Shown here: in pieces, positions 1-56,109 of the stretch
How the letters are laid out: each line of letters begins with the position of its first letter
Position numbering within the stretch: position 1 is the first letter of the stretch
Source of the DNA: Smithella sp.
GTDB taxonomy: Bacteria; Desulfobacterota; Syntrophia; Syntrophales; Smithellaceae
Assembly (NCBI GenBank): GCA_012797505.1
Contig: JAAZOZ010000159.1
Location: 1-56,109 of the forward strand
DNA: 56,109 nucleotides
Reading direction: 5' to 3'
Made by a program: the position numbers and the translations under genes
Notes under the pieces: model-generated
The model's database searches: none
What the model was told of the DNA's origin: nothing
Seen by the model: the letters and a program-made list of their open reading frames with translations, nothing else

Positions 1-633
1 CATTTCGTCCAGTTCGAACCGCAGATCGCGCAGTTCTTCGGGCCGCCAGGAAAATCCATCCACGACTTCGTCGTTGGAGAGCAGTTGCAGGTGAACTTTC
101 AGGCCGACGTCGCGAATGCGCCGGATGACCGGCTCGGTTTTTCCCACCTGTCTGGGCGTCAGGGTGTAAAGATAGTAGGCGCAAGGGTCGCCTTCATAGT
201 TTTTGCTGGAGACGGCAAAGGTATCCCTGCCGCGCAGGATCTTTTCCTCTTCGCCGCTGCCCCACAGGGAAATACCCACCATCATGCCGGGAAAACGGTC
301 GCGGGGAACCTTGATGAGGCCGTTGGTCGCGCAATACGTCGGAACACGCCGGTAAAAGGCCTCCAGGCGGTCCATGCAAAGCGTCGGCTCTCCGCCGATG
401 AGAATCGCCAGATTCACGCCGCGGGCTTTTTCCCGGTCAATGAAGGCCTCCCACCTGCAGAGTTCCATTTCTTCCTGAACGCGGTTCTCTCCCGAGGAAA
501 AGAAAAAACACCCCTTGCAGCGCAGATTGCACCGGCAGGTGAGATCGTAAATCGAGCTGCGAATGTTGAGGCTGGAGATCCGCCGGTAGCGTTCGCGCCA
601 GACGGAATCCAAAAGTGCGCTGACCGTTTTCAT
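1..633 (-). CDS. radical SAM protein, N-terminal part only (ORF open at left window edge; absent from supplied ORF track)
   Basis: Own translation from ATG 633-631: MKTVSALLDSVWRERYRRISSLNIRSSIYDLTCRCNLRCKGCFFF... No stop codon down to base 1. CNLRCKGC fits CxxxCxxC. Shares GGEPT/ATNGL-type motifs with the adjacent 680-1759 protein. Confidence 0.75.
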   Translation of the reverse strand, partial: MKTVSALLDSVWRERYRRISSLNIRSSIYDLTCRCNLRCKGCFFFSSGENRVQEEMELCRWEAFIDREKARGVNLAILIGGEPTLCMDRLEAFYRRVPTYCATNGLIKVPRDRFPGMMVGISLWGSGEEEKILRGRDTFAVSSKNYEGDPCAYYLYTLTPRQVGKTEPVIRRIRDVGLKVHLQLLSNDEVVDGFSWRPEELRDLRFELDEM

Positions 634-679
634 TCGTCAGGGTCTTTTCCCTTCCCATTCCCGAGGCACGCCGCAAAGG

Positions 680-1759
680 CTAACCGGCGGCCGCTCGCGG
701 AGGATGGATGATCTTGTTGCAGAGGTTCTCGCCTTTTTCGTACCCCATGGCCCAGACCGCCAGGTACGTATCCACGTAGTCCAGCCAGGAGGCAAAGGTA
801 TCCGGGTCGCCCGCGTGGCGGTAGAGCCTTGCCGTCACGACGGCGGAGCCGGCGGCGTAATGGCGGCAGTCTGCGCAGTCCGTATCCGGCACGCAGCAGG
901 CCGCCGACCGGTCCCAGTTCAAATCCGTCCGGTACTGGCGAAAAGAGCGCCCCAATCCAATGTCCTGCGAGGGATTGCAGCGGGGATACGAACAGCGGTA
1001 AAGATCATTGAGCCCGCGATCGCTCGTATGCGCAACGGCGTTATAGGCGGAAAAGAGCACCTGCGCCGGATATCGTGACAAAAGCGCCATCATCGTTTCC
1101 CTGGTTTTCAAAAGCGATTCCGCATTGTGGCGCAGGGGACCGGCATATCCGACCGGAGAGGAAAAAACATTAAATGTCATCTTGCAGCCGGCGGCGACCA
1201 GCTCCGCGGCAACATCCCGGGCTTCGCCGATGTTGTCGCGCGTAAACGTATACACAAAAACCGCGCGTGGATCGTTTCGGTAATTTTCAATCTGCTTTTT
1301 CAGGAGATTTTTGGCGCTGCGCGTTTTGAAGCTCGTCGCGTCGTTGCCCCAGACGGAAATATGAATCTTGTAGCCGACCGTTGCCGGTATTTTTTTTAAA
1401 CCATTGGTGGCAATGCAACCCAGCGGCATTTCGGCATAGCACACGGCAAGCAGATCCGGCGCCAGCGAGGGCTCCGCACCCGCCAGCACTACATAGGTGA
1501 TACCGCGGGCCTTTTCCGCCCGCATCAGGCTTCGCCAGTCTTCGGGGGAACAATTCTCCGCGGCAAAGGGCTTGTCCCCTTCGTAATAATAGCAGCCGTC
1601 GCAGCGGATGTTGCAGCGGTTGGTCATGTCGTAGGTGGATTCCCGCAGAAAGAAATACCTGCGCACCTTTTCCCAGCGCGCCCGGACCTCCGGGCGGGCC
1701 AGCAGGTCTTTAAATTTCGTCTGGTCTGATCGAACGGTTTTCGGACGGTTCATGGTCAT
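680..1759 (-). CDS. radical SAM protein with Cys-rich C-terminal (SPASM/twitch-like?) region
   Basis: 359 aa. DMTNRCNIRCDGCYYY (CxxxCxxC). C-terminal CCVPDTDCADCRHY. Paralog of the partial ORF at 1-633. Confidence 0.85.
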   Translation of the reverse strand: MTMNRPKTVRSDQTKFKDLLARPEVRARWEKVRRYFFLRESTYDMTNRCNIRCDGCYYYEGDKPFAAENCSPEDWRSLMRAEKARGITYVVLAGAEPSLAPDLLAVCYAEMPLGCIATNGLKKIPATVGYKIHISVWGNDATSFKTRSAKNLLKKQIENYRNDPRAVFVYTFTRDNIGEARDVAAELVAAGCKMTFNVFSSPVGYAGPLRHNAESLLKTRETMMALLSRYPAQVLFSAYNAVAHTSDRGLNDLYRCSYPRCNPSQDIGLGRSFRQYRTDLNWDRSAACCVPDTDCADCRHYAAGSAVVTARLYRHAGDPDTFASWLDYVDTYLAVWAMGYEKGENLCNKIIHPPRAAAG

Positions 1760-1780
1760 GGAGATCTTTGTCTTTTGCCT

Positions 1781-2071
1781 TCAATGCCGGGGAGCGATCT
1801 TTTCTTCAATATATTCACAAATCAACCGGACGGTTTTCAATTTTGGATAATCGTCTTCGTCGATGACAATTTTGTATTCATCCTGCAACACCAGCGCGAT
1901 CGTTGCCAGATCCATGCTGTCGATGCCCAGTTCATCCACCAGGTCCATCTCCGGATTGAAGGTGTCCGGCGTCACGTCTTCCAGTTTAAGCTCGTCGATA
2001 ATGATTTCGGCCACACGCCGCACAATGGCCTTCAGTGCGCTGTTTTCAGGCATTCCAGCCTCCTTTTTCAT
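1781..2071 (-). CDS. acyl carrier protein
   Basis: 96 aa, acidic. DELGIDSMDLATIAL phosphopantetheine-Ser motif. Start overlaps the upstream hotdog gene stop (ATGA at 2068-2071). Confidence 0.8.
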   Translation of the reverse strand: MKKEAGMPENSALKAIVRRVAEIIIDELKLEDVTPDTFNPEMDLVDELGIDSMDLATIALVLQDEYKIVIDEDDYPKLKTVRLICEYIEEKIAPRH

Positions 2072-2442
2072 TCCTGTGCTTTTGCCACCGTCATCAGTCC
2101 GCTGCAGACCATGTTTCCCCGAACCGTCACTTTAAAGTGAAACAGGATTTCGCCGTTCTGCACCTCCCGGGCAAGGATCAGAGCCATTTTTTCTCCCGGA
2201 CGGACCGGCCCGGTAAACCTTACTCTTTTCAAAGAAGAGATTTTGAGGGACTCTCCCCGGTGGGATGCATCCTTCAAAACCGCTTCATAGACGGTGCTGA
2301 TGAGAGCAATTCCCGGCAGGATCGGTTCCCCCGGAAAATGACCTTTAAACCAAACGGAATTTTCCGGCACGTCGGCCTTGGCTTCGATGCCGTCCAGCGC
2401 AGTCCACTGGACATCTTTGAGCAATTTCCATCGATCGGTCAA
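2068..2442 (-). CDS. hotdog-fold (FabZ/FabA-like) acyl-ACP dehydratase
   Basis: 124 aa. FKGHFPGEPILPGIALIS matches the FabZ-type HFPxxPxxPG motif. Confidence 0.7.
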   Translation of the reverse strand: MTDRWKLLKDVQWTALDGIEAKADVPENSVWFKGHFPGEPILPGIALISTVYEAVLKDASHRGESLKISSLKRVRFTGPVRPGEKMALILAREVQNGEILFHFKVTVRGNMVCSGLMTVAKAQE

Positions 2443-2572
2443 AATCCTTTCCTTTCCCCGTTGATTCGTTTACGCCCGAATAAAGGATGAGTTCTATATC
2501 ACTTATTATTTATTCAATCAAAAATTTTTTCAGCAGGCGAATACAAAAAGAATTTCAATCAAAGACAAGCCG

Positions 2573-3379
2573 TTACAACGATTTCAGCCTCATGATGTCC
2601 CGGCCCGCCAGCTCGGCGAGCGGCACAATCTTCAGCCCTCTGGCCCTGATGCCCGCCAGAATTTTTTCCATTTCGTTCCATAAAACGTCAGGATCATCAG
2701 AGCCCTGCCGCGGCCGGTCATGCAAAAGGACGATGTCGTCTCCTTTTATTTTTTGAAGAATCCTGCCCGAAAGATTCCGAATGCGCCGGTTCCCCGCGTC
2801 CCGCGCCCGGCAACTGAAGGTGACGCAAAACAATCCCTCCGCCTTCAGAATGGGAAAAAGCTTCGGATTGACAATGCCGACCGGCGGGCGGAAGGCCAGG
2901 GCATCGATTCCCATTTTTCGCAAAACCTCCCCGGCTTCCACAACTTCGCGCTGCAGCGTGCGGCTCCCCTTCAGCATCAGGAAAGGATCATGACTCATGG
3001 AATGATTGCCGATCGTGTGACCGCGCCGGATCAACTCGCGAATCAGATTTGGACAGCGCGCGGCGTTGACACCGGACACGAAGAAAGTGGCTTTCGCGTC
3101 GTGACGGTCCAGCAGGGCAAGAATCTTTTCCGTTGTGGCTTCGAAAGGGCCGTCATCAAAAGTGAGGGCGACAACATTTTTTCCCGTTCGTCCCCGGTGG
3201 ATGACCGGCCCCAGAAAATTGGTTTGAGGGAAAAAGCAGGATGCCACGCACACACCCACATACAAAGACAACACCGCGGCCGAAAGCAGTGGATGAACAA
3301 AAAAAACCGCAGCCGCGGAGATCAAAACCGTTCCCCCTGTAATCAGGACGGGGCTTAGCCGTTTTTTCCCGTCTTCCAT
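2573..3379 (-). CDS. membrane-anchored polysaccharide deacetylase (NodB homology domain)
   Basis: 268 aa. N-terminal hydrophobic helices, LTFDDGP and IGNHSMSH motifs. Confidence 0.8.
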   Translation of the reverse strand: MEDGKKRLSPVLITGGTVLISAAAVFFVHPLLSAAVLSLYVGVCVASCFFPQTNFLGPVIHRGRTGKNVVALTFDDGPFEATTEKILALLDRHDAKATFFVSGVNAARCPNLIRELIRRGHTIGNHSMSHDPFLMLKGSRTLQREVVEAGEVLRKMGIDALAFRPPVGIVNPKLFPILKAEGLFCVTFSCRARDAGNRRIRNLSGRILQKIKGDDIVLLHDRPRQGSDDPDVLWNEMEKILAGIRARGLKIVPLAELAGRDIMRLKSL

Positions 3380-3532
3380 GAAAAGTCTCTCCGGGTAAGC
3401 CGTTTAGAAACAGCGTGACAACGGCTTGAGTCACCTGACCACTCAACCACCTAACCGCCTAAAGGTGGCGCGAGGTCACGCGATGTGGTACGAGGTCAAC
3501 CAGCCCTTCCCCGCGAAAAAGCCGGACCGATG

Positions 3533-4885
3533 CTATGCGATGAGATATTCCCACAACGGACCCGTATGCCCGCGCTCGTAGAGTCTGGGCAGGATGCGCG
3601 TCGCCTTGCCCTCCCCAGCCCCGATCAGCCAGTTGATCCTTCCGGCGGCATGCGTTTCAACGATCCGGATGATTTCAGGGCCGGACAGAAAAGGCGAGCG
3701 GTAAAAAATCGGATCCATCAGATTCTGCGAGGCCTGAATCTGTCCTTCGCGCAAAGCCGTCTCGTACAGCGCCGTGTGTGGGTAAATGCGAATACCGCAG
3801 AAAAAGAAAAAAACCGCCCGGTTCAGCCGATCGACACCCTCCAGGGTCTCCCGCAGGGTCTCCCGGTTTTCGTCGGGGCCACCCAGCAAAAAATAGTGGG
3901 CGATGTGGAGGCCGGCCTTTTCAGCCTGCCGGTGGGCCTCAAAGACATCGGCGGCGGCAAAAGGCTTCCTGAAATTCGACAGCATCGTGTCGCAAAGCGA
4001 CTCCGTGCCGAATTCCACGTGCGAAAGACCGGCATCCGCCAGTTGTTGAAAATAACCTTCCGGGGGAACGGTGGGAGCAAAAAATCCTCCCCAGGGAACG
4101 GTGACGCCCCGGTCCTTGAAAGCCCGGGCAACCTGAAGGCTGTGTTCGTAACTGGCGTTGAATGCGGAATCGGTCACAAAAATATATTTGGCGCCGGCGT
4201 CCTGCAGCCGACGGGCCTGATGGGCGACCTCCCGCGGGTCCAGCAGCCGCATTTTGCCGCCTTCAATGTGGGGATAGGTGCAGTAACTGCATCGAAACGG
4301 GCATCCCCGTTTGGTCTGCAAATTCAGCATGCCGCCATACGAGATATAAAATTTTGTGTATTCGGCATCGGGATCAAAGACCCGGTGCAGCTCTCCCTTC
4401 CAGGGGAGATAGCGAACGGACGAAGTTTCAGAGGTAATCACCCCCGGAATAGAGGCCGCGTTCCCCTTCTGTTCCAGCGTATCGAGGAGCAACGAAAGCC
4501 TCTCCCCTTCTCCGGCAACGCCGAAATCCGCGCCGAGCGCCCGGAAAAATTCGAGGGGAAACACCGTGTAGCCGCTCCCGCCCAGAATGAGCGGCGCCTT
4601 CGATTGCATCCGGATAATGCCGATCATGTCCTGATAGTCGGAAAGGAAACCGCGGGGGCTCATCAGGTCCGTGTTGTCGATATTGCGTATTGAAAATCCG
4701 ATGTAGTCCGGTTCGTACTCCCGGACCTGCACCCCCAGCATATCCAGAGACGGACAAAAATTCATATCCAGAATTTTCGTTTGATAACGGGGCTTCAGGG
4801 CGCCCGCTACATAGTCAAGCCCCAGCGGATACACCGGATAGGGCTTCTTCATCCTGTTGGCGGAAATCAGCAATACTTTCTTCAT
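3533..4885 (-). CDS. B12-binding-domain (class B) radical SAM protein
   Basis: 450 aa. N-terminal KVLLISANR...PLGLDYVAGAL (B12-binding-like). KRGCPFRCSYCTYP radical-SAM cluster motif. Confidence 0.85.
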   Translation of the reverse strand: MKKVLLISANRMKKPYPVYPLGLDYVAGALKPRYQTKILDMNFCPSLDMLGVQVREYEPDYIGFSIRNIDNTDLMSPRGFLSDYQDMIGIIRMQSKAPLILGGSGYTVFPLEFFRALGADFGVAGEGERLSLLLDTLEQKGNAASIPGVITSETSSVRYLPWKGELHRVFDPDAEYTKFYISYGGMLNLQTKRGCPFRCSYCTYPHIEGGKMRLLDPREVAHQARRLQDAGAKYIFVTDSAFNASYEHSLQVARAFKDRGVTVPWGGFFAPTVPPEGYFQQLADAGLSHVEFGTESLCDTMLSNFRKPFAAADVFEAHRQAEKAGLHIAHYFLLGGPDENRETLRETLEGVDRLNRAVFFFFCGIRIYPHTALYETALREGQIQASQNLMDPIFYRSPFLSGPEIIRIVETHAAGRINWLIGAGEGKATRILPRLYERGHTGPLWEYLIA

Positions 4886-4943
4886 GAAACCATTCTGCTT
4901 TGGATCGTTGGAAGATCAGGGCCGTTTCCAGCCCCGGCAGGAA

Positions 4944-5216
4944 TCAGGCTCTGGAGGCTCTGACCTGGAGAATGAAGGTCGCCAGTGTGCGGACCGAAGC
5001 AAATACCTTGGCGCCCAGTTCCTTGCTGTCAATTTTAACGCCGTAATCCTTTTCAATCATCATCACCAGCTCCAGCACATCGATGGAATCAATGCCCGTC
5101 TCGCCGCCGACCAACGGATCATCATCCTTTATGTCCTCGGGGGTTACGTCCAGCAACCCCAGCGTTGCAATGATTTTGCCCTTCAGGTCTTTGATGGTTT
5201 CTTCTACCGTGCTCAT
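4944..5216 (-). CDS. acyl carrier protein (second copy)
   Basis: 90 aa. GETGIDSIDVLELVMMIE Ser motif. Confidence 0.8.
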   Translation of the reverse strand: MSTVEETIKDLKGKIIATLGLLDVTPEDIKDDDPLVGGETGIDSIDVLELVMMIEKDYGVKIDSKELGAKVFASVRTLATFILQVRASRA

Positions 5217-5357
5217 GCGTCACCTCAATCGATTAATGAAAACTTCTCCCGGCATCCCGCCGGGCATCCTAAATCCGCCTCGAAGGGATCGGATGAAGTC
5301 CCCCCCCGCTGAAGCCGAAAGCAGCGGCCCTTGCGCCCGCTGCCGGAGCTTTGTGCC

Positions 5358-5780
5358 TCAAGCGCTTCCACCTCCCGGGCAGTTGTCCGAATCCGTCCCT
5401 GCAAAAGACGGGTGATCCTTCCCCAGAATCTTTTCCAGCACAACCCTGGTCAACCAGCGGGAAAACACCTGGAAATATTTTTTTCCCGCCATCTTGATTC
5501 CGATAATGAACACAATGGTGGAAACGGCATATATCAGCGGTCCTCCGACGACCAGTACCAGCGGCTCCTTGATCCAGACCGCGATGACGCCCATGGCCAC
5601 AACCGCCGGCAAACCGATGGCATAACTGAACGCGATCAGGCCGAGGCCAACGAGAATTTTAGGCGTCGGTTTTTCCTTGATGGCCGACAAATCGGCTCTT
5701 TCCAAAATCGCCGATCTGCAATATTCTTTGCGGGCAAAATAAAGGGCCGTTTTTTTGAGAATGCTCAAAACCAGTCTCAA
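5358..5780 (-). CDS. small integral membrane protein, unknown function
   Basis: 140 aa with two or three long hydrophobic segments (ILVGLGLIAFSYAIGLPAVVAMGVIAVWI; LVLVVGGPLIYAVSTIVFIIGI). No family recognised. Confidence 0.5.
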   Translation of the reverse strand: MRLVLSILKKTALYFARKEYCRSAILERADLSAIKEKPTPKILVGLGLIAFSYAIGLPAVVAMGVIAVWIKEPLVLVVGGPLIYAVSTIVFIIGIKMAGKKYFQVFSRWLTRVVLEKILGKDHPSFAGTDSDNCPGGGSA

Positions 5781-5862
5781 CCACGCAGCTTAATTAAAAA
5801 CGTGGGGATCATATCTGGAATCGGGAAAGTTTTGCAATAGTTTTTTGGCCTTCAGAAATTTC

Positions 5863-5892
5863 TTGGCATAAAAGGGCAAATTCGGCTATAAG
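5863..5892 (+). promoter_or_regulatory. possible sigma70 promoter for the flavin-reductase/rubredoxin gene
   Basis: TTGGCA (5863-5868), 18-nt spacer, TATAAG (5887-5892), about 40 nt upstream of ATG 5932. Confidence 0.3.
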
Positions 5893-5931
5893 AACGTATT
5901 ATTAACTCATCCGGAAAAGAGGAAAGAAAAT

Positions 5932-6627
5932 ATGAACAGAGCAGCCCTTCACCAGATCAGTTACGGCGTCTATATTGTCACCTCAGGCAAAGACGGCACC
6001 TTCAACGGTCAGATCGCCAACTCCATTGTCCAAGTTACCTCCAAACCCGCCACCCTGGCCATCTGCATCAATAAAGAAAACTACACACACGCCTTGATAC
6101 GGAAAAGCGGAAAATTTGTCGTTTCCATCCTGTCGGAGGCCGCTCCGATGACCTTCATCGGACTTTTCGGCTTTAAAAGCGGACGCGACGTCGATAAGTT
6201 AAAAGACGTCAAAAGCAGGATCGGCGCCACCGGCGTGCCGATCGTTCTGGATTATTCCCTGGGATTTGCCGAGGCCGAAGTGGAAGGCGAACTGGACGGC
6301 GGAACGCACACGATTTTCCTGGGCAAAGTTGTCGAGGCGGATCTGGTGGGGGAAGGCACACCAATGACATACGCCTATTATCAGAACGTCAAGGGCGGCA
6401 AATCCCCCAAATCCGCTCCGACATTTGATGCGGACGCGGCCGTTGCCAAACCCAAAATTCAGGCCGCCGCCCGCTATGTGTGCAGCATCTGCGGTTATGT
6501 CTATGACCCCGCCGAGGGCGATCCAGAAAACGGCATCGCTCGGGGCACCCGATTCGAAGACATTCCCGACGCCTGGACCTGCCCGGTTTGCGGCGCGGAG
6601 AAAAAAATGTTTGAAGTGGATAAGTAA
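5932..6627 (+). CDS. hrb: flavin reductase domain fused to C-terminal rubredoxin (high-molecular-weight rubredoxin type)
   Basis: 231 aa. N-terminal flavin-reductase-like domain. C-terminal [10 protein letters not shown]...WTCPVCG rubredoxin motif. Confidence 0.8.
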
Positions 6628-6651
6628 GTTTTCAGGAAGGAGAAAACAGCC

Positions 6652-8775
6652 TTGACAGACACGGTAAAGCAATCCAGCCTGGATGTTCTTGTCGCCATGA
6701 ATACGGTGGTCAAGAACATTCGCTTCTATCCGTTGAGCAGCGCCCTCGTCATGAACGGAGTGGAAAACCTTTACCAGGTTTTTCTGAACTATTTCAAGGC
6801 TTATCCGTCGTTTATTCTGTCGGAATCCGAAAGAACCCTGTTGATCGGCGATGAGCCCCTGACGCAAAAAGATCACGAAAAACCCTACGTTGTCTCCACC
6901 CTGGAGATTCTCCTGAAGTTCAACATCAAAAGCATTGCGCTGCACAGAGGGCTGGAAAAGAGGGAATTAGTCACTCTGCTGGCTCACCTCGCGAAAGATC
7001 CGGAAAAACTCCTGGACGAGGGCGGCCTGCAGGAAATCATCGAAAAAAATCATTTGTCCCATATCCGCCTGGATGAAAAAATATTCGTCGCCAAAGGAAA
7101 AAATCAAAAAATCGTCTCCAGCCTGGAGCTCACCGACGACCAGATTCTTCAGTATTTGAGCGAATCGCACCCCGAATTGCAGGATGACCTGCAAAAGATT
7201 CTGGAAATGACGGACGGTCCGGAGTGGCTCTTGAAGTTCTTTGAGGAAAACCTTTCCAAACTGGCCGCGCAAGAAAACGCCCTGCCCGACGTTCAACTCG
7301 CGGAAAAGCTGACCGGCATCGTGGAACAGATCGATCAGGTTTCGGACCGGCTGGACCCGAATACGCAGCAAAAGATCCGTGACGGAATCGACCGGTTCGT
7401 CGGCAGCATCAGACCAGGCACGGCCAGAGAAATTCTCTTACAAAACCAAAACAGCTCCACAAGCGGCACGCTGATGCGGCGCCTGGTCGGCAAACTCCGG
7501 CAGGACGCCTTGGGAACGGCATCCGAAGGCCCGGAGGGCGCGGCTGATTTCAATCAGGAAGAACCCCAGGAAGCGGACAGCCTGCCGCAGATTCAGGAAA
7601 ACATCGAACGGCTGCTCGGCGACAGCGCAAAAGGCGTCCTGGATGAAGCGGTCATGTCGTCCCTGGTCCGCTCAGTGGAAGCCCTGGCCGCGCAAAAAGA
7701 ACGGGCACCCCTCGAAACCATCATGAACCGCTTCCTGGCAAACATGTTTGCCGAAGACGCCAAAGTGAGGGACCAGGCGGCGCGCGCGCTGATCGAAATT
7801 GTTGAAAATCTGCCGGATAAAGAAAAGCAAACCGTCCTTCGGGGAATCGCCGGCAAACTGCTGGACTGGGTCAAGCTGGAAACGCTGGCAACCCAGTCCT
7901 ATCGGAAGATCTGCGACTTTCTCAGGGACCATGTGAATCATCTGATCTGGCAGGATGACTTTCACGCGGCCATTCCAATGCTGGACTTTTTCAACGACGT
8001 CCGGACGGGCGTGATCGAAAAAAACGACACGATCCACGAGATCTCCGTTGACTTTATCGACGCCTGCGCCTCTGATGAGCGAATTGCCATCTTGTTCAAT
8101 ATTTTCAAGGAGGGCGAACCGGATCAAAAGCGCGATGCGGGAGAGATGCTGATCCGGCTTGGCGACGCCGCCATGAATCAGCTTCTGGACCTTCTCAAGG
8201 AGCAACGGGACAGCAATGAACGCGTTCGCATCATGCGGCTGATCATCAGCGCCGGCCGAAGGGCCATACCGCCCGTCCGCGACCGGATCGGCAAGGATCA
8301 GCCCTGGTTTTACCTGCGGAACATCGCCTATATCCTGAGCCACGTCGGAGATGAATCCAGCGCCGAAGCCCTGCAGCCGCTGCTGCTCCACGAAAACATC
8401 AAGGTGAGGCTGGAGGCCCTGAAAGGCATCAATCGCACCGGAAAAAGCCAGCGCTGCGCGCTGCTCCTTTCCGTCCTGCCGCAGGCGGATCATAAATTCA
8501 TGATCAATATCGTTGACGTGCTCGGCAGCGCGAAATGCGCCGAGGCGGAGCCTGCGCTGCTCATCCTGCTGGAAAACAATCCGATCAAAGACAAAGACCT
8601 GCGGGCAAATCTGCAGGAAAGGATCTGCGCCGCTCTCGGCAGCATCGGACTGCCCAACTCCATCCCCACCCTGTCCAAAATCGTCGAAACCAAATCCTTT
8701 TTGGGAATCAGCCGGTACCCGGAAAATGTGAAGGCCGCCGCCGCCAGAGCGCTGGCGTCCATTAAAAAAAGGTAG
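6652..8775 (+). CDS. HEAT-repeat protein, unknown function
   Basis: 707 aa, helical. C-terminal repeats of the ...VR..A...L... type (NERVRIMRLI, NIKVRLEALKGI, ENVKAAAARALASI). TTG start 8 nt after GGAGG; alternative ATG at 6697. Confidence 0.65.
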   Translation: MTDTVKQSSLDVLVAMNTVVKNIRFYPLSSALVMNGVENLYQVFLNYFKAYPSFILSESERTLLIGDEPLTQKDHEKPYVVSTLEILLKFNIKSIALHRGLEKRELVTLLAHLAKDPEKLLDEGGLQEIIEKNHLSHIRLDEKIFVAKGKNQKIVSSLELTDDQILQYLSESHPELQDDLQKILEMTDGPEWLLKFFEENLSKLAAQENALPDVQLAEKLTGIVEQIDQVSDRLDPNTQQKIRDGIDRFVGSIRPGTAREILLQNQNSSTSGTLMRRLVGKLRQDALGTASEGPEGAADFNQEEPQEADSLPQIQENIERLLGDSAKGVLDEAVMSSLVRSVEALAAQKERAPLETIMNRFLANMFAEDAKVRDQAARALIEIVENLPDKEKQTVLRGIAGKLLDWVKLETLATQSYRKICDFLRDHVNHLIWQDDFHAAIPMLDFFNDVRTGVIEKNDTIHEISVDFIDACASDERIAILFNIFKEGEPDQKRDAGEMLIRLGDAAMNQLLDLLKEQRDSNERVRIMRLIISAGRRAIPPVRDRIGKDQPWFYLRNIAYILSHVGDESSAEALQPLLLHENIKVRLEALKGINRTGKSQRCALLLSVLPQADHKFMINIVDVLGSAKCAEAEPALLILLENNPIKDKDLRANLQERICAALGSIGLPNSIPTLSKIVETKSFLGISRYPENVKAAAARALASIKKR

Positions 8776-8787
8776 CGCCTCCCCGGT

Positions 8788-9392
8788 TCAAACGCACTCC
8801 TCCAAAGGAAAGGTGAACGCCCTCAGCCCCGCGCGTGGGTTTTCCGCCTTGAATGTCCGAACCAGACGGTACTGCGTCAGCCGCTCCACATTGGCCGCCG
8901 CGATTTCGAGCGCTTTTTTCGCTTTGAGCGTGTCATAATAGCCGTCGCTACGGAAAGGATAAAATCCGATTTGGTGTTCTCCAGGTCAAAATCGCTTTTG
9001 ACAACGAGCTGGCCGGAAATCTTCAAAGCGTCCAGTTTGCGGATGCTCAGGGAAAAACTCTCGTCGGCGCGAACGACCCAGTTGTCCGCCTCGTTCGGCT
9101 GACTCAGCGCGCCGGAAACCGTAAACTTCGCTTCGGAATAACGATTGTAGGCGCCGAAAGCCGTCACCCGGGGCATCAGAACCGACCAGGCTTTCATCCT
9201 GCCCATCTTCGCGATGTAGAGATTTTCCTCGGCATGTTTTATTTTTTCGGAATTTTTCACGGCCTCGATATACAGGTCCCGCAGGGTGTATTCCTGCGCG
9301 ATACCCGCCGGAGCATACAACAGTATCGCGGCCAGCAGAACGATCGGGAATGTCCGTAATTGCTTCACTCGGGGATATTCTTTTCCGGCCAA
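8788..9392 (-). pseudogene. N-terminal fragment of a TolC-family outer membrane protein, frameshifted and truncated
   Basis: ORF 8877-9392 has a signal peptide and an OEP-like N-terminus, then runs into RSKRKKRSKSRR. Shifting one frame at ...SVATA gives YYDTLKAKKALEIAAANVERL (typical OEP motif), ending at 8788. Total length is far shorter than a TolC. Confidence 0.55.
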
Positions 9393-9406
9393 AAAACGTT
9401 TGCCTG

Positions 9407-10741
9407 TCAGTGGGTGACGCCCATGGCTCTTTGCAGGCGGGCATAAGCGATATTGTAATCAGCCAGGGCATTGGCATACTCGGCCTTGGCTTTGGTCAGC
9501 AGGGTCTGCGCGTCGAGCACTTCCGTGGAACGCGCCACCCGCTCTTTGTAACGGGCTTCGGCAATGCGGAAATTCTCTTCGGCCTGTTCGATCACTTTTT
9601 TCGAAACGGCAATTTGGCTTTCGGCTTCCTGCAATGCCAGAAACGCGTTCTTGATCTCCAGGGAGATCTGATCGCTCAATTCCCGGGACTGATCCTGCGC
9701 CTGGTTTTCTCCGGCTTTTCCGGCATCCACGCGGTATTTCGTTTTGCCCCACTCCCAAAAATTCCAGTTGGCCACCGCCATCACCTGCCAGCTTTCCCGA
9801 TCCTTATACTGCGTGCCGGAAAGCGATGTCGAATCGCCGAACCGCCCGTAATTTCCAACCAGACTGACCGCTGGAAAATATTCGCTCTGCGCCGCGCGAA
9901 CCATTTTGCCCGCCTGTTCAATCTTGAGCGCGGACATTTTGAGTTCCGGACGGTGCTGCCTGGCTATCTCCAGGCATTCTTCAAACGATTGCCGCAGAGG
10001 CTGACAATCGAGCATATCGACCACCTCGACGGCGGTCCGTACGTCCCTCTTCAGGATCGTATTCAACCGCGCTTTGGTCGATTCAACGCCATTTTTCGCC
10101 TTCACCAGTGTCTGCCGGCCGTTGGCGAGCTCCACTTCCGCTTGCAGCATGTCGTTCTTGGGAATCAGACCGACCCGATAAAAATTTTCGGCCACATCGC
10201 AGTGGGCGGCAAGCATTTCCACCTGCTGTCTGGCCGTCTGTGTCAGCCTTTGCGTGCGCAAAACGTTGAAATAGGCGATCTTGACATCCTGGATGACATC
10301 CAGGGATTTGGCCGTCTGTTCGACGAGCGCCGTATCCTCGGCAATTTTGAAGGCCTGGTAGTTGGCCAGGATCCCGCCGCCAGCAAAAAGCGGCTGACGG
10401 GCCTCGATGCCCCAGTTGTAGTTGTCAATGGTTCCGGTAACCATGCGACCTGCGGGGATTCCGGCAAGTGGAAACCCCGGAAAGTAAAAGTTGGGCTCTT
10501 CATTGAGGCGGGTGTAACTGTAGGTCGTGCTGAATTTCGGCAAAAAACCGGTCAGGGCCTCCTTCCTCTGCGCCTGCGCGCCCTTGACCCCCTCTTTGGC
10601 GATGTCCAGCACATAGCTGTTCTTCAGCGCAATGGCAATGCTCTCCTCCAGGGTCAACGCCTGGGCGGATACCGCAGAGGGGGAAAACAGCAGAAAAACG
10701 GCCACGATAACTATCCGCAACCCCTGGCACTTCGTCGTCAT
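9407..10741 (-). CDS. TolC-family outer membrane efflux protein
   Basis: 444 aa from ATG 10741 (GGAG 8 nt upstream). Signal peptide ...SAVSAQA. Duplicated OEP repeats. Confidence 0.85.
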   Translation of the reverse strand: MTTKCQGLRIVIVAVFLLFSPSAVSAQALTLEESIAIALKNSYVLDIAKEGVKGAQAQRKEALTGFLPKFSTTYSYTRLNEEPNFYFPGFPLAGIPAGRMVTGTIDNYNWGIEARQPLFAGGGILANYQAFKIAEDTALVEQTAKSLDVIQDVKIAYFNVLRTQRLTQTARQQVEMLAAHCDVAENFYRVGLIPKNDMLQAEVELANGRQTLVKAKNGVESTKARLNTILKRDVRTAVEVVDMLDCQPLRQSFEECLEIARQHRPELKMSALKIEQAGKMVRAAQSEYFPAVSLVGNYGRFGDSTSLSGTQYKDRESWQVMAVANWNFWEWGKTKYRVDAGKAGENQAQDQSRELSDQISLEIKNAFLALQEAESQIAVSKKVIEQAEENFRIAEARYKERVARSTEVLDAQTLLTKAKAEYANALADYNIAYARLQRAMGVTH

Positions 10742-10830
10742 TATTTTTGCTCCATTTTCAAATTGATGCAACATTTAGTATATTTTCGACAAAAAAATAA
10801 GCATTAAAATGATTCTTCAGCAGGCGTGGA

Positions 10831-11313
10831 TCAAACGCGGACAACCTCTTCGATGATGCCGCCGCCCAATACTTCATCGGCTGTATAAAAACGACGGATT
10901 GCCCCGGCGTAATCGCTTCCTGGACCTGTGTGAAAACAACCCTCACCCTGACGTCTTCCGGGATGACGCGGCAGCGCGCCGAATTTCAGATGACGGTTGC
11001 AATCCACACAGGGATTCGGCGTCTGTCCGTTTTGACACTCACGGACGAATTGGCCGATCCCTCGCTGTTCCATCAGATCGGCAAAATCAAAAATCCGGTG
11101 GGGAATCCCGAGTCGTCCGCACACGCTTTGAGCGTCGGCGACAGATTCATTCGTAAAACGCCCGGCTTCGTCGCCTAACCGGTGAACGCCCAGCAGCATC
11201 GTCGCCCCGGCAACTGCATAACCCGCCTCCCGAAGCAGCAGCGCCGCGACAGACGAAACCGCCCCGCCGCTCATGGCCACCGGAATTTTTTTCTTTTCCA
11301 AAACGCTCCGCAT
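10831..11313 (-). pseudogene. mnmA: mnmA (tRNA 2-thiouridylase) remnant with large internal deletion and C-terminal frameshift
   Basis: N-terminal about 115 aa align to MnmA (PP-loop VAMSGGAVSS, NPCVDCNRHLKFGAL). They are then joined directly to C-terminal ...ADEVLGGGIIE. The preceding conserved ITPGQSVVF lies in another frame (ORF 10758-10946). Total 160 aa versus the roughly 350 expected. Confidence 0.65.
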
Positions 11314-11527
11314 GCCTCACCTTCAAAAGTGATTCTATTCTTTCCATGATATTCTCCCGCTTTGCAACTTTTTTTCAACAGGCGCTTTTCCATTCTTGCA
11401 ATTTCAAGGCAACCTTGCTATTCAAGTGCGTCAAAATTCTGACGGGTTGCCGTGACTTTTTACCGGACCGGAATGCTGCCCAAACGGATCGTTCTATTAG
11501 GAAAGACAGGAAATACGGGGGCTTGGA

Positions 11528-12772
11528 ATGGAGATTCACTTTCTTCTTTTTGTTTTGCTGCTGGCGGCGACGGCCATTATCAGTTTCGCCTACGCGATCT
11601 GGCGGGGCCGCAATGACCAACAGATCCTCCGCAGCATTCTGCAAAGCTCGCCGATTCCCACCTTTGTCATCTCCACCGACCGTAAAATCCTCTACTGGAA
11701 CCGCGCGCTGGAAGGGCTCTCCGGCATCCGGGCGGAGGAAGTCCTGGGCACCGACCAGCAATGGCGCGCGTTTTATTCTTCACCCCGGTCCTGCATGGCG
11801 GACCTCATCATCAGCAATAAAATCGATCATTCCTACTCTCTCTACGCCGGAAAAGTCACCAAGTCAAAGGTCCTGAAGTATGCCTATGAGGTGACGGAGT
11901 TTTTTCCGGATCTGGGGGAAAAGGGGAAATGGTTCCGGATCACCGCAACGAGCATCCGCGATTCCAGCGGCAAAACGTTCGGCGCCATGGAAACGCTGGA
12001 AGACATTACCGATCAGAAGACGGCGGAGGAAGAACTGCTCAAGCGGACCAAGCTGGAATCCCTGGGAACCTTCGCCGACGGCGTCGCCAAGGACTTTGAC
12101 AGCCTGCTGACCGCCATCCTGCGCAATGTTTTTCTGGCGAAAATTTCCGCGAGCGAAGAGGATAAAATTCTGGAAAACGGCCTGGCCGTCGCGGAGCGCG
12201 CGGGTTTGCAGGCCAAGGAGCTGGCGCACCGGCTCATCACCTTCGCACAGGGCGGCTACCCGGTCAAGAAAATTGAAAGGATCGGCGATCTGATCCGCGA
12301 GACCGTCCAGAAAACCCTGGCCGGATCGAAGGTAACCTGCGCTCCCGTGATTGCCGCCGACCTCTGGCCCGTGGAAGTGGACGCCCTGCAAATCAAACAG
12401 GTGATTGAGAATATGGTCACCAACGCGAAGGAGGCCATGCCCGAAGGCGGCCCCATGGAAGTGATCGCGGAAAACACCACGACCGGCACCAATATCCGGA
12501 CGCTCGGCGAGGGCAACTATGTCCGGATTGTCATTCGGGACAAGGGCGTCGGCATCCCCCGGGAGAACCTCTCCAAAATTTTCGATCCGTATTTTACGAC
12601 CAAAGAAAAGAAGGAGCGTGGCGGCATCGGCCTGGGGCTCGCCATCTGCGATTCCATCATCAAGTATCACAACGGGCTGATCAGCATGGAATCGACGGTC
12701 GGCGTCGGCACAACGTTTTTCATTTATCTGGCCGCCATGCCCAATGGTTCCCCAAAAAGCAACGTCAGCTAA
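11528..12772 (+). CDS. membrane-anchored PAS / histidine-kinase-like protein with substituted H-box histidine
   Basis: 414 aa. N-terminal TM, PAS (ILYWNRALEGLSGI). DHp-like LESLGTFADGVAKDFDSLL with Lys (12089-12091) where AHDFNN-type kinases have His. Intact N box (VTNAKEA), G1 (DKGVGIP), F (FDPYFTTK) and G2 (GGIGLGLAI). Confidence 0.8.
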   Translation: MEIHFLLFVLLLAATAIISFAYAIWRGRNDQQILRSILQSSPIPTFVISTDRKILYWNRALEGLSGIRAEEVLGTDQQWRAFYSSPRSCMADLIISNKIDHSYSLYAGKVTKSKVLKYAYEVTEFFPDLGEKGKWFRITATSIRDSSGKTFGAMETLEDITDQKTAEEELLKRTKLESLGTFADGVAKDFDSLLTAILRNVFLAKISASEEDKILENGLAVAERAGLQAKELAHRLITFAQGGYPVKKIERIGDLIRETVQKTLAGSKVTCAPVIAADLWPVEVDALQIKQVIENMVTNAKEAMPEGGPMEVIAENTTTGTNIRTLGEGNYVRIVIRDKGVGIPRENLSKIFDPYFTTKEKKERGGIGLGLAICDSIIKYHNGLISMESTVGVGTTFFIYLAAMPNGSPKSNVS

Positions 12773-12963
12773 TTAGACCTCTCGTGTTCCTTCTTGACGC
12801 CGTCGAGCAGTTCCTCAATATGGCGCAGCCGCTCCTGAAACGTGGCAATGCCCAGCGCCGACTCCCGGGGATGAAGATTTTCAATCTCGGCAAGCCGGTT
12901 GCGCAGATGCAAAATGATTTCCTCCGCCAGACAAAACAGCAGAGCGCGCTCAGATCTGGTCAT
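12769..12963 (-). CDS. small hypothetical protein (64 aa), helical
   Basis: ORF starts 15 nt downstream of the kinase-like gene on the same strand. No homology recognised. Confidence 0.3.
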   Translation of the reverse strand: MTRSERALLFCLAEEIILHLRNRLAEIENLHPRESALGIATFQERLRHIEELLDGVKKEHERSN

Positions 12964-12978
12964 GACCCGAATACCCTC

Positions 12979-13776
12979 CTATTCCTGCTGCATGGACTTC
13001 CGGAGCAGAAATGCCTTCTTAATGGACTCCGCCGCACTTTCAATGCTGACTTTATCCGTATTGACCATCATGTCATAATGCTTCGGATCGTTAATATCTT
13101 CCTTGAAGTAATTTTTAATAAAGCCCACCTGATATTCATCATACTTGCGCACATATTCCAGTGCCTCCGCTTTCGACATGTGGCGATCCCGCATCACTTT
13201 CTCCACACGCGCTTCCTCCGGCGCGATGATCCGCACGCGAAAGGCCTTGTCTTTCAAAATAAAGCTTCCGCCGCGGCCGATGATAATAACATTGCCGTGT
13301 TCCGCGTTCGTGTGCATCACCATCGACAAATGCCGGAGGTATTCATTGGGCCAGATATGCCGCGATTCAAAGAAGGAACTGATCAGGCTGTCGAAAAACG
13401 AGATGCTTTTTTCGTCCAGCGATTTGATCACCTTTTCGCTCATGTGCGCGCTTTCGGCGACTTTATGAATCAATTCGCTTCCCACGATGTTCATTTTCAG
13501 CTCCGTGGCCAGAATCCGGGAAATGAAGCCCCCTCCCGCTCCCGTTTCGCTGGACAGCGTAATGACATGCCCCGGTTTTTCCTTTTTGTCCCGCTGCCAG
13601 CGCATGACCTGGTCTTCCACCAGTTTGTCAACATCCTTATCCCGCAATTTGATATCCCGGGTATAATCGGGGCAATTGACATCAAACAGGGCATTGGTTT
13701 TCACCCGATACCGCTTGGTGCAGTTTTCGCGCCACGCGCAGATCACGCAAATTCTTTTGTCCGATCCTGTTGACAT
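12979..13776 (-). CDS. cytidylate-kinase-like family protein with Cys-rich N-terminal extension
   Basis: 265 aa. N-terminal CVICAWRENC...NCPDY. P-loop-like SSETGAGGGFISRILA. RBS GGGGGAG upstream of the ATG. Confidence 0.65.
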   Translation of the reverse strand: MSTGSDKRICVICAWRENCTKRYRVKTNALFDVNCPDYTRDIKLRDKDVDKLVEDQVMRWQRDKKEKPGHVITLSSETGAGGGFISRILATELKMNIVGSELIHKVAESAHMSEKVIKSLDEKSISFFDSLISSFFESRHIWPNEYLRHLSMVMHTNAEHGNVIIIGRGGSFILKDKAFRVRIIAPEEARVEKVMRDRHMSKAEALEYVRKYDEYQVGFIKNYFKEDINDPKHYDMMVNTDKVSIESAAESIKKAFLLRKSMQQE

Positions 13777-13803
13777 GCGCCACTCCCCCTTTCTCGTTTG
13801 ATG

Positions 13804-14694
13804 TTATGACGCCTCTTCCTGCAGCGCCTCAAATCCGGCAACAATATCAAGAAGCTCTTCGGTAATCGTCATCTGGCGGGTGCGGTGGAACTGCACGTGC
13901 AGATCCAGCAACTGCTCTTCAATATTCTTCTCGGCGTTCTGCATGGACGCCAGGCGGCTGGCGTTCTCGCTGGCCAGCGACTCGGCGAAGGCCCGGTACA
14001 GCGACACGAACAAATACTCGCGGATCAGCGACGAAAAGATCTTGTCGCCGTCCATCCGGAAGATCGGCAGAGATTTGGATTCCCATTTTTTCCTGGCGAT
14101 CTGTTTGAGCCAGGCCTCATCCACCGGCAAAAGCTGCAGCATGTGGGGGTGGTACGTCGCTCCGGTCAGGTATTCATTATAAAAAAGAAAGAAATGATCG
14201 ACGTTGCCGCGAAAATGCCACTCATCGATAATCATAATAATTTCCTGCACCAGCGGCGTAATGCCCGCCGTGGAGCCGGGAGTCGAAAGCAGCTCATCCA
14301 CCGTCTGTCCGGCGTCTTCCACATAGTCCGCCACGCGCGCGCCGACCGAAAGAACTTTGCGGTTTTCTTTTTTCACGCCCGTGCTTTTGATATGATCCAG
14401 CGCGAATGTGGAAATCTGCTCATTGAGCTGTCCGCACAGTCCCTGGTCGGATCCGAACACGATCACGCCGAGACGTTTGATGGGAACGTTCTTCCGCTTC
14501 ATCGTCGCGCCCATGCGCTCCTTGAGCACGATCTGCAGGCCCATTTCCACCGTGCGGTTGTAATCACGCAGCGAATCGACGGCCCGCTGGTACTGGCGGA
14601 TGCTCACGGCAGCCAGGGCTTTCATCGTCTTGACGACGGATAAAAGGTCCCCGGCGCTTTTCATTCTCCTTTTCAGCGACTCAGTTGTTTGCAT
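13804..14694 (-). CDS. atpG: ATP synthase gamma subunit (N-ATPase operon)
   Basis: Gamma-like N-terminus ([25 protein letters not shown]) and C-terminus ([15 protein letters not shown]). Start placed at ATG 14694 (GAGGAA 6 nt upstream); the ORF track starts at 14715. Confidence 0.85.
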
Positions 14695-16249
14695 GGGCTT
14701 CCTCAATCTCTTCAAACGGAGCGATCGTCGGTTTGATTTTGTTCATGATGCTGTCGCGGTCCGTCATATCCATCTTTTTGCCTTCTTCAATCCGCGTGCA
14801 CAATTCCGGAAGCTGTTCGTTGACCGTTTCCAGCAGGCGCGCCTCCACCTCGCGGATCTTTTCCGTCGGAACGAGATCCAGGGCGCCTCCGGTTACGGAA
14901 AGAAGAGAGGCAATCTGTTCGGAGGCCCGCAACGGCTTGAACTGGCCCTGTTTCAGGATTTCACGGACGCGCCAGCCGCGCTCCAGCGTCCGCCGCGTGG
15001 CGTCGTCGAGTCTTGTGCCGAACCGGGAGAAGGACTCCAGTTCTTCAAACTGCGAGTAGGACAGACGCAGATCGCCCGCCACGGATCGGTATGCGGGAAG
15101 CTGTGTCTTGCCGCCGACGCGGGAAACGGACTTGCCGACGTCCACCGCCGGCAGAATCCCTTTGCTGAAGAGCACCGGCGAAAGATAAATCTGCCCGTCC
15201 GTAATGGAAATCAGATTGGTGGGAATATAAGACGACATGTCCTGGGCTTCCGTTTCCGTGATGGGAAGCGACGTCAGCGACCCGCCGCCCAGTTCCGGCC
15301 GCATATGCGTGGAGCGCTCCAAGAGCCGTGAGTGAATATAAAAGATATCGCCGGGAAACGCTTCTCTTCCGGGGGGCCGCCGCAAAAGCAGCGACACTTC
15401 GCGGTACGCCCGCGCATGGGAGGTCAGATCATCATAGACAATCAAAACATCCCGGCCCTGCTCCACAAAATATTCCCCCATGCTGGTCGCCGCATAGGGA
15501 GCAATAAACTGCAGGCCCGGTGTGTCTTCGCCGGTGGCCACCACCACGATGCAGGATTTCATCACCCCGTGATCGCGCAGTTCGGCGATCACCTTGGCGA
15601 CATCGGCGCTTTTCTTGCCGGTCGCGCAATAAATGGAGATGATTCCGGTTTCTTTCTGATTAATGATGGTATCGACGGCAATCGCTGTTTTGCCGGTCAT
15701 TCTGTCGCCCAGAATCAACTCGCGCTGGCCCCGCCCGACGGGAATGAGCGCGTCAATCACCTTAATGCCGGTCTGCAGCGGCACCGTCACCGGGGCGCGG
15801 TCCATCACCGCGGGCGCGGGCCGCTCCACCGGCAGGCGCATGACGGTGTTCACTTCCCCCAGGCCGTCCAGCGGACGTCCCAGCGGATCGACCACCCGCC
15901 CCAGCAGGCCGTCGCCCACCGGAACATCCAGGACGCGCTTGGTGCGCTGCACTTCCGAACCCACCTGGATATTTTCACTGGGATCCAGAAGAATCACGCC
16001 GATTTCCTTGGGATCGATGTTGAACACCAGCCCCATGTAATTGCCGGAAAATCGCACCAGTTCCTCCGCGCGGATATGCGGCAGACCGCTGACCCGGGCG
16101 ATGTCCCGGCCGACAAACTGCACGGTGCCGATTTCGTATTGTCTCAGTTCAGGATTCTGCTCTTCCAAAACCTTTTCCATGGTATCGAACGTGTCGTCCA
16201 GAAAGGTTTTCAGCTCCTGACTTTCCACTTGGCTCACCTCTTGATTCAT
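14681..16249 (-). CDS. atpA: ATP synthase alpha subunit
   Basis: 522 aa. Walker A GDRMTGKT. Strong F1-alpha similarity throughout. Confidence 0.95.
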
Positions 16250-16309
16250 TCTACGCCTCCTGACATCCTTCCAGACTTCAGCCTTCGGCCTTCCGGTCGA
16301 TAAACCTTT

Positions 16310-17080
16310 CTATGCCGCATGCGCTTCTTTCTGGAGCGTTTCCGTCAAACTCTCCACCAGGGTTTCCAGATATTCGTTCAGGCTCCAGGCGATTTTATGG
16401 CCGTTGACCCGCATTTCAATGCCCGAAACAATATCCGGTTCTTGCAGATAACGGATGGTAAATCCGTTGGTGATCTGCTTCTTCAGGACTTCTTCAATCT
16501 GCGTCTGCCTCGGGGCAGGAATGCCGAAAGCGCTCTGGATCGTCACCCGGTTTCCTCCGCCGCTGATCGCCTTGCGCAGCTGAGTGCTTTTTTCCTCGTC
16601 CAGCGACTGCACCCGGCGGAGGAATTCCTCGACGATTCTCTCCTCCAGATCGGCGTCCGCCAGATCGGAAAGGGCTTTGCGCGCCGTGGCGTACAACTGC
16701 TTGGCCGCTCGCTGACGCAAATCATAGAAAAAGGCGTCCTGCTCCCGGATCAGCATGTCCTGCCAGCGCGCTTTGACCGCATCCACTTCCACGCGCACTT
16801 TTTCCATCAGCTCTTTGCGTTTGGCTTCCGCCGCCAGCGTCGCCTCGTTGAGCATGGTTTCTTTTTTCTCATTGAGGCTCTGATTGCGCTTTTCGTAGAG
16901 CAGGGCTTCTTCTTCCGCTTTCGTCTTCAGCTCATCCGCTTCGGCGAAGCGCGCGGCGATTTTCGCCTCCCGGTCATCCATGGCCTTGATAATCCGCCCG
17001 TAGAGAAAGCGTTTCAGCAGATACATCAGCAGGAGGAAATTGAAGATTTGCGCTAAAAATACAAACCAGTCGATATGCAT
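16310..17080 (-). CDS. atpF: ATP synthase b subunit with delta(OSCP)-like C-terminal domain
   Basis: 256 aa. N-terminal TM (MHIDWFVFLAQIFNFLLLMYLL) and a long charged coiled coil. The C-terminal about 90 aa (VTIQSAFGIPAPRQTQIEEVLKKQ...DIVSGIEMRVNGHKIAWSLNEYLETL) follow the delta C-terminal pattern. Confidence 0.8.
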   Translation of the reverse strand: MHIDWFVFLAQIFNFLLLMYLLKRFLYGRIIKAMDDREAKIAARFAEADELKTKAEEEALLYEKRNQSLNEKKETMLNEATLAAEAKRKELMEKVRVEVDAVKARWQDMLIREQDAFFYDLRQRAAKQLYATARKALSDLADADLEERIVEEFLRRVQSLDEEKSTQLRKAISGGGNRVTIQSAFGIPAPRQTQIEEVLKKQITNGFTIRYLQEPDIVSGIEMRVNGHKIAWSLNEYLETLVESLTETLQKEAHAA

Positions 17081-17091
17081 GGTTTATCCCC

Positions 17092-17358
17092 CTACTTGAT
17101 AATGAAACCCCAGAACGGATTGGCGAAAATCAGAATCATGGAAATCACGAAACAGTAAATGGCAATGGATTCAATCATGGCCAAACCGACAAATAATGTT
17201 CGCGTTAAGGAATTCCTCTCATCCGGCTGCTGGGCAATCGCGGCCAGCGCCTGGGCGATTGCCTGTCCCATGCCCAGTCCGGGACCGATCGAACCGATCC
17301 CCATTGCCAAACCCGCACCGATAATCGAGGCCATCGCGACGAGACTTACGTTGTCCAT
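17092..17358 (-). CDS. atpE: ATP synthase c subunit
   Basis: 88 aa from ATG 17358 (GGAGGAG upstream). Helical hairpin with loop QQPD and helix-2 carboxylate in MIESIAIY. Confidence 0.9.
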   Translation of the reverse strand: MDNVSLVAMASIIGAGLAMGIGSIGPGLGMGQAIAQALAAIAQQPDERNSLTRTLFVGLAMIESIAIYCFVISMILIFANPFWGFIIK

Positions 17359-17386
17359 ACATACTCCTCCTTTTATTTCAATTTTA

Positions 17387-18115
17387 TCAGGCTGCAGAGC
17401 CCTCTTTTTTGGCTTCCGTGTGATGTGCTTCCTCCTCGGCGGAAAGCGCCGAGGCAATATAGACCAGGGAAAGAATGGCGAAAATGTAGGCCTGAATCAC
17501 GCCGATCAGGAGCCCCAGAATCTGCATCACGACCGGGAACAGAAAAGGCGTGACCGCCAGCAATATGCCAATGACTTTTTCATGACTCATAATATTGCCG
17601 AAAAGACGAACGGTGAGCGCCAGTGTTCTGGACAATTCGCCCATGACATGAAACGGAAAGAAAATAAAAGTCGGCTGAAAATATTCCTTGACGTAATGCA
17701 GAATGCCGTTCCGGGATATCCCGTAGTACGGAACGGCAATGAAGACACAGGTCGCCAGCGCCGCAGTGGTTGTTATGGAAGACGTCGGCGCGACATATCC
17801 CGGCACCACCGCCAGCACATTGGAAGTGCAAATGAACAGAAAGAGCGTGCCGATCAGTGGGACATAACTGTCCGCCCCCTTCTTGGTCATTTCACTGATT
17901 TCCCCGCGCACGACGGAAATCACGACCTCCAGGAAGTGCTGCCAGCGCGACACATTCATTTCGGAAGAAAGATTGCGGGTGACCAGAATGGAGCCCCCGA
18001 CCAGAATGGCCATCACAAGCCAAGTGTAAAGGATGGTCACGTTGATGGTGATGAAGCTCCAGCTCCAGAGCACGACCTGATCGGGGCTGATTTGACTTAA
18101 CTGGACGATTTCCAT
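17387..18115 (-). CDS. atpB: ATP synthase a subunit
   Basis: 242 aa polytopic protein. Conserved Arg region LSRTLALTVRLFGNIMSHE. Confidence 0.9.
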   Translation of the reverse strand: MEIVQLSQISPDQVVLWSWSFITINVTILYTWLVMAILVGGSILVTRNLSSEMNVSRWQHFLEVVISVVRGEISEMTKKGADSYVPLIGTLFLFICTSNVLAVVPGYVAPTSSITTTAALATCVFIAVPYYGISRNGILHYVKEYFQPTFIFFPFHVMGELSRTLALTVRLFGNIMSHEKVIGILLAVTPFLFPVVMQILGLLIGVIQAYIFAILSLVYIASALSAEEEAHHTEAKKEGSAA

Positions 18116-18151
18116 AGAATCTCCTTCAACGGTTGATCAAAAACCTTTGCA

Positions 18152-18454
18152 TCACTCCTGTATTGCTTCCGCCGTCTTTTGCGGACACAGACGAACCGTC
18201 AGAATTTTGCGCATCACCACGAAACCGATCAGGGCTGCGGCCAGCCTTTCCCAGCGGCCGTCTTGAAGCAAAAAGTAAAACACGGCCAAAAGGACGGACA
18301 GGCGCGCCAGCAGGCTGACCAGCAACAGGCGGGCGCGGCTTTCCGTTTGAGGCAGCCTCTTCACGGTCTGCCACAAGCCGACGAAATAGAGAGCGCCCAG
18401 GGCCATTCCCGCGGCAAACATTAAAACAAGCATCCCCATGGCGTTTAGCGTCAT
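18152..18454 (-). CDS. atpR: N-ATPase accessory membrane protein AtpR
   Basis: About 100 aa with hydrophobic helices, sitting between atpQ and atpB as in described N-ATPase operons. ATG 18454 lies 1 nt after the atpQ stop. Confidence 0.6.
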   Translation of the reverse strand: MTLNAMGMLVLMFAAGMALGALYFVGLWQTVKRLPQTESRARLLLVSLLARLSVLLAVFYFLLQDGRWERLAAALIGFVVMRKILTVRLCPQKTAEAIQE

Positions 18455-18455
18455 G

Positions 18456-18785
18456 TCATTCCTCTTCAATGATCCGGCTGCGAATTTTTCGAACCCAATA
18501 GGCTGCGTTGATGCAGCCGACGATCACACCGGCCACCAGCCCCATCAGCGCCCACGAATACTGGCTGGGCCACGTCCGATCGATCCAAAGCCCCAAGGCT
18601 ACGCCAATCAGCGTGGGAATCGCCACCGCCCATCCGACAATGCCGAACATCCCCAGACCGAACCAGACCGTTTCATTTTTATGTTTGAGACCCTTGATGC
18701 GCAGCGCCTCCCGCTGGGCGACCTTTTCCGCAAAGTGATCCGCCATCTGCCGGCGCCGGTTGGTGGTTCGTCGTATTTCAACCAT
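18456..18785 (-). CDS. atpQ: N-ATPase AtpQ (AtpI/AtpZ-like small membrane protein)
   Basis: 109 aa from ATG 18785 (AAGGGAG upstream). FGLGMFGIVGWAVAIPTLIGVALGLWIDR is typical of the AtpI/Z family. Confidence 0.6.
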   Translation of the reverse strand: MVEIRRTTNRRRQMADHFAEKVAQREALRIKGLKHKNETVWFGLGMFGIVGWAVAIPTLIGVALGLWIDRTWPSQYSWALMGLVAGVIVGCINAAYWVRKIRSRIIEEE

Positions 18786-18803
18786 GTTTTTACTCCCTTG
18801 TTC

Positions 18804-18861
18804 GGTGCGTTCGGGGAACGCGCCCTGCCATGATTTCATCGGCGCGTTCGGGGAACGCGCC

Positions 18862-18863
<2 letters not shown>
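18804..18863 (-). repeat. two tandem copies of a 23-nt GC-rich hairpin element in the atpC-atpQ intercistronic gap
   Basis: GGTGCGTTCGGGGAACGCGCCCT (18804-18826) and GGCGCGTTCGGGGAACGCGCCCT (18841-18863), 22 of 23 identical. Each folds as a 9-bp stem GGCGCGTTC/GAACGCGCC. Confidence 0.85.
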
Positions 18864-21089
<2,226 letters not shown>

Positions 21090-21203
21090 AAGCTTTCTCC
21101 TTCGTGCTTCTGGGGGAACCGGCAAACTCCCGCCGCTTTCCTCATGAAGATGCTGCATGACTGCGGATCAAAGAACGGACTGCTTCACTGGTCTGAACAA
21201 CAG

Positions 21204-21219
21204 AGCAACAGACATGCCA
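21204..21219 (-). promoter_or_regulatory. sigma54 (-24/-12) promoter candidate
   Basis: Minus strand reads TGGCATGTCTGTTGCT, against consensus TGGCAC-N5-TTGCW. It lies about 115 nt upstream of ATG 21089. Confidence 0.55.
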
Positions 21220-21508
21220 AAAACGGTATTTTAAACAAGTTATTGATTTAACTGAGCTTGCTGAATTCAGGCCCCTGTGCGCGTTAAAAAACAGGCGACC
21301 TGCATGTCTCTTGCCGATTTGCCCCGCTTCAGGCGCAAATCCGGAAAATGAAGTCCTGCGTTGCGTTTAGGAAGAATGTCGTATTTGTCACGGGGATGCG
21401 ACGAAAATGTCACCCCCGGACAACCGTGCTGCCTTCATGGTCGTTGAATCTCTTAGGGTTCCATTCCCCGCTGCTTGCGGCGGGGGTGTTCATTTTAAAT
21501 TCTCAAGA

Positions 21509-22378
21509 CTAATTGTCGCCCAAGTTAATAGCGAATGTGGCTAATATTTTCCCTGTCTCTACTTCCGCAAGTCGTCTCGTCATTGTATCATTAGGCTTTG
21601 AACCCTTTGATATATGTCTCGAGAGATTTACGGTAACTATGTGCGTTGCTCCCAAAAGCTTACCAATTTGCTTGCGTTGTTCGTCTGATACAAGACCTGA
21701 GTTCTGGAATTGTATTTCGTTCAGAATTTTATCAGTTTGATGACGATCTATTACTATGAAGTTTTTCTGTGTCCTGAAAAAATTGATATAGGTGCTTTCT
21801 GCATAACCAACTATTTCAGTTCCAACACTCTTCTTCCATTTCTCTAATAATTCAGGATCTACTTTATACATGTTTTGAATTTCGCCAGGCAATACAGCCA
21901 ACCGCACATTTGAATCTTTATATACCATTTCCAAGAGGGCATAAAAATCGTTGGGATAGTTATAAGTCGATAATTTCAAGTTTTTCTCAATCTCTTGCCC
22001 ATTCCTGCGTATCTTAATTGTGACTGTTTCGTTTGGGTACATGGAATCTAAGATATCAAAGAGTTGAGATCTTTTCTTGATTACAATACCTTTTGCTTCA
22101 AGAAGAATATCACCAGGCTTTACATCAGCTTCGTCTGCTGGTGTTCCACCATAAACCTCATATATTTCAACTTCATCCTTTTTGTTGTTGATAACATCAA
22201 TTCCGGCGAATCCCTTTTTGATAAAACTGTAGGGATATTTAGAAGCCATTTTATTCATAAGCTCTTGTTCTCTAAGCATTGGATTCTTTGCCATGCATGA
22301 ACAAAGGAAAAAGATTGCAATGATCATCAATGGCAAAAGTACAATGGTCTTGTAGTTCTTGAATTGTTGTAGAATCAT
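21509..22378 (-). CDS. lipoprotein with PDZ domain and CsgG/LpoB-like C-terminal domain, in an AT-rich islet
   Basis: 289 aa from ATG 22378 (GGGGAG upstream). Signal peptide ending FFLCSC. PDZ-like GTPADEADVKPGDILLEAKG. C-terminal RLAVLP...FIVIDRHQTDKILNEIQFQNSGLVSDEQRKQIGKLLGATHIVTV. Confidence 0.75.
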   Translation of the reverse strand: MILQQFKNYKTIVLLPLMIIAIFFLCSCMAKNPMLREQELMNKMASKYPYSFIKKGFAGIDVINNKKDEVEIYEVYGGTPADEADVKPGDILLEAKGIVIKKRSQLFDILDSMYPNETVTIKIRRNGQEIEKNLKLSTYNYPNDFYALLEMVYKDSNVRLAVLPGEIQNMYKVDPELLEKWKKSVGTEIVGYAESTYINFFRTQKNFIVIDRHQTDKILNEIQFQNSGLVSDEQRKQIGKLLGATHIVTVNLSRHISKGSKPNDTMTRRLAEVETGKILATFAINLGDN

Positions 22379-22723
22379 AATACATCTCCCCTTTATTATT
22401 GTAATATCCAACAACAAATGGCGAAAAACATCATGTTTTCCGCTTTTTAAAAAACTGCTTGTTAAATTCTGCTTATTACGTTTAATGCGTCAATTGTGAA
22501 ATGGTTGCCGAAGTTCCGCCGGGGTCTGACCTCAAATTTTGGATCAGGTTCGGGAGGTTCTTCGGTATCGCGGTGTGGTTTATCTCACAGAAAAGGCGTA
22601 ATGTCAACGATGCTTTGTTATATCCGCTACTTCGGCTGTGAAACCGTTGATGGATTACCAGGGGCAAAGAAGGGGATTGCACCACTGCTTCTTGAACATT
22701 GAATACCGGGATTGAGGACGGTA

Positions 22724-22732
22724 TGGTAGAAT
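22724..22732 (+). promoter_or_regulatory. possible extended -10 element upstream of engB
   Basis: TGGTAGAAT (TGnTAnAAT-like) about 120 nt upstream of ATG 22850. No convincing -35. Confidence 0.25.
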
Positions 22733-22759
22733 CTAAAAGGAACTATCGGAAATGTCTCG

Positions 22760-22800
22760 CTGGATTCCGGATCGCGTTTCGCTTGTCCAGAGGAATGACG
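22760..22800 (+). repeat. short hairpin repeat (TGGATTCC...GGAATGAC family), copy 1
   Basis: CTGGATTCCGGATCGCGTTTCGCTTGTCCAGAGGAATGACG aligns with 34852-34889 (about 80 percent by eye). Its termini are mutually complementary. Confidence 0.6.
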
Positions 22801-22849
22801 ATCATGGAGAAGTGGCAGAAAGTTTAGTCGTTCCGACGTTTAGGGTGTT

Positions 22850-23449
22850 ATGAAAATTACCAGTGCCGAATTTGTCAAAAGCGCCGTATGGCCGAATCAG
22901 TATCCGCCGGCCACGATGCCGGAGATTGCCTTTGTCGGGCGATCCAACGTCGGGAAATCTTCGCTGATCAACGCGCTGGTCGGCCGGAAAAGTCTGGCCA
23001 AAACCAGCAACACGCCCGGACGGACGCAGTTGATCAACTTCTTTACCGTGAACAGCAGCCTCTTCTTCGTGGATTTGCCGGGGTACGGTTTTGCCAAAGT
23101 GCCGCGGTCCGTCAAGAAGGACTGGGGGGACATGATCGAAACCTATCTGCGGGAGCGACGGAATCTGGCGCTGGTGGTCTTCATTCTGGATGTCCGCCGC
23201 GATCCGAGCGCGGACGATTTATCCCTGCGCGACTGGCTTGATCACTACCGCATTCCGTACGCGGCGATTCTGACGAAGGCGGATAAATTGTCCAACCAGC
23301 AGGCGCTGGGGCGCAAAAAGCTCATTGAAAAGGCGATGGGGAAGGGGGCGTCGGGAAATACCATTCTTTTCTCCGCGAAAACCAGAAAGGGGTCGGAGGA
23401 ACTCTGGCAGTTTATCGAAAGGCACTTGTCCGGGCTGGAAAATCGGTAG
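22850..23449 (+). CDS. engB: ribosome-biogenesis GTPase YsxC/EngB
   Basis: 199 aa. G1 GRSNVGKSS, G3 DLPGYG, G4 TKADK. Confidence 0.9.
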   Translation: MKITSAEFVKSAVWPNQYPPATMPEIAFVGRSNVGKSSLINALVGRKSLAKTSNTPGRTQLINFFTVNSSLFFVDLPGYGFAKVPRSVKKDWGDMIETYLRERRNLALVVFILDVRRDPSADDLSLRDWLDHYRIPYAAILTKADKLSNQQALGRKKLIEKAMGKGASGNTILFSAKTRKGSEELWQFIERHLSGLENR

Positions 23450-23459
23450 CCTCCCAAGG

Positions 23460-23507
23460 GACGACGTCTGGATTCCCGCCCCCCGACTTCTCGAGGGCAG
23501 GCTTCGC
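23460..23507 (+). repeat. 48-nt hairpin repeat (GGATTCCCGCC...GGAATGACA family), copy A
   Basis: GGATTCCCGCCCCCCGACTTCTCGAGGGCAGGCTTCGCGAGGAATGACA is the reverse complement of 34787-34834 apart from one indel. Confidence 0.85.
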
Positions 23508-23676
23508 GAGGAATGACAGGAGAGGGCGGGCATGACAGAGGAGGTAGGATCATAGAGGGGGCGGGAAGGACAGCGAACGAGCAAAATAGACTTTGAAAAA
23601 CAGGAGGTTTGATTTCGCGGTCCGTTTTGGGCAAAAATGATCGCATGATGAACGGTAGTCAAATATAAATGTCAAT

Positions 23677-23696
23677 GAATACAAGGCCTTGTATTC
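23677..23696. promoter_or_regulatory. perfect 20-bp palindrome, candidate operator upstream of the hdrL-like operon
   Basis: GAATACAAGGCCTTGTATTC is its own reverse complement. It lies 132 nt upstream of GTG 23828, in an AT-rich stretch. Confidence 0.35.
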
Positions 23697-23827
23697 TAAA
23701 ATCCAAATACATTTATCTTCTGCGCTTGACACGATAAATAAAGTGTGTTAGCCGACGGACGCTGATCCGACAATGCGTCGGACGGATTTTTACGGGGCTT
23801 CTTATATAAATTACGAGGTGCGAACAC

Positions 23828-26800
23828 GTGGTAAAAGATAACGAAAAAGTTGGTGCAGTAATGGTGGTCGGCGCGGGTATCGCCGGCATTCAGGCCTCTC
23901 TCGATCTGGCCAATTCAGGAATGAAAGTTTATCTGGTGGAAAGCGGGATCAGCATCGGCGGCGTCATGGCCCAGCTGGACAAAACCTTCCCCACAAATGA
24001 CTGTTCTGCCTGTATTCTGTCTCCGAAGCTGGTTGAAGTCGGACGCCATCCGAATGTAACGATCAAAACAAGGCGCACGGTAGAAGCCGTGGAAGGCGAG
24101 CCGGGAAAATTCAAGGTCAAACTCACCTCCGCCCCCCGGTACATCAACCTGGACAAATGCACGGGCTGCGGCGATTGCGCCAAAGTCTGCCCCATCACGG
24201 TCAAAGCGGAATTCAACGGCAATTTAAGCGAAAGAAAGGCCGTCTATCGGCACTTCCCGCAGGCCATTCCCAGCGGCTTCGCGATCGACAAACTGGGCAC
24301 TTCGCCCTGTAAGGCCCACTGCCCGACGCATATCAGCGTTCAGGGATATGTGGCGCTGATCGCCGAAGGCAAATTCAAGGAAGCCCTCAAGCTGATCAAG
24401 CAGGACAACCCGTTCCCCATCGTCTGCGGACGCGTCTGCAACCATCCCTGCGAATCCGCCTGTATGCGCGGCAAGGTGGATGAACCGATCGACATTATGC
24501 ACCTGAAGCGCTTTGTCGCGGATCTGGATTTAAACAGCGACACGCGCTATCTGCCGGAAAAGAAGGAAAGCAAGGGCAAGAAAGTTGCCGTGGTCGGCGC
24601 CGGCCCCTCGGGCCTCACCTGCGCGTACTACCTGGCCATTGAAGGCTACGATGTGGAAGTTTTTGAAGCCCTGCCGGTGGCGGGCGGCTGGATGGCCGTC
24701 GGCATTCCCGAATACCGCCTCCCCAAGAACGTCCTGAACGCGGAAATCAAGGTCATTCAGGATCTGGGCGTCAAAATCCACCTCAACACCCGCATCGGCA
24801 AAGACATTTCCTTCGACAAACTCAAAAGCGATTACAGCGCGGTATTCATCGGCTGCGGCACAATGAAGAGCAGCAAACTCAATATCCCCGGCGAAGACAT
24901 GCAGGGCGTGGTTCACGGGGTGGATTACCTGATGAAGATCAACCTCGGTGAAAAAGTCGCGCTCGGCGACCGGGTGGCGGTCATCGGCGGCGGCAACGTC
25001 GCGATGGACGCGGTCCGCACGGCGGTGCGCACCGGCTCAAAGAATGTTTTCATTCTGTATCGCCGAACCCGCGCTGAAATGCCCGCTTCTCCCGAGGAAA
25101 TCGAAGAAGCGCTGGAAGAAGGAATTGAAATGAAATTCCTCGTTGCCCCCAAGCGCGTGGTGGGCAAGGATGGAAAAGTCACGGGCGTCGAATGCACGCG
25201 CATGGAACTGGGCGAGCCGGACAAGAGCGGCCGCCGCCGTCCCATTGAAATCAAAGGCTCCGAATTTATTGTGGAATGTGACGCCATCGTTCCGGCCATC
25301 GGCCAGGAAGCGGATCTCTCCTTCATCACCAAGGAAAGTGGCGTTTCCATCAATAAGTGGAACAACCTGGATTACGACGCCGTGACCTACGCCACCAATG
25401 TTGCGGGCGTTTTCACCGGCGGCGACGTTTCCACCGGTCCGCAGACGGTCGTCAAGGCCGTTTATTCCGGAAAGGAAGCGGCGAAGTCGATCGATCGTTA
25501 TCTGCAGGGTCAGGATATGAAGGCCGGTCGCGAAAAAGACTGGACCAAAGACCTGGCGGACAAAGCGGATCTCTCCAACGTTCCCAAAGTTCCCCGGGAA
25601 AAATATCCGAACATGAAACCGGAAGAGCGCCGCACCAGCTTCCAGGAAGTCGGCATCGGCTTCTCCGAGGCCCAGGCGATTGCGGAAGCGCATCGCTGCC
25701 TGGCCTGCGGCATCTGCTCCGAATGTTATCAGTGCGTCGAGGCCTGTATTGCCAAGGCCATCGATCACGATATGAAAGTGGAAGAAGAAACGATTGAAGT
25801 CGGCGCCGTGATTGCGTCGGCCGGCTTTGAAATCTTCGACGCCGGCAAACGCGGTGAATACGGCTACGGCATTTACAAGAACGTCGTCACGGCCCTGCAG
25901 TTTGAGCGCATCCTGTCCGCGTCCGGTCCTTTCTTCGGCCACGTGCAGAGAATTTCCGACGGCAAGGAACCCAAAAAGGTCGCCTTCATTCAGTGCGTCG
26001 GCTCCCGCGATGTTTCCTGCGGCAACAGTTGGTGCTCGTCGGTCTGCTGTATGTACGCCACGAAAGAGGCGATCATCGGCAAGGAACACGCCAAGGGGCT
26101 GGAGCCCACGATTTTCTACATGGACATCCGCGCCCACGGCAAGGATTTCGACCGGTTCGTGAACCGCGCCAAGGACGAATACGGCATCCGCTACATCCGC
26201 TCCATGCCGTCCGCCATCAAGGAATTGCAGCAGTCCAACAACCTGCTGATCAAATACACCAACCCCGACGGCAGCTTCACGGAAGAAGAATTCGACATGG
26301 TGGTTCTGTCGGTCGGTTTGATGCCGCCCAAAGAAGCCAAAAAGCTTTCCGCCAGCCTGGGCATTGAGCTGGAAGAGCACGGCTTCTGCAAGACGGCCCT
26401 GGACAATCCCGTTCAGACGTCGCGCCCCGGCGTGTTTGTCTGCGGCGCTTTCGGCGGCCCGAAGGACATTCCGGAAACCGTCATGGAAGCCTCGGCGGCG
26501 GCGGCCTGCGCGGAGGGGCTGCTGGCCTCCAAGCGCGGCACCATGATTACGCCGGTGGAAAATCCGGAAGAAAAAGATATGCGCGGCCAGGGCGTTCGCA
26601 CCGGCGTGTTTGTCTGCCACTGCGGCATCAACATCGGCGGCGTGGTGAACGTTCCCGAAGTCCGCGACTACGCGGCGACGCTGCCGACGGTCGTTTATGC
26701 GGCGGACAACCTCTTTACCTGCTCGCAGGACACGGCCGTGAAGATGGCGGAAGTGATCAAGGAAAAGGATCTGACCCGCGTGGTGGTGGCTTCCTGTTCG

Positions 26801-28258
26801 CCCCGGACGCACGAAGGGCTTTTCCAGGAAAACTGCGAGAAAGCCGGGCTGAATCGTTATTTGTTCGAGATGGCCAATATCCGCGACCAGAACTCCTGGG
26901 TGCATATGCACGAACCGGAGAAAGCAACGGAGAAAGCCAAAGATCTGCTGCGCATGGCGGTCGCCAAGGCCCAGTATCTGAAGCCGTTGAAACCGGGGCA
27001 GTTGTCCGTCAACCATCAGGCGTTGATTATCGGCGGCGGACTGGCCGGCATGACGGCGGCCCTGTCGCTGGCCGATCAGGGGTTTGCTTCCACGATCGTT
27101 GAAAAGGAAGACCGCCTCGGCGGCAATTACAATCACCTGTACAAAACGCTGGAAGGCCTGGACGCCCAGGCGCACCTGAAAGGGCTTCATGAAAAAGTTT
27201 ACAAGAATCCTTTGATCACGGTCGTCACCGGCGCCGCCATTGAAAAGATTGAAGGGTTTATCGGCAATTACAAAACCACCGTCAAGTCCAAGGAAGGCGA
27301 GAAAGTTTTCGAACACGGCGTGGTGCTCGTCGCCACCGGCGCGTATGAAAACAAGCCCAAAGAGTACCTCTACGGGGAAAACGCCAAAGTGAAAAGCCAA
27401 AGAGAGCTGGAGAAGATGATCTATGAAAAGGATCCGAAACTGGCCTCTGTGAAAAATATCGTCATGATTCAGTGCGTGGGCAGCCGCGATAAGGAAAGAC
27501 CGTATTGCAGCCGCTACTGCTGCGGAGAGGCGATCAAAAACGCGCTGGAACTCAAAGCCGCCGATCCGTCGCGTGACATTACGATCCTTTATCGCGATAT
27601 CCGCACGTTTGCTTTCAAGGAAGACTATTACAAGAAAGCCCGCGAAGCGAATATCAAATTCATCTCCTATGAAGAAAACCGCAAGCCGGAAGTGGCGGCC
27701 GCCGGAGATAAAGTGGAAGTCAAAGTGCTTGATCCGATTCTCAACGAAACGGTCAGCCTGCCGGCCGATGTGGTGGCCTTGAGCATCGGCGTGGTGCCGA
27801 ATCCGGAAAATGCGGCCATCGGTCAGATGCTGAAAATTCCCACGAACCAGGACGGCTTCTTCCTGGAAGCGCACGTCAAGCTGCGCCCGGTGGATTTCGC
27901 GACCGACGGCGTGTTCATGTGCGGCATGTCGCATTCGCCCAAGTACAGCGACGAAACCGTTACATCAGCCAACGCCGCCGTTTCACGCGCCTGCCTGGTC
28001 TTGAGCCTTGATTTCATCGAGGCGGAAGGCAAAACGGCTTATGTGAACAAAGAACGCTGCTCGGCCTGCGGACTTTGCGAAATCAACTGCCCCTACAGCG
28101 CGATTCGCGTGAATCCCGCCGAAGGGTGCGCCGAAGTCAACGCGGTTCTGTGCAAGGGCTGCGGCGTTTGCACGGCCTCCTGCCGCATGAACGCGGTGGA
28201 TTTGAACGGTTTCAACAACGAAGAAGTGCTGGCGCAGATTTATAACATCAACAATTAA
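23828..28258 (+). CDS. hdrL: giant HdrA-family fusion: HdrA core with inserted GltD/NfnB-type NAD(P)H domain, followed by a second complete HdrA module (HdrL-like)
   Basis: 1476 aa. N-terminal [16 protein letters not shown]...[14 protein letters not shown]. Then [13 protein letters not shown] and [17 protein letters not shown] (GltD-like). Then [12 protein letters not shown]...[11 protein letters not shown] and [13 protein letters not shown] (second HdrA). C-terminal 2x CxxCxxCxxxCP. Confidence 0.85.
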
Positions 28259-28302
28259 GGCGAACGGCCGATTCGGCCGCATTGCCGCTGGAAGGAGAAT
28301 AT

Positions 28303-28743
28303 ATGGCTGAAAACACAGCAACCAAGGAATGGGAACCGAAATTCGTTGCCATTGTCTGCAACTGGTGCACGTACGCGGGCGCCGATCTGGCCGGGATCAG
28401 CAGAATTCAGTACCCGACCAACGTGCGCATCATCCGCGTCCCCTGCACGGGAAGAATCAATCCGTTCTATATCGTGAAGGCATTGCAGACGGGAGCCGAC
28501 GGCGTCCTGGTCTCGGGTTGACACCCGGGTGAATGCCACTATATCTCAGGAAATCTGGTGGCGCGGCGCAAGTTTGCGACGTTAAAAAGTTTCCTGAACT
28601 ACATCGGTGTGGAAGGCGACCGGACCATTTTTACCTGGGTCTCCGCCTCCGAAGGCGACAGATGGGCGCAGGTCATCAAAGGCGCAACGGAGAAAATCCG
28701 GGCGCTGGGACCGGCCAATAAGATGGTCAAGCAGATTGGTTAG
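28303..28743 (+). CDS. mvhD: MvhD/FlxD-type [2Fe-2S] protein with in-frame TGA (selenocysteine) at 28519-28521
   Basis: ORFs 28282-28521 and 28558-28743 share a frame. Read-through gives [27 protein letters not shown]..., colinear with the paralog [27 protein letters not shown] (37178-37591). ATG 28303 follows GGAAGGAG. Confidence 0.8.
28534..28563 (+). other. candidate SECIS-like hairpin downstream of the UGA
   Basis: TGCCAC (28534-28539) can pair with GTGGCG (28558-28563) around an 18-nt loop, starting 13 nt after the TGA. No consensus check was possible. Confidence 0.25.
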
Positions 28744-28785
28744 TCTGATTCAGGATCATAATACATAAACGGGGAAATCATCACT

Positions 28786-29796
28786 GTGGAAAACATCGAA
28801 ACAAAATTGCGGGAAGAAGCAAAAAGGCTGCTTTTGGAAAAAAAGGCCGAAGTGATTGTCGGCTATGAAAAAGGAACGCTGCCGCTGACGGCGACGCCTT
28901 GTTTCATTACGAAGCCGGAAGAGGCCGATAAGCTGGTCTGGAACAACCTCTGCACGCAAAACCTGGCCAAATTTGTGCATGATCTCATTTCACAGCACAA
29001 AAATTCACAGAAGCGCGTAAAACCGGAAGACCGGAAAAAGAAAGTCATCGGTGTGGTTGCCCGCGGCTGCACGACGAGGTCGCTCATTATTCACCTTCAG
29101 GAAAGACAGTATGAACGCGGCGACATTTTCATCATCGGCGTTCCCTGCGACGGCTACGTGGACGGCAAGGGGCTGAAAGTGAAGATCGGCGGCGCGGACA
29201 TCATCGACGGCGCCGTCGAGGGCGGCCAGATCAAGATGAAAACGTCCGACGGCGACAAAACGCTGGCGCTCAAAGACGTTCTGGCGGACTGCTGTGTGAC
29301 CTGCCGCTTCAATAATCCCATTATTTCCGACGTCATGATCGGATCGGCGGCCCCGCCGATGAATCCCGACGCGGAATATAATGAAGTCAAGGAATTTGAA
29401 GCCAAGGCGATGGAAGAGCGCTGGGAATATTTCACCAAAGAAATGGCCAAGTGCATGCGCTGCAACGCCTGCCGCCAGGCCTGTCCGTCCTGCTATTGTC
29501 CAACCTGCTTCGTCGAACAGAGCCAGCCGCAGTGGGTGGGCATCGGCGAAGATCAAACGGATACCCAGGTATTCCAGTTCATGCGTCTGTACCATATGGT
29601 CGGCCGCTGCGTGGACTGCGGTTCCTGCGTGGCCGTCTGCCCGATGGGCGTGGATCTGCGCAAGTTCCTCAAGAAACTCGACAAGGATTGCTTTGAATTC
29701 TTCGGCAACCGCGCCGGCTCCGGCATGGAAGACATGCCGCCCCTGGGGAAATTCGATGAGCATCACGACAAAGGCGATTTTGTCTACAACCCGTAA
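28786..29796 (+). CDS. iron-sulfur protein (FlxC-like, 2x[4Fe-4S] with CPxCYC motif)
   Basis: 336 aa. CMRCNACRQACPSCYCPTCF and CVDCGSCVAVCPMG. Paralog of 37608-38474. Confidence 0.75.
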   Translation: MENIETKLREEAKRLLLEKKAEVIVGYEKGTLPLTATPCFITKPEEADKLVWNNLCTQNLAKFVHDLISQHKNSQKRVKPEDRKKKVIGVVARGCTTRSLIIHLQERQYERGDIFIIGVPCDGYVDGKGLKVKIGGADIIDGAVEGGQIKMKTSDGDKTLALKDVLADCCVTCRFNNPIISDVMIGSAAPPMNPDAEYNEVKEFEAKAMEERWEYFTKEMAKCMRCNACRQACPSCYCPTCFVEQSQPQWVGIGEDQTDTQVFQFMRLYHMVGRCVDCGSCVAVCPMGVDLRKFLKKLDKDCFEFFGNRAGSGMEDMPPLGKFDEHHDKGDFVYNP

Positions 29797-29819
29797 TAGT
29801 TTGAGATGATGGAGTTTAC

Positions 29820-30347
29820 ATGGAAACTTTTCTGGAAGAAGTAAACAAAAAGATACACGGTGTTCCCCTGCAGGCCTGCTATCACTGCCGGAAATGCACG
29901 GCCGGCTGCCCCGCCGCGTCCTACATGGAATTTAACCCCAACAAGGTTATTAAAATGATTCAGAACGGGCAGAAGGACAGAGTGCTGTCCAGTTCGACGA
30001 TCTGGCTGTGTCTGTCCTGCGAAACCTGCATTACCCGCTGCCCCAATCAGGTGGACATTGCGCGGATGATGGATGTGCTCCGCCAGATGGCCATTGAAGA
30101 AGGCCGCGCCGCGAAGGAAGCGAATGTGCTGAAATTCCATGAAGCGTTCCTGTCCAGCATCAAGTTCGGCGGCCGCGTGCATGAAATGCTCATGACGGTC
30201 CATTACAAGCTGAAGTCCGGCGATTTGTTCGGCGACGTGGACATTGCCCCCAGTATGTTTTTGAAGGGGAAATTGTCTCTGTTGCCGCCGCGGACAAAAG
30301 ATTTGAAATCGGTTCGAAACATTTTTGAGAAGACACAGAGCAAATAA
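29820..30347 (+). CDS. hdrC: heterodisulfide reductase subunit C-like (2x[4Fe-4S])
   Basis: 175 aa. CYHCRKCTAGCP and CLSCETCITRCP. Confidence 0.8.
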   Translation: METFLEEVNKKIHGVPLQACYHCRKCTAGCPAASYMEFNPNKVIKMIQNGQKDRVLSSSTIWLCLSCETCITRCPNQVDIARMMDVLRQMAIEEGRAAKEANVLKFHEAFLSSIKFGGRVHEMLMTVHYKLKSGDLFGDVDIAPSMFLKGKLSLLPPRTKDLKSVRNIFEKTQSK

Positions 30348-30418
30348 AGGAATGCTGCGCCCCCGGCCGCAAACGGCCGGATGCGCTGAAGTAACCAGTG
30401 AAAAAGGAGGCTACTCTC

Positions 30419-31267
30419 TTGAAAGTTACCTATTATCCGGGCTGTTCGCTGCATGGGATGGGAAAAGAGTATGATCAGTCCATGAAGGCCGTCAGTCGCG
30501 CCCTCAACATCGAACTCAAAGAAGTTGACGATTGGTCCTGCTGCGGAGCATCCGCCGCGCACAACACAAATTTTGATCTTTCCGTTGCGCTGCCGGCGCG
30601 CAATCTGATCGCGGCCGAAAAGGACGCGATGGATGTGATGGTGCCCTGCGCCGCCTGTTTCAACCGCTTCAAAATGGCGGAGCATCACCTGAAGGCCGAC
30701 AAAGACCTGAAAGCCCGCATTGAAGGCGTACTCGGCGCAAAATATCAGGGCGGCATTGCCATCCGCAATCCGATTGACGTGATCTACAATGAAATCGGGA
30801 TGGATGCCCTGGCGGCCAAAGTGGTGAAACCGATGACCGGTTTGAAGCCCGTTTCCTATTACGGCTGCCTGCTGCTGCGTCCGCCGGAGGTCTGCCAGTT
30901 TGAAAATTACGAAAATCCCTTTATGCTCGACAAGATCATGAGGACGATCGGCGCGGATGTGAAAAACTGGTCTTACAAGACCGATTGCTGCGGCGGTTCG
31001 CTGTCGGTCAGCAAAACGCCCATCGTCACCAACCTGTGCGACAAGTTGATGGCGGCGGCAAAGGAAGCCGGCGCCAACTGCGTGGTCACGGCCTGTCCGA
31101 TGTGCATGGCCAACCTGGAGATGCGCCCCAGTGCGAACATGAAAATGCCGGTGTTCTATTTTACGGAATTGATTTCGCTGGCGCTGGGCCTTCCCGGTTC
31201 GCAGGAGACCTTTAAAACGCACCTGACGGATCCGCAGCCGCTCTTGAATCAGCTCCGGCTGGTGTAA
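30419..31267 (+). CDS. hdrB: heterodisulfide reductase subunit B-like (two CCG domains)
   Basis: YYPGCSLHG...CCGAS...CAACFNRF and YYGCLLLRP...CCGGS...CPMCMANL. TTG 30419 lies 8 nt after GGAGG; the ORF track starts at GTG 30398. Confidence 0.8.
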   Translation: MKVTYYPGCSLHGMGKEYDQSMKAVSRALNIELKEVDDWSCCGASAAHNTNFDLSVALPARNLIAAEKDAMDVMVPCAACFNRFKMAEHHLKADKDLKARIEGVLGAKYQGGIAIRNPIDVIYNEIGMDALAAKVVKPMTGLKPVSYYGCLLLRPPEVCQFENYENPFMLDKIMRTIGADVKNWSYKTDCCGGSLSVSKTPIVTNLCDKLMAAAKEAGANCVVTACPMCMANLEMRPSANMKMPVFYFTELISLALGLPGSQETFKTHLTDPQPLLNQLRLV

Positions 31268-31337
31268 TGGAGTCGTTGATAAAACCCGACGCTTTTGAAG
31301 CTGAAAAGTTAGATAAAATAACACATTAGGGACAATT

Positions 31338-32360
31338 ATGGAAAAACGTTTGATCAAAAAAGACACACTGGCAGGCATTGCCAAGAAAATGGCCGGCGAT
31401 TTCCTGGTTTGGGCGCCCGTGAAAAAAGAAGACAATGTTCTTTTTGAACCCATGGGGAAAGACGGCGAACCTTTCTTTGCGTATTTGAATTCCAAAAATG
31501 CGCCCAAGAATGTTTTCTTTCCGCATACGGAAACCCTGATGAAATATACCCGGACCCCCAAAGGCATGGTGTTTTCTTCAGAAGTCAACCGGGCGGATCA
31601 ATCCGTTTTGTTCGGCGTGCGCCCCTGCGACGCGCACAGCTTCGTCCTTCTGGATAAGCTTTTCGATCAGGAAAAATACAAGGACGCCTACTACATTGAA
31701 AAGCGGAAAAGCACGACGGTGATTGCGCTGGCCTGTGTGAAGCCGCCTTACGCAACCTGCTTCTGCACGTCGGTGGACGGGGAGCCGGTTTCGGCCGACG
31801 GCGCGGACATTCTGCTGACCGACATCGGCGGCGATTATCTGGTGGAATTCATCACCAAAAAGGGCGAAAAGCTTGCCTCGTATTTCGGCGATGCAAAGGC
31901 CGATGCGGCCGCCGATGCCAGGAAAGCGGAGATTGCCGCCCAGGCCAAAGCGGCTGTGACGTCGAAGATTCCGGCGCACGAGGTGAAACCGATCCTGGAC
32001 GTCAATTTTGACAATCCCTTCTGGAACACGATTCACGGCAAGTGCCTGGCCTGCGGCACCTGCACGTATATGTGCCCCACCTGCCACTGCTTCGACATCA
32101 GCGACGAGGTGAAAGGCGCCGACGGGATTCGCCTTCGTTCCTGGGATTCCTGCATGTTTCCGCTCTTCACGAAGGAAACGTCCGGACACAATCCGCGCCC
32201 GTCGCAGAAGGAAAGATGGCGTCAGCGCACGATGCACAAGTTTAAATATTACGTGGACATGTTCGGCGCGATTTCCTGCGTGGGATGCGGACGGTGCGTC
32301 ATGTCTTGTCCGGTGAATATTGATATTCGTAAAGTGGTTGAAGATATTTCAAAATTATAA
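31338..32360 (+). CDS. iron-sulfur protein, AsrA / sulfhydrogenase-beta / FlxB-like
   Basis: 340 aa. GVRPCDAHS, CLACGTCTYMCPTCHCFD, CVGCGRCVMSCPVNI. Confidence 0.8.
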   Translation: MEKRLIKKDTLAGIAKKMAGDFLVWAPVKKEDNVLFEPMGKDGEPFFAYLNSKNAPKNVFFPHTETLMKYTRTPKGMVFSSEVNRADQSVLFGVRPCDAHSFVLLDKLFDQEKYKDAYYIEKRKSTTVIALACVKPPYATCFCTSVDGEPVSADGADILLTDIGGDYLVEFITKKGEKLASYFGDAKADAAADARKAEIAAQAKAAVTSKIPAHEVKPILDVNFDNPFWNTIHGKCLACGTCTYMCPTCHCFDISDEVKGADGIRLRSWDSCMFPLFTKETSGHNPRPSQKERWRQRTMHKFKYYVDMFGAISCVGCGRCVMSCPVNIDIRKVVEDISKL

Positions 32361-32374
32361 TCAGGGAGTTCGTA

Positions 32375-33214
32375 ATGCAAAACCCGTATATTCCTTATCC
32401 CGTTGTGGTGGATAAAATCATTACTGAAGTCGATACCAAAGACATCAAAACGTTCCGCTTCAAGTTTGTCAACCCGGAAGATGAACAGAAATATGCGTAC
32501 ATTCCCGGTCAGTTCGGCGAACTTTCCATTTACGGCAAAGGCGAATCACCCATCGGCATCGCTTCTTCTCCGACGCAAAAAGGGTACGTGGAATTTACCG
32601 TACAGAAAGCCGGCGTGGTGACCTCGGCGCTCCATGAAATGGAAGAAGGCGAAATGATGGGCATCCGCGGCCCGCTGGGCAACTCCTGGCCGCTGCAGTT
32701 TCTGGAAGGAAAAAATATTGTCATTGTCGGCGGCGGCTTTGCCTTCACCACCCTGCGGTCTCTGATCAATTATATGCTGCATGAGGATAACCGCAAACGC
32801 TTCGGCAATATTACCGTGATTTACGGCGCGAGAAATCCCGGCCTCCTGCTGTATAAGGATGAATTGACGGAATGGGGCAAAAGAACCGACCTGAACCTGA
32901 ACGTTACGGTGGACAAGGGCGACGCGACCTGGAAGGGCAGAGAAGGATTTGTTCCCGCGGTTTGCAAGGAAGTCGCTCCCAGCAAGGAAAACGCCGTGGC
33001 GGTGATCTGCGGTCCTCCGGTGATGATCCGCTTCACGCTGCCGGTCTTCTTTGAACTCGGCTTTTCGAAGGAAAATATCATTACGTCCCTGGAAATGCGG
33101 ATGAAATGCGGAATCGGCAAATGCGGCCGCTGCAACGTCGGCAGCAAGTATGTCTGCAAGGACGGCCCGGTCTTCTCTCTGGCGGAGCTGGATAAACTGA
33201 CGCCGGAATACTAG
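32375..33214 (+). CDS. FAD/NAD(P)H-binding oxidoreductase with C-terminal [2Fe-2S] (AsrB / sulfhydrogenase-gamma / FlxA-like)
   Basis: 279 aa. GQFGELS, IVIVGGGFAFTTLRS, C-terminal MKCGIGKCGRCNVGSKYVCKDGPVF. Confidence 0.85.
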   Translation: MQNPYIPYPVVVDKIITEVDTKDIKTFRFKFVNPEDEQKYAYIPGQFGELSIYGKGESPIGIASSPTQKGYVEFTVQKAGVVTSALHEMEEGEMMGIRGPLGNSWPLQFLEGKNIVIVGGGFAFTTLRSLINYMLHEDNRKRFGNITVIYGARNPGLLLYKDELTEWGKRTDLNLNVTVDKGDATWKGREGFVPAVCKEVAPSKENAVAVICGPPVMIRFTLPVFFELGFSKENIITSLEMRMKCGIGKCGRCNVGSKYVCKDGPVFSLAELDKLTPEY

Positions 33215-33246
33215 CCACCCCCGAATTCTTCAAACCTGTTTTAAAA

Positions 33247-33272
33247 GGGAGCCTTTGGGTTCCCTTTTTTTT
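33247..33272 (+). terminator. rho-independent terminator
   Basis: GGGAGCC-TTTG-GGTTCCC stem-loop followed by T8, 33 nt after the stop at 33214. Confidence 0.6.
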
Positions 33273-33385
33273 GAAGGGACACTCCAGCCTGGGCAAGCGG
33301 AGTCGGGAGAACAAAAAAATTGATGTTTGTTTTTTTCTATGCTAGCAGAAGCATAAATTGATCCAATACTCACGGGAGATGTTGC

Positions 33386-34561
33386 ATGCCACAAACGGTT
33401 ACCCCTTATCTGGAGATGTCCCAGGCGATCATGGAGGCGGGCGGCGAGGCGCTGAAAAAATGCTACCAGTGCGGCACGTGCTCCGGAACCTGCCCCTGGA
33501 CGCCGATCACGCATTTCAATATCCGCAAGCTCGTGCGCTACGGCCAGTTGGGCCTGGACGGCATCGAGGATTTCATGTGGGGCTGCTCCACCTGCCGGTT
33601 TTGTGTGGAACGCTGTCCCCGGGGCGTTGAACTCATCGACATCGTGACGGCCATTCGCAACGTGTACAGCGGCGGCGGCCTGCTGCCGCAGAGCCTGCGC
33701 GCCTTTGTCGGCTCCCTTTCGGCCCGCGGCAATCCCTGGTCCGGCGACCCGGCCGTGCGCAATGACTGGGCCAAGGGCAAATATCCCGTTTACAAGCCCG
33801 GCATGGACTACCTGTTCTGGACCTGCTGCACGGTCTGTTACGACCCCCGCAACACAAGGCTCGCGAAAGCGGCGGCGGAGATTCTGAATCTGGCCGGCGC
33901 AAGCTGGGGGATGCCTTCTGCTGACGTCAACTGCTGCGGCGAGAGCCTGCGCAAAGTGGGCGACGCGGAGCTTTTCGGACGGCTCAAGGGCAAAAACCTC
34001 GACTACTTCAAATCCAACGAAGTTTCCAAAATCATTACGGTATCCCCGCACTGTCTGGCGACGTTCAACAACGACTACGGCCAGGACTACGATGTTACGC
34101 ATTTGAGCGAACTGATGGCTCAATGGATTAAGGACGGGAAACTCGTTCCCAAAAAAGATTTCGGCGGCCTAACCGTGACGTATCACGATCCGTGCTACTT
34201 GGGCCGGCACAGCAAGGTGTACGACGCGCCCCGCGAGATTCTCAAGGCCCTTCCGGGTGTGGAGTTCGTCGAGATGGAGCGCAACAGTGAAGAAAGCATG
34301 TGCTGCGGGGGCGGGGGCGGCGGATTGTGGACGGAGAAAGCCAAAGGCGAACGCCTGAGCGATTTGCGCATCGAGGAAGCCATGGGGACCGGCGCTGCGG
34401 TTCTGGCGACGGCCTGTCCGTACTGCATCACCATGTTTGAAGACAGCGCGCGGACGCTCAATGCGGACGGGCAGGTTCAGATCCGGGATGTGACGGAGCT
34501 CCTCCTGGAAAGCCTGGAAATCAACATCGACGAACCGGTCGCGGATACATGCGCCCTTTAG
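33386..34561 (+). CDS. HdrD-like protein (2x[4Fe-4S] plus two CCG domains)
   Basis: 391 aa. CYQCGTCSGTCPW, CSTCRFCVERCPRG, then ...CCGES... and ...MCCGGGGGG...CPYCITMF. Confidence 0.8.
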   Translation: MPQTVTPYLEMSQAIMEAGGEALKKCYQCGTCSGTCPWTPITHFNIRKLVRYGQLGLDGIEDFMWGCSTCRFCVERCPRGVELIDIVTAIRNVYSGGGLLPQSLRAFVGSLSARGNPWSGDPAVRNDWAKGKYPVYKPGMDYLFWTCCTVCYDPRNTRLAKAAAEILNLAGASWGMPSADVNCCGESLRKVGDAELFGRLKGKNLDYFKSNEVSKIITVSPHCLATFNNDYGQDYDVTHLSELMAQWIKDGKLVPKKDFGGLTVTYHDPCYLGRHSKVYDAPREILKALPGVEFVEMERNSEESMCCGGGGGGLWTEKAKGERLSDLRIEEAMGTGAAVLATACPYCITMFEDSARTLNADGQVQIRDVTELLLESLEINIDEPVADTCAL

Positions 34562-34626
34562 ATAACGTTGCCGCCGGCTGGAACCGAACGTATGACGGGT
34601 TGAGAACTTTGCACCATTACACTTTG

Positions 34627-34708
34627 GTCATCGCGAGGAGCGAAGCGACGTGGCGATCTCTTCAAATATCAAATGCTCATGAGATTGCTTCACTTCGTTC
34701 GCAATGAC
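34627..34708. repeat. hairpin repeat (GTCATCGCGAGGAGCGAAGCGAC... / ...TCGTTCGCAATGAC family)
   Basis: Arms 34627-34660 and 34681-34708 are imperfect reverse complements around a 20-nt AT-rich loop. Confidence 0.6.
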
Positions 34709-34786
34709 AGAGTAGGGCGCGATCCCTGATTGCGCCGCAATCCTCGTCATACCGGCGAAGGAGGTTGTGTCAGAATGGTCAAAAGC

Positions 34787-34834
34787 TGTCATTCCCGCGA
34801 AGCCTGCCCTCGAGAAGTCGGGGGGCGGGAATCC
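34787..34834 (-). repeat. 48-nt hairpin repeat, copy B (inverted relative to 23460-23507)
   Basis: TGTCATTCCCGCGAAGCCTGCCCTCGAGAAGTCGGGGGGCGGGAATCC. Its reverse complement matches copy A with one indel. Confidence 0.85.
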
Positions 34835-34851
34835 AGAGTCCTTTAATAATA

Positions 34852-34889
34852 CTGGATTCCTGGTCGCGCTACGCTTGCCCGGAATGACA
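34852..34889 (+). repeat. short hairpin repeat (TGGATTCC...GGAATGAC family), copy 2
   Basis: CTGGATTCCTGGTCGCGCTACGCTTGCCCGGAATGACA; see 22760-22800. Confidence 0.6.
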
Positions 34890-35073
34890 AAATAGGAATT
34901 ACCACACAGTCTCGAAGGCCGGTATCCAGGTTCTGTTTCTTCGAAAAGAAGATAACCGGGACCGGGAGTGAATGATAAAGCAAGAGAAAACAACACGAAG
35001 TGGAATGATTTGAATGATTCAATTATTGAGCTGGATGCCGGCCTTCGCCGGTATGACAATATAGGGAGATAGT

Positions 35074-37023
35074 ATGAGCAGAATTGGTGTTTTTGTTTGC
35101 CACTGCGGGTTGAATATCGCGAAGACAGTGCGGGTGAGTGAGCTTGCCGAGTTTGCGGCGACTCTGCCGGACGTCGTTGTGGCAAAAGACTACAAGTTCA
35201 TGTGTTCCACCCCCGGGCAGGAAATGATCGCGAACGACATCAGGGAACACCGGCTGGACCGCGTGATCGTGACGGCCTGTTCGCCGCTGATGCACGAGCA
35301 GACGTTCCGCAAGGTGCTGGCGGCCTCCGGTCTCAACCAGTACCTGCTGACGATCGTCAACATCCGCGAGCAGGTGTCCTGGGTGACGCATAATATCGAC
35401 GAAGGAACCTCCAAGGCCAAGGCGCTGCTCAACGGCGCCGTGAACCGCTCCCGCTTGCTGATGCCGCTCACGTCGCGCGTGATCGACGTCAACCCCGATG
35501 TCATGGTGGTCGGCGCGGGCATTGCCGGAATCCAGGCGTCGCTGGAACTGGCCAACACGGGCAGAAAAGTATATCTCGTCGAAAAGAATTCAACCATCGG
35601 CGGCCACATGGCGCAGTTTGACAAGACGTTTCCCACGCTGGACTGCTCCGCCTGCATTCTCACGCCCAAGATGGACAGCGTGCTACAGCATAAGAACATT
35701 CAGCTTTTGACATCCTGTGAAGTGAGCGAGGTCAAGGGCTTTGTCGGAAACTTCGATATTACCATCCGTCAGAAGGCGCGTTATGTCGATCACGACAAAT
35801 GCAACGCGTGTCTCGCGTGCACGGAGAAATGCCCCGGCAAGAGCGTGTCCGAATGGGATGAAGGCCTGGCGAAGCGCAAGGCCATCTACATTCCCTTCCC
35901 GCAGGCCGTGCCGCAGAAGCCGGTCATCGACCGGGAGGCCTGCACCTTCTTCAAAAAGGGCAAATGCCGCCTGTGCGAGAAAGTTTGCGAGCAGAAAGCC
36001 ATTGATTTCGAGCAGCAGGACACCTTCAGCACCGTGAAGGTCGGCGCGGTCATTGTGGCCACGGGGTACGACCTGATGGATACCCGGGATTTGATTCAGT
36101 ACGGTTACGGCAAATATCCCGGCGTGTACAACGCCCTGGAAGTGGAGCGGCTCTTCAACTCCGCCGGACCCACCGGCGGCAAGGTGATACTGCGCGACGG
36201 GAAAGAGCCGCAGGCCATCGCGATTCTTCACTGCATCGGCAGCCGCGACAAGAACAGCTACGAGCATTGCAGCCGCGTGTGCTGCATGTATTCGCTGAAA
36301 TTCGCGCATTTGTTCAAGGAAAAAACGTCCGCGGACGTCTATCATTTTTACATTGATATCCGCGCCGCCGGCAAAGGCTATGAAGAATTTTACAACCGCA
36401 TCATTGAAGAGGACGTGAAATTCATTCGCGGCAAGGGCGCGCGCGTGGCGAAAAGCGCGGACGAACCGGATCGTCTGATGGTGGAAGCGGAAGATACGAT
36501 TACCGGGAAGTTCATCCGGCTGCCCGTGGACATGGTCGTGCTCTCGCCGGCCATGATTCCCCGTTCCAACGCCAAAGACATTGCGCGGTTGTTTAATCTA
36601 AGCACGGACAAGCAGGGCTTTTTCATGGAGCGCCATCCGAAGCTGGCGCCGCTGTCCACGATGTCGGAAGGCGTTTTCATCGCCGGGGTTTGCCAGAGCC
36701 CGAAGGATATTCCCGACACCGTGGCGCAGGCCAACGGCGCGGCGGCGGAAGCCCTGACCATTGTCGTCAAAGACAAGATGGAGCTCGAAGCCACGACGGT
36801 GATGGTCAATCCGGCCTCCTGCTGCGCCTGCCAGAACTGCGTGCGCGTCTGCCCCTACGGCGCGCCGTTCTTCAAGGAGGACAAAGGCGTATCGGAAATC
36901 AATGAGGCGCTGTGCAAGGGCTGCGGGCTTTGCGCGTCCGTCTGCCCGACGGGGGCGATTATCGCAAGGCATTTTACGAATGATCAGGTGCTGGCGGAGA
37001 TGGAAGGATTGATGGAATTCTAG
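35074..37023 (+). CDS. hdrA: heterodisulfide reductase subunit A (canonical length)
   Basis: 649 aa. [41 protein letters not shown]-terminal CCACQNCVRVCPYG and CKGCGLCASVCPTG. Confidence 0.9.
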   Translation: MSRIGVFVCHCGLNIAKTVRVSELAEFAATLPDVVVAKDYKFMCSTPGQEMIANDIREHRLDRVIVTACSPLMHEQTFRKVLAASGLNQYLLTIVNIREQVSWVTHNIDEGTSKAKALLNGAVNRSRLLMPLTSRVIDVNPDVMVVGAGIAGIQASLELANTGRKVYLVEKNSTIGGHMAQFDKTFPTLDCSACILTPKMDSVLQHKNIQLLTSCEVSEVKGFVGNFDITIRQKARYVDHDKCNACLACTEKCPGKSVSEWDEGLAKRKAIYIPFPQAVPQKPVIDREACTFFKKGKCRLCEKVCEQKAIDFEQQDTFSTVKVGAVIVATGYDLMDTRDLIQYGYGKYPGVYNALEVERLFNSAGPTGGKVILRDGKEPQAIAILHCIGSRDKNSYEHCSRVCCMYSLKFAHLFKEKTSADVYHFYIDIRAAGKGYEEFYNRIIEEDVKFIRGKGARVAKSADEPDRLMVEAEDTITGKFIRLPVDMVVLSPAMIPRSNAKDIARLFNLSTDKQGFFMERHPKLAPLSTMSEGVFIAGVCQSPKDIPDTVAQANGAAAEALTIVVKDKMELEATTVMVNPASCCACQNCVRVCPYGAPFFKEDKGVSEINEALCKGCGLCASVCPTGAIIARHFTNDQVLAEMEGLMEF

Positions 37024-37177
37024 TTATGGCATCATTAAAAGGCCGGATACTGCGTTGCACATCGTCTCGCGTCACTGCGGCGTATGAAAATATACGCCTC
37101 GTTCCACGATACTCGTGCGCCTTGTCTGCGGCGCTTTTTCTGACGCCATAATTATTTTAAAAGGAAAGGAAACGTTC

Positions 37178-37591
37178 ATGTCATTTGAACCGAAAATACT
37201 GGGCATTGCCTGCAACTGGTGCACCTATACCGGGGCCGACCTTGCCGGAACGACGAGACTGCAGTATCCGCAGAATCTCCGGGTCGTCCGCGTGATGTGT
37301 TCCAGCCGGATCAACCCGTCGTTCATCTTCCGCGCGTTCCAACTGGGCGCGGACGGCGTGCTGGTCGGGGGATGCCATCCGGGCGATTGCCATTACAATA
37401 CGGGGAACCTCTATGCGCGAAGACGCCTGGCCGTGACCAAAAAAATTCTGGAATTTGCAGGCCTGGAGCCGGGCCGGTTCCGCGTGGAATGGATTTCCGC
37501 CTCCGAAGGCAACAAATTTGCCGAGGTCGTCACGGAGTTCACCGGTCAGATTAAAGCGCTGGGACCCCAGACCAAATTCAAGATTTCATAG
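37178..37591 (+). CDS. mvhD: MvhD/FlxD-type [2Fe-2S] protein (Cys version)
   Basis: 137 aa from ATG 37178. ACNWCTYTGADLAG...GGCHPGDCHY. Confidence 0.85.
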   Translation: MSFEPKILGIACNWCTYTGADLAGTTRLQYPQNLRVVRVMCSSRINPSFIFRAFQLGADGVLVGGCHPGDCHYNTGNLYARRRLAVTKKILEFAGLEPGRFRVEWISASEGNKFAEVVTEFTGQIKALGPQTKFKIS

Positions 37592-37607
37592 AAGTACGAG
37601 GGAGCAT

Positions 37608-38474
37608 ATGGCAGTCAGCTTTCAGCAAATTGAAGAGAAATTAAAGACCGAAGCCCGAAGGCTTTTGGAATCGGGCCAGGTGAGCCTGGTGCTCGCGTGG
37701 GGCAGAGGTTTTGATGAAAAACATCCCATGCCCTATGTTGCCAAGGGCGCCTCCGATGTGGACGGCATCGTGTTCAACGAGTTCTGCACCCACAATCTGG
37801 CCAGATACCTGGTCCGGTATCCGCGGGGAACCAAAATGGCCGTCGCCGTCAAGGCGGCGGACAGCCGCGCCGTGGTTCAACTGATTCAGGAAGACAAGGT
37901 CAAGCGGCACGACCTGGTGATCCTCGGCATTCCCGTTTACGGCATCAAAAATCCGAAGACGGGGGAGATCATCGACGGCAAGACCACCTGCGGCCTGTAC
38001 AACCCCGTGCTGTATGACATTCTGATTGCCGAAGAGGTGCACGGACAGCCGGTCTCGTCGCCTTACGCCGTGCTGGCCGAATACGAGGCGATGGATCAGG
38101 ACGCGCGCTTCGCGTTCTGGAAAAAGGAATTGGATCGGTGCATCCGCTGCTACGCCTGCCGCAAGGCCTGCCCGATGTGCTACTGTGATCCCTGCTTTAT
38201 CGATCAGAATAAACCCAAATGGGGAGAAAAGTCTCCGGAGACGCCGGGCAACCTGATGTACCATCTGACCCGGTTTCATCATCTGGCCGGCCGTTGCATC
38301 GATTGCGGCGAATGTTCGCGCGCCTGTCCGGTGGACATTCCCCTGTATCTGTTTCACAAGAAAGTGGCCAAAGAGTGCGAAGAAATGTTCGGCCAGGCCG
38401 CGGGGATGAGCATCGAAGACAAGCCCGTGCTGGTCAATTTCCGCATGGAGGATTCCGACAAAATTTTGGAATAA
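37608..38474 (+). CDS. iron-sulfur protein (FlxC-like), paralog of 28786-29796
   Basis: 288 aa from ATG 37608. CIRCYACRKACPMCYCDPCF and CIDCGECSRACPVD. Confidence 0.75.
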   Translation: MAVSFQQIEEKLKTEARRLLESGQVSLVLAWGRGFDEKHPMPYVAKGASDVDGIVFNEFCTHNLARYLVRYPRGTKMAVAVKAADSRAVVQLIQEDKVKRHDLVILGIPVYGIKNPKTGEIIDGKTTCGLYNPVLYDILIAEEVHGQPVSSPYAVLAEYEAMDQDARFAFWKKELDRCIRCYACRKACPMCYCDPCFIDQNKPKWGEKSPETPGNLMYHLTRFHHLAGRCIDCGECSRACPVDIPLYLFHKKVAKECEEMFGQAAGMSIEDKPVLVNFRMEDSDKILE

Positions 38475-38486
38475 GGAGCTTTTGTT

Positions 38487-39524
38487 GTGCTGAAGAAAAC
38501 CGCCATCCATCAACTGTCCGATCTGACTTCCGCGCTGATGGGAAAGGGAACGCTGGTCGCACCGGTCCGGGAAGACGCCGGCTTCAATTTCCGGGAAATA
38601 TCCGACGCGAAGCAGGTGGATCTGAATTTCCACAATACGATCATCAGTCCCAAATCCGTCTTCTTTCCACAGACGGAAGATTTCATCCGCTATCGGACGG
38701 GCAGACCTTTGCAGGAGGCCGAAACGGTCGAGCCCGAGGGGAAGCCCTTGATTCTTTTCGGCGTCCGCCCCTGCGACGTGAAGAGCTTTGAGATCATGGA
38801 CATCCATTTTTCCTGCACCGGCGCCGTGGATCCTTACTGGCAGGCCCGAAGAGAAGCGGCCACCCTGATCGGATACGCTTTTGATGTTGCCGCGCCGGCC
38901 GAGCCGGAGGAATTTTATCAGACGCTGGGCATCGGCGCGGCCGACCCCGAAGGCAGCGACATCTTCATGGTGCGCCGCGGCGATGATCTGATCCTCAAAA
39001 GCATCACCGGCAAGGGAGAGGCGCTGCTGGCCGGAATCGAAGGCCTGGCCGGGGCGTCGGCCGATGACGGGAAATTTTTTGACGACACGGTCGCCGCAGG
39101 GCGAAATTTCAAGACGCGTTTTACCTGCGTGGACGCCAAAGCCATTACGAAGAAACTGGAAGATCTTTTTCATAACACGGATTTCTGGGAGAAGGCGTCC
39201 AACGCCTGTTTGAGCTGCGGCGTGTGCACCTTTGCGTGTCCGACCTGCTATTGCTTTGATATTTGCGATGAAACCCTGTTTGGGCGGGGAACGCGCCGCC
39301 GCGTGTGGGACGCCTGCATGTTCACGGATTTCACGCTGGAAGCCAGCGGCCACAATCCCCGCACGAAGGTGTATCAGCGCCTGCGGCAGAAAATCGGGCA
39401 CAAGTATTCCTACCATGTCCGGAAATACGGCGTCATTTCCTGCGTGGGCTGCGGGCGCTGCACGCGGCACTGTCCGGTGGGCATCGATATTTTTTCGATC
39501 GTCGAAGAGGCCATGAAGGCATGA
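38487..39524 (+). CDS. iron-sulfur protein, AsrA / FlxB-like, paralog of 31338-32360
   Basis: 345 aa. GVRPCDVKS, CLSCGVCTFACPTCYCFD, CVGCGRCTRHCPVGI. Confidence 0.8.
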   Translation: MLKKTAIHQLSDLTSALMGKGTLVAPVREDAGFNFREISDAKQVDLNFHNTIISPKSVFFPQTEDFIRYRTGRPLQEAETVEPEGKPLILFGVRPCDVKSFEIMDIHFSCTGAVDPYWQARREAATLIGYAFDVAAPAEPEEFYQTLGIGAADPEGSDIFMVRRGDDLILKSITGKGEALLAGIEGLAGASADDGKFFDDTVAAGRNFKTRFTCVDAKAITKKLEDLFHNTDFWEKASNACLSCGVCTFACPTCYCFDICDETLFGRGTRRRVWDACMFTDFTLEASGHNPRTKVYQRLRQKIGHKYSYHVRKYGVISCVGCGRCTRHCPVGIDIFSIVEEAMKA

Positions 39525-39574
39525 TGCCGAACGCTAAAAAGCATGTTCGGGAATAAACCAATTTGAGGAAAGAT

Positions 39575-40435
39575 ATGCGTTCAACGAATCCCTACATCCC
39601 CATGCCGGTGGAAATTGTCAAAATCACCGATGAAGTGGATACCCATGACATCAAGTCGTTCCGCTTTAAATTTCTGAATGCCCAGGACGAGGCCCGGTTT
39701 CAGTATCTCCCCGGCCAGTTCGCCGAGTTGTCCATTTACGGAAAAGGAGAGTCCCCGATCGGCATCGCTTCGTCGCCCACGGAGCCCGGCTATGTGGCGT
39801 TTACGGTCCAGCGGGCGGGCGCCATCGTTCCCGGGCTGGTGACGGCTGCGCTGCACGATATGGAAGAGGGCGGCAGAATCGGCCTGCGCGGGCCGCTGGG
39901 GCATCCCTGGCCGATTGAATTTCTGGAGAAAAAGAACATCGTTGTGGTCGGCGGCGGATTTGCTTTTACCACGCTGCGCTCGCTGGTCACCTATATGCTG
40001 CACGAGAACAACCGTTCCCGCTTCGGCGACATCACCGTCATTTACGGCGCGCGGACCCCGGGGCTGCTCTGCTATAAGGATGAACTGGCCGCCTGGGAAA
40101 AGCGAAGCGACATCAAAACCATCATTACCGTTGACAAGGGTAATGAAACCTGGAAGGGCCGGGAAGGGTTTGTGCCCGCCGTCTGCAAGGACGTCGCGCC
40201 GTCGCCCGCCAATGCCGTGGCCGTCATCTGCGGCCCGCCCGTCATGATCAAATTCACGCTGCCGGTTTTCTTTGAGCTGGGTTTTTCCAAGGAGAACATT
40301 CTGACGTCGCTGGAAATGCGCATGAAGTGCGGCATCGGCAAATGCGGCCGCTGCAATGTCGGCTACAAATACGTCTGTTCGGATGGGCCGGTGTTTTCGC
40401 TGGCGGAGCTGGAAGAGCTGCCTCGCGATTTCTAG
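39575..40435 (+). CDS. FAD/NAD(P)H oxidoreductase with [2Fe-2S], close paralog of 32375-33214
   Basis: 286 aa from ATG 39575. By eye more than 70 percent identical to the cluster-1 copy, with long identical runs (YGKGESPIGIASSP; VVGGGFAFTTLRS; MKCGIGKCGRCNVG). Confidence 0.85.
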   Translation: MRSTNPYIPMPVEIVKITDEVDTHDIKSFRFKFLNAQDEARFQYLPGQFAELSIYGKGESPIGIASSPTEPGYVAFTVQRAGAIVPGLVTAALHDMEEGGRIGLRGPLGHPWPIEFLEKKNIVVVGGGFAFTTLRSLVTYMLHENNRSRFGDITVIYGARTPGLLCYKDELAAWEKRSDIKTIITVDKGNETWKGREGFVPAVCKDVAPSPANAVAVICGPPVMIKFTLPVFFELGFSKENILTSLEMRMKCGIGKCGRCNVGYKYVCSDGPVFSLAELEELPRDF

Positions 40436-40476
40436 AGATGCCCGTCGTAAAGCAAATGACGAGGGTGAGGTAAAAA

Positions 40477-40878
40477 ATGAAGAAAGTCATGGCCATCCTG
40501 ACGATGATCGTTTTTGTCGCCGGACCGGCGCTGGCCGCGGACAAAGCGTTTCAAAAAGCCGATAAAAACAAAGACGGCAAAATCACGAGCCAGGAGTACC
40601 TGAATGCGACTTCCAAGGCCTTTGACGAACTGGACAAGAATCGCGACGGCGTTCTGACGAAAGAAGAGATTCAGGCCAACGATAAGATTGACGCGGACAA
40701 GCTGATTCGAGAAACGGACGCAAACCGGGACGGCAAAATCCTGAAAAAAGAATACCAGAAGGCGGCAAAACAAAGATTTCATTCCATGGATAAAAACAAG
40801 AGCGGCCACATTGACTACAACGAATGGGCGTCCGACCGCTCCGATCTTTACTCTCCTTTCAACCTCTTTTCGTTCTGA
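40477..40878 (+). CDS. secreted EF-hand calcium-binding protein (four EF loops)
   Basis: 133 aa. Signal peptide MKKVMAILTMIVFVAGPALA. Loops DKNKDGKITSQE, DKNRDGVLTKEE, DANRDGKILKKE, DKNKSGHIDYNE. Confidence 0.8.
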   Translation: MKKVMAILTMIVFVAGPALAADKAFQKADKNKDGKITSQEYLNATSKAFDELDKNRDGVLTKEEIQANDKIDADKLIRETDANRDGKILKKEYQKAAKQRFHSMDKNKSGHIDYNEWASDRSDLYSPFNLFSF

Positions 40879-41059
40879 CCGTCGCGACTGCCCTCCGCGG
40901 GACGCAAATCCCGGATTTGGGACGGGCCGGAAGCCGTCCGTCCGAAAGCGGCGCCGGGGGCTTTTCGCAGAGGGTCGCGCATGCTTCAACACCTTTTTAT
41001 GATTGATTTTTTGCATGGATTGCATTAACGTGCGCCGACTATTTTCAAAGGAACAGCAA

Positions 41060-43243
41060 ATGCATTATACGGTTCAACCACTGCAGCAGGGATACGCCAA
41101 TCAGATCCTTTCCATCAACGTAACGACCGGCAAGATGGAGGTCCGTCCTCTTCCTCCCGAAGTTCGAAATTTCTTTATCGGCGGAAGGGGTCTGGGGCTT
41201 TATCTGCTGCATGAGCAAGTGACTTCCCGGACCAAAGCCTCTGATCCGGAAAATCCCCTGATTTTCTCACCGGGGCCGCTGGGCGGCATTCCGCAGTTTC
41301 CCGGAACGAGCAAGTGCATGGCGATTTCGCTGTCGCCCCTGACCGGCATTCCCGGTGTCTCCAATTTTGGAGGCCATTTTGGCGCTTATCTGAAATATGC
41401 CGGGTTTGACGCGCTGACAGTCGCGGGAATCGCCCCTGAACCGGTCATGATCGTCATTGACGGTTTCCGGCGGGAAATCTCCATCGTCGGTGTTTCCGGA
41501 GACGATCAGGTTTTTCATCTTGAGAAGACGCTGGTGGACCGGTTTTTGCGCGAGGGCCATGAAAAAAAGGACCTGGCCTTTTTGACGACCGGCATCGGAG
41601 CGGAGCATACGTCTTTCGGTTGCATCAACAGCCATTACTATGACGCCACGAAGCCGGTGGAAGGCGGCAAAGGCCTCTTCCGCACCAAACAGGCCGGCCG
41701 CACGGGCCTGGGATCCGTGATGAGCCAAAAGCTTGTTACGGCCATTGTTGTTCTGGCCGCTTTTCCCCGCGGTGAAAACCCTTACGGAGCGGCCGACTGG
41801 AACAGAGTCAAAGAGGCGGGGGCGAAGCTGCACGGGGTTGTGCGGGACGTCGATCCGCAGGCGCTGAAAATGCATCTCAAAGGGTCGGCCGGTCTGATCT
41901 CTTTTATGAACAAGGAAGAATACCAGTCCCTGCCGGTCCATAATTATCAGCGCGGGTCACACCCTCGGGCGGGTGAAATCTGCGGCAAAGTTTACGCCGA
42001 GCGGCTGTTTGAGCATCGCGGGATGGACGGGTGCTTTCCGGGCTGCAATCTGCGCTGCACCAAGGGCGGCTGGGTCATGCTGACGTCGGGCGAGCATACC
42101 GGGCGAAGAGTCTGGGTGGACGGCCCCGAGTATGAAACCGCCGCCGGTTTCGGCTCGAATCTGGGCATGTGGCATCCCGAATTTGTCATGGAAGCCAACT
42201 GGCACTGCGACAATTACGGCATCGATACCATTACTACGGCGGTCATCATGGCGTTTGTCATGGAATGCTGCCAGCGCGGCTACCTGACGAAGGAAGACAC
42301 GGACGGCTTTTGTCTGACGTGGGGGGATGAGCAGGCGGCGCTGCAGTTCATCCATGACCTGGCGTATCGCCGGACCGACTTGGCCCGCGCCGCCGCCCTG
42401 GGCATGGTGGGCCTGACCGACTGGGTCTCTCTAAAGTACGCTTTGCGAACCGGCAAAGCGAAACCGCTCGAAGAGCTGCAGACGTTTGCCATGCAGACCA
42501 AAGGCCTTCCTTTCTCCCTGTATCGCACGCACCGGTCGCTTTCCATGCAGGCCTCCTACGCGGCGGCCAGCGACATCGGCGCGCATCATGCCGCCGCCTG
42601 GCTGGTCAAGGTGGATCTGCTGGGCGCCTTTCCCACGTTTGAATCCAAGGCCAGAGCGCTGATCACCTATCCCCGTGTGCGCCTGGGCAACGACAATCTG
42701 GGCCTGTGCAAGCTGCCCTGGGTGGATGTTTTAAATCCCGATTCCATGAAGGAAAACCATACCGACATCTACATCAATCCGGCGTCGCAGGAGCTTTATG
42801 CGGATTTTTACAACGGCATGCTGGGGACGGAACTGACCTGGGAACAGATCTTCGAGCAGACGGACCGGGACATCAACCTCCAGCGTGTGCTGAATGTGCT
42901 GTCGTTCGGGGCAACGACCGGGGAACGCGACTGGATTCCCGACCGGGCCATCGGGCCTACGGAGGACACGCTCTATGAACTGGAAAAAGAATACAATGAC
43001 CGGCAGCTGAGCGAGATTCTGCAGTGGCCTCTGCCGGAAATTCAGCAGATGCCCACGGGCGAAAAGCGCGCCGCGCTGATGCGGCATCGAAAAGAGGATC
43101 TGCGTCAGTTGATTCTTGTGTATTACCGTGAGCGGGGCTGGACGGATGCGGGTGTCCCGAAGGTGGAGACGCTCCAGCAAATCGGTTTATGGCGTTTTCT
43201 GACGGACGAAGCCAGGGCTATCATTACCCGCCTGAACGGGTAA
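41060..43243 (+). CDS. aldehyde:ferredoxin oxidoreductase (AOR) family tungsto/molybdopterin enzyme, divergent and long
   Basis: 727 aa from ATG 41060. GGRGLGLYLL, DGPEYETAAGFGSNLG, DNLGLCKL, C-terminal YYRERGW. Cluster motif GCFPGCNLRC. Confidence 0.85.
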   Translation: MHYTVQPLQQGYANQILSINVTTGKMEVRPLPPEVRNFFIGGRGLGLYLLHEQVTSRTKASDPENPLIFSPGPLGGIPQFPGTSKCMAISLSPLTGIPGVSNFGGHFGAYLKYAGFDALTVAGIAPEPVMIVIDGFRREISIVGVSGDDQVFHLEKTLVDRFLREGHEKKDLAFLTTGIGAEHTSFGCINSHYYDATKPVEGGKGLFRTKQAGRTGLGSVMSQKLVTAIVVLAAFPRGENPYGAADWNRVKEAGAKLHGVVRDVDPQALKMHLKGSAGLISFMNKEEYQSLPVHNYQRGSHPRAGEICGKVYAERLFEHRGMDGCFPGCNLRCTKGGWVMLTSGEHTGRRVWVDGPEYETAAGFGSNLGMWHPEFVMEANWHCDNYGIDTITTAVIMAFVMECCQRGYLTKEDTDGFCLTWGDEQAALQFIHDLAYRRTDLARAAALGMVGLTDWVSLKYALRTGKAKPLEELQTFAMQTKGLPFSLYRTHRSLSMQASYAAASDIGAHHAAAWLVKVDLLGAFPTFESKARALITYPRVRLGNDNLGLCKLPWVDVLNPDSMKENHTDIYINPASQELYADFYNGMLGTELTWEQIFEQTDRDINLQRVLNVLSFGATTGERDWIPDRAIGPTEDTLYELEKEYNDRQLSEILQWPLPEIQQMPTGEKRAALMRHRKEDLRQLILVYYRERGWTDAGVPKVETLQQIGLWRFLTDEARAIITRLNG

Positions 43244-43270
43244 AGATTTTCGGCCGGAAAGGAGTCTCCC

Positions 43271-45022
43271 GTGCTTCAGAATCAGGTCTGGCAGCCTCTT
43301 CCGGGAATCCGGCAGGCGGAAATCTATCCGTATCTGCGGAAGCCCGATCTTCTCTCCTCCAATTCCTGCGTCATCCGCACCCCCCAGCAGATTCTGCTGA
43401 TCGATGCCGGGGCGCTGGCCGCGCAGACCGCGGATCTGAACCGGATCCTGGCGGAGTGTCAGCGGGAACGCACCCGACCGGTTGTCGTTTACCTGACCCA
43501 CTGCCACCTGGACCATTCCCTGGAGGTCGGCAGGCACCGGCAGATCATGACGGCGGCGCCCGTCTGGATTGCCGTCCAGGAACAGGGGGCCGATTATCTG
43601 AGCCTTGGGGATCCGGCAAAAACCATCGCGGAACTTTACGGCGTGGCTTTTCCATCCCTGCGGCCGGATATCCGTCTGCTCACGGAAACAGACATGAGAA
43701 GAAAAGCCCCCCGATCAATTTCACTCCAGCCGGGCGTGAACATGAGGATCACGACCGAGGCCATCGCAACGGATCTGAAGGAGCCTCTGTTCCAGCAGAC
43801 CATCTCCATTGGCGGAGGCGATGTCCTGGAACTGTATTCGGCGCCCGGACACAGTCCCGACAGCGTCTGCATCCGCGTCGGCGAAATTCTCTTTATCGGC
43901 GATTTGCTCGCCGCGGCCAATCCGATGGTTGCCGGAATTGCCGGCTGGCACCGGGAGCATCTCCTCGACACCCAGCGGCATGTACAATGGCTTTTGGATC
44001 ATCAACCGATCACGCTCTGTTATCCCGGACACGGCGGTTTGATTCCGTCGGAGAAAGCCCGCGACATCCTGGGGCGGCTGCAGCGCAAAACCCTCTCGCT
44101 GGGCGACGTGAGCCGGATGAACGAGGAGCGCCTCTTTCAGATCACGGACTACGCGCTGGAGCTCATCGATGAGGCCGAGGAAGTATTTTCATCGATTGCC
44201 GGCCGGCTTCTTTATGTGGCGTATCAACTGGAGCGCCTGGAGGAAGAAGAGGCGGCCTGCCGGTGCCGCGACGCAATGCCCATGGAGCGGATTGACGCCT
44301 GTCTGCTGGAATTTCGCAAACTCTGCCGGAGGCTGGAGTCCGGAAAAATCCGGCGGGTGGAATTCGCGCATGGCGCCCTGGCGATTGTCGAACAGATCAA
44401 AGGGCTCTTTGACCCCCGCCCGCTGACCGCCATTCTGCCCCAGCCGATGATTCACCGGGGCACAAGCCTGCTTCTCGATTTTATCGGCATCGCCAACGGA
44501 CGCCGCAACCTGGAGGAGTTTATTCCAACGGACGTCAACGCGGTGATCGACGATGTGCTGCGGGCGGGTCGGGAGACCCCTCATCTGGACGCCTCTGTTC
44601 TGGATTATGTGGAGGATGAGGCGCGGTTTCTGGCCGCTCTGGTTCTGCGCATCGGCCACGAACCGGCAGCCGCTCGTCCCCCCGTCCATTTCCTGCCGCA
44701 CAAGTCCCTTCCTTACGTGTCGGTTGCACCCGGCCGTTTTTCGGATACGCTCCTGACGTTTCTGGACTGGCTTGCGCAGACGCACCCGCCGTCCATCCGC
44801 ATCGCGACCGGCATGCATCGCGGCGGTCCCTTTGTGACGATAGCGCCCGCGGGCTGGGGCGATGCGGCGCCGACGCCCCACCGGAAGAAGAAAATCGATT
44901 CCTTTGCCCGCCGGTTCCGCATGTGCGGCCTGGTTCTGCATGCGAAAAAAGAAGGTTTTCGGCTGACCCTTGCCGAAGGGCCGGACGCGGCAGACGTATC
45001 TGCGCCGGTTGATTTACACTGA
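43271..45022 (+). CDS. MBL-fold metallo-hydrolase with about 300-aa C-terminal domain of unknown function
   Basis: 583 aa. GTG start after GGAAAGGAG. LTHCHLDHS (HxHxDH) and APGHSPDS. No family recognised in the C-terminal half. Confidence 0.7.
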   Translation: MLQNQVWQPLPGIRQAEIYPYLRKPDLLSSNSCVIRTPQQILLIDAGALAAQTADLNRILAECQRERTRPVVVYLTHCHLDHSLEVGRHRQIMTAAPVWIAVQEQGADYLSLGDPAKTIAELYGVAFPSLRPDIRLLTETDMRRKAPRSISLQPGVNMRITTEAIATDLKEPLFQQTISIGGGDVLELYSAPGHSPDSVCIRVGEILFIGDLLAAANPMVAGIAGWHREHLLDTQRHVQWLLDHQPITLCYPGHGGLIPSEKARDILGRLQRKTLSLGDVSRMNEERLFQITDYALELIDEAEEVFSSIAGRLLYVAYQLERLEEEEAACRCRDAMPMERIDACLLEFRKLCRRLESGKIRRVEFAHGALAIVEQIKGLFDPRPLTAILPQPMIHRGTSLLLDFIGIANGRRNLEEFIPTDVNAVIDDVLRAGRETPHLDASVLDYVEDEARFLAALVLRIGHEPAAARPPVHFLPHKSLPYVSVAPGRFSDTLLTFLDWLAQTHPPSIRIATGMHRGGPFVTIAPAGWGDAAPTPHRKKKIDSFARRFRMCGLVLHAKKEGFRLTLAEGPDAADVSAPVDLH

Positions 45023-45272
45023 ATAATTTTCGAAAAAGTGGTTGATTTCAGCGTCAAAAAAAATTAAGAAACACCCTCAAGAGCATTGAATCCCGCTGTT
45101 GCGGGACGAGCGTTCATTCTCCGCAGTATGCTGCGATATTTTGCGTTCATTTCATGCCTCAACAGTGTGCTGCGAAGTGGTTGATCAACGAAATATCTGA
45201 TACATTTTTTCCGGCAAGATTCACCCAGTAAACAGTAATTTGAAAAATTTTTTTCGATAAGGAGAATGCTTT

Positions 45273-46130
45273 ATGGAAATCAAGAAAATTTGTGTGTTGG
45301 GCGCGGGACTGATGGGGAACGGCATTGCGCAGATTTGCGCTCAGGCGGGGTACGAAGTGGCGCTTCGGGACATCGAACAGCGGTTTGTGGACGGCGGCAT
45401 GAACACGATCAAAAAGAACCTGGCCCGGGACGTCGAAAAAGGGAAAATGACGCAGGCGCATATGGAAGCGGTGCTCGGCCGCATCACGCCAACGCTGGAT
45501 TTGAAGCAGGCAGCCGCCGGCGCGGACGTGGTGGTCGAAGTCGTGATCGAAGTCATGGACGTCAAGAAAAAGGTCTATGCCGAACTGGAAGCCGTCGTTC
45601 CCGAACACTGCCTGTTTTTTACCAACACGTCCGGGCTCAGCATTACGGAAATGGCCGCCGTGACCGGCCGTCCGGACCGTTTTATCGGCACGCATTTTTT
45701 CAATCCCGTTCCGGTGATGCGTCTTCTGGAAATTATCCGTGGTCATCAGACCTCCGATGAAACGCTGAAAACCGCCCAGGAGTGGGGCAGGAAAATCGGC
45801 AAGGAGGTCATTACGGTGAAGGAGGCCCCGGCTTTTGTCGTCAACCGGATTCTGTGCACGATGCTGAACGAGGCCTTCTTTGTGCTGGACGAGGGGCTGG
45901 CGTCGGCCGAAGACATCGATAAAAGCATGGTGCTGGGATGCAACCATCCGATCGGGCCGCTGGCGCTGGCCGACCTGGTGGGCAACGAGACATTGCTGCG
46001 CGTGATCGAAGGCTTGCAGCGGGAACTGGGCGACAAATACCGTCCCGCGCCGATTTTGAGAAAACTGGTCCGTGCCGGAAATTTCGGACGGAAAACCGGC
46101 CGGGGCGTTTACGATTACGGTAAAAAATAG
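45273..46130 (+). CDS. hbd: 3-hydroxybutyryl-CoA (3-hydroxyacyl-CoA) dehydrogenase
   Basis: 285 aa. [13 protein letters not shown] Rossmann motif and typical Hbd C-terminal domain. Confidence 0.9.
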
Positions 46131-46205
46131 CATCATCCTGCAGGCGGGCACAGGCTTCCGGGCCGCCCCGGCAGTCTAATGACGGAGGGAAAGGAGAAAT
46201 TTCGC

Positions 46206-47348
46206 ATGAATTTCGAATTGACGGAAGAAATGAGAATGCTGAAGGAGATGGCCTATAAATTTGCCGTGGCGGAAATCGCGCCGTTTTCCGCCGAATGCGA
46301 CGAACAGGAGAAATACCTGCCGGAAATCCGGAAGAAGGCGGCCGAAAACGGCCTGGTCGGGGCGTGGATTCCGGAAGCCTACGGCGGGTCCGGCGCCGGC
46401 ATTCTGGGTAATGCCATCATTACGGAGGAGCTGTCCAAAATCGATATGGGCATCGGCCTGAATATCGTCGCTTCCGGCTTCGGCTGCGAGTCCATTCTCA
46501 ACTACGGAACGGAAGAGCAGAAGAAGACCTATCTGCCGCCGATCTGCGAAGGCGTCCAGGTTTGCGCCGGCGCCTATACCGAACCCAACGCGGGAACGGA
46601 TGTCTCGGGTTACAAGACGCGGGCCGTCAAGGATGGAAGCGATTATGTGATCAACGGCAACAAAATGTTCATCACCAACGGCACCGTGTGCGATTTCATG
46701 GTTGCGCAATGCATCACCAACCCCGAACAAAAGAAGCACAACAGTTTTAGCCTCATCATTGTGCCGGCGGACGCCAGGGGAGTGACGCGCAACAAAATCC
46801 ACGGGAAGATGGGCATTCGCGCCAGCGACACGGCGGAGATCGCGTTTGAAGACGTCCGCGTTCCCCAATCCAATCTGGTGGGGAAGGAAGGGAACGGCTT
46901 CCGCCAGCTCATGCACTTTTTCGACATCACCCGCGTGATGGTTTCCGGGCAGGCCCTGGGGCTTGCGCAGGCGTGCCTGGAAACCAGCATCAAGTATGTC
47001 AAGGAAAGAACCGCTTTCGGCGCGCCGCTGGGCTCTTTTCAAATCACCCAGATGAAGCTCACGGAAATGGCCATCCGCATTGAGGCGCTGCGCGGCCTGG
47101 TGTACAAGGCGGCCTGGCTGATCGATCAGGGAAAGCCCGATTACACGCTCGCGGCCATGGCCAAATTCTACGGCGGTCAGACCGCCGTCTTCTGCGCGAA
47201 TTATGCCGTGGAACTGCACGGCGGCTATGGATACATCGAAGAGTACCCCGTGCAGAAATGGTACCGGGATGCGAAAATCCTGGAGCTTTATGAAGGGACC
47301 AAGGAAGCCGAAATCATGACGATCGGCAGGGCGCTGCAGACCCGGTAA
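46206..47348 (+). CDS. acyl-CoA dehydrogenase
   Basis: 380 aa from ATG 46206. YTEPNAGTDVSG, FITNG, C-terminal YEGTKEAEIMTIGRAL. Confidence 0.9.
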   Translation: MNFELTEEMRMLKEMAYKFAVAEIAPFSAECDEQEKYLPEIRKKAAENGLVGAWIPEAYGGSGAGILGNAIITEELSKIDMGIGLNIVASGFGCESILNYGTEEQKKTYLPPICEGVQVCAGAYTEPNAGTDVSGYKTRAVKDGSDYVINGNKMFITNGTVCDFMVAQCITNPEQKKHNSFSLIIVPADARGVTRNKIHGKMGIRASDTAEIAFEDVRVPQSNLVGKEGNGFRQLMHFFDITRVMVSGQALGLAQACLETSIKYVKERTAFGAPLGSFQITQMKLTEMAIRIEALRGLVYKAAWLIDQGKPDYTLAAMAKFYGGQTAVFCANYAVELHGGYGYIEEYPVQKWYRDAKILELYEGTKEAEIMTIGRALQTR

Positions 47349-47350
47349 GC

Positions 47351-47860
47351 TTACCGGGCCTTGCCGCTGGTCCTGTCCTGATATTTCTTGACTTCGTCTG
47401 TGTCGGAGGGGGGATAGATGACCACCTTTCCCCCCTCTTTTATTTTGATGCCGATGATAAGGCCCAGCATGGAGTACCACTCGCCGATTTTCCGGCCCTG
47501 GTTGTCCAGAATGTCCAAGCCGTGGGGGCTCTGAAGACAGCATTCATTGAGCCGCCTCTGCATGTTGGTGACGAGGTCGGCCATGATCTCCGTCTTCGGC
47601 TCGATTTTTTTCCACAGGTCCTCGTCGCTGTCGATCACCACGTCTTTCTGAAGGCCGAAAATGGCCACGGGATACACGTCCGACCCGCTGATAAAGTAAT
47701 TGTAATCGCTGCGGACGATGAATTTCTTGAAATTTTCCGTTGCTTCGATGCTTGGCTTGAAGCTGCCCATGTCTTTGAGCAGTTTTCCCGAGCAACCGGT
47801 AAACAGCCCCACAAACACCGCGGCCAGCAGGGCCGCTGAAATCATCCCCGATTTACGCAT
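47351..47860 (-). CDS. lipoprotein, unknown function
   Basis: 169 aa from ATG 47860. MRKSGMISAALLAAVFVGLFTGC lipobox. Convergent with the acd gene, stops 2 nt apart. Confidence 0.6.
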   Translation of the reverse strand: MRKSGMISAALLAAVFVGLFTGCSGKLLKDMGSFKPSIEATENFKKFIVRSDYNYFISGSDVYPVAIFGLQKDVVIDSDEDLWKKIEPKTEIMADLVTNMQRRLNECCLQSPHGLDILDNQGRKIGEWYSMLGLIIGIKIKEGGKVVIYPPSDTDEVKKYQDRTSGKAR

Positions 47861-48092
47861 GTTTACGCTCCTTGGTTGTGTCATTTTGTCTTGCCGTTTC
47901 CGGCAGGACATCCGGTTTGGCCTTCACGACCGGTGTTCTGGCTGTATCGGCCTTGATCCGCAGCCGGCATTTTTGTAACACAAAACGGGAAGTCATCAAA
48001 CATAATTTTCAAAACCTTTTTTCAAAAAAGGGGAGCTTCTTTTTTTCGGATTGCCGCGGGCGGCTGTGGATCCATGCGGAATCAATTCATGA

Positions 48093-48121
48093 TTGACATC
48101 GCGGGCGGCTTTTCCTATACT
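48093..48121 (+). promoter_or_regulatory. sigma70 promoter candidate for the GH15-otsA-otsB cluster
   Basis: TTGACA (48093-48098), 17-nt spacer, TATACT (48116-48121). Leaves a leader of about 155 nt before ATG 48283. Confidence 0.5.
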
Positions 48122-48282
48122 CAAGACGCCCATGAGCAAATCTTCCGCCTCTGACAAAACGCTGTCCTCGAATTGACCGATGCCGACAGTCCGCCGTTCT
48201 TCCCTGATTGCTTCCGGCATCTCCCCCGCTGAATGATCGGCGACGGAAAAACATGGACAACCTCAAGTAAGGAAGGCGTTTG

Positions 48283-50073
48283 ATGAAAAATTCCCTTGAG
48301 CTCGGCCTGATCGGCAACTGCCGCATCGGCGCTTTGATTGATGAGCGCGGTGAAATCGTCTGGAGCTGTCTGCCCCGGTTCGACGGAGATCCGGTTTTCT
48401 GCTCTCTGCTGCGCGAACATGCCGACGGCGAAGGGTCCGGCTATTGCGTGGTGGAGCTGATCGATCAGGTGGAGGCCGCCCAGTTCTATCTGCCCAACAC
48501 GGCCATCCTGGTGACCCGCCTGACGGATCGGCACGGCGCGTCCATCGAAATCACGGATTTTGCCCCCCGTTTTCATCAGTACGGCCGGACGTTCATGCCG
48601 ATGATGATGATTCGCCAGATCCGGCGTATTCACGGAACGCCGCGCATTTGCGTGCGCGTTCGCCCCGTGTGCGAATACGGAGGCCAGAGCTGCACCGTCA
48701 CCCACGGCAGTCATCACATCCGCTACGTCGCACCGTCCTGGATCTTACGCCTGACCACCGACATCTCCGTGACCGCCGTGCTTCAGGAAATCCCCTTTTT
48801 CCTGGAAACCGCCGCCACGATGATTCTGGGGCCGGATGAAACCATTCCGGACGCCATCGGCGATCTTTCACGCCGTTTTCTGGACGAAACGGTCGGCAGC
48901 TGGCGCAACTGGGTCAGAGACCTTTCCATTCCCTTCGAGTGGCAGGAAGAGGTGATTCGCGCCGCCATTACCCTGAAGCTGAACACGTTTCAGGATACGG
49001 GCGCCATCATCGCGGCCATGACGACATCGATTCCGGAGGCGCCGGATTCGGGCCGCAACTGGGACTATCGCTACTGCTGGCTGAGAGATTCCTACTTTGT
49101 CGTCAACGCCCTGAACCGCCTCAGCACGACCAATACGATGGAACGGTATTTGAATTACCTGATCAATGTGGCGGCGGGAACGCCCAACGGCCGGATTCAG
49201 CCCGTGTACGGCATTGACGGCAGGGCCAAGCTGGACGAGCGGGACGTCGATAGCCTTCCCGGTTATCGGGGAATGGGGCCCGTCCGGATCGGCAACCAGG
49301 CCTGCGAACAGATCCAGCATGATGTTTACGGATCGGCCATCCTCGCCGTGGCGCACACCTTCTTTGACCGCAGACTTGCCCACCGGGGAGGAGCGGCTCT
49401 CTTCTCGCGGCTGGAACCCCTGGGGGAAGCAGCCATGGCGGTTCATGACCAGCCGGATTCGGGTCCCTGGGAAACACGCAACACCCTGCGGGTTCACACG
49501 TTTTCCAGCCTGATGTGCTGGGCGGCCTGCGACCGTCTGGCCCGCATCGCCGTTTATATCGGCCTTTCCGAACGCGCTGCCTGCTGGCAAAGCCGGGCGG
49601 AACGGATTCATGCCACCATCTGCCGCCGTGCGTGGAATGAAAAAAAGCAGTCTTTCGTCGGCGCATTTGACGGAGATTCGCTGGATGCCAGCCTTCTGCT
49701 GCTCCACGACATCGGGTTTCTGTCCGACGATGATCCTCGTTTTGTCCGGACGGTGGCCGCGGTTGAACGGGAGCTCCGGCGCGGCGATTATATTTACCGC
49801 TATGTGGAGACGGATGATTTCGGCGTTCCCCAAAACGCTTTTGTGGTCTGCACCTTCTGGTATATTTACGCGCTGGCTGCCCTGAACCGCGGCGAAGAAG
49901 CCCGCGCGCTGTTTGAAAACCTCCTGTCCCGCCGAAGCCGCCACGGGCTTCTGGCCGAGCACATCGATCCGCGCACGGGAGATCCCTGGGGGAATTTTGT
50001 TCAGACCTACAGCATGGTGGGCCTGATCAACTCCGCCATCCGCCTCAGCAGGCGCTGGGACAGTGCGTTTTAG
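48283..50073 (+). CDS. glycoside hydrolase family 15 (glucoamylase/trehalase-like)
   Basis: 596 aa. GH15-type (alpha/alpha)6 region (NWDYRYCWLRDS, GPWE, FTFWYIYAL-like CTFWYIYAL). Confidence 0.85.
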   Translation: MKNSLELGLIGNCRIGALIDERGEIVWSCLPRFDGDPVFCSLLREHADGEGSGYCVVELIDQVEAAQFYLPNTAILVTRLTDRHGASIEITDFAPRFHQYGRTFMPMMMIRQIRRIHGTPRICVRVRPVCEYGGQSCTVTHGSHHIRYVAPSWILRLTTDISVTAVLQEIPFFLETAATMILGPDETIPDAIGDLSRRFLDETVGSWRNWVRDLSIPFEWQEEVIRAAITLKLNTFQDTGAIIAAMTTSIPEAPDSGRNWDYRYCWLRDSYFVVNALNRLSTTNTMERYLNYLINVAAGTPNGRIQPVYGIDGRAKLDERDVDSLPGYRGMGPVRIGNQACEQIQHDVYGSAILAVAHTFFDRRLAHRGGAALFSRLEPLGEAAMAVHDQPDSGPWETRNTLRVHTFSSLMCWAACDRLARIAVYIGLSERAACWQSRAERIHATICRRAWNEKKQSFVGAFDGDSLDASLLLLHDIGFLSDDDPRFVRTVAAVERELRRGDYIYRYVETDDFGVPQNAFVVCTFWYIYALAALNRGEEARALFENLLSRRSRHGLLAEHIDPRTGDPWGNFVQTYSMVGLINSAIRLSRRWDSAF

Positions 50074-50086
50074 AAGAGGGGGGCGG

Positions 50087-52339
50087 ATGAGCCTGCAAAG
50101 CATCAAATCTTCCCGATCGCTTCGCCTTACGCTGCGCTTTGTCATTCCCCTCGTGCTGGCCATGGCGCTCCTGGCTTTCGCGGTGTTGCCTCTGGTGGAC
50201 AAGCTGACGCTGCACTGGTCGGTAAGGGATATGGATATCCGGTCAAAGCTGGTGACCAGCACCATCCAGGACCCCCTGGCCGAACTTCTGGAACAGGGCA
50301 ACAAAAGAAAAATTCAATCCCTGCTTTCCCGCGCCACGCAGGATGAGCGTCTTTTCGCATTGGGCTATTGCGATATTCAGGGAAAGCTGCTCTTCAAAAC
50401 ACGGGATTTCCCCGACATCCTCGGCTGTTCTGTTCCGGATCCGTCCGTCCGGAAAGCGTCTTCGCTGCTGGAATTGCCGCAGGGGCTGGTGCATGTTGCC
50501 GTCAATCCCTTTTTGATTGAGGGACTGCCGATGGGTTCCCTGATGGTGCTTCACGACATGAGCTTTGTCAGGCAGCGAAGCGAGGATACGCGAAAATACC
50601 TTCTGGTTCTGTTTGCCGTTCTTTCTTTGGTGACCTCCGTGATTACGGTGCTGATCGCCCATTTGAGCTGGCGCGGCTGGATGACCGGTGTTCGCGCCCT
50701 GCTGCGCGGCGAAGGCCTGATCAAACCTTTTGCCAAATCTTCCAGCTCCGAGCTTCAGCCGCTGGTGGGCGATCTGCGCGCCCTTCTGCGCACGATGGAT
50801 GCGGAAAAGCGCATAGCCGATGATCTCACCATTTCCTGGAATCCGGATTCGCTCCGCAGCCTGCTCTTTAAACAACTGGCCGGGGAGCAGATTCTCGTCG
50901 TTTCCAACCGGGAACCTTACATTCACATGAAAGGAAAAGAAGGGATGGAGGTTCAGCGCCCGGCCAGCGGACTGGTGACGGCGGTGGAACCGGTCATGCG
51001 CGCCTGTTCGGGGATATGGATTGCCCACGGCAGCGGCACAGCGGACCGGGAGGTGGTGGACAAAAAGGATCATGTCCGCGTGCCGCCGGAACATCCGGAA
51101 TACACGCTGCGGCGCATCTGGCTTACGGAAGAAGAGGAACGGGGCTACTACTACGGTTTGGCCAACGAGGGCCTCTGGCCGCTGTGCCACATCGCGCATG
51201 TGCGCCCCGTCTTCCGGACCGCCGACTGGAACCGGTACGTGGCGATCAATCAGCGGTTTGCCGATGCGGTGGTCCGGGAAGCCGAACGGGAGGATCCGGT
51301 CGTTCTGGTTCAGGACTACCATTTTGCCCTGCTGCCGGGTATGCTCCAACAGGTCCTTCCCAAAGCAACGATCATCACCTTCTGGCACATCCCCTGGCCC
51401 AATCCGGAATCCTTCGGCATTTGCCCGTGGCGGGAAGAAATTCTGCGAGGCATGCTGGGAAGCACGATTCTCGGTTTCCACACACCTTTCCACTGCAAGA
51501 ATTTTCTGGAAACCGTGGACCGCTATCTGGAAACGCGGGTGAATTATGCTTCTTCCACGATTTCTCACGGCGGCAATCTGACGCTGGTCGAAGCGTATCC
51601 GATTTCCATCCAATGGCCGTCGCCGTGGCAGGATACGCAGCCGCCGGTTGCCCGCTGCAGGGAAGACATCCGGCAGGAGCTGAACCTCGGGCGGGATATC
51701 TTGGTGGGGCTCGGTGTTGACCGGCTGGATTACACCAAGGGGATTCTTGAGCGTTTGAGGGCCGTCGAATGCCTGCTGGAGACGCATCCGGACTTGGTCG
51801 GCCGGTTTTGTCTCATTCAGATCGCCGCTCCATCGCGATCGGTTCTTGAAGAATACAAGGCCTTTGAGTCCCGCGTTCGGGCTTTGGCCGAACGGATCAA
51901 CGCGAAATTTTCCCGAAACGGCTATCAGCCGGTTCATCTGAAAGTGGAGCATCACGAACCGCGGAACATCAACCGCTACTACCGCGCCGTGGATGTCTGC
52001 CTGGTAACGAGCCTGCATGACGGCATGAATCTGGTGGCCAAGGAATTCGTGGCGGCCCGCGACGACGAACGGGGAGTCCTCGTGCTCAGCCGTTTTACCG
52101 GAGCGGCCCACGAGCTGTATGAAGCCCTGATCGTCAACCCCTATCACATCGAACAGACGGCCGACGCCCTTTATCAGGCCCTCACCATGCCCGAATTCGA
52201 ACAACAGGCGCGGATGCGCAGCATGCGGTCCATGGTGAGAGATTTCAACGTTTACCGGTGGGCGGCCCGGATGCTTCTGGATGCGGCGCGCATCCGCCGG
52301 CGCGAGAAGCTGGCGGAACGGATTGGTGTCGCGCTATGA
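50087..52339 (+). CDS. otsA: trehalose-6-phosphate synthase (GT20) with N-terminal two-TM sensor-like extension
   Basis: 750 aa from ATG 50087. TM1 [20 protein letters not shown], an extracytoplasmic stretch of about 150 aa, TM2 [23 protein letters not shown]. Then the GT20 core ([42 protein letters not shown]). Confidence 0.85.
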
Positions 52340-53115
52340 GGCTGGACCTGCCCGCTGTTTATCTCTTCGGAAGGACCGCCTGCTCCGTCCTCGATCGTTT
52401 TCTGGATCGGTCAACACTCTTTGCCTTTGATCTCGACGGCACGCTGGCGCCCATCGTATCGGATCCGGACGCCGCCGGAATCTCCGGGGCTGTTCGGGAG
52501 GAATTATCCGTTCTAGCCGGGATGGCGCCCGTTGCGATCATTACCGGGCGTTCCCGCCCGGATGCCCTGCGGCATCTGGCGTTTGCGCCTCGTTATCTGG
52601 TCGGGAATCACGGCGCGGAAGGGCTTTCGGGATGGAAGGCGCGGGAAAAAACTTTTGTCCGCACGGCGCAGGGCTGGCAGTGTCAGCTCGATACACTCAT
52701 TCCGGTGGAGGAACGGAGAGGCATCGTGGTGGAAAATAAGGGCTCAACGATTTCCATCCACTACCGGCACGCCGAAAACCGGAATAAAGCACATGCCATA
52801 ATTCGACGGGCAGCCGGCCGGCTGGTTCCGCCGCCCAGACTTGTCAGGGGCAAGTGCGTCGAAAATTTAATTCCCGAAGGCGCTCCGGACAAAGGCGCTG
52901 CTCTGAAGCTGCTCATGCGGCAGGCGGGGTGTGCAAAGGCGTTTTTTGCCGGAGATGACGAGACGGACGAAGATGTTTTCCGTCTGAACCATCAACGCAT
53001 TCTCGCCGTCCGTGTGGGCCGCAAGAATGACAGCGGGGCCCGTTTCTTTCTGCGGGATCAATCTGAAATCGTTCGTCTTTTGCGCGAGATCAACCGGATT
53101 CTCGGGCGGACCTGA
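52336..53115 (+). CDS. otsB: trehalose-6-phosphate phosphatase (HAD)
   Basis: 259 aa. ATG overlaps the otsA stop (ATGA). FAFDLDGTLAP and GDDETDEDVF HAD motifs. Confidence 0.85.
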   Translation: MRLDLPAVYLFGRTACSVLDRFLDRSTLFAFDLDGTLAPIVSDPDAAGISGAVREELSVLAGMAPVAIITGRSRPDALRHLAFAPRYLVGNHGAEGLSGWKAREKTFVRTAQGWQCQLDTLIPVEERRGIVVENKGSTISIHYRHAENRNKAHAIIRRAAGRLVPPPRLVRGKCVENLIPEGAPDKGAALKLLMRQAGCAKAFFAGDDETDEDVFRLNHQRILAVRVGRKNDSGARFFLRDQSEIVRLLREINRILGRT

Positions 53116-53139
53116 TCCCGGCTGTTTGATGGCCGTTGG

Positions 53140-54279
53140 TCATGTTTTGATGACTTCCCGGGCGATGACCACGCGCTGAATTTCCGATGTGCCTTCATAG
53201 ATGGTTGTGGCGCGGGCATCCCGGAACAGGCGTTCGACCTTGTACTCTTTGGTGTAGCCGTAGCCGCCGTGGACCTGCAGCGCCATGTAGGCGGCCTTGT
53301 TGGCCGTTTCCGAGGCGAACAGTTTGGCCATGGAAGCCTCTTTGGTGAACTTCAGTCCGCGATCCTTGCGGTCGGCCGCGGCCAGCGTCAGCCAGGTTGC
53401 CGCTTCAATCCGGGTTGCGGCATCGGCGATCATGAATTGAATGGCCTGGAACGAGTTGATGGTTTTTCCGAACTGGCGCCGCTGCTCAGTGTAGGAAAGC
53501 GCTTCATCCAGAGCCGCCCTGGCAATGCCGACGGCCTGGGAGGCGATGCCGATCCTTCCGCTGTCCAGGGCGCGCATGGCCACCTTGAATCCCTCGCCGG
53601 GATTGCCCAGCAGGTTCTTTGCGGGGACCTCGCAGTCTTCGAACACCAGTTCGACGGTATTGGAGGCCCTCAGCCCCAGCTTGTCTTCTTTGGTTCCGAT
53701 TTTAAAACCGGGCATTCCTTTTTCGATGATGAACGCAGAGAGGCCTTTTGTTCCTCTTTCCTGGCCCGTCCGGGCGATCAGGTTGACGACATCGGCATAC
53801 TGGCCGTGCGTGATAAAGACTTTGGTGCCGTTGATGATGTATTTGTCTTTCCGAAGGACGGCGGTGGTCGTCATCGAACCCGGGTCTGAGCCGGCGCCCG
53901 GCTCCGTCAGAGCAAACGCGCCGAGGAGCGATCCTTCCGCAAGTCCCATCAGCCATTTTTCTTTCTGCTCCGGGCTGCCGAACCTGAGAAGCGGCTCCGT
54001 GGAGAGATTGGCGACCGACATGGTGACTGCGCTCGACGCGCACGCATAGGCGATTTCCTGCAGCGCCAGAGAATAGGCCACCGTGCCCGCGCCGGAGCCG
54101 CCGAGTTCAGGCGGCACCATCATGCCCAAAAGGCCGAGCCCCCCCATTTTTTTGACCGCGTCCATCGGGAAAATGCCCTGACGCTCCCATTCGGCGGCCA
54201 TCGGTTCCAGCTCTTTTCTGGCAAAATCTCTGGCCATGAGCCGGATCATTTCCTGTTCGCTTGTAATTTCAAATGCCAT
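53140..54279 (-). CDS. acyl-CoA dehydrogenase (short/butyryl-CoA type)
   Basis: 379 aa. LTEPGAGSDPG, FITHG, YEGTSEIQRVVIAREV. Confidence 0.9.
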   Translation of the reverse strand: MAFEITSEQEMIRLMARDFARKELEPMAAEWERQGIFPMDAVKKMGGLGLLGMMVPPELGGSGAGTVAYSLALQEIAYACASSAVTMSVANLSTEPLLRFGSPEQKEKWLMGLAEGSLLGAFALTEPGAGSDPGSMTTTAVLRKDKYIINGTKVFITHGQYADVVNLIARTGQERGTKGLSAFIIEKGMPGFKIGTKEDKLGLRASNTVELVFEDCEVPAKNLLGNPGEGFKVAMRALDSGRIGIASQAVGIARAALDEALSYTEQRRQFGKTINSFQAIQFMIADAATRIEAATWLTLAAADRKDRGLKFTKEASMAKLFASETANKAAYMALQVHGGYGYTKEYKVERLFRDARATTIYEGTSEIQRVVIAREVIKT

Positions 54280-54290
54280 GGTTGGTTCCT

Positions 54291-54848
54291 TCAGGGAATA
54301 TACAGAACGACGAGAAGTTTCGTTTTATCGGAGGAAGGATTGCTCAGCGCGTGATGCAGCGCCGAATTGAAGTGAATGCATTCGCCCGGACTCAACAGAC
54401 TGGTGTTTTTGCCGACCGAAATGGAAAGCTTTCCCTTTAAGACATAGACGAACTCTTCCCCTTCATGGTGGTATTCCACGCCTTCGTGGGCGGTGTTGGG
54501 TTCTATGGTGACGAGATACGCGCCCAGGTGCTTATCGGCGCCGGATTTGGTCAACTGCGTATAGGCGTAGGAACCGGCGCGCTTTTTCTGGCTTTTGACT
54601 CTGGAGGATGCTTTTTTGTTTTCGTCGCCGTTAAGCTGGGCGACATCCACTTTCAGCGTGCGGCTCAACTGCAGAACGAGAGCCACCGGGGCGGTGGTTT
54701 CATCCTTTTCAACCTTTTCCAGCAGGTCGACCGGATAGCCTGTTTCATGCGCCAGGTCCTTAATGCTCAGCTTTCTGCTTTCGCGGTACGCCTTGATGCT
54801 CTGACCGAAGGACTTCTTGTGTTCTTTGACTTTTGCCATGGGCTTCAT
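54291..54848 (-). CDS. XRE-family HTH regulator with C-terminal cupin domain
   Basis: 185 aa. N-terminal HTH (IKAYRESRKLSIKDLAHETG). C-terminal cupin (HHEGEEFVYVLKGKLS...IHFNSALHH). Alternative ATG at 54839. Confidence 0.8.
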   Translation of the reverse strand: MKPMAKVKEHKKSFGQSIKAYRESRKLSIKDLAHETGYPVDLLEKVEKDETTAPVALVLQLSRTLKVDVAQLNGDENKKASSRVKSQKKRAGSYAYTQLTKSGADKHLGAYLVTIEPNTAHEGVEYHHEGEEFVYVLKGKLSISVGKNTSLLSPGECIHFNSALHHALSNPSSDKTKLLVVLYIP

Positions 54849-54864
54849 CCTGTAAAAAAGAGGG

Positions 54865-55254
54865 TCACTTGATCTTCTGCAGCATTTCTCCCATCATTTT
54901 GTGAACCAGGTTAATGGCTTTCAGCGGACGGATCATCACCTTGAAATCGGTGATTCTGCCGTCTTCACCCCAGGTGATCATATCTACGCCGTTGATGGAG
55001 ATGCCGTCGATCACCGTCAGAAATTCGAGCACGGCGTTGTTGCCGGAAATGACTTCCCGCAGATATTGAAACGTGTCGTTGTTGAGGACGTGCAGGGCCG
55101 CTGTCAGGTACAGCGTGGTAATCGGCTTTCCGGCTTGCGGCGTATGGACCACGGGGGAATGAAAGACGACATTTTCCGCGAGAATGCCATCCAGGCCCGC
55201 TGCGTCTCTTTCTTTGACCAGTTTGTGCCAGGTGGCGATGGTGTTTTCAATCAT
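54865..55254 (-). CDS. SnoaL/NTF2-like small protein
   Basis: 129 aa. N-terminal WHKLVKERDAAGLDGILAENVVFHSP pattern typical of SnoaL-like proteins. Confidence 0.55.
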   Translation of the reverse strand: MIENTIATWHKLVKERDAAGLDGILAENVVFHSPVVHTPQAGKPITTLYLTAALHVLNNDTFQYLREVISGNNAVLEFLTVIDGISINGVDMITWGEDGRITDFKVMIRPLKAINLVHKMMGEMLQKIK

Positions 55255-55269
55255 GGTTGCACCTCTTTC

Positions 55270-55620
55270 TTATTGGCCGGGAACGATGAGCTTGGAGGCT
55301 TCCTGCCGCTCCATCTCCTGCGCTTCGGCGATCATGCCCTTTACCGCTTTTTCAATGGCGTCGGGCAGCTTGGCTGCCGCTTCAGGGAGCGTTTTGGCGC
55401 CTTCAATCAGACACTGAACCGGGATGGGTCCGTTGGGGGACATGAGTTGAGCCATCCCGGTGAAAAGGGGTTCCCGGCTCTCATCAGGCGAGCCGTCGAT
55501 GTTGACCGGCGAAAGACGCCGGATGGTGGCGAAGGTCAGGTCCGTGAAAGACTCTTCTTTGTAAAGATTGTCGGGATTGATCTTAATGTTTGTGATTCTG
55601 GGCTCGTCCGCTTCGCTCAT
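55270..55620 (-). CDS. conserved-looking hypothetical protein
   Basis: 116-aa ORF, tightly spaced with its neighbours on the same strand. No family recognised. Confidence 0.45.
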   Translation of the reverse strand: MSEADEPRITNIKINPDNLYKEESFTDLTFATIRRLSPVNIDGSPDESREPLFTGMAQLMSPNGPIPVQCLIEGAKTLPEAAAKLPDAIEKAVKGMIAEAQEMERQEASKLIVPGQ

Positions 55621-55853
55621 GATGGTCTCCTTTTAAGATGGGGTGATGGCTCATGCCCCGAACAAAATAAAAGGAAACGGTGGGCAAAACGGCCTCCTTT
55701 CTTTCGGATCATTGACCGCTTTCCTACACTGAAAAAGCATGGGGGTCAAGGAGGGATGTGAGGGAATGATGGATGGTGAAAAACAGGCAAGAGGCATTAG
55801 GCGATGGGCGATAGGGAAAAGCTCATGGCTCATAGTAAAAAGCGACGAGCGAT

Positions 55854-55967
55854 GTGTAGGGAACGGTTTTAAACCGTTTTTTGCAGGCGCAGATCATGGG
55901 TGAATGTAGTAGGGAACGGTCGCGACCGTTCCCTACGGGCGATGGGTAACAGGTCATAGGCGATGGG
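55854..55967. repeat. palindrome and short-motif repeat cluster
   Basis: Perfect 28-bp palindrome GTAGGGAACGGTCGCGACCGTTCCCTAC (55909-55936) and a partial copy GTAGGGAACGGT at 55856. GGCGATGGG occurs at 55800, 55938 and 55959. Confidence 0.7.
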
Positions 55968-56109
55968 CTGATCCTTTAACCCAGATTTTCCATTAGATGA
56001 TTTTGATCGAATCAACTGATTTGCGCGTGATAGTAGTTGAAAGAACGAACGTAACATGCTCTAATGGAAACCATTAGAAATACATTATGCATATCAGCAT
56101 GTTACGAGG

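Follow-up and report, generated by a model that had tools for sequence, protein, structure and literature searches.

A radical SAM and acyl carrier protein gene cassette in a Smithellaceae bacterium: probable half of a two-module, ladderane-like/aryl-polyene-like lipid cluster

What might be made by eight co-directional genes that combine two acyl carrier proteins (ACPs) with three radical SAM enzymes? The genes lie on the minus strand at positions 1 to 5780 of a contig of 56,109 nucleotides (the window, i.e., the whole stretch of DNA analysed). The host is a Smithellaceae (Syntrophales) bacterium, and the source is wastewater and digester metagenomes. Many samples contain a near-identical contig (99.9% identity, 166 index blocks); one such 99.9%-identical metagenome contig (L001) provided the full-length rSAM_B and the gene-caller starts. 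An earlier note on this DNA had described the eight genes, the last one cut by the window edge, and the ORF listing and translation gave the same set, given here with the intergenic region and the divergent gene next to it:

<1 to 633, minus strand: rSAM_B, first 211 of 331 aa; the frame is open to base 1, past the left edge of the window
680 to 1759, minus strand: rSAM_A, 359 aa, paralogue of rSAM_B (PF04055)
1781 to 2053, minus strand: ACP2, 90 aa from an ATG preceded by a Shine-Dalgarno sequence; longest ORF 1781 to 2071 (PF00550)
2068 to 2442, minus strand: hotdog protein, 124 aa, FabZ/ApeI-like, dehydratase-like (PF07977/PF22818)
2573 to 3379, minus strand: NodB/CE4 deacetylase, 268 aa, membrane-anchored (PF01522)
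3533 to 4885, minus strand: B12-rSAM, 450 aa, class-B radical SAM protein (PF02310 and PF04055)
4944 to 5216, minus strand: ACP1, 90 aa (PF00550)
5358 to 5780, minus strand: memb, 136 to 140 aa, two to three TM helices, first gene of the unit
5781 to 5931, no strand: intergenic region between the two divergent units, probably with the promoters of both
5932 to 6627, plus strand: flavin-reductase and rubredoxin fusion, 231 aa, divergent to the cassette (PF01613, PF00301)

Our best reading, with a probability of about 0.7, is that positions 1 to 5780 together with 5932 to 6627 form "module 1", the front half, of a conserved two-module, ladderane-like/aryl-polyene-like type II FAS/PKS lipid cluster, in which tailoring of ACP-tethered acyl chains feeds a membrane lipid. 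The cluster type is widespread among anaerobic bacteria and is already known as a "ladderane-type" candidate.

Proteins encoded by the cassette

Pfam searches recovered the domains expected by the earlier note: PF00550 twice, PF02310 with PF04055, PF01522 and PF07977, with PF04055 at or just under the cutoff for the two small radical SAM proteins. PF22818 matched in addition to PF07977. The B12-rSAM (CX3CX2C at C195/C199/C202) matches the curated NCBIfam model TIGR04072 ("rSAM_ladder_B12", lipid biosynthesis) with 379.6 bits (cutoff 360); the second-best NCBIfam model is BzaD (141.6 bits). B12-rSAMs of relatives score 374 to 411 bits against TIGR04072. Since our protein is only about 20 bits above the cutoff, its clade is peripheral to the seed sequences of the family, which counts against the best reading. 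By sequence, TsrM (6wte) and AprD4 (6fd2) are the nearest proteins of solved structure, and a homologue search at E ≤ 1e-20 gave 5583 sequences. ACP1 precedes the B12-rSAM gene by 58 nt. In contrast to TsrM and the other class-B enzymes compared below, the B12-rSAM presumably acts on an acyl chain bound to an ACP.

ACP1 and ACP2 match PF00550 with 40.1 and 39.9 bits and carry the phosphopantetheine Ser in GIDSID and GIDSMD, respectively. The top NCBIfam match of ACP1 is the provisional family NF006617 (60 bits, below cutoff); a comparison with amxACP (7QV0) gave no match at E ≤ 0.01. The hotdog protein matches PF07977 (40.6 bits) and the ApeI-like family PF22818 (30.5 bits, above its cutoff). 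Its best PDB match is FabZ 6n3p (42.9 bits), and anammox amxFabZ (8AYD/8AYB) scores 25 to 28 bits. The His in GHFPGxPILPG is invariant. Two results count against the best reading: the position of the canonical FabZ catalytic Glu is not conserved among homologues, and the hotdog protein and ACPs resemble ordinary FabZ/ACP at least as much as amxFabZ/amxACP. The hotdog and ACP2 frames had been described as translationally coupled through an ATGA. The overlap exists at 2068 to 2071; the coupling is probably an artefact of the longest ORF. Because a perfect AAGGAGG Shine-Dalgarno sequence stands 5 nt before the second ATG of ACP2 at 2053, and because this start is also favored by the gene caller and by homologues of 90 to 92 aa, ACP2 most likely starts 15 nt past the hotdog stop with no overlap.

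The two small radical SAM proteins were said to be tandem paralogues with Cys-rich C-termini, and they are: rSAM_A and rSAM_B align over 305 aa with 28.5% identity (E = 4e-34). Each contains CX3CX2C (C35/C39/C42 in rSAM_B) and about seven additional conserved Cys, among them CC-x5/6-C-x2-C close to the C-terminus, an auxiliary-cluster-type motif that in rSAM_A consists of C256, CC288/289, C295 and C298. The PF04055 scores are 29.7 bits (rSAM_A) and 26.6 bits (rSAM_B), and rSAM_A matched no specific NCBIfam family. rSAM_B is 73 to 93% identical across phyla, with dN/dS of 0.08 to 0.13. The rSAM_A family is very small (only 475 cluster representatives among 1.84 billion at E ≤ 1e-3). The AF2 model of rSAM_A has a pLDDT of 90.2 and its best Foldseek matches are SkfB, SuiB, viperin, BlsE and anSME (TM ~0.5). 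A relative of rSAM_A with 40% identity, found in an unrelated glycan/capsule-type cluster, is fused head-to-tail with an ACP gene; that this protein is again joined to an ACP supports ACP-bound substrates.

The NodB protein (PF01522, 98 bits) has complete CE4 motifs (TFDDGP, HSxxH, RPPVG and LHD), which are invariant among 63 homologues. Hydropathy indicates a membrane hairpin of two hydrophobic helices at its N-terminus, and the closest PDB entries are chitin/peptidoglycan deacetylases. The memb protein has no match in Pfam, NCBIfam or PADLOC. A start at 5780 gives 140 aa, and the gene caller on L001 starts at 5768. A nonsense codon interrupts NodB in one population variant, and another natural variant has an internal deletion in the B12-rSAM. 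These variants show that not every part of the cassette is indispensable, a further point against the best reading.

Conservation in relatives and state of the locus in this genome

Synteny was counted in 80 species-representative genomes, with the evaluable loci (68, 63 or 49) as denominators. Of the 63 species genomes that could be evaluated, about 60 have the cassette with its order kept, and the arrangement is far beyond chance because the identical order recurs in dozens of them. With synteny in at least 60 species genomes, the label "orphan" given in the earlier note had to be dropped. Retention was 65/68 for ACP1, 61/63 for the hotdog gene and 60/63 each for ACP2, rSAM_A and rSAM_B. Among the core genes, NodB is kept least often (57/63), and it is missing from Desulfobacterales-type variants. 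The memb gene is upstream in 56/68 loci and has moved behind PlsY in variants L032 and L076.

The earlier note saw no ketosynthase (KS) or acyltransferase. This holds for the window, where tblastn found no KS, AT, KR, GT, DH or PlsY in the whole 56 kb, and fails for the relatives. In about 90% of them the cassette continues into KS1-KS2 (FabF-like; 45/49 and 44/49), a YbgC-type thioesterase (43/49), a PKS-type dehydratase (42/49) and a PlsY paralogue (39/49). Both KS of the relatives retain the Cys-His-His triad. The thioesterase belongs to YbgC/FadM (TIGR00051, 72.8 bits vs. a cutoff of 68.7), the PlsY paralogue matches PF02660 (124.8 bits), and the dehydratase is occasionally fused to a PPTase. 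A true FabA is upstream in 43/68 loci (NF003509, 197 bits, cutoff 124). Extra genes in variants encode a KS-CLF fusion (best match the provisional family NF006618), FabG, LolA-like, phytoene-desaturase-like and TAL-like lyase proteins, an AMP-ligase and, in one variant, FakA-DegV.

The divergent flavin-reductase-rubredoxin gene (PF01613, 120.8 bits; PF00301, 84.4 bits) is adjacent in 53/68 loci, and the next gene outward varies (32 different families). Its product may supply electrons to all three radical SAM enzymes. Against the best reading, it is absent from non-Smithellaceae variants, the linkage being confined to Smithellaceae, and it resembles the "high-molecular-weight rubredoxin" proteins known from oxidative-stress operons. 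The region 5781 to 5931 is the probable promoter region for both divergent units: RNA-seq contigs from several runs start or stop at 5895/5899/5926, and a sigma-70-like site is present at 5837 to 5808 (minus strand), the number of such sites being not above chance.

In the host genome, a conserved hairpin behind rSAM_B marks the end of the operon, and KS-KS-TE-DH-PlsY is not adjacent. Homology with the relatives stops exactly at a 14-bp palindrome just past rSAM_B, beyond which are an IS4-type DDE transposase and a truncated PBP gene. A KS/TE/PlsY partner was not found in this organism, which counts against the best reading. One could suppose that an IS-associated rearrangement removed the KS/TE/PlsY half and left eight productless, decaying genes, and the transposase next to the hairpin, the 56 kb without KS, DH or PlsY, the missing upstream FabA and the NodB nonsense codon would fit. 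We think this quite unlikely. None of the eight frames is interrupted, many samples yield a near-identical contig, and the cassette is under purifying selection (dN/dS 0.08 to 0.35 vs. three relatives; population SNPs 16 synonymous, nine non-synonymous and four intergenic). Contigs assembled from four metatranscriptomic runs span the complete unit at a depth similar to that of neighboring genes, although such contigs may include DNA and carry no strand or operon structure. In the nearest relatives, SPFH/P-type ATPase genes are inserted before KS-KS at the same spot as the homology break of the host, the two modules are separate units with convergent genes between them, and the KS module is alone on some contigs. 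With the modules already split there, module 2 may simply lie elsewhere in this genome.

Proposed working and alternative products

If the two-module reading is correct, ACP1 and ACP2 would hold a growing or finished acyl chain, possibly unsaturated. The chain would be built by FabF-like ketosynthases and hotdog dehydratases, aided by housekeeping FabD/FabG/FabI, and tailored on its carrier by the three radical SAM enzymes. The B12-rSAM beside ACP1 may carry out C-methylation or other cobalamin-assisted C-C chemistry. The always-paired rSAM_A/rSAM_B, beside ACP2 and the hotdog protein and with auxiliary Fe-S-type Cys motifs, may perform H-abstraction-initiated chemistry on unactivated carbons. 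Reducing equivalents would plausibly come from the adjacent flavin-reductase-rubredoxin. In a step partly observed in sequence and synteny, the YbgC-type thioesterase of relatives would release the product (one variant also encodes a FakA-DegV kinase), and the cluster PlsY paralogue would load it on glycerol-3-phosphate to give a membrane phospholipid with an unusual acyl chain. The membrane-anchored NodB may add an accessory step.

An acyl-sugar product had also been proposed. To make such a product or a glycolipid, NodB would deacetylate a GlcNAc-type head group and the ACPs would serve N-acylation by Nod-factor/lipid A logic. The motif-intact, membrane-anchored CE4 protein in mid-operon, the rSAM_A relative with its ACP in a glycan/capsule-type cluster, and the Kuenenia cluster that includes a glycosyltransferase and a deacetylase-like gene (PMC4790861) speak for it. 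It is very improbable, as no glycosyltransferase, N-acyltransferase or sugar-nucleotide enzyme was linked among the 80 loci examined and NodB is retained less than the other core genes, is missing from Desulfobacterales-type variants and has a nonsense codon in one population variant.

It is unlikely, too, that the product is an aryl-polyene-like or other polyene secondary metabolite (an envelope-anchored pigment or protective lipid, with the radical SAM enzymes tailoring polyenoyl-ACP) and not a bulk phospholipid chain. Radical SAM enzymes are not known from characterized aryl-polyene (APE) clusters. The Smithellaceae version, the window included, lacks the lyase, CoA-ligase, LolA, exporter and methyltransferase; PlsY, the YbgC thioesterase and FakA-DegV (one variant) point to a phospholipid acylation route; and a true FabA is linked. 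In favor of a polyene are the ApeI-like match of the hotdog protein, the NF006617 and NF006618 best matches of ACP1 and the KS-CLF fusion, the variants with TAL-like lyase, AMP-ligase, LolA-like, FabG and phytoene-desaturase-like genes, and antiSMASH-type "ladderane" calls reported in non-anammox phyla (PMC9902471). As a whole, the results support the proposal of a lipid-type tailoring locus that is built on ACPs and contains three radical SAM enzymes.

Comparison with known systems

Like TsrM, BzaD, PhpK and HpnR/HpnP (review PMC13459092), the B12-rSAM has a B12-binding Rossmann domain at its N-terminus and, behind it, a radical SAM core that contains CX3CX2C; unlike them, it scores 57 to 142 bits against cutoffs of 450 to 650 for these class-B families. 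rSAM_A/B share a partial TIM-barrel core and a Cys-rich C-terminal domain with the SPASM/twitch-type enzymes SkfB, SuiB, anSME and BlsE, but at a TM of only ~0.5 and 13 to 18% identity, and no SPASM match was found in Pfam. Against Tes (NF045702; Tes/Mss and Jaw5 are lipid C-C-forming radical SAM enzymes), only the cluster-binding N-terminus matches (~22 bits). The rSAM_A/B family has no curated model.

APE clusters share with the cassette a dissociated type II logic, two ACPs, ApeI-like small hotdog dehydratases and KS/CLF, and some cassette variants also have the aromatic ammonia-lyase, AMP-ligase, FabG and LolA-like protein. The starter-unit enzymes, exporter, methyltransferase and glycosyl/acyl-transferases of APE clusters are absent from the window.

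The likeness to anammox ladderane candidates remarked on in the earlier note is borne out by the TIGR04072 score and by gene content (PMC2649909, PMC4790861). The Kuenenia and Desulfotalea clusters contain tandem radical SAM genes, two ACPs, FabZ, a deacetylase-like protein and a B12-rSAM (Rattray et al., 2009, PMC2649909; Javidpour et al., 2016, PMC4790861), and the Geobacter cluster has the same gene content (PMC2649909, PMC4790861). As the note also held, no characterized pathway fits: the cluster is syntenic elsewhere and assigned to a hypothetical pathway only, the function of ladderane-type clusters being unproven in the literature up to 2026 (PMC10139942, PMC13459092, PMC9902471). That the cluster serves Smithellaceae to make true ladderane lipids, with fused cyclobutanes, is hardly credible, in spite of the TIGR04072 match and the gene content common to anammox candidate clusters (PMC2649909). 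So far ladderanes are known only from anammox Planctomycetota, and they are lacking in Desulfotalea despite its syntenic cluster (PMC2649909, PMC9902471). Anammox-specific traits are missing here as well: resemblance to amxFabZ/amxACP, an inactive CLF-like partner for a KS, and a homologue of phytoene desaturase.

The preferred reading, a tailored acyl chain for a membrane lipid, places the cassette beside the candidate ladderane clusters kuste3335-3352, kuste2802-2805 and kuste3603-3608 of Kuenenia and those of Desulfotalea psychrophila/Geobacter (PMC2649909, PMC4790861; Dietl et al., 2023, PMC10139942). Unlike the anammox clusters, the Smithellaceae type has no FabFmut/CLF partner, because both linked KS of the relatives keep Cys-His-His; it also lacks SAM methylases and has PlsY, YbgC thioesterase and FabA. 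The cassette version is compact, with one operon vs. three loci in Kuenenia. In common are the TIGR04072 B12-rSAM, tandem small radical SAM proteins, a pair of ACPs, a FabZ-like dehydratase and a protein resembling polysaccharide deacetylases, together with an unknown membrane protein and several FabF homologues; rSAM_A/B, NodB and memb are putative counterparts of kuste3342/3343/3351, judged by published gene content. Variants share in addition PPTase, phytoene-desaturase-like and aryl-CoA-ligase-like proteins, and the hosts of the cassette and of the candidate ladderane clusters are all strict anaerobes.

The cassette and its state in this organism

The cassette probably (we put it at about 70%) belongs to the ladderane-like cluster family, as an ACP-based module for tailoring lipid chains. 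The eight co-directional minus-strand genes at 1-5780 described in the earlier note were confirmed, and Pfam and NCBIfam searches found each of the domains it had named. A fusion protein gene stands divergently beside them.

Genes of the cassette and the adjoining divergent gene (window positions, strand, description, model matches)
5358-5780, minus strand: memb, small membrane protein of 136-140 aa
4944-5216, minus strand: ACP1 (PF00550, 40.1 bits)
3533-4885, minus strand: B12-binding radical SAM enzyme (B12-rSAM), 450 aa (PF02310, PF04055, TIGR04072)
2573-3379, minus strand: NodB/CE4 deacetylase, 268 aa, two N-terminal hydrophobic helices (PF01522, 98 bits)
2068-2442, minus strand: hotdog protein, FabZ/ApeI-like, 124 aa
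1781-2053/2071, minus strand: ACP2 (PF00550, 39.9 bits)
680-1759, minus strand: rSAM_A, radical SAM protein of 359 aa (PF04055, 29.7 bits)
<1-633, minus strand: rSAM_B, first 211 codons in the window (PF04055, 26.6 bits, truncated)
5932-6627, divergent from the cassette: flavin-reductase-rubredoxin fusion

The window is 99.9% identical to wastewater and digester metagenome contigs, and the genomes closest to it are Smithella/Smithellaceae MAGs. The B12-rSAM sequence is found in 166 indexed blocks of the assembly collection. All eight reading frames are intact, with dN/dS of 0.08-0.35 against three relatives (lowest in the rSAM pair), and the variants in metatranscriptome contigs comprise 16 synonymous, 9 non-synonymous and 4 intergenic changes. 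In four independent RNA-seq runs, assembled contigs span the entire unit at a depth like that of neighbouring genes; since these are contigs with no strand resolution, they are evidence of presence only. RNA-seq contigs from several runs end at 5895 or start at 5899/5926, within the intergenic region 5781-5931, which also holds a sigma-70-like site at 5837-5808 (minus strand). The contig ends and this site may mark the transcript boundaries of two divergent units. The cassette appears to be transcribed in situ.

No Rfam family or tRNA was found when the window was scanned for them. Elsewhere in the window, a low-GC stretch (about 47-49% at 20-24 kb) precedes a gene at 23828-28258 for a 1476-aa multidomain flavoprotein/Fe-S oxidoreductase with several Pyr_redox_2/FAD, DPD-type 4Fe-4S and ferredoxin domains. 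At 41003-43243 and 48280-52339 there are an aldehyde:ferredoxin oxidoreductase gene and a trehalose-related pair (a GH15 glucoamylase/trehalase-like gene and a 758-aa GT20 trehalose-phosphate synthase fusion). Neither the aldehyde:ferredoxin oxidoreductase nor the trehalose-related pair is related to the lipid cassette.

The radical SAM enzymes and their carrier and hotdog partners

B12-rSAM matches the NCBIfam equivalog TIGR04072 ([quoted passage not shown]) with 379.6 bits, above the curated cutoff of 360, over residues 3-449 (model positions 1-442). It contains an N-terminal B12-binding domain (PF02310, 45 bits) and a radical SAM domain (PF04055, 73 bits), and the CX3CX2C motif at C195/C199/C202 is invariant in the alignment of homologues. 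Eight B12-rSAM relatives from other loci, covering all variants, score 374-411 bits, modestly over the cutoff. We consider this clade a peripheral branch of TIGR04072 because the window protein and its relatives score so little above the threshold. The fatty-acid-synthase context of TIGR04072 is present in the window, where ACPs and the hotdog flank B12-rSAM, and in relatives the gene is linked to ketosynthases (KS, KS), thioesterase (TE), dehydratase (DH), PlsY and FabA. The second-best family is BzaD (B12 lower ligand) at 141.6 bits, far under its cutoff. Taken together, BzaD, the hopanoid enzymes HpnJ/HpnR/HpnP, BchE and PhpK give 31-142 bits against cutoffs of 450-650, and these assignments were rejected. 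The solved structures nearest in sequence are TsrM and AprD4.

The two small radical SAM proteins, rSAM_A and rSAM_B, are paralogous (28.5% identity, E=4e-34). Both carry, 100% conserved, the CX3CX2C motif for the SAM-cleaving [4Fe-4S] cluster of radical SAM enzymes (C49/C53/C56 in rSAM_A and C35/C39/C42 in rSAM_B) and each has about seven more conserved cysteines, including CC-x5/6-C-x2-C. rSAM_A is at the PF04055 cutoff (29.7 vs 29.5 bits) and the truncated rSAM_B slightly under it (26.6 bits). Neither has a Pfam match to the SPASM domain (PF13186), but both have conserved extra cysteines, including CCx5CxxC, and SPASM/twitch folds are nearest at TM ~0.5. An AF2 model of rSAM_A (pLDDT 90.2) retrieved SkfB, SuiB, viperin, BlsE and anSME by Foldseek at TM ~0.5. 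The predicted structure matched only generic radical SAM folds of the auxiliary-cluster kind, and function transfer from it is impossible. No curated model exists for rSAM_A, and databases name it "radical SAM protein" or "hypothetical". The family is remarkably small, with 475 matches at E<=1e-3 among 1.84 billion cluster representatives. The pair is the best-conserved part of the cassette: across three phyla its identity is 67-93%, where B12-rSAM reaches about 55% and the hotdog about 40%. Tetraether/membrane-spanning lipid synthases (Tes/Mss) gave ~22 bits at the N-terminus only, and viperin-like anti-phage defence gave PADLOC core matches of 23-27 bits only; both were rejected.

A second, independent pairing of the rSAM_A family with an ACP is found outside lipid clusters. 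In locus L111 (8824-11255), within a capsule/glycan-type cluster (GT47, GT61, sulfotransferases, WcbI, epimerase), the stop codon of an rSAM_A relative of 40% identity overlaps with the next gene, which encodes an ACP of 86 aa. This pairing argues that the rSAM_A family acts on carrier-bound substrates.

More distant relatives of rSAM_A/B form a wider uncharacterised family with the signature CCxP(N/D)xDCxxC. In aerobic marine Alphaproteobacteria (Marinicauda algicola; L109, 6549-10776) ~30%-identical relatives lie beside a 537-aa B12-binding radical SAM protein and a cytochrome P450; a Desulfamplus MAG (L110, 4877-10869) has them flanked by two other large radical SAM proteins and a lipid-A-type acyltransferase. 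Anammox names were absent among the listed matches of a distant rSAM_A profile search, which were mainly from Alphaproteobacteria, Desulfamplus and Turneriella.

The predicted phosphopantetheinylation site lies in the serine motif GIDSID in ACP1 and GIDSMD in ACP2. Maturation of a RiPP was considered as another role for such a set of radical SAM genes and rejected: the locus has no gene for a precursor, protease or exporter, each ACP is a true PP-binding protein, and RiPP radical SAM families match at 15-30 bits only, via the cluster-binding motif. Translational coupling of the hotdog to ACP2 through an ATGA overlap had been proposed. The overlap exists, but the coupling is probably wrong: an AAGGAGG Shine-Dalgarno sequence stands 5 nt ahead of the next ATG at 2053, the start used by gene callers and in homologues of 90-92 aa.

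The histidine motif of the hotdog, GHFPGEPILPG, does not vary. FabZ/FabA dehydratases pair this catalytic histidine with an acidic residue (Glu in FabZ, Asp in FabA); the hotdog has a serine, not conserved, where FabZ has its glutamate. The protein reaches 42-48 bits against the NCBIfam FabZ models (cutoffs 113-155), 42.9 bits against the ordinary FabZ 6n3p and 25-28 bits against the anammox-specific amxFabZ (8AYD/8AYB/7QV0). The anammox-specific carrier amxACP of 7QV0 was not among the matches listed for ACP1 or ACP2. In NodB the CE4 motifs for the Asp-His-His metal site and the catalytic base and acid (TFDDGP, HSMSH, FRPPVG and LLHD) are all kept and are invariant in 63 homologues. A G>A change at window position 3190 in the metatranscriptome assembly of run X12 converts NodB codon 64 from CGA to TGA, so some strains seemingly have an inactivated NodB with the remaining cassette unchanged.

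Conservation among relatives and the second module

The B12-rSAM alignment was scanned against one genome per species and at least 574 relatives were found, of which the best 80 loci were analysed. In these the order memb-ACP1-B12-rSAM-NodB-hotdog-ACP2-rSAM_A-rSAM_B is kept almost everywhere, and the label "orphan" given to the cluster in the earlier note can be dropped.

Occurrence of cassette genes (loci with the gene / evaluable loci, from the best 80 loci)
ACP1: 65/68
memb: 56/68
hotdog: 61/63
ACP2: 60/63
rSAM_A: 60/63
rSAM_B: 60/63
NodB: 57/63

A true FabA (NF003509, 197 bits, cutoff 124) lies directly upstream of the cassette in 43/68 loci. The divergent flavin-reductase-rubredoxin gene stands beside it in 53/68, in the Smithellaceae type only, and the next gene outward varies (32 families). 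In Desulfobacterales-type variants NodB and memb are replaced, a fusion of KS with a chain-length-factor-like partner (KS-CLF) lies between ACP1 and B12-rSAM, and FabG and a LolA-like protein are added. Spirochaete variants have an extra phytoene-desaturase-like gene, and one delta-proteobacterial variant has an extra TAL-like ammonia-lyase, an AMP-ligase and a FakA-DegV fatty-acid kinase fusion. The invariant cassette parts are ACP2, the hotdog and the rSAM pair; NodB, and at times the B12 enzyme, are dispensable. On a related Smithellaceae metagenome contig (L097, 3254-3474) B12-rSAM is shrunk to residues 1-28 joined to about 384-449, with ~355 codons deleted, and the other cassette genes and KS-KS-TE-DH-PlsY are all intact. 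The deletion is either natural variation or an artefact of assembly.

The operon runs on into a second set of genes (module 2) in 39-45 of the 49 loci evaluable for it.

Genes of module 2 in relatives
two FabF-like ketosynthases, Cys-His-His in both (Smithellaceae relatives)
YbgC/FadM thioesterase
PKS-type dehydratase (PS-DH), PPTase-fused in some loci
divergent PlsY glycerol-3-phosphate acyltransferase

No KS, DH or PlsY gene was found anywhere in the 56-kb window. The observation that ketosynthase and acyltransferase are missing is therefore true of the window, but not of the cluster as it occurs in most relatives. Extension leftwards through longer metagenome contigs completes rSAM_B at 331 aa. 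On L001, a near-identical longer metagenome contig, a perfect 14-bp palindrome (GCAGGGAACGGTTT A AAACCGTTCCCTGC, 15255-15283) follows 7 bases past the rSAM_B stop, and homology with every close relative ends exactly there.

Features past rSAM_B
after the palindrome on L001: IS4-type DDE transposase, about 525 aa
after the transposase on L001: C-terminal fragment of a PBP transpeptidase, 272 aa
beyond the PBP fragment on longer contigs, opposite strand: large PAS histidine kinase

The arrangement at L001 15255-17696 suggests that the operon terminator is a hot spot for insertion and rearrangement. A metagenome scan with the KS of the nearest relative found 22 loci, none of which shares window DNA beyond the cassette, and the IS/PBP junction is carried by 0/22. 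Condensing and transferring enzymes seem to be lacking because of where the window ends and because of the IS-associated break past the conserved hairpin. In the nearest relatives, SPFH/band-7 and P-type cation ATPase genes (full or truncated) lie on the opposite strand between the palindrome and KS (L108, 6112-9700; L088, 5841-7040; L007, 15382-16188) so that the cluster becomes two transcription units. The KS module is found alone in some contigs. The cluster is thus made up of two modules that can be separated, and the one in the window is module 1.

Proposed working and comparison with known systems

Comparative genomics has revealed ladderane-type fatty-acid clusters with radical SAM genes since 2006-2009, and genome-mining tools routinely flag them in many anaerobic phyla. 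In anaerobic digesters and oil-degrading consortia, Smithellaceae play a key role as syntrophs. The locus described here shows a tight, separable and strongly conserved eight-gene module that is abundant in this family.

In the proposed pathway, ACP1 and ACP2 would carry an acyl or enoyl chain made by the FabF-like KS pair, FabA, the small hotdog and PS-DH, with steps not encoded by the cluster presumably supplied by housekeeping FabD/FabG/FabI. The class-B enzyme adjoining ACP1 may carry out methylation or another rearrangement at an unactivated carbon. The obligatorily paired rSAM_A/B adjoining ACP2 would add more radical chemistry, possibly as a heterocomplex, and electrons could come from flavin-reductase-rubredoxin. 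The acid would be released by the YbgC thioesterase, phosphorylated (a Fak fusion is present in one variant) and transferred to glycerol-3-phosphate by the cluster PlsY. The gene content of the relatives points to such phospholipid entry via PlsY, and we give roughly even odds to a phospholipid acyl chain as the product. The acyl-sugar product raised in the earlier note found no support.

A further proposal is tentative, and we think it rather unlikely: the cassette and flavin-reductase-rubredoxin would form a self-contained radical tailoring engine that equips ACP-bound acyl chains with rings, cross-links or methyl branches in syntrophic and sulfate-reducing anaerobes, leading to an undescribed membrane lipid class, with rSAM_A/B as a new lipid-modifying radical SAM family. 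If true, the cassette would be the simplest natural ladderane-type machinery, and solving it would therefore give a first biochemical handle on the anammox enzymes. The cassette offers a compact, testable construct with which unsolved lipid chemistry could be studied in vitro or in a heterologous host.

The candidate ladderane clusters of Kuenenia and the syntenic clusters of Desulfotalea and Geobacter have the gene content of the cassette (PMC2649909, PMC4790861). With this match and the TIGR04072 score above cutoff, the lipid link and the ladderane-like resemblance suggested earlier hold. Anammox Cluster I (kuste3603-3608) has an amxFabZ-type dehydratase and an amxACP-type carrier, neither of which the window proteins resemble closely enough to be assigned. 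Cluster I also has FabF2 with a catalytically dead FabFmut (a KS/CLF-like heterodimer) and a phytoene-dehydrogenase homologue, and the window is without both; a KS-CLF fusion and a PDH-like gene are found in the Desulfobacterales and Spirochaete variants only. Aryl-polyene (APE) clusters have an aryl starter lyase/CoA ligase, KS-CLF, KR, two DHs, two ACPs and LolA-like/exporter genes. The window holds just two ACPs and one ApeI-like hotdog and does not qualify as an APE cluster; the remaining APE elements are found only in two distant variants (L032 and L079).

According to reviews and structural papers to 2026, the only characterised enzymes of these clusters are amxFabZ, amxACP and the FabF heterodimer, and the radical SAM steps are unknown (PMC10139942, PMC13459092, bioRxiv 10.64898/2026.05.19.726425). 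A search for literature on TIGR04072, or on such clusters characterised in Smithella or Desulfobacterota, found none. The earlier note could map the locus to no characterised pathway, and this still stands. Ladderanes are reported from anammox bacteria only, and "ladderane" clusters mined in Desulfobacterota and many other phyla have no known product (PMC9902471). Annotators should take "ladderane" calls outside anammox bacteria with caution, as referring to this different product. By its shared gene content and the unsolved state of the literature, the locus belongs to a recognised but unsolved kind of cluster, into which its gene content fits.
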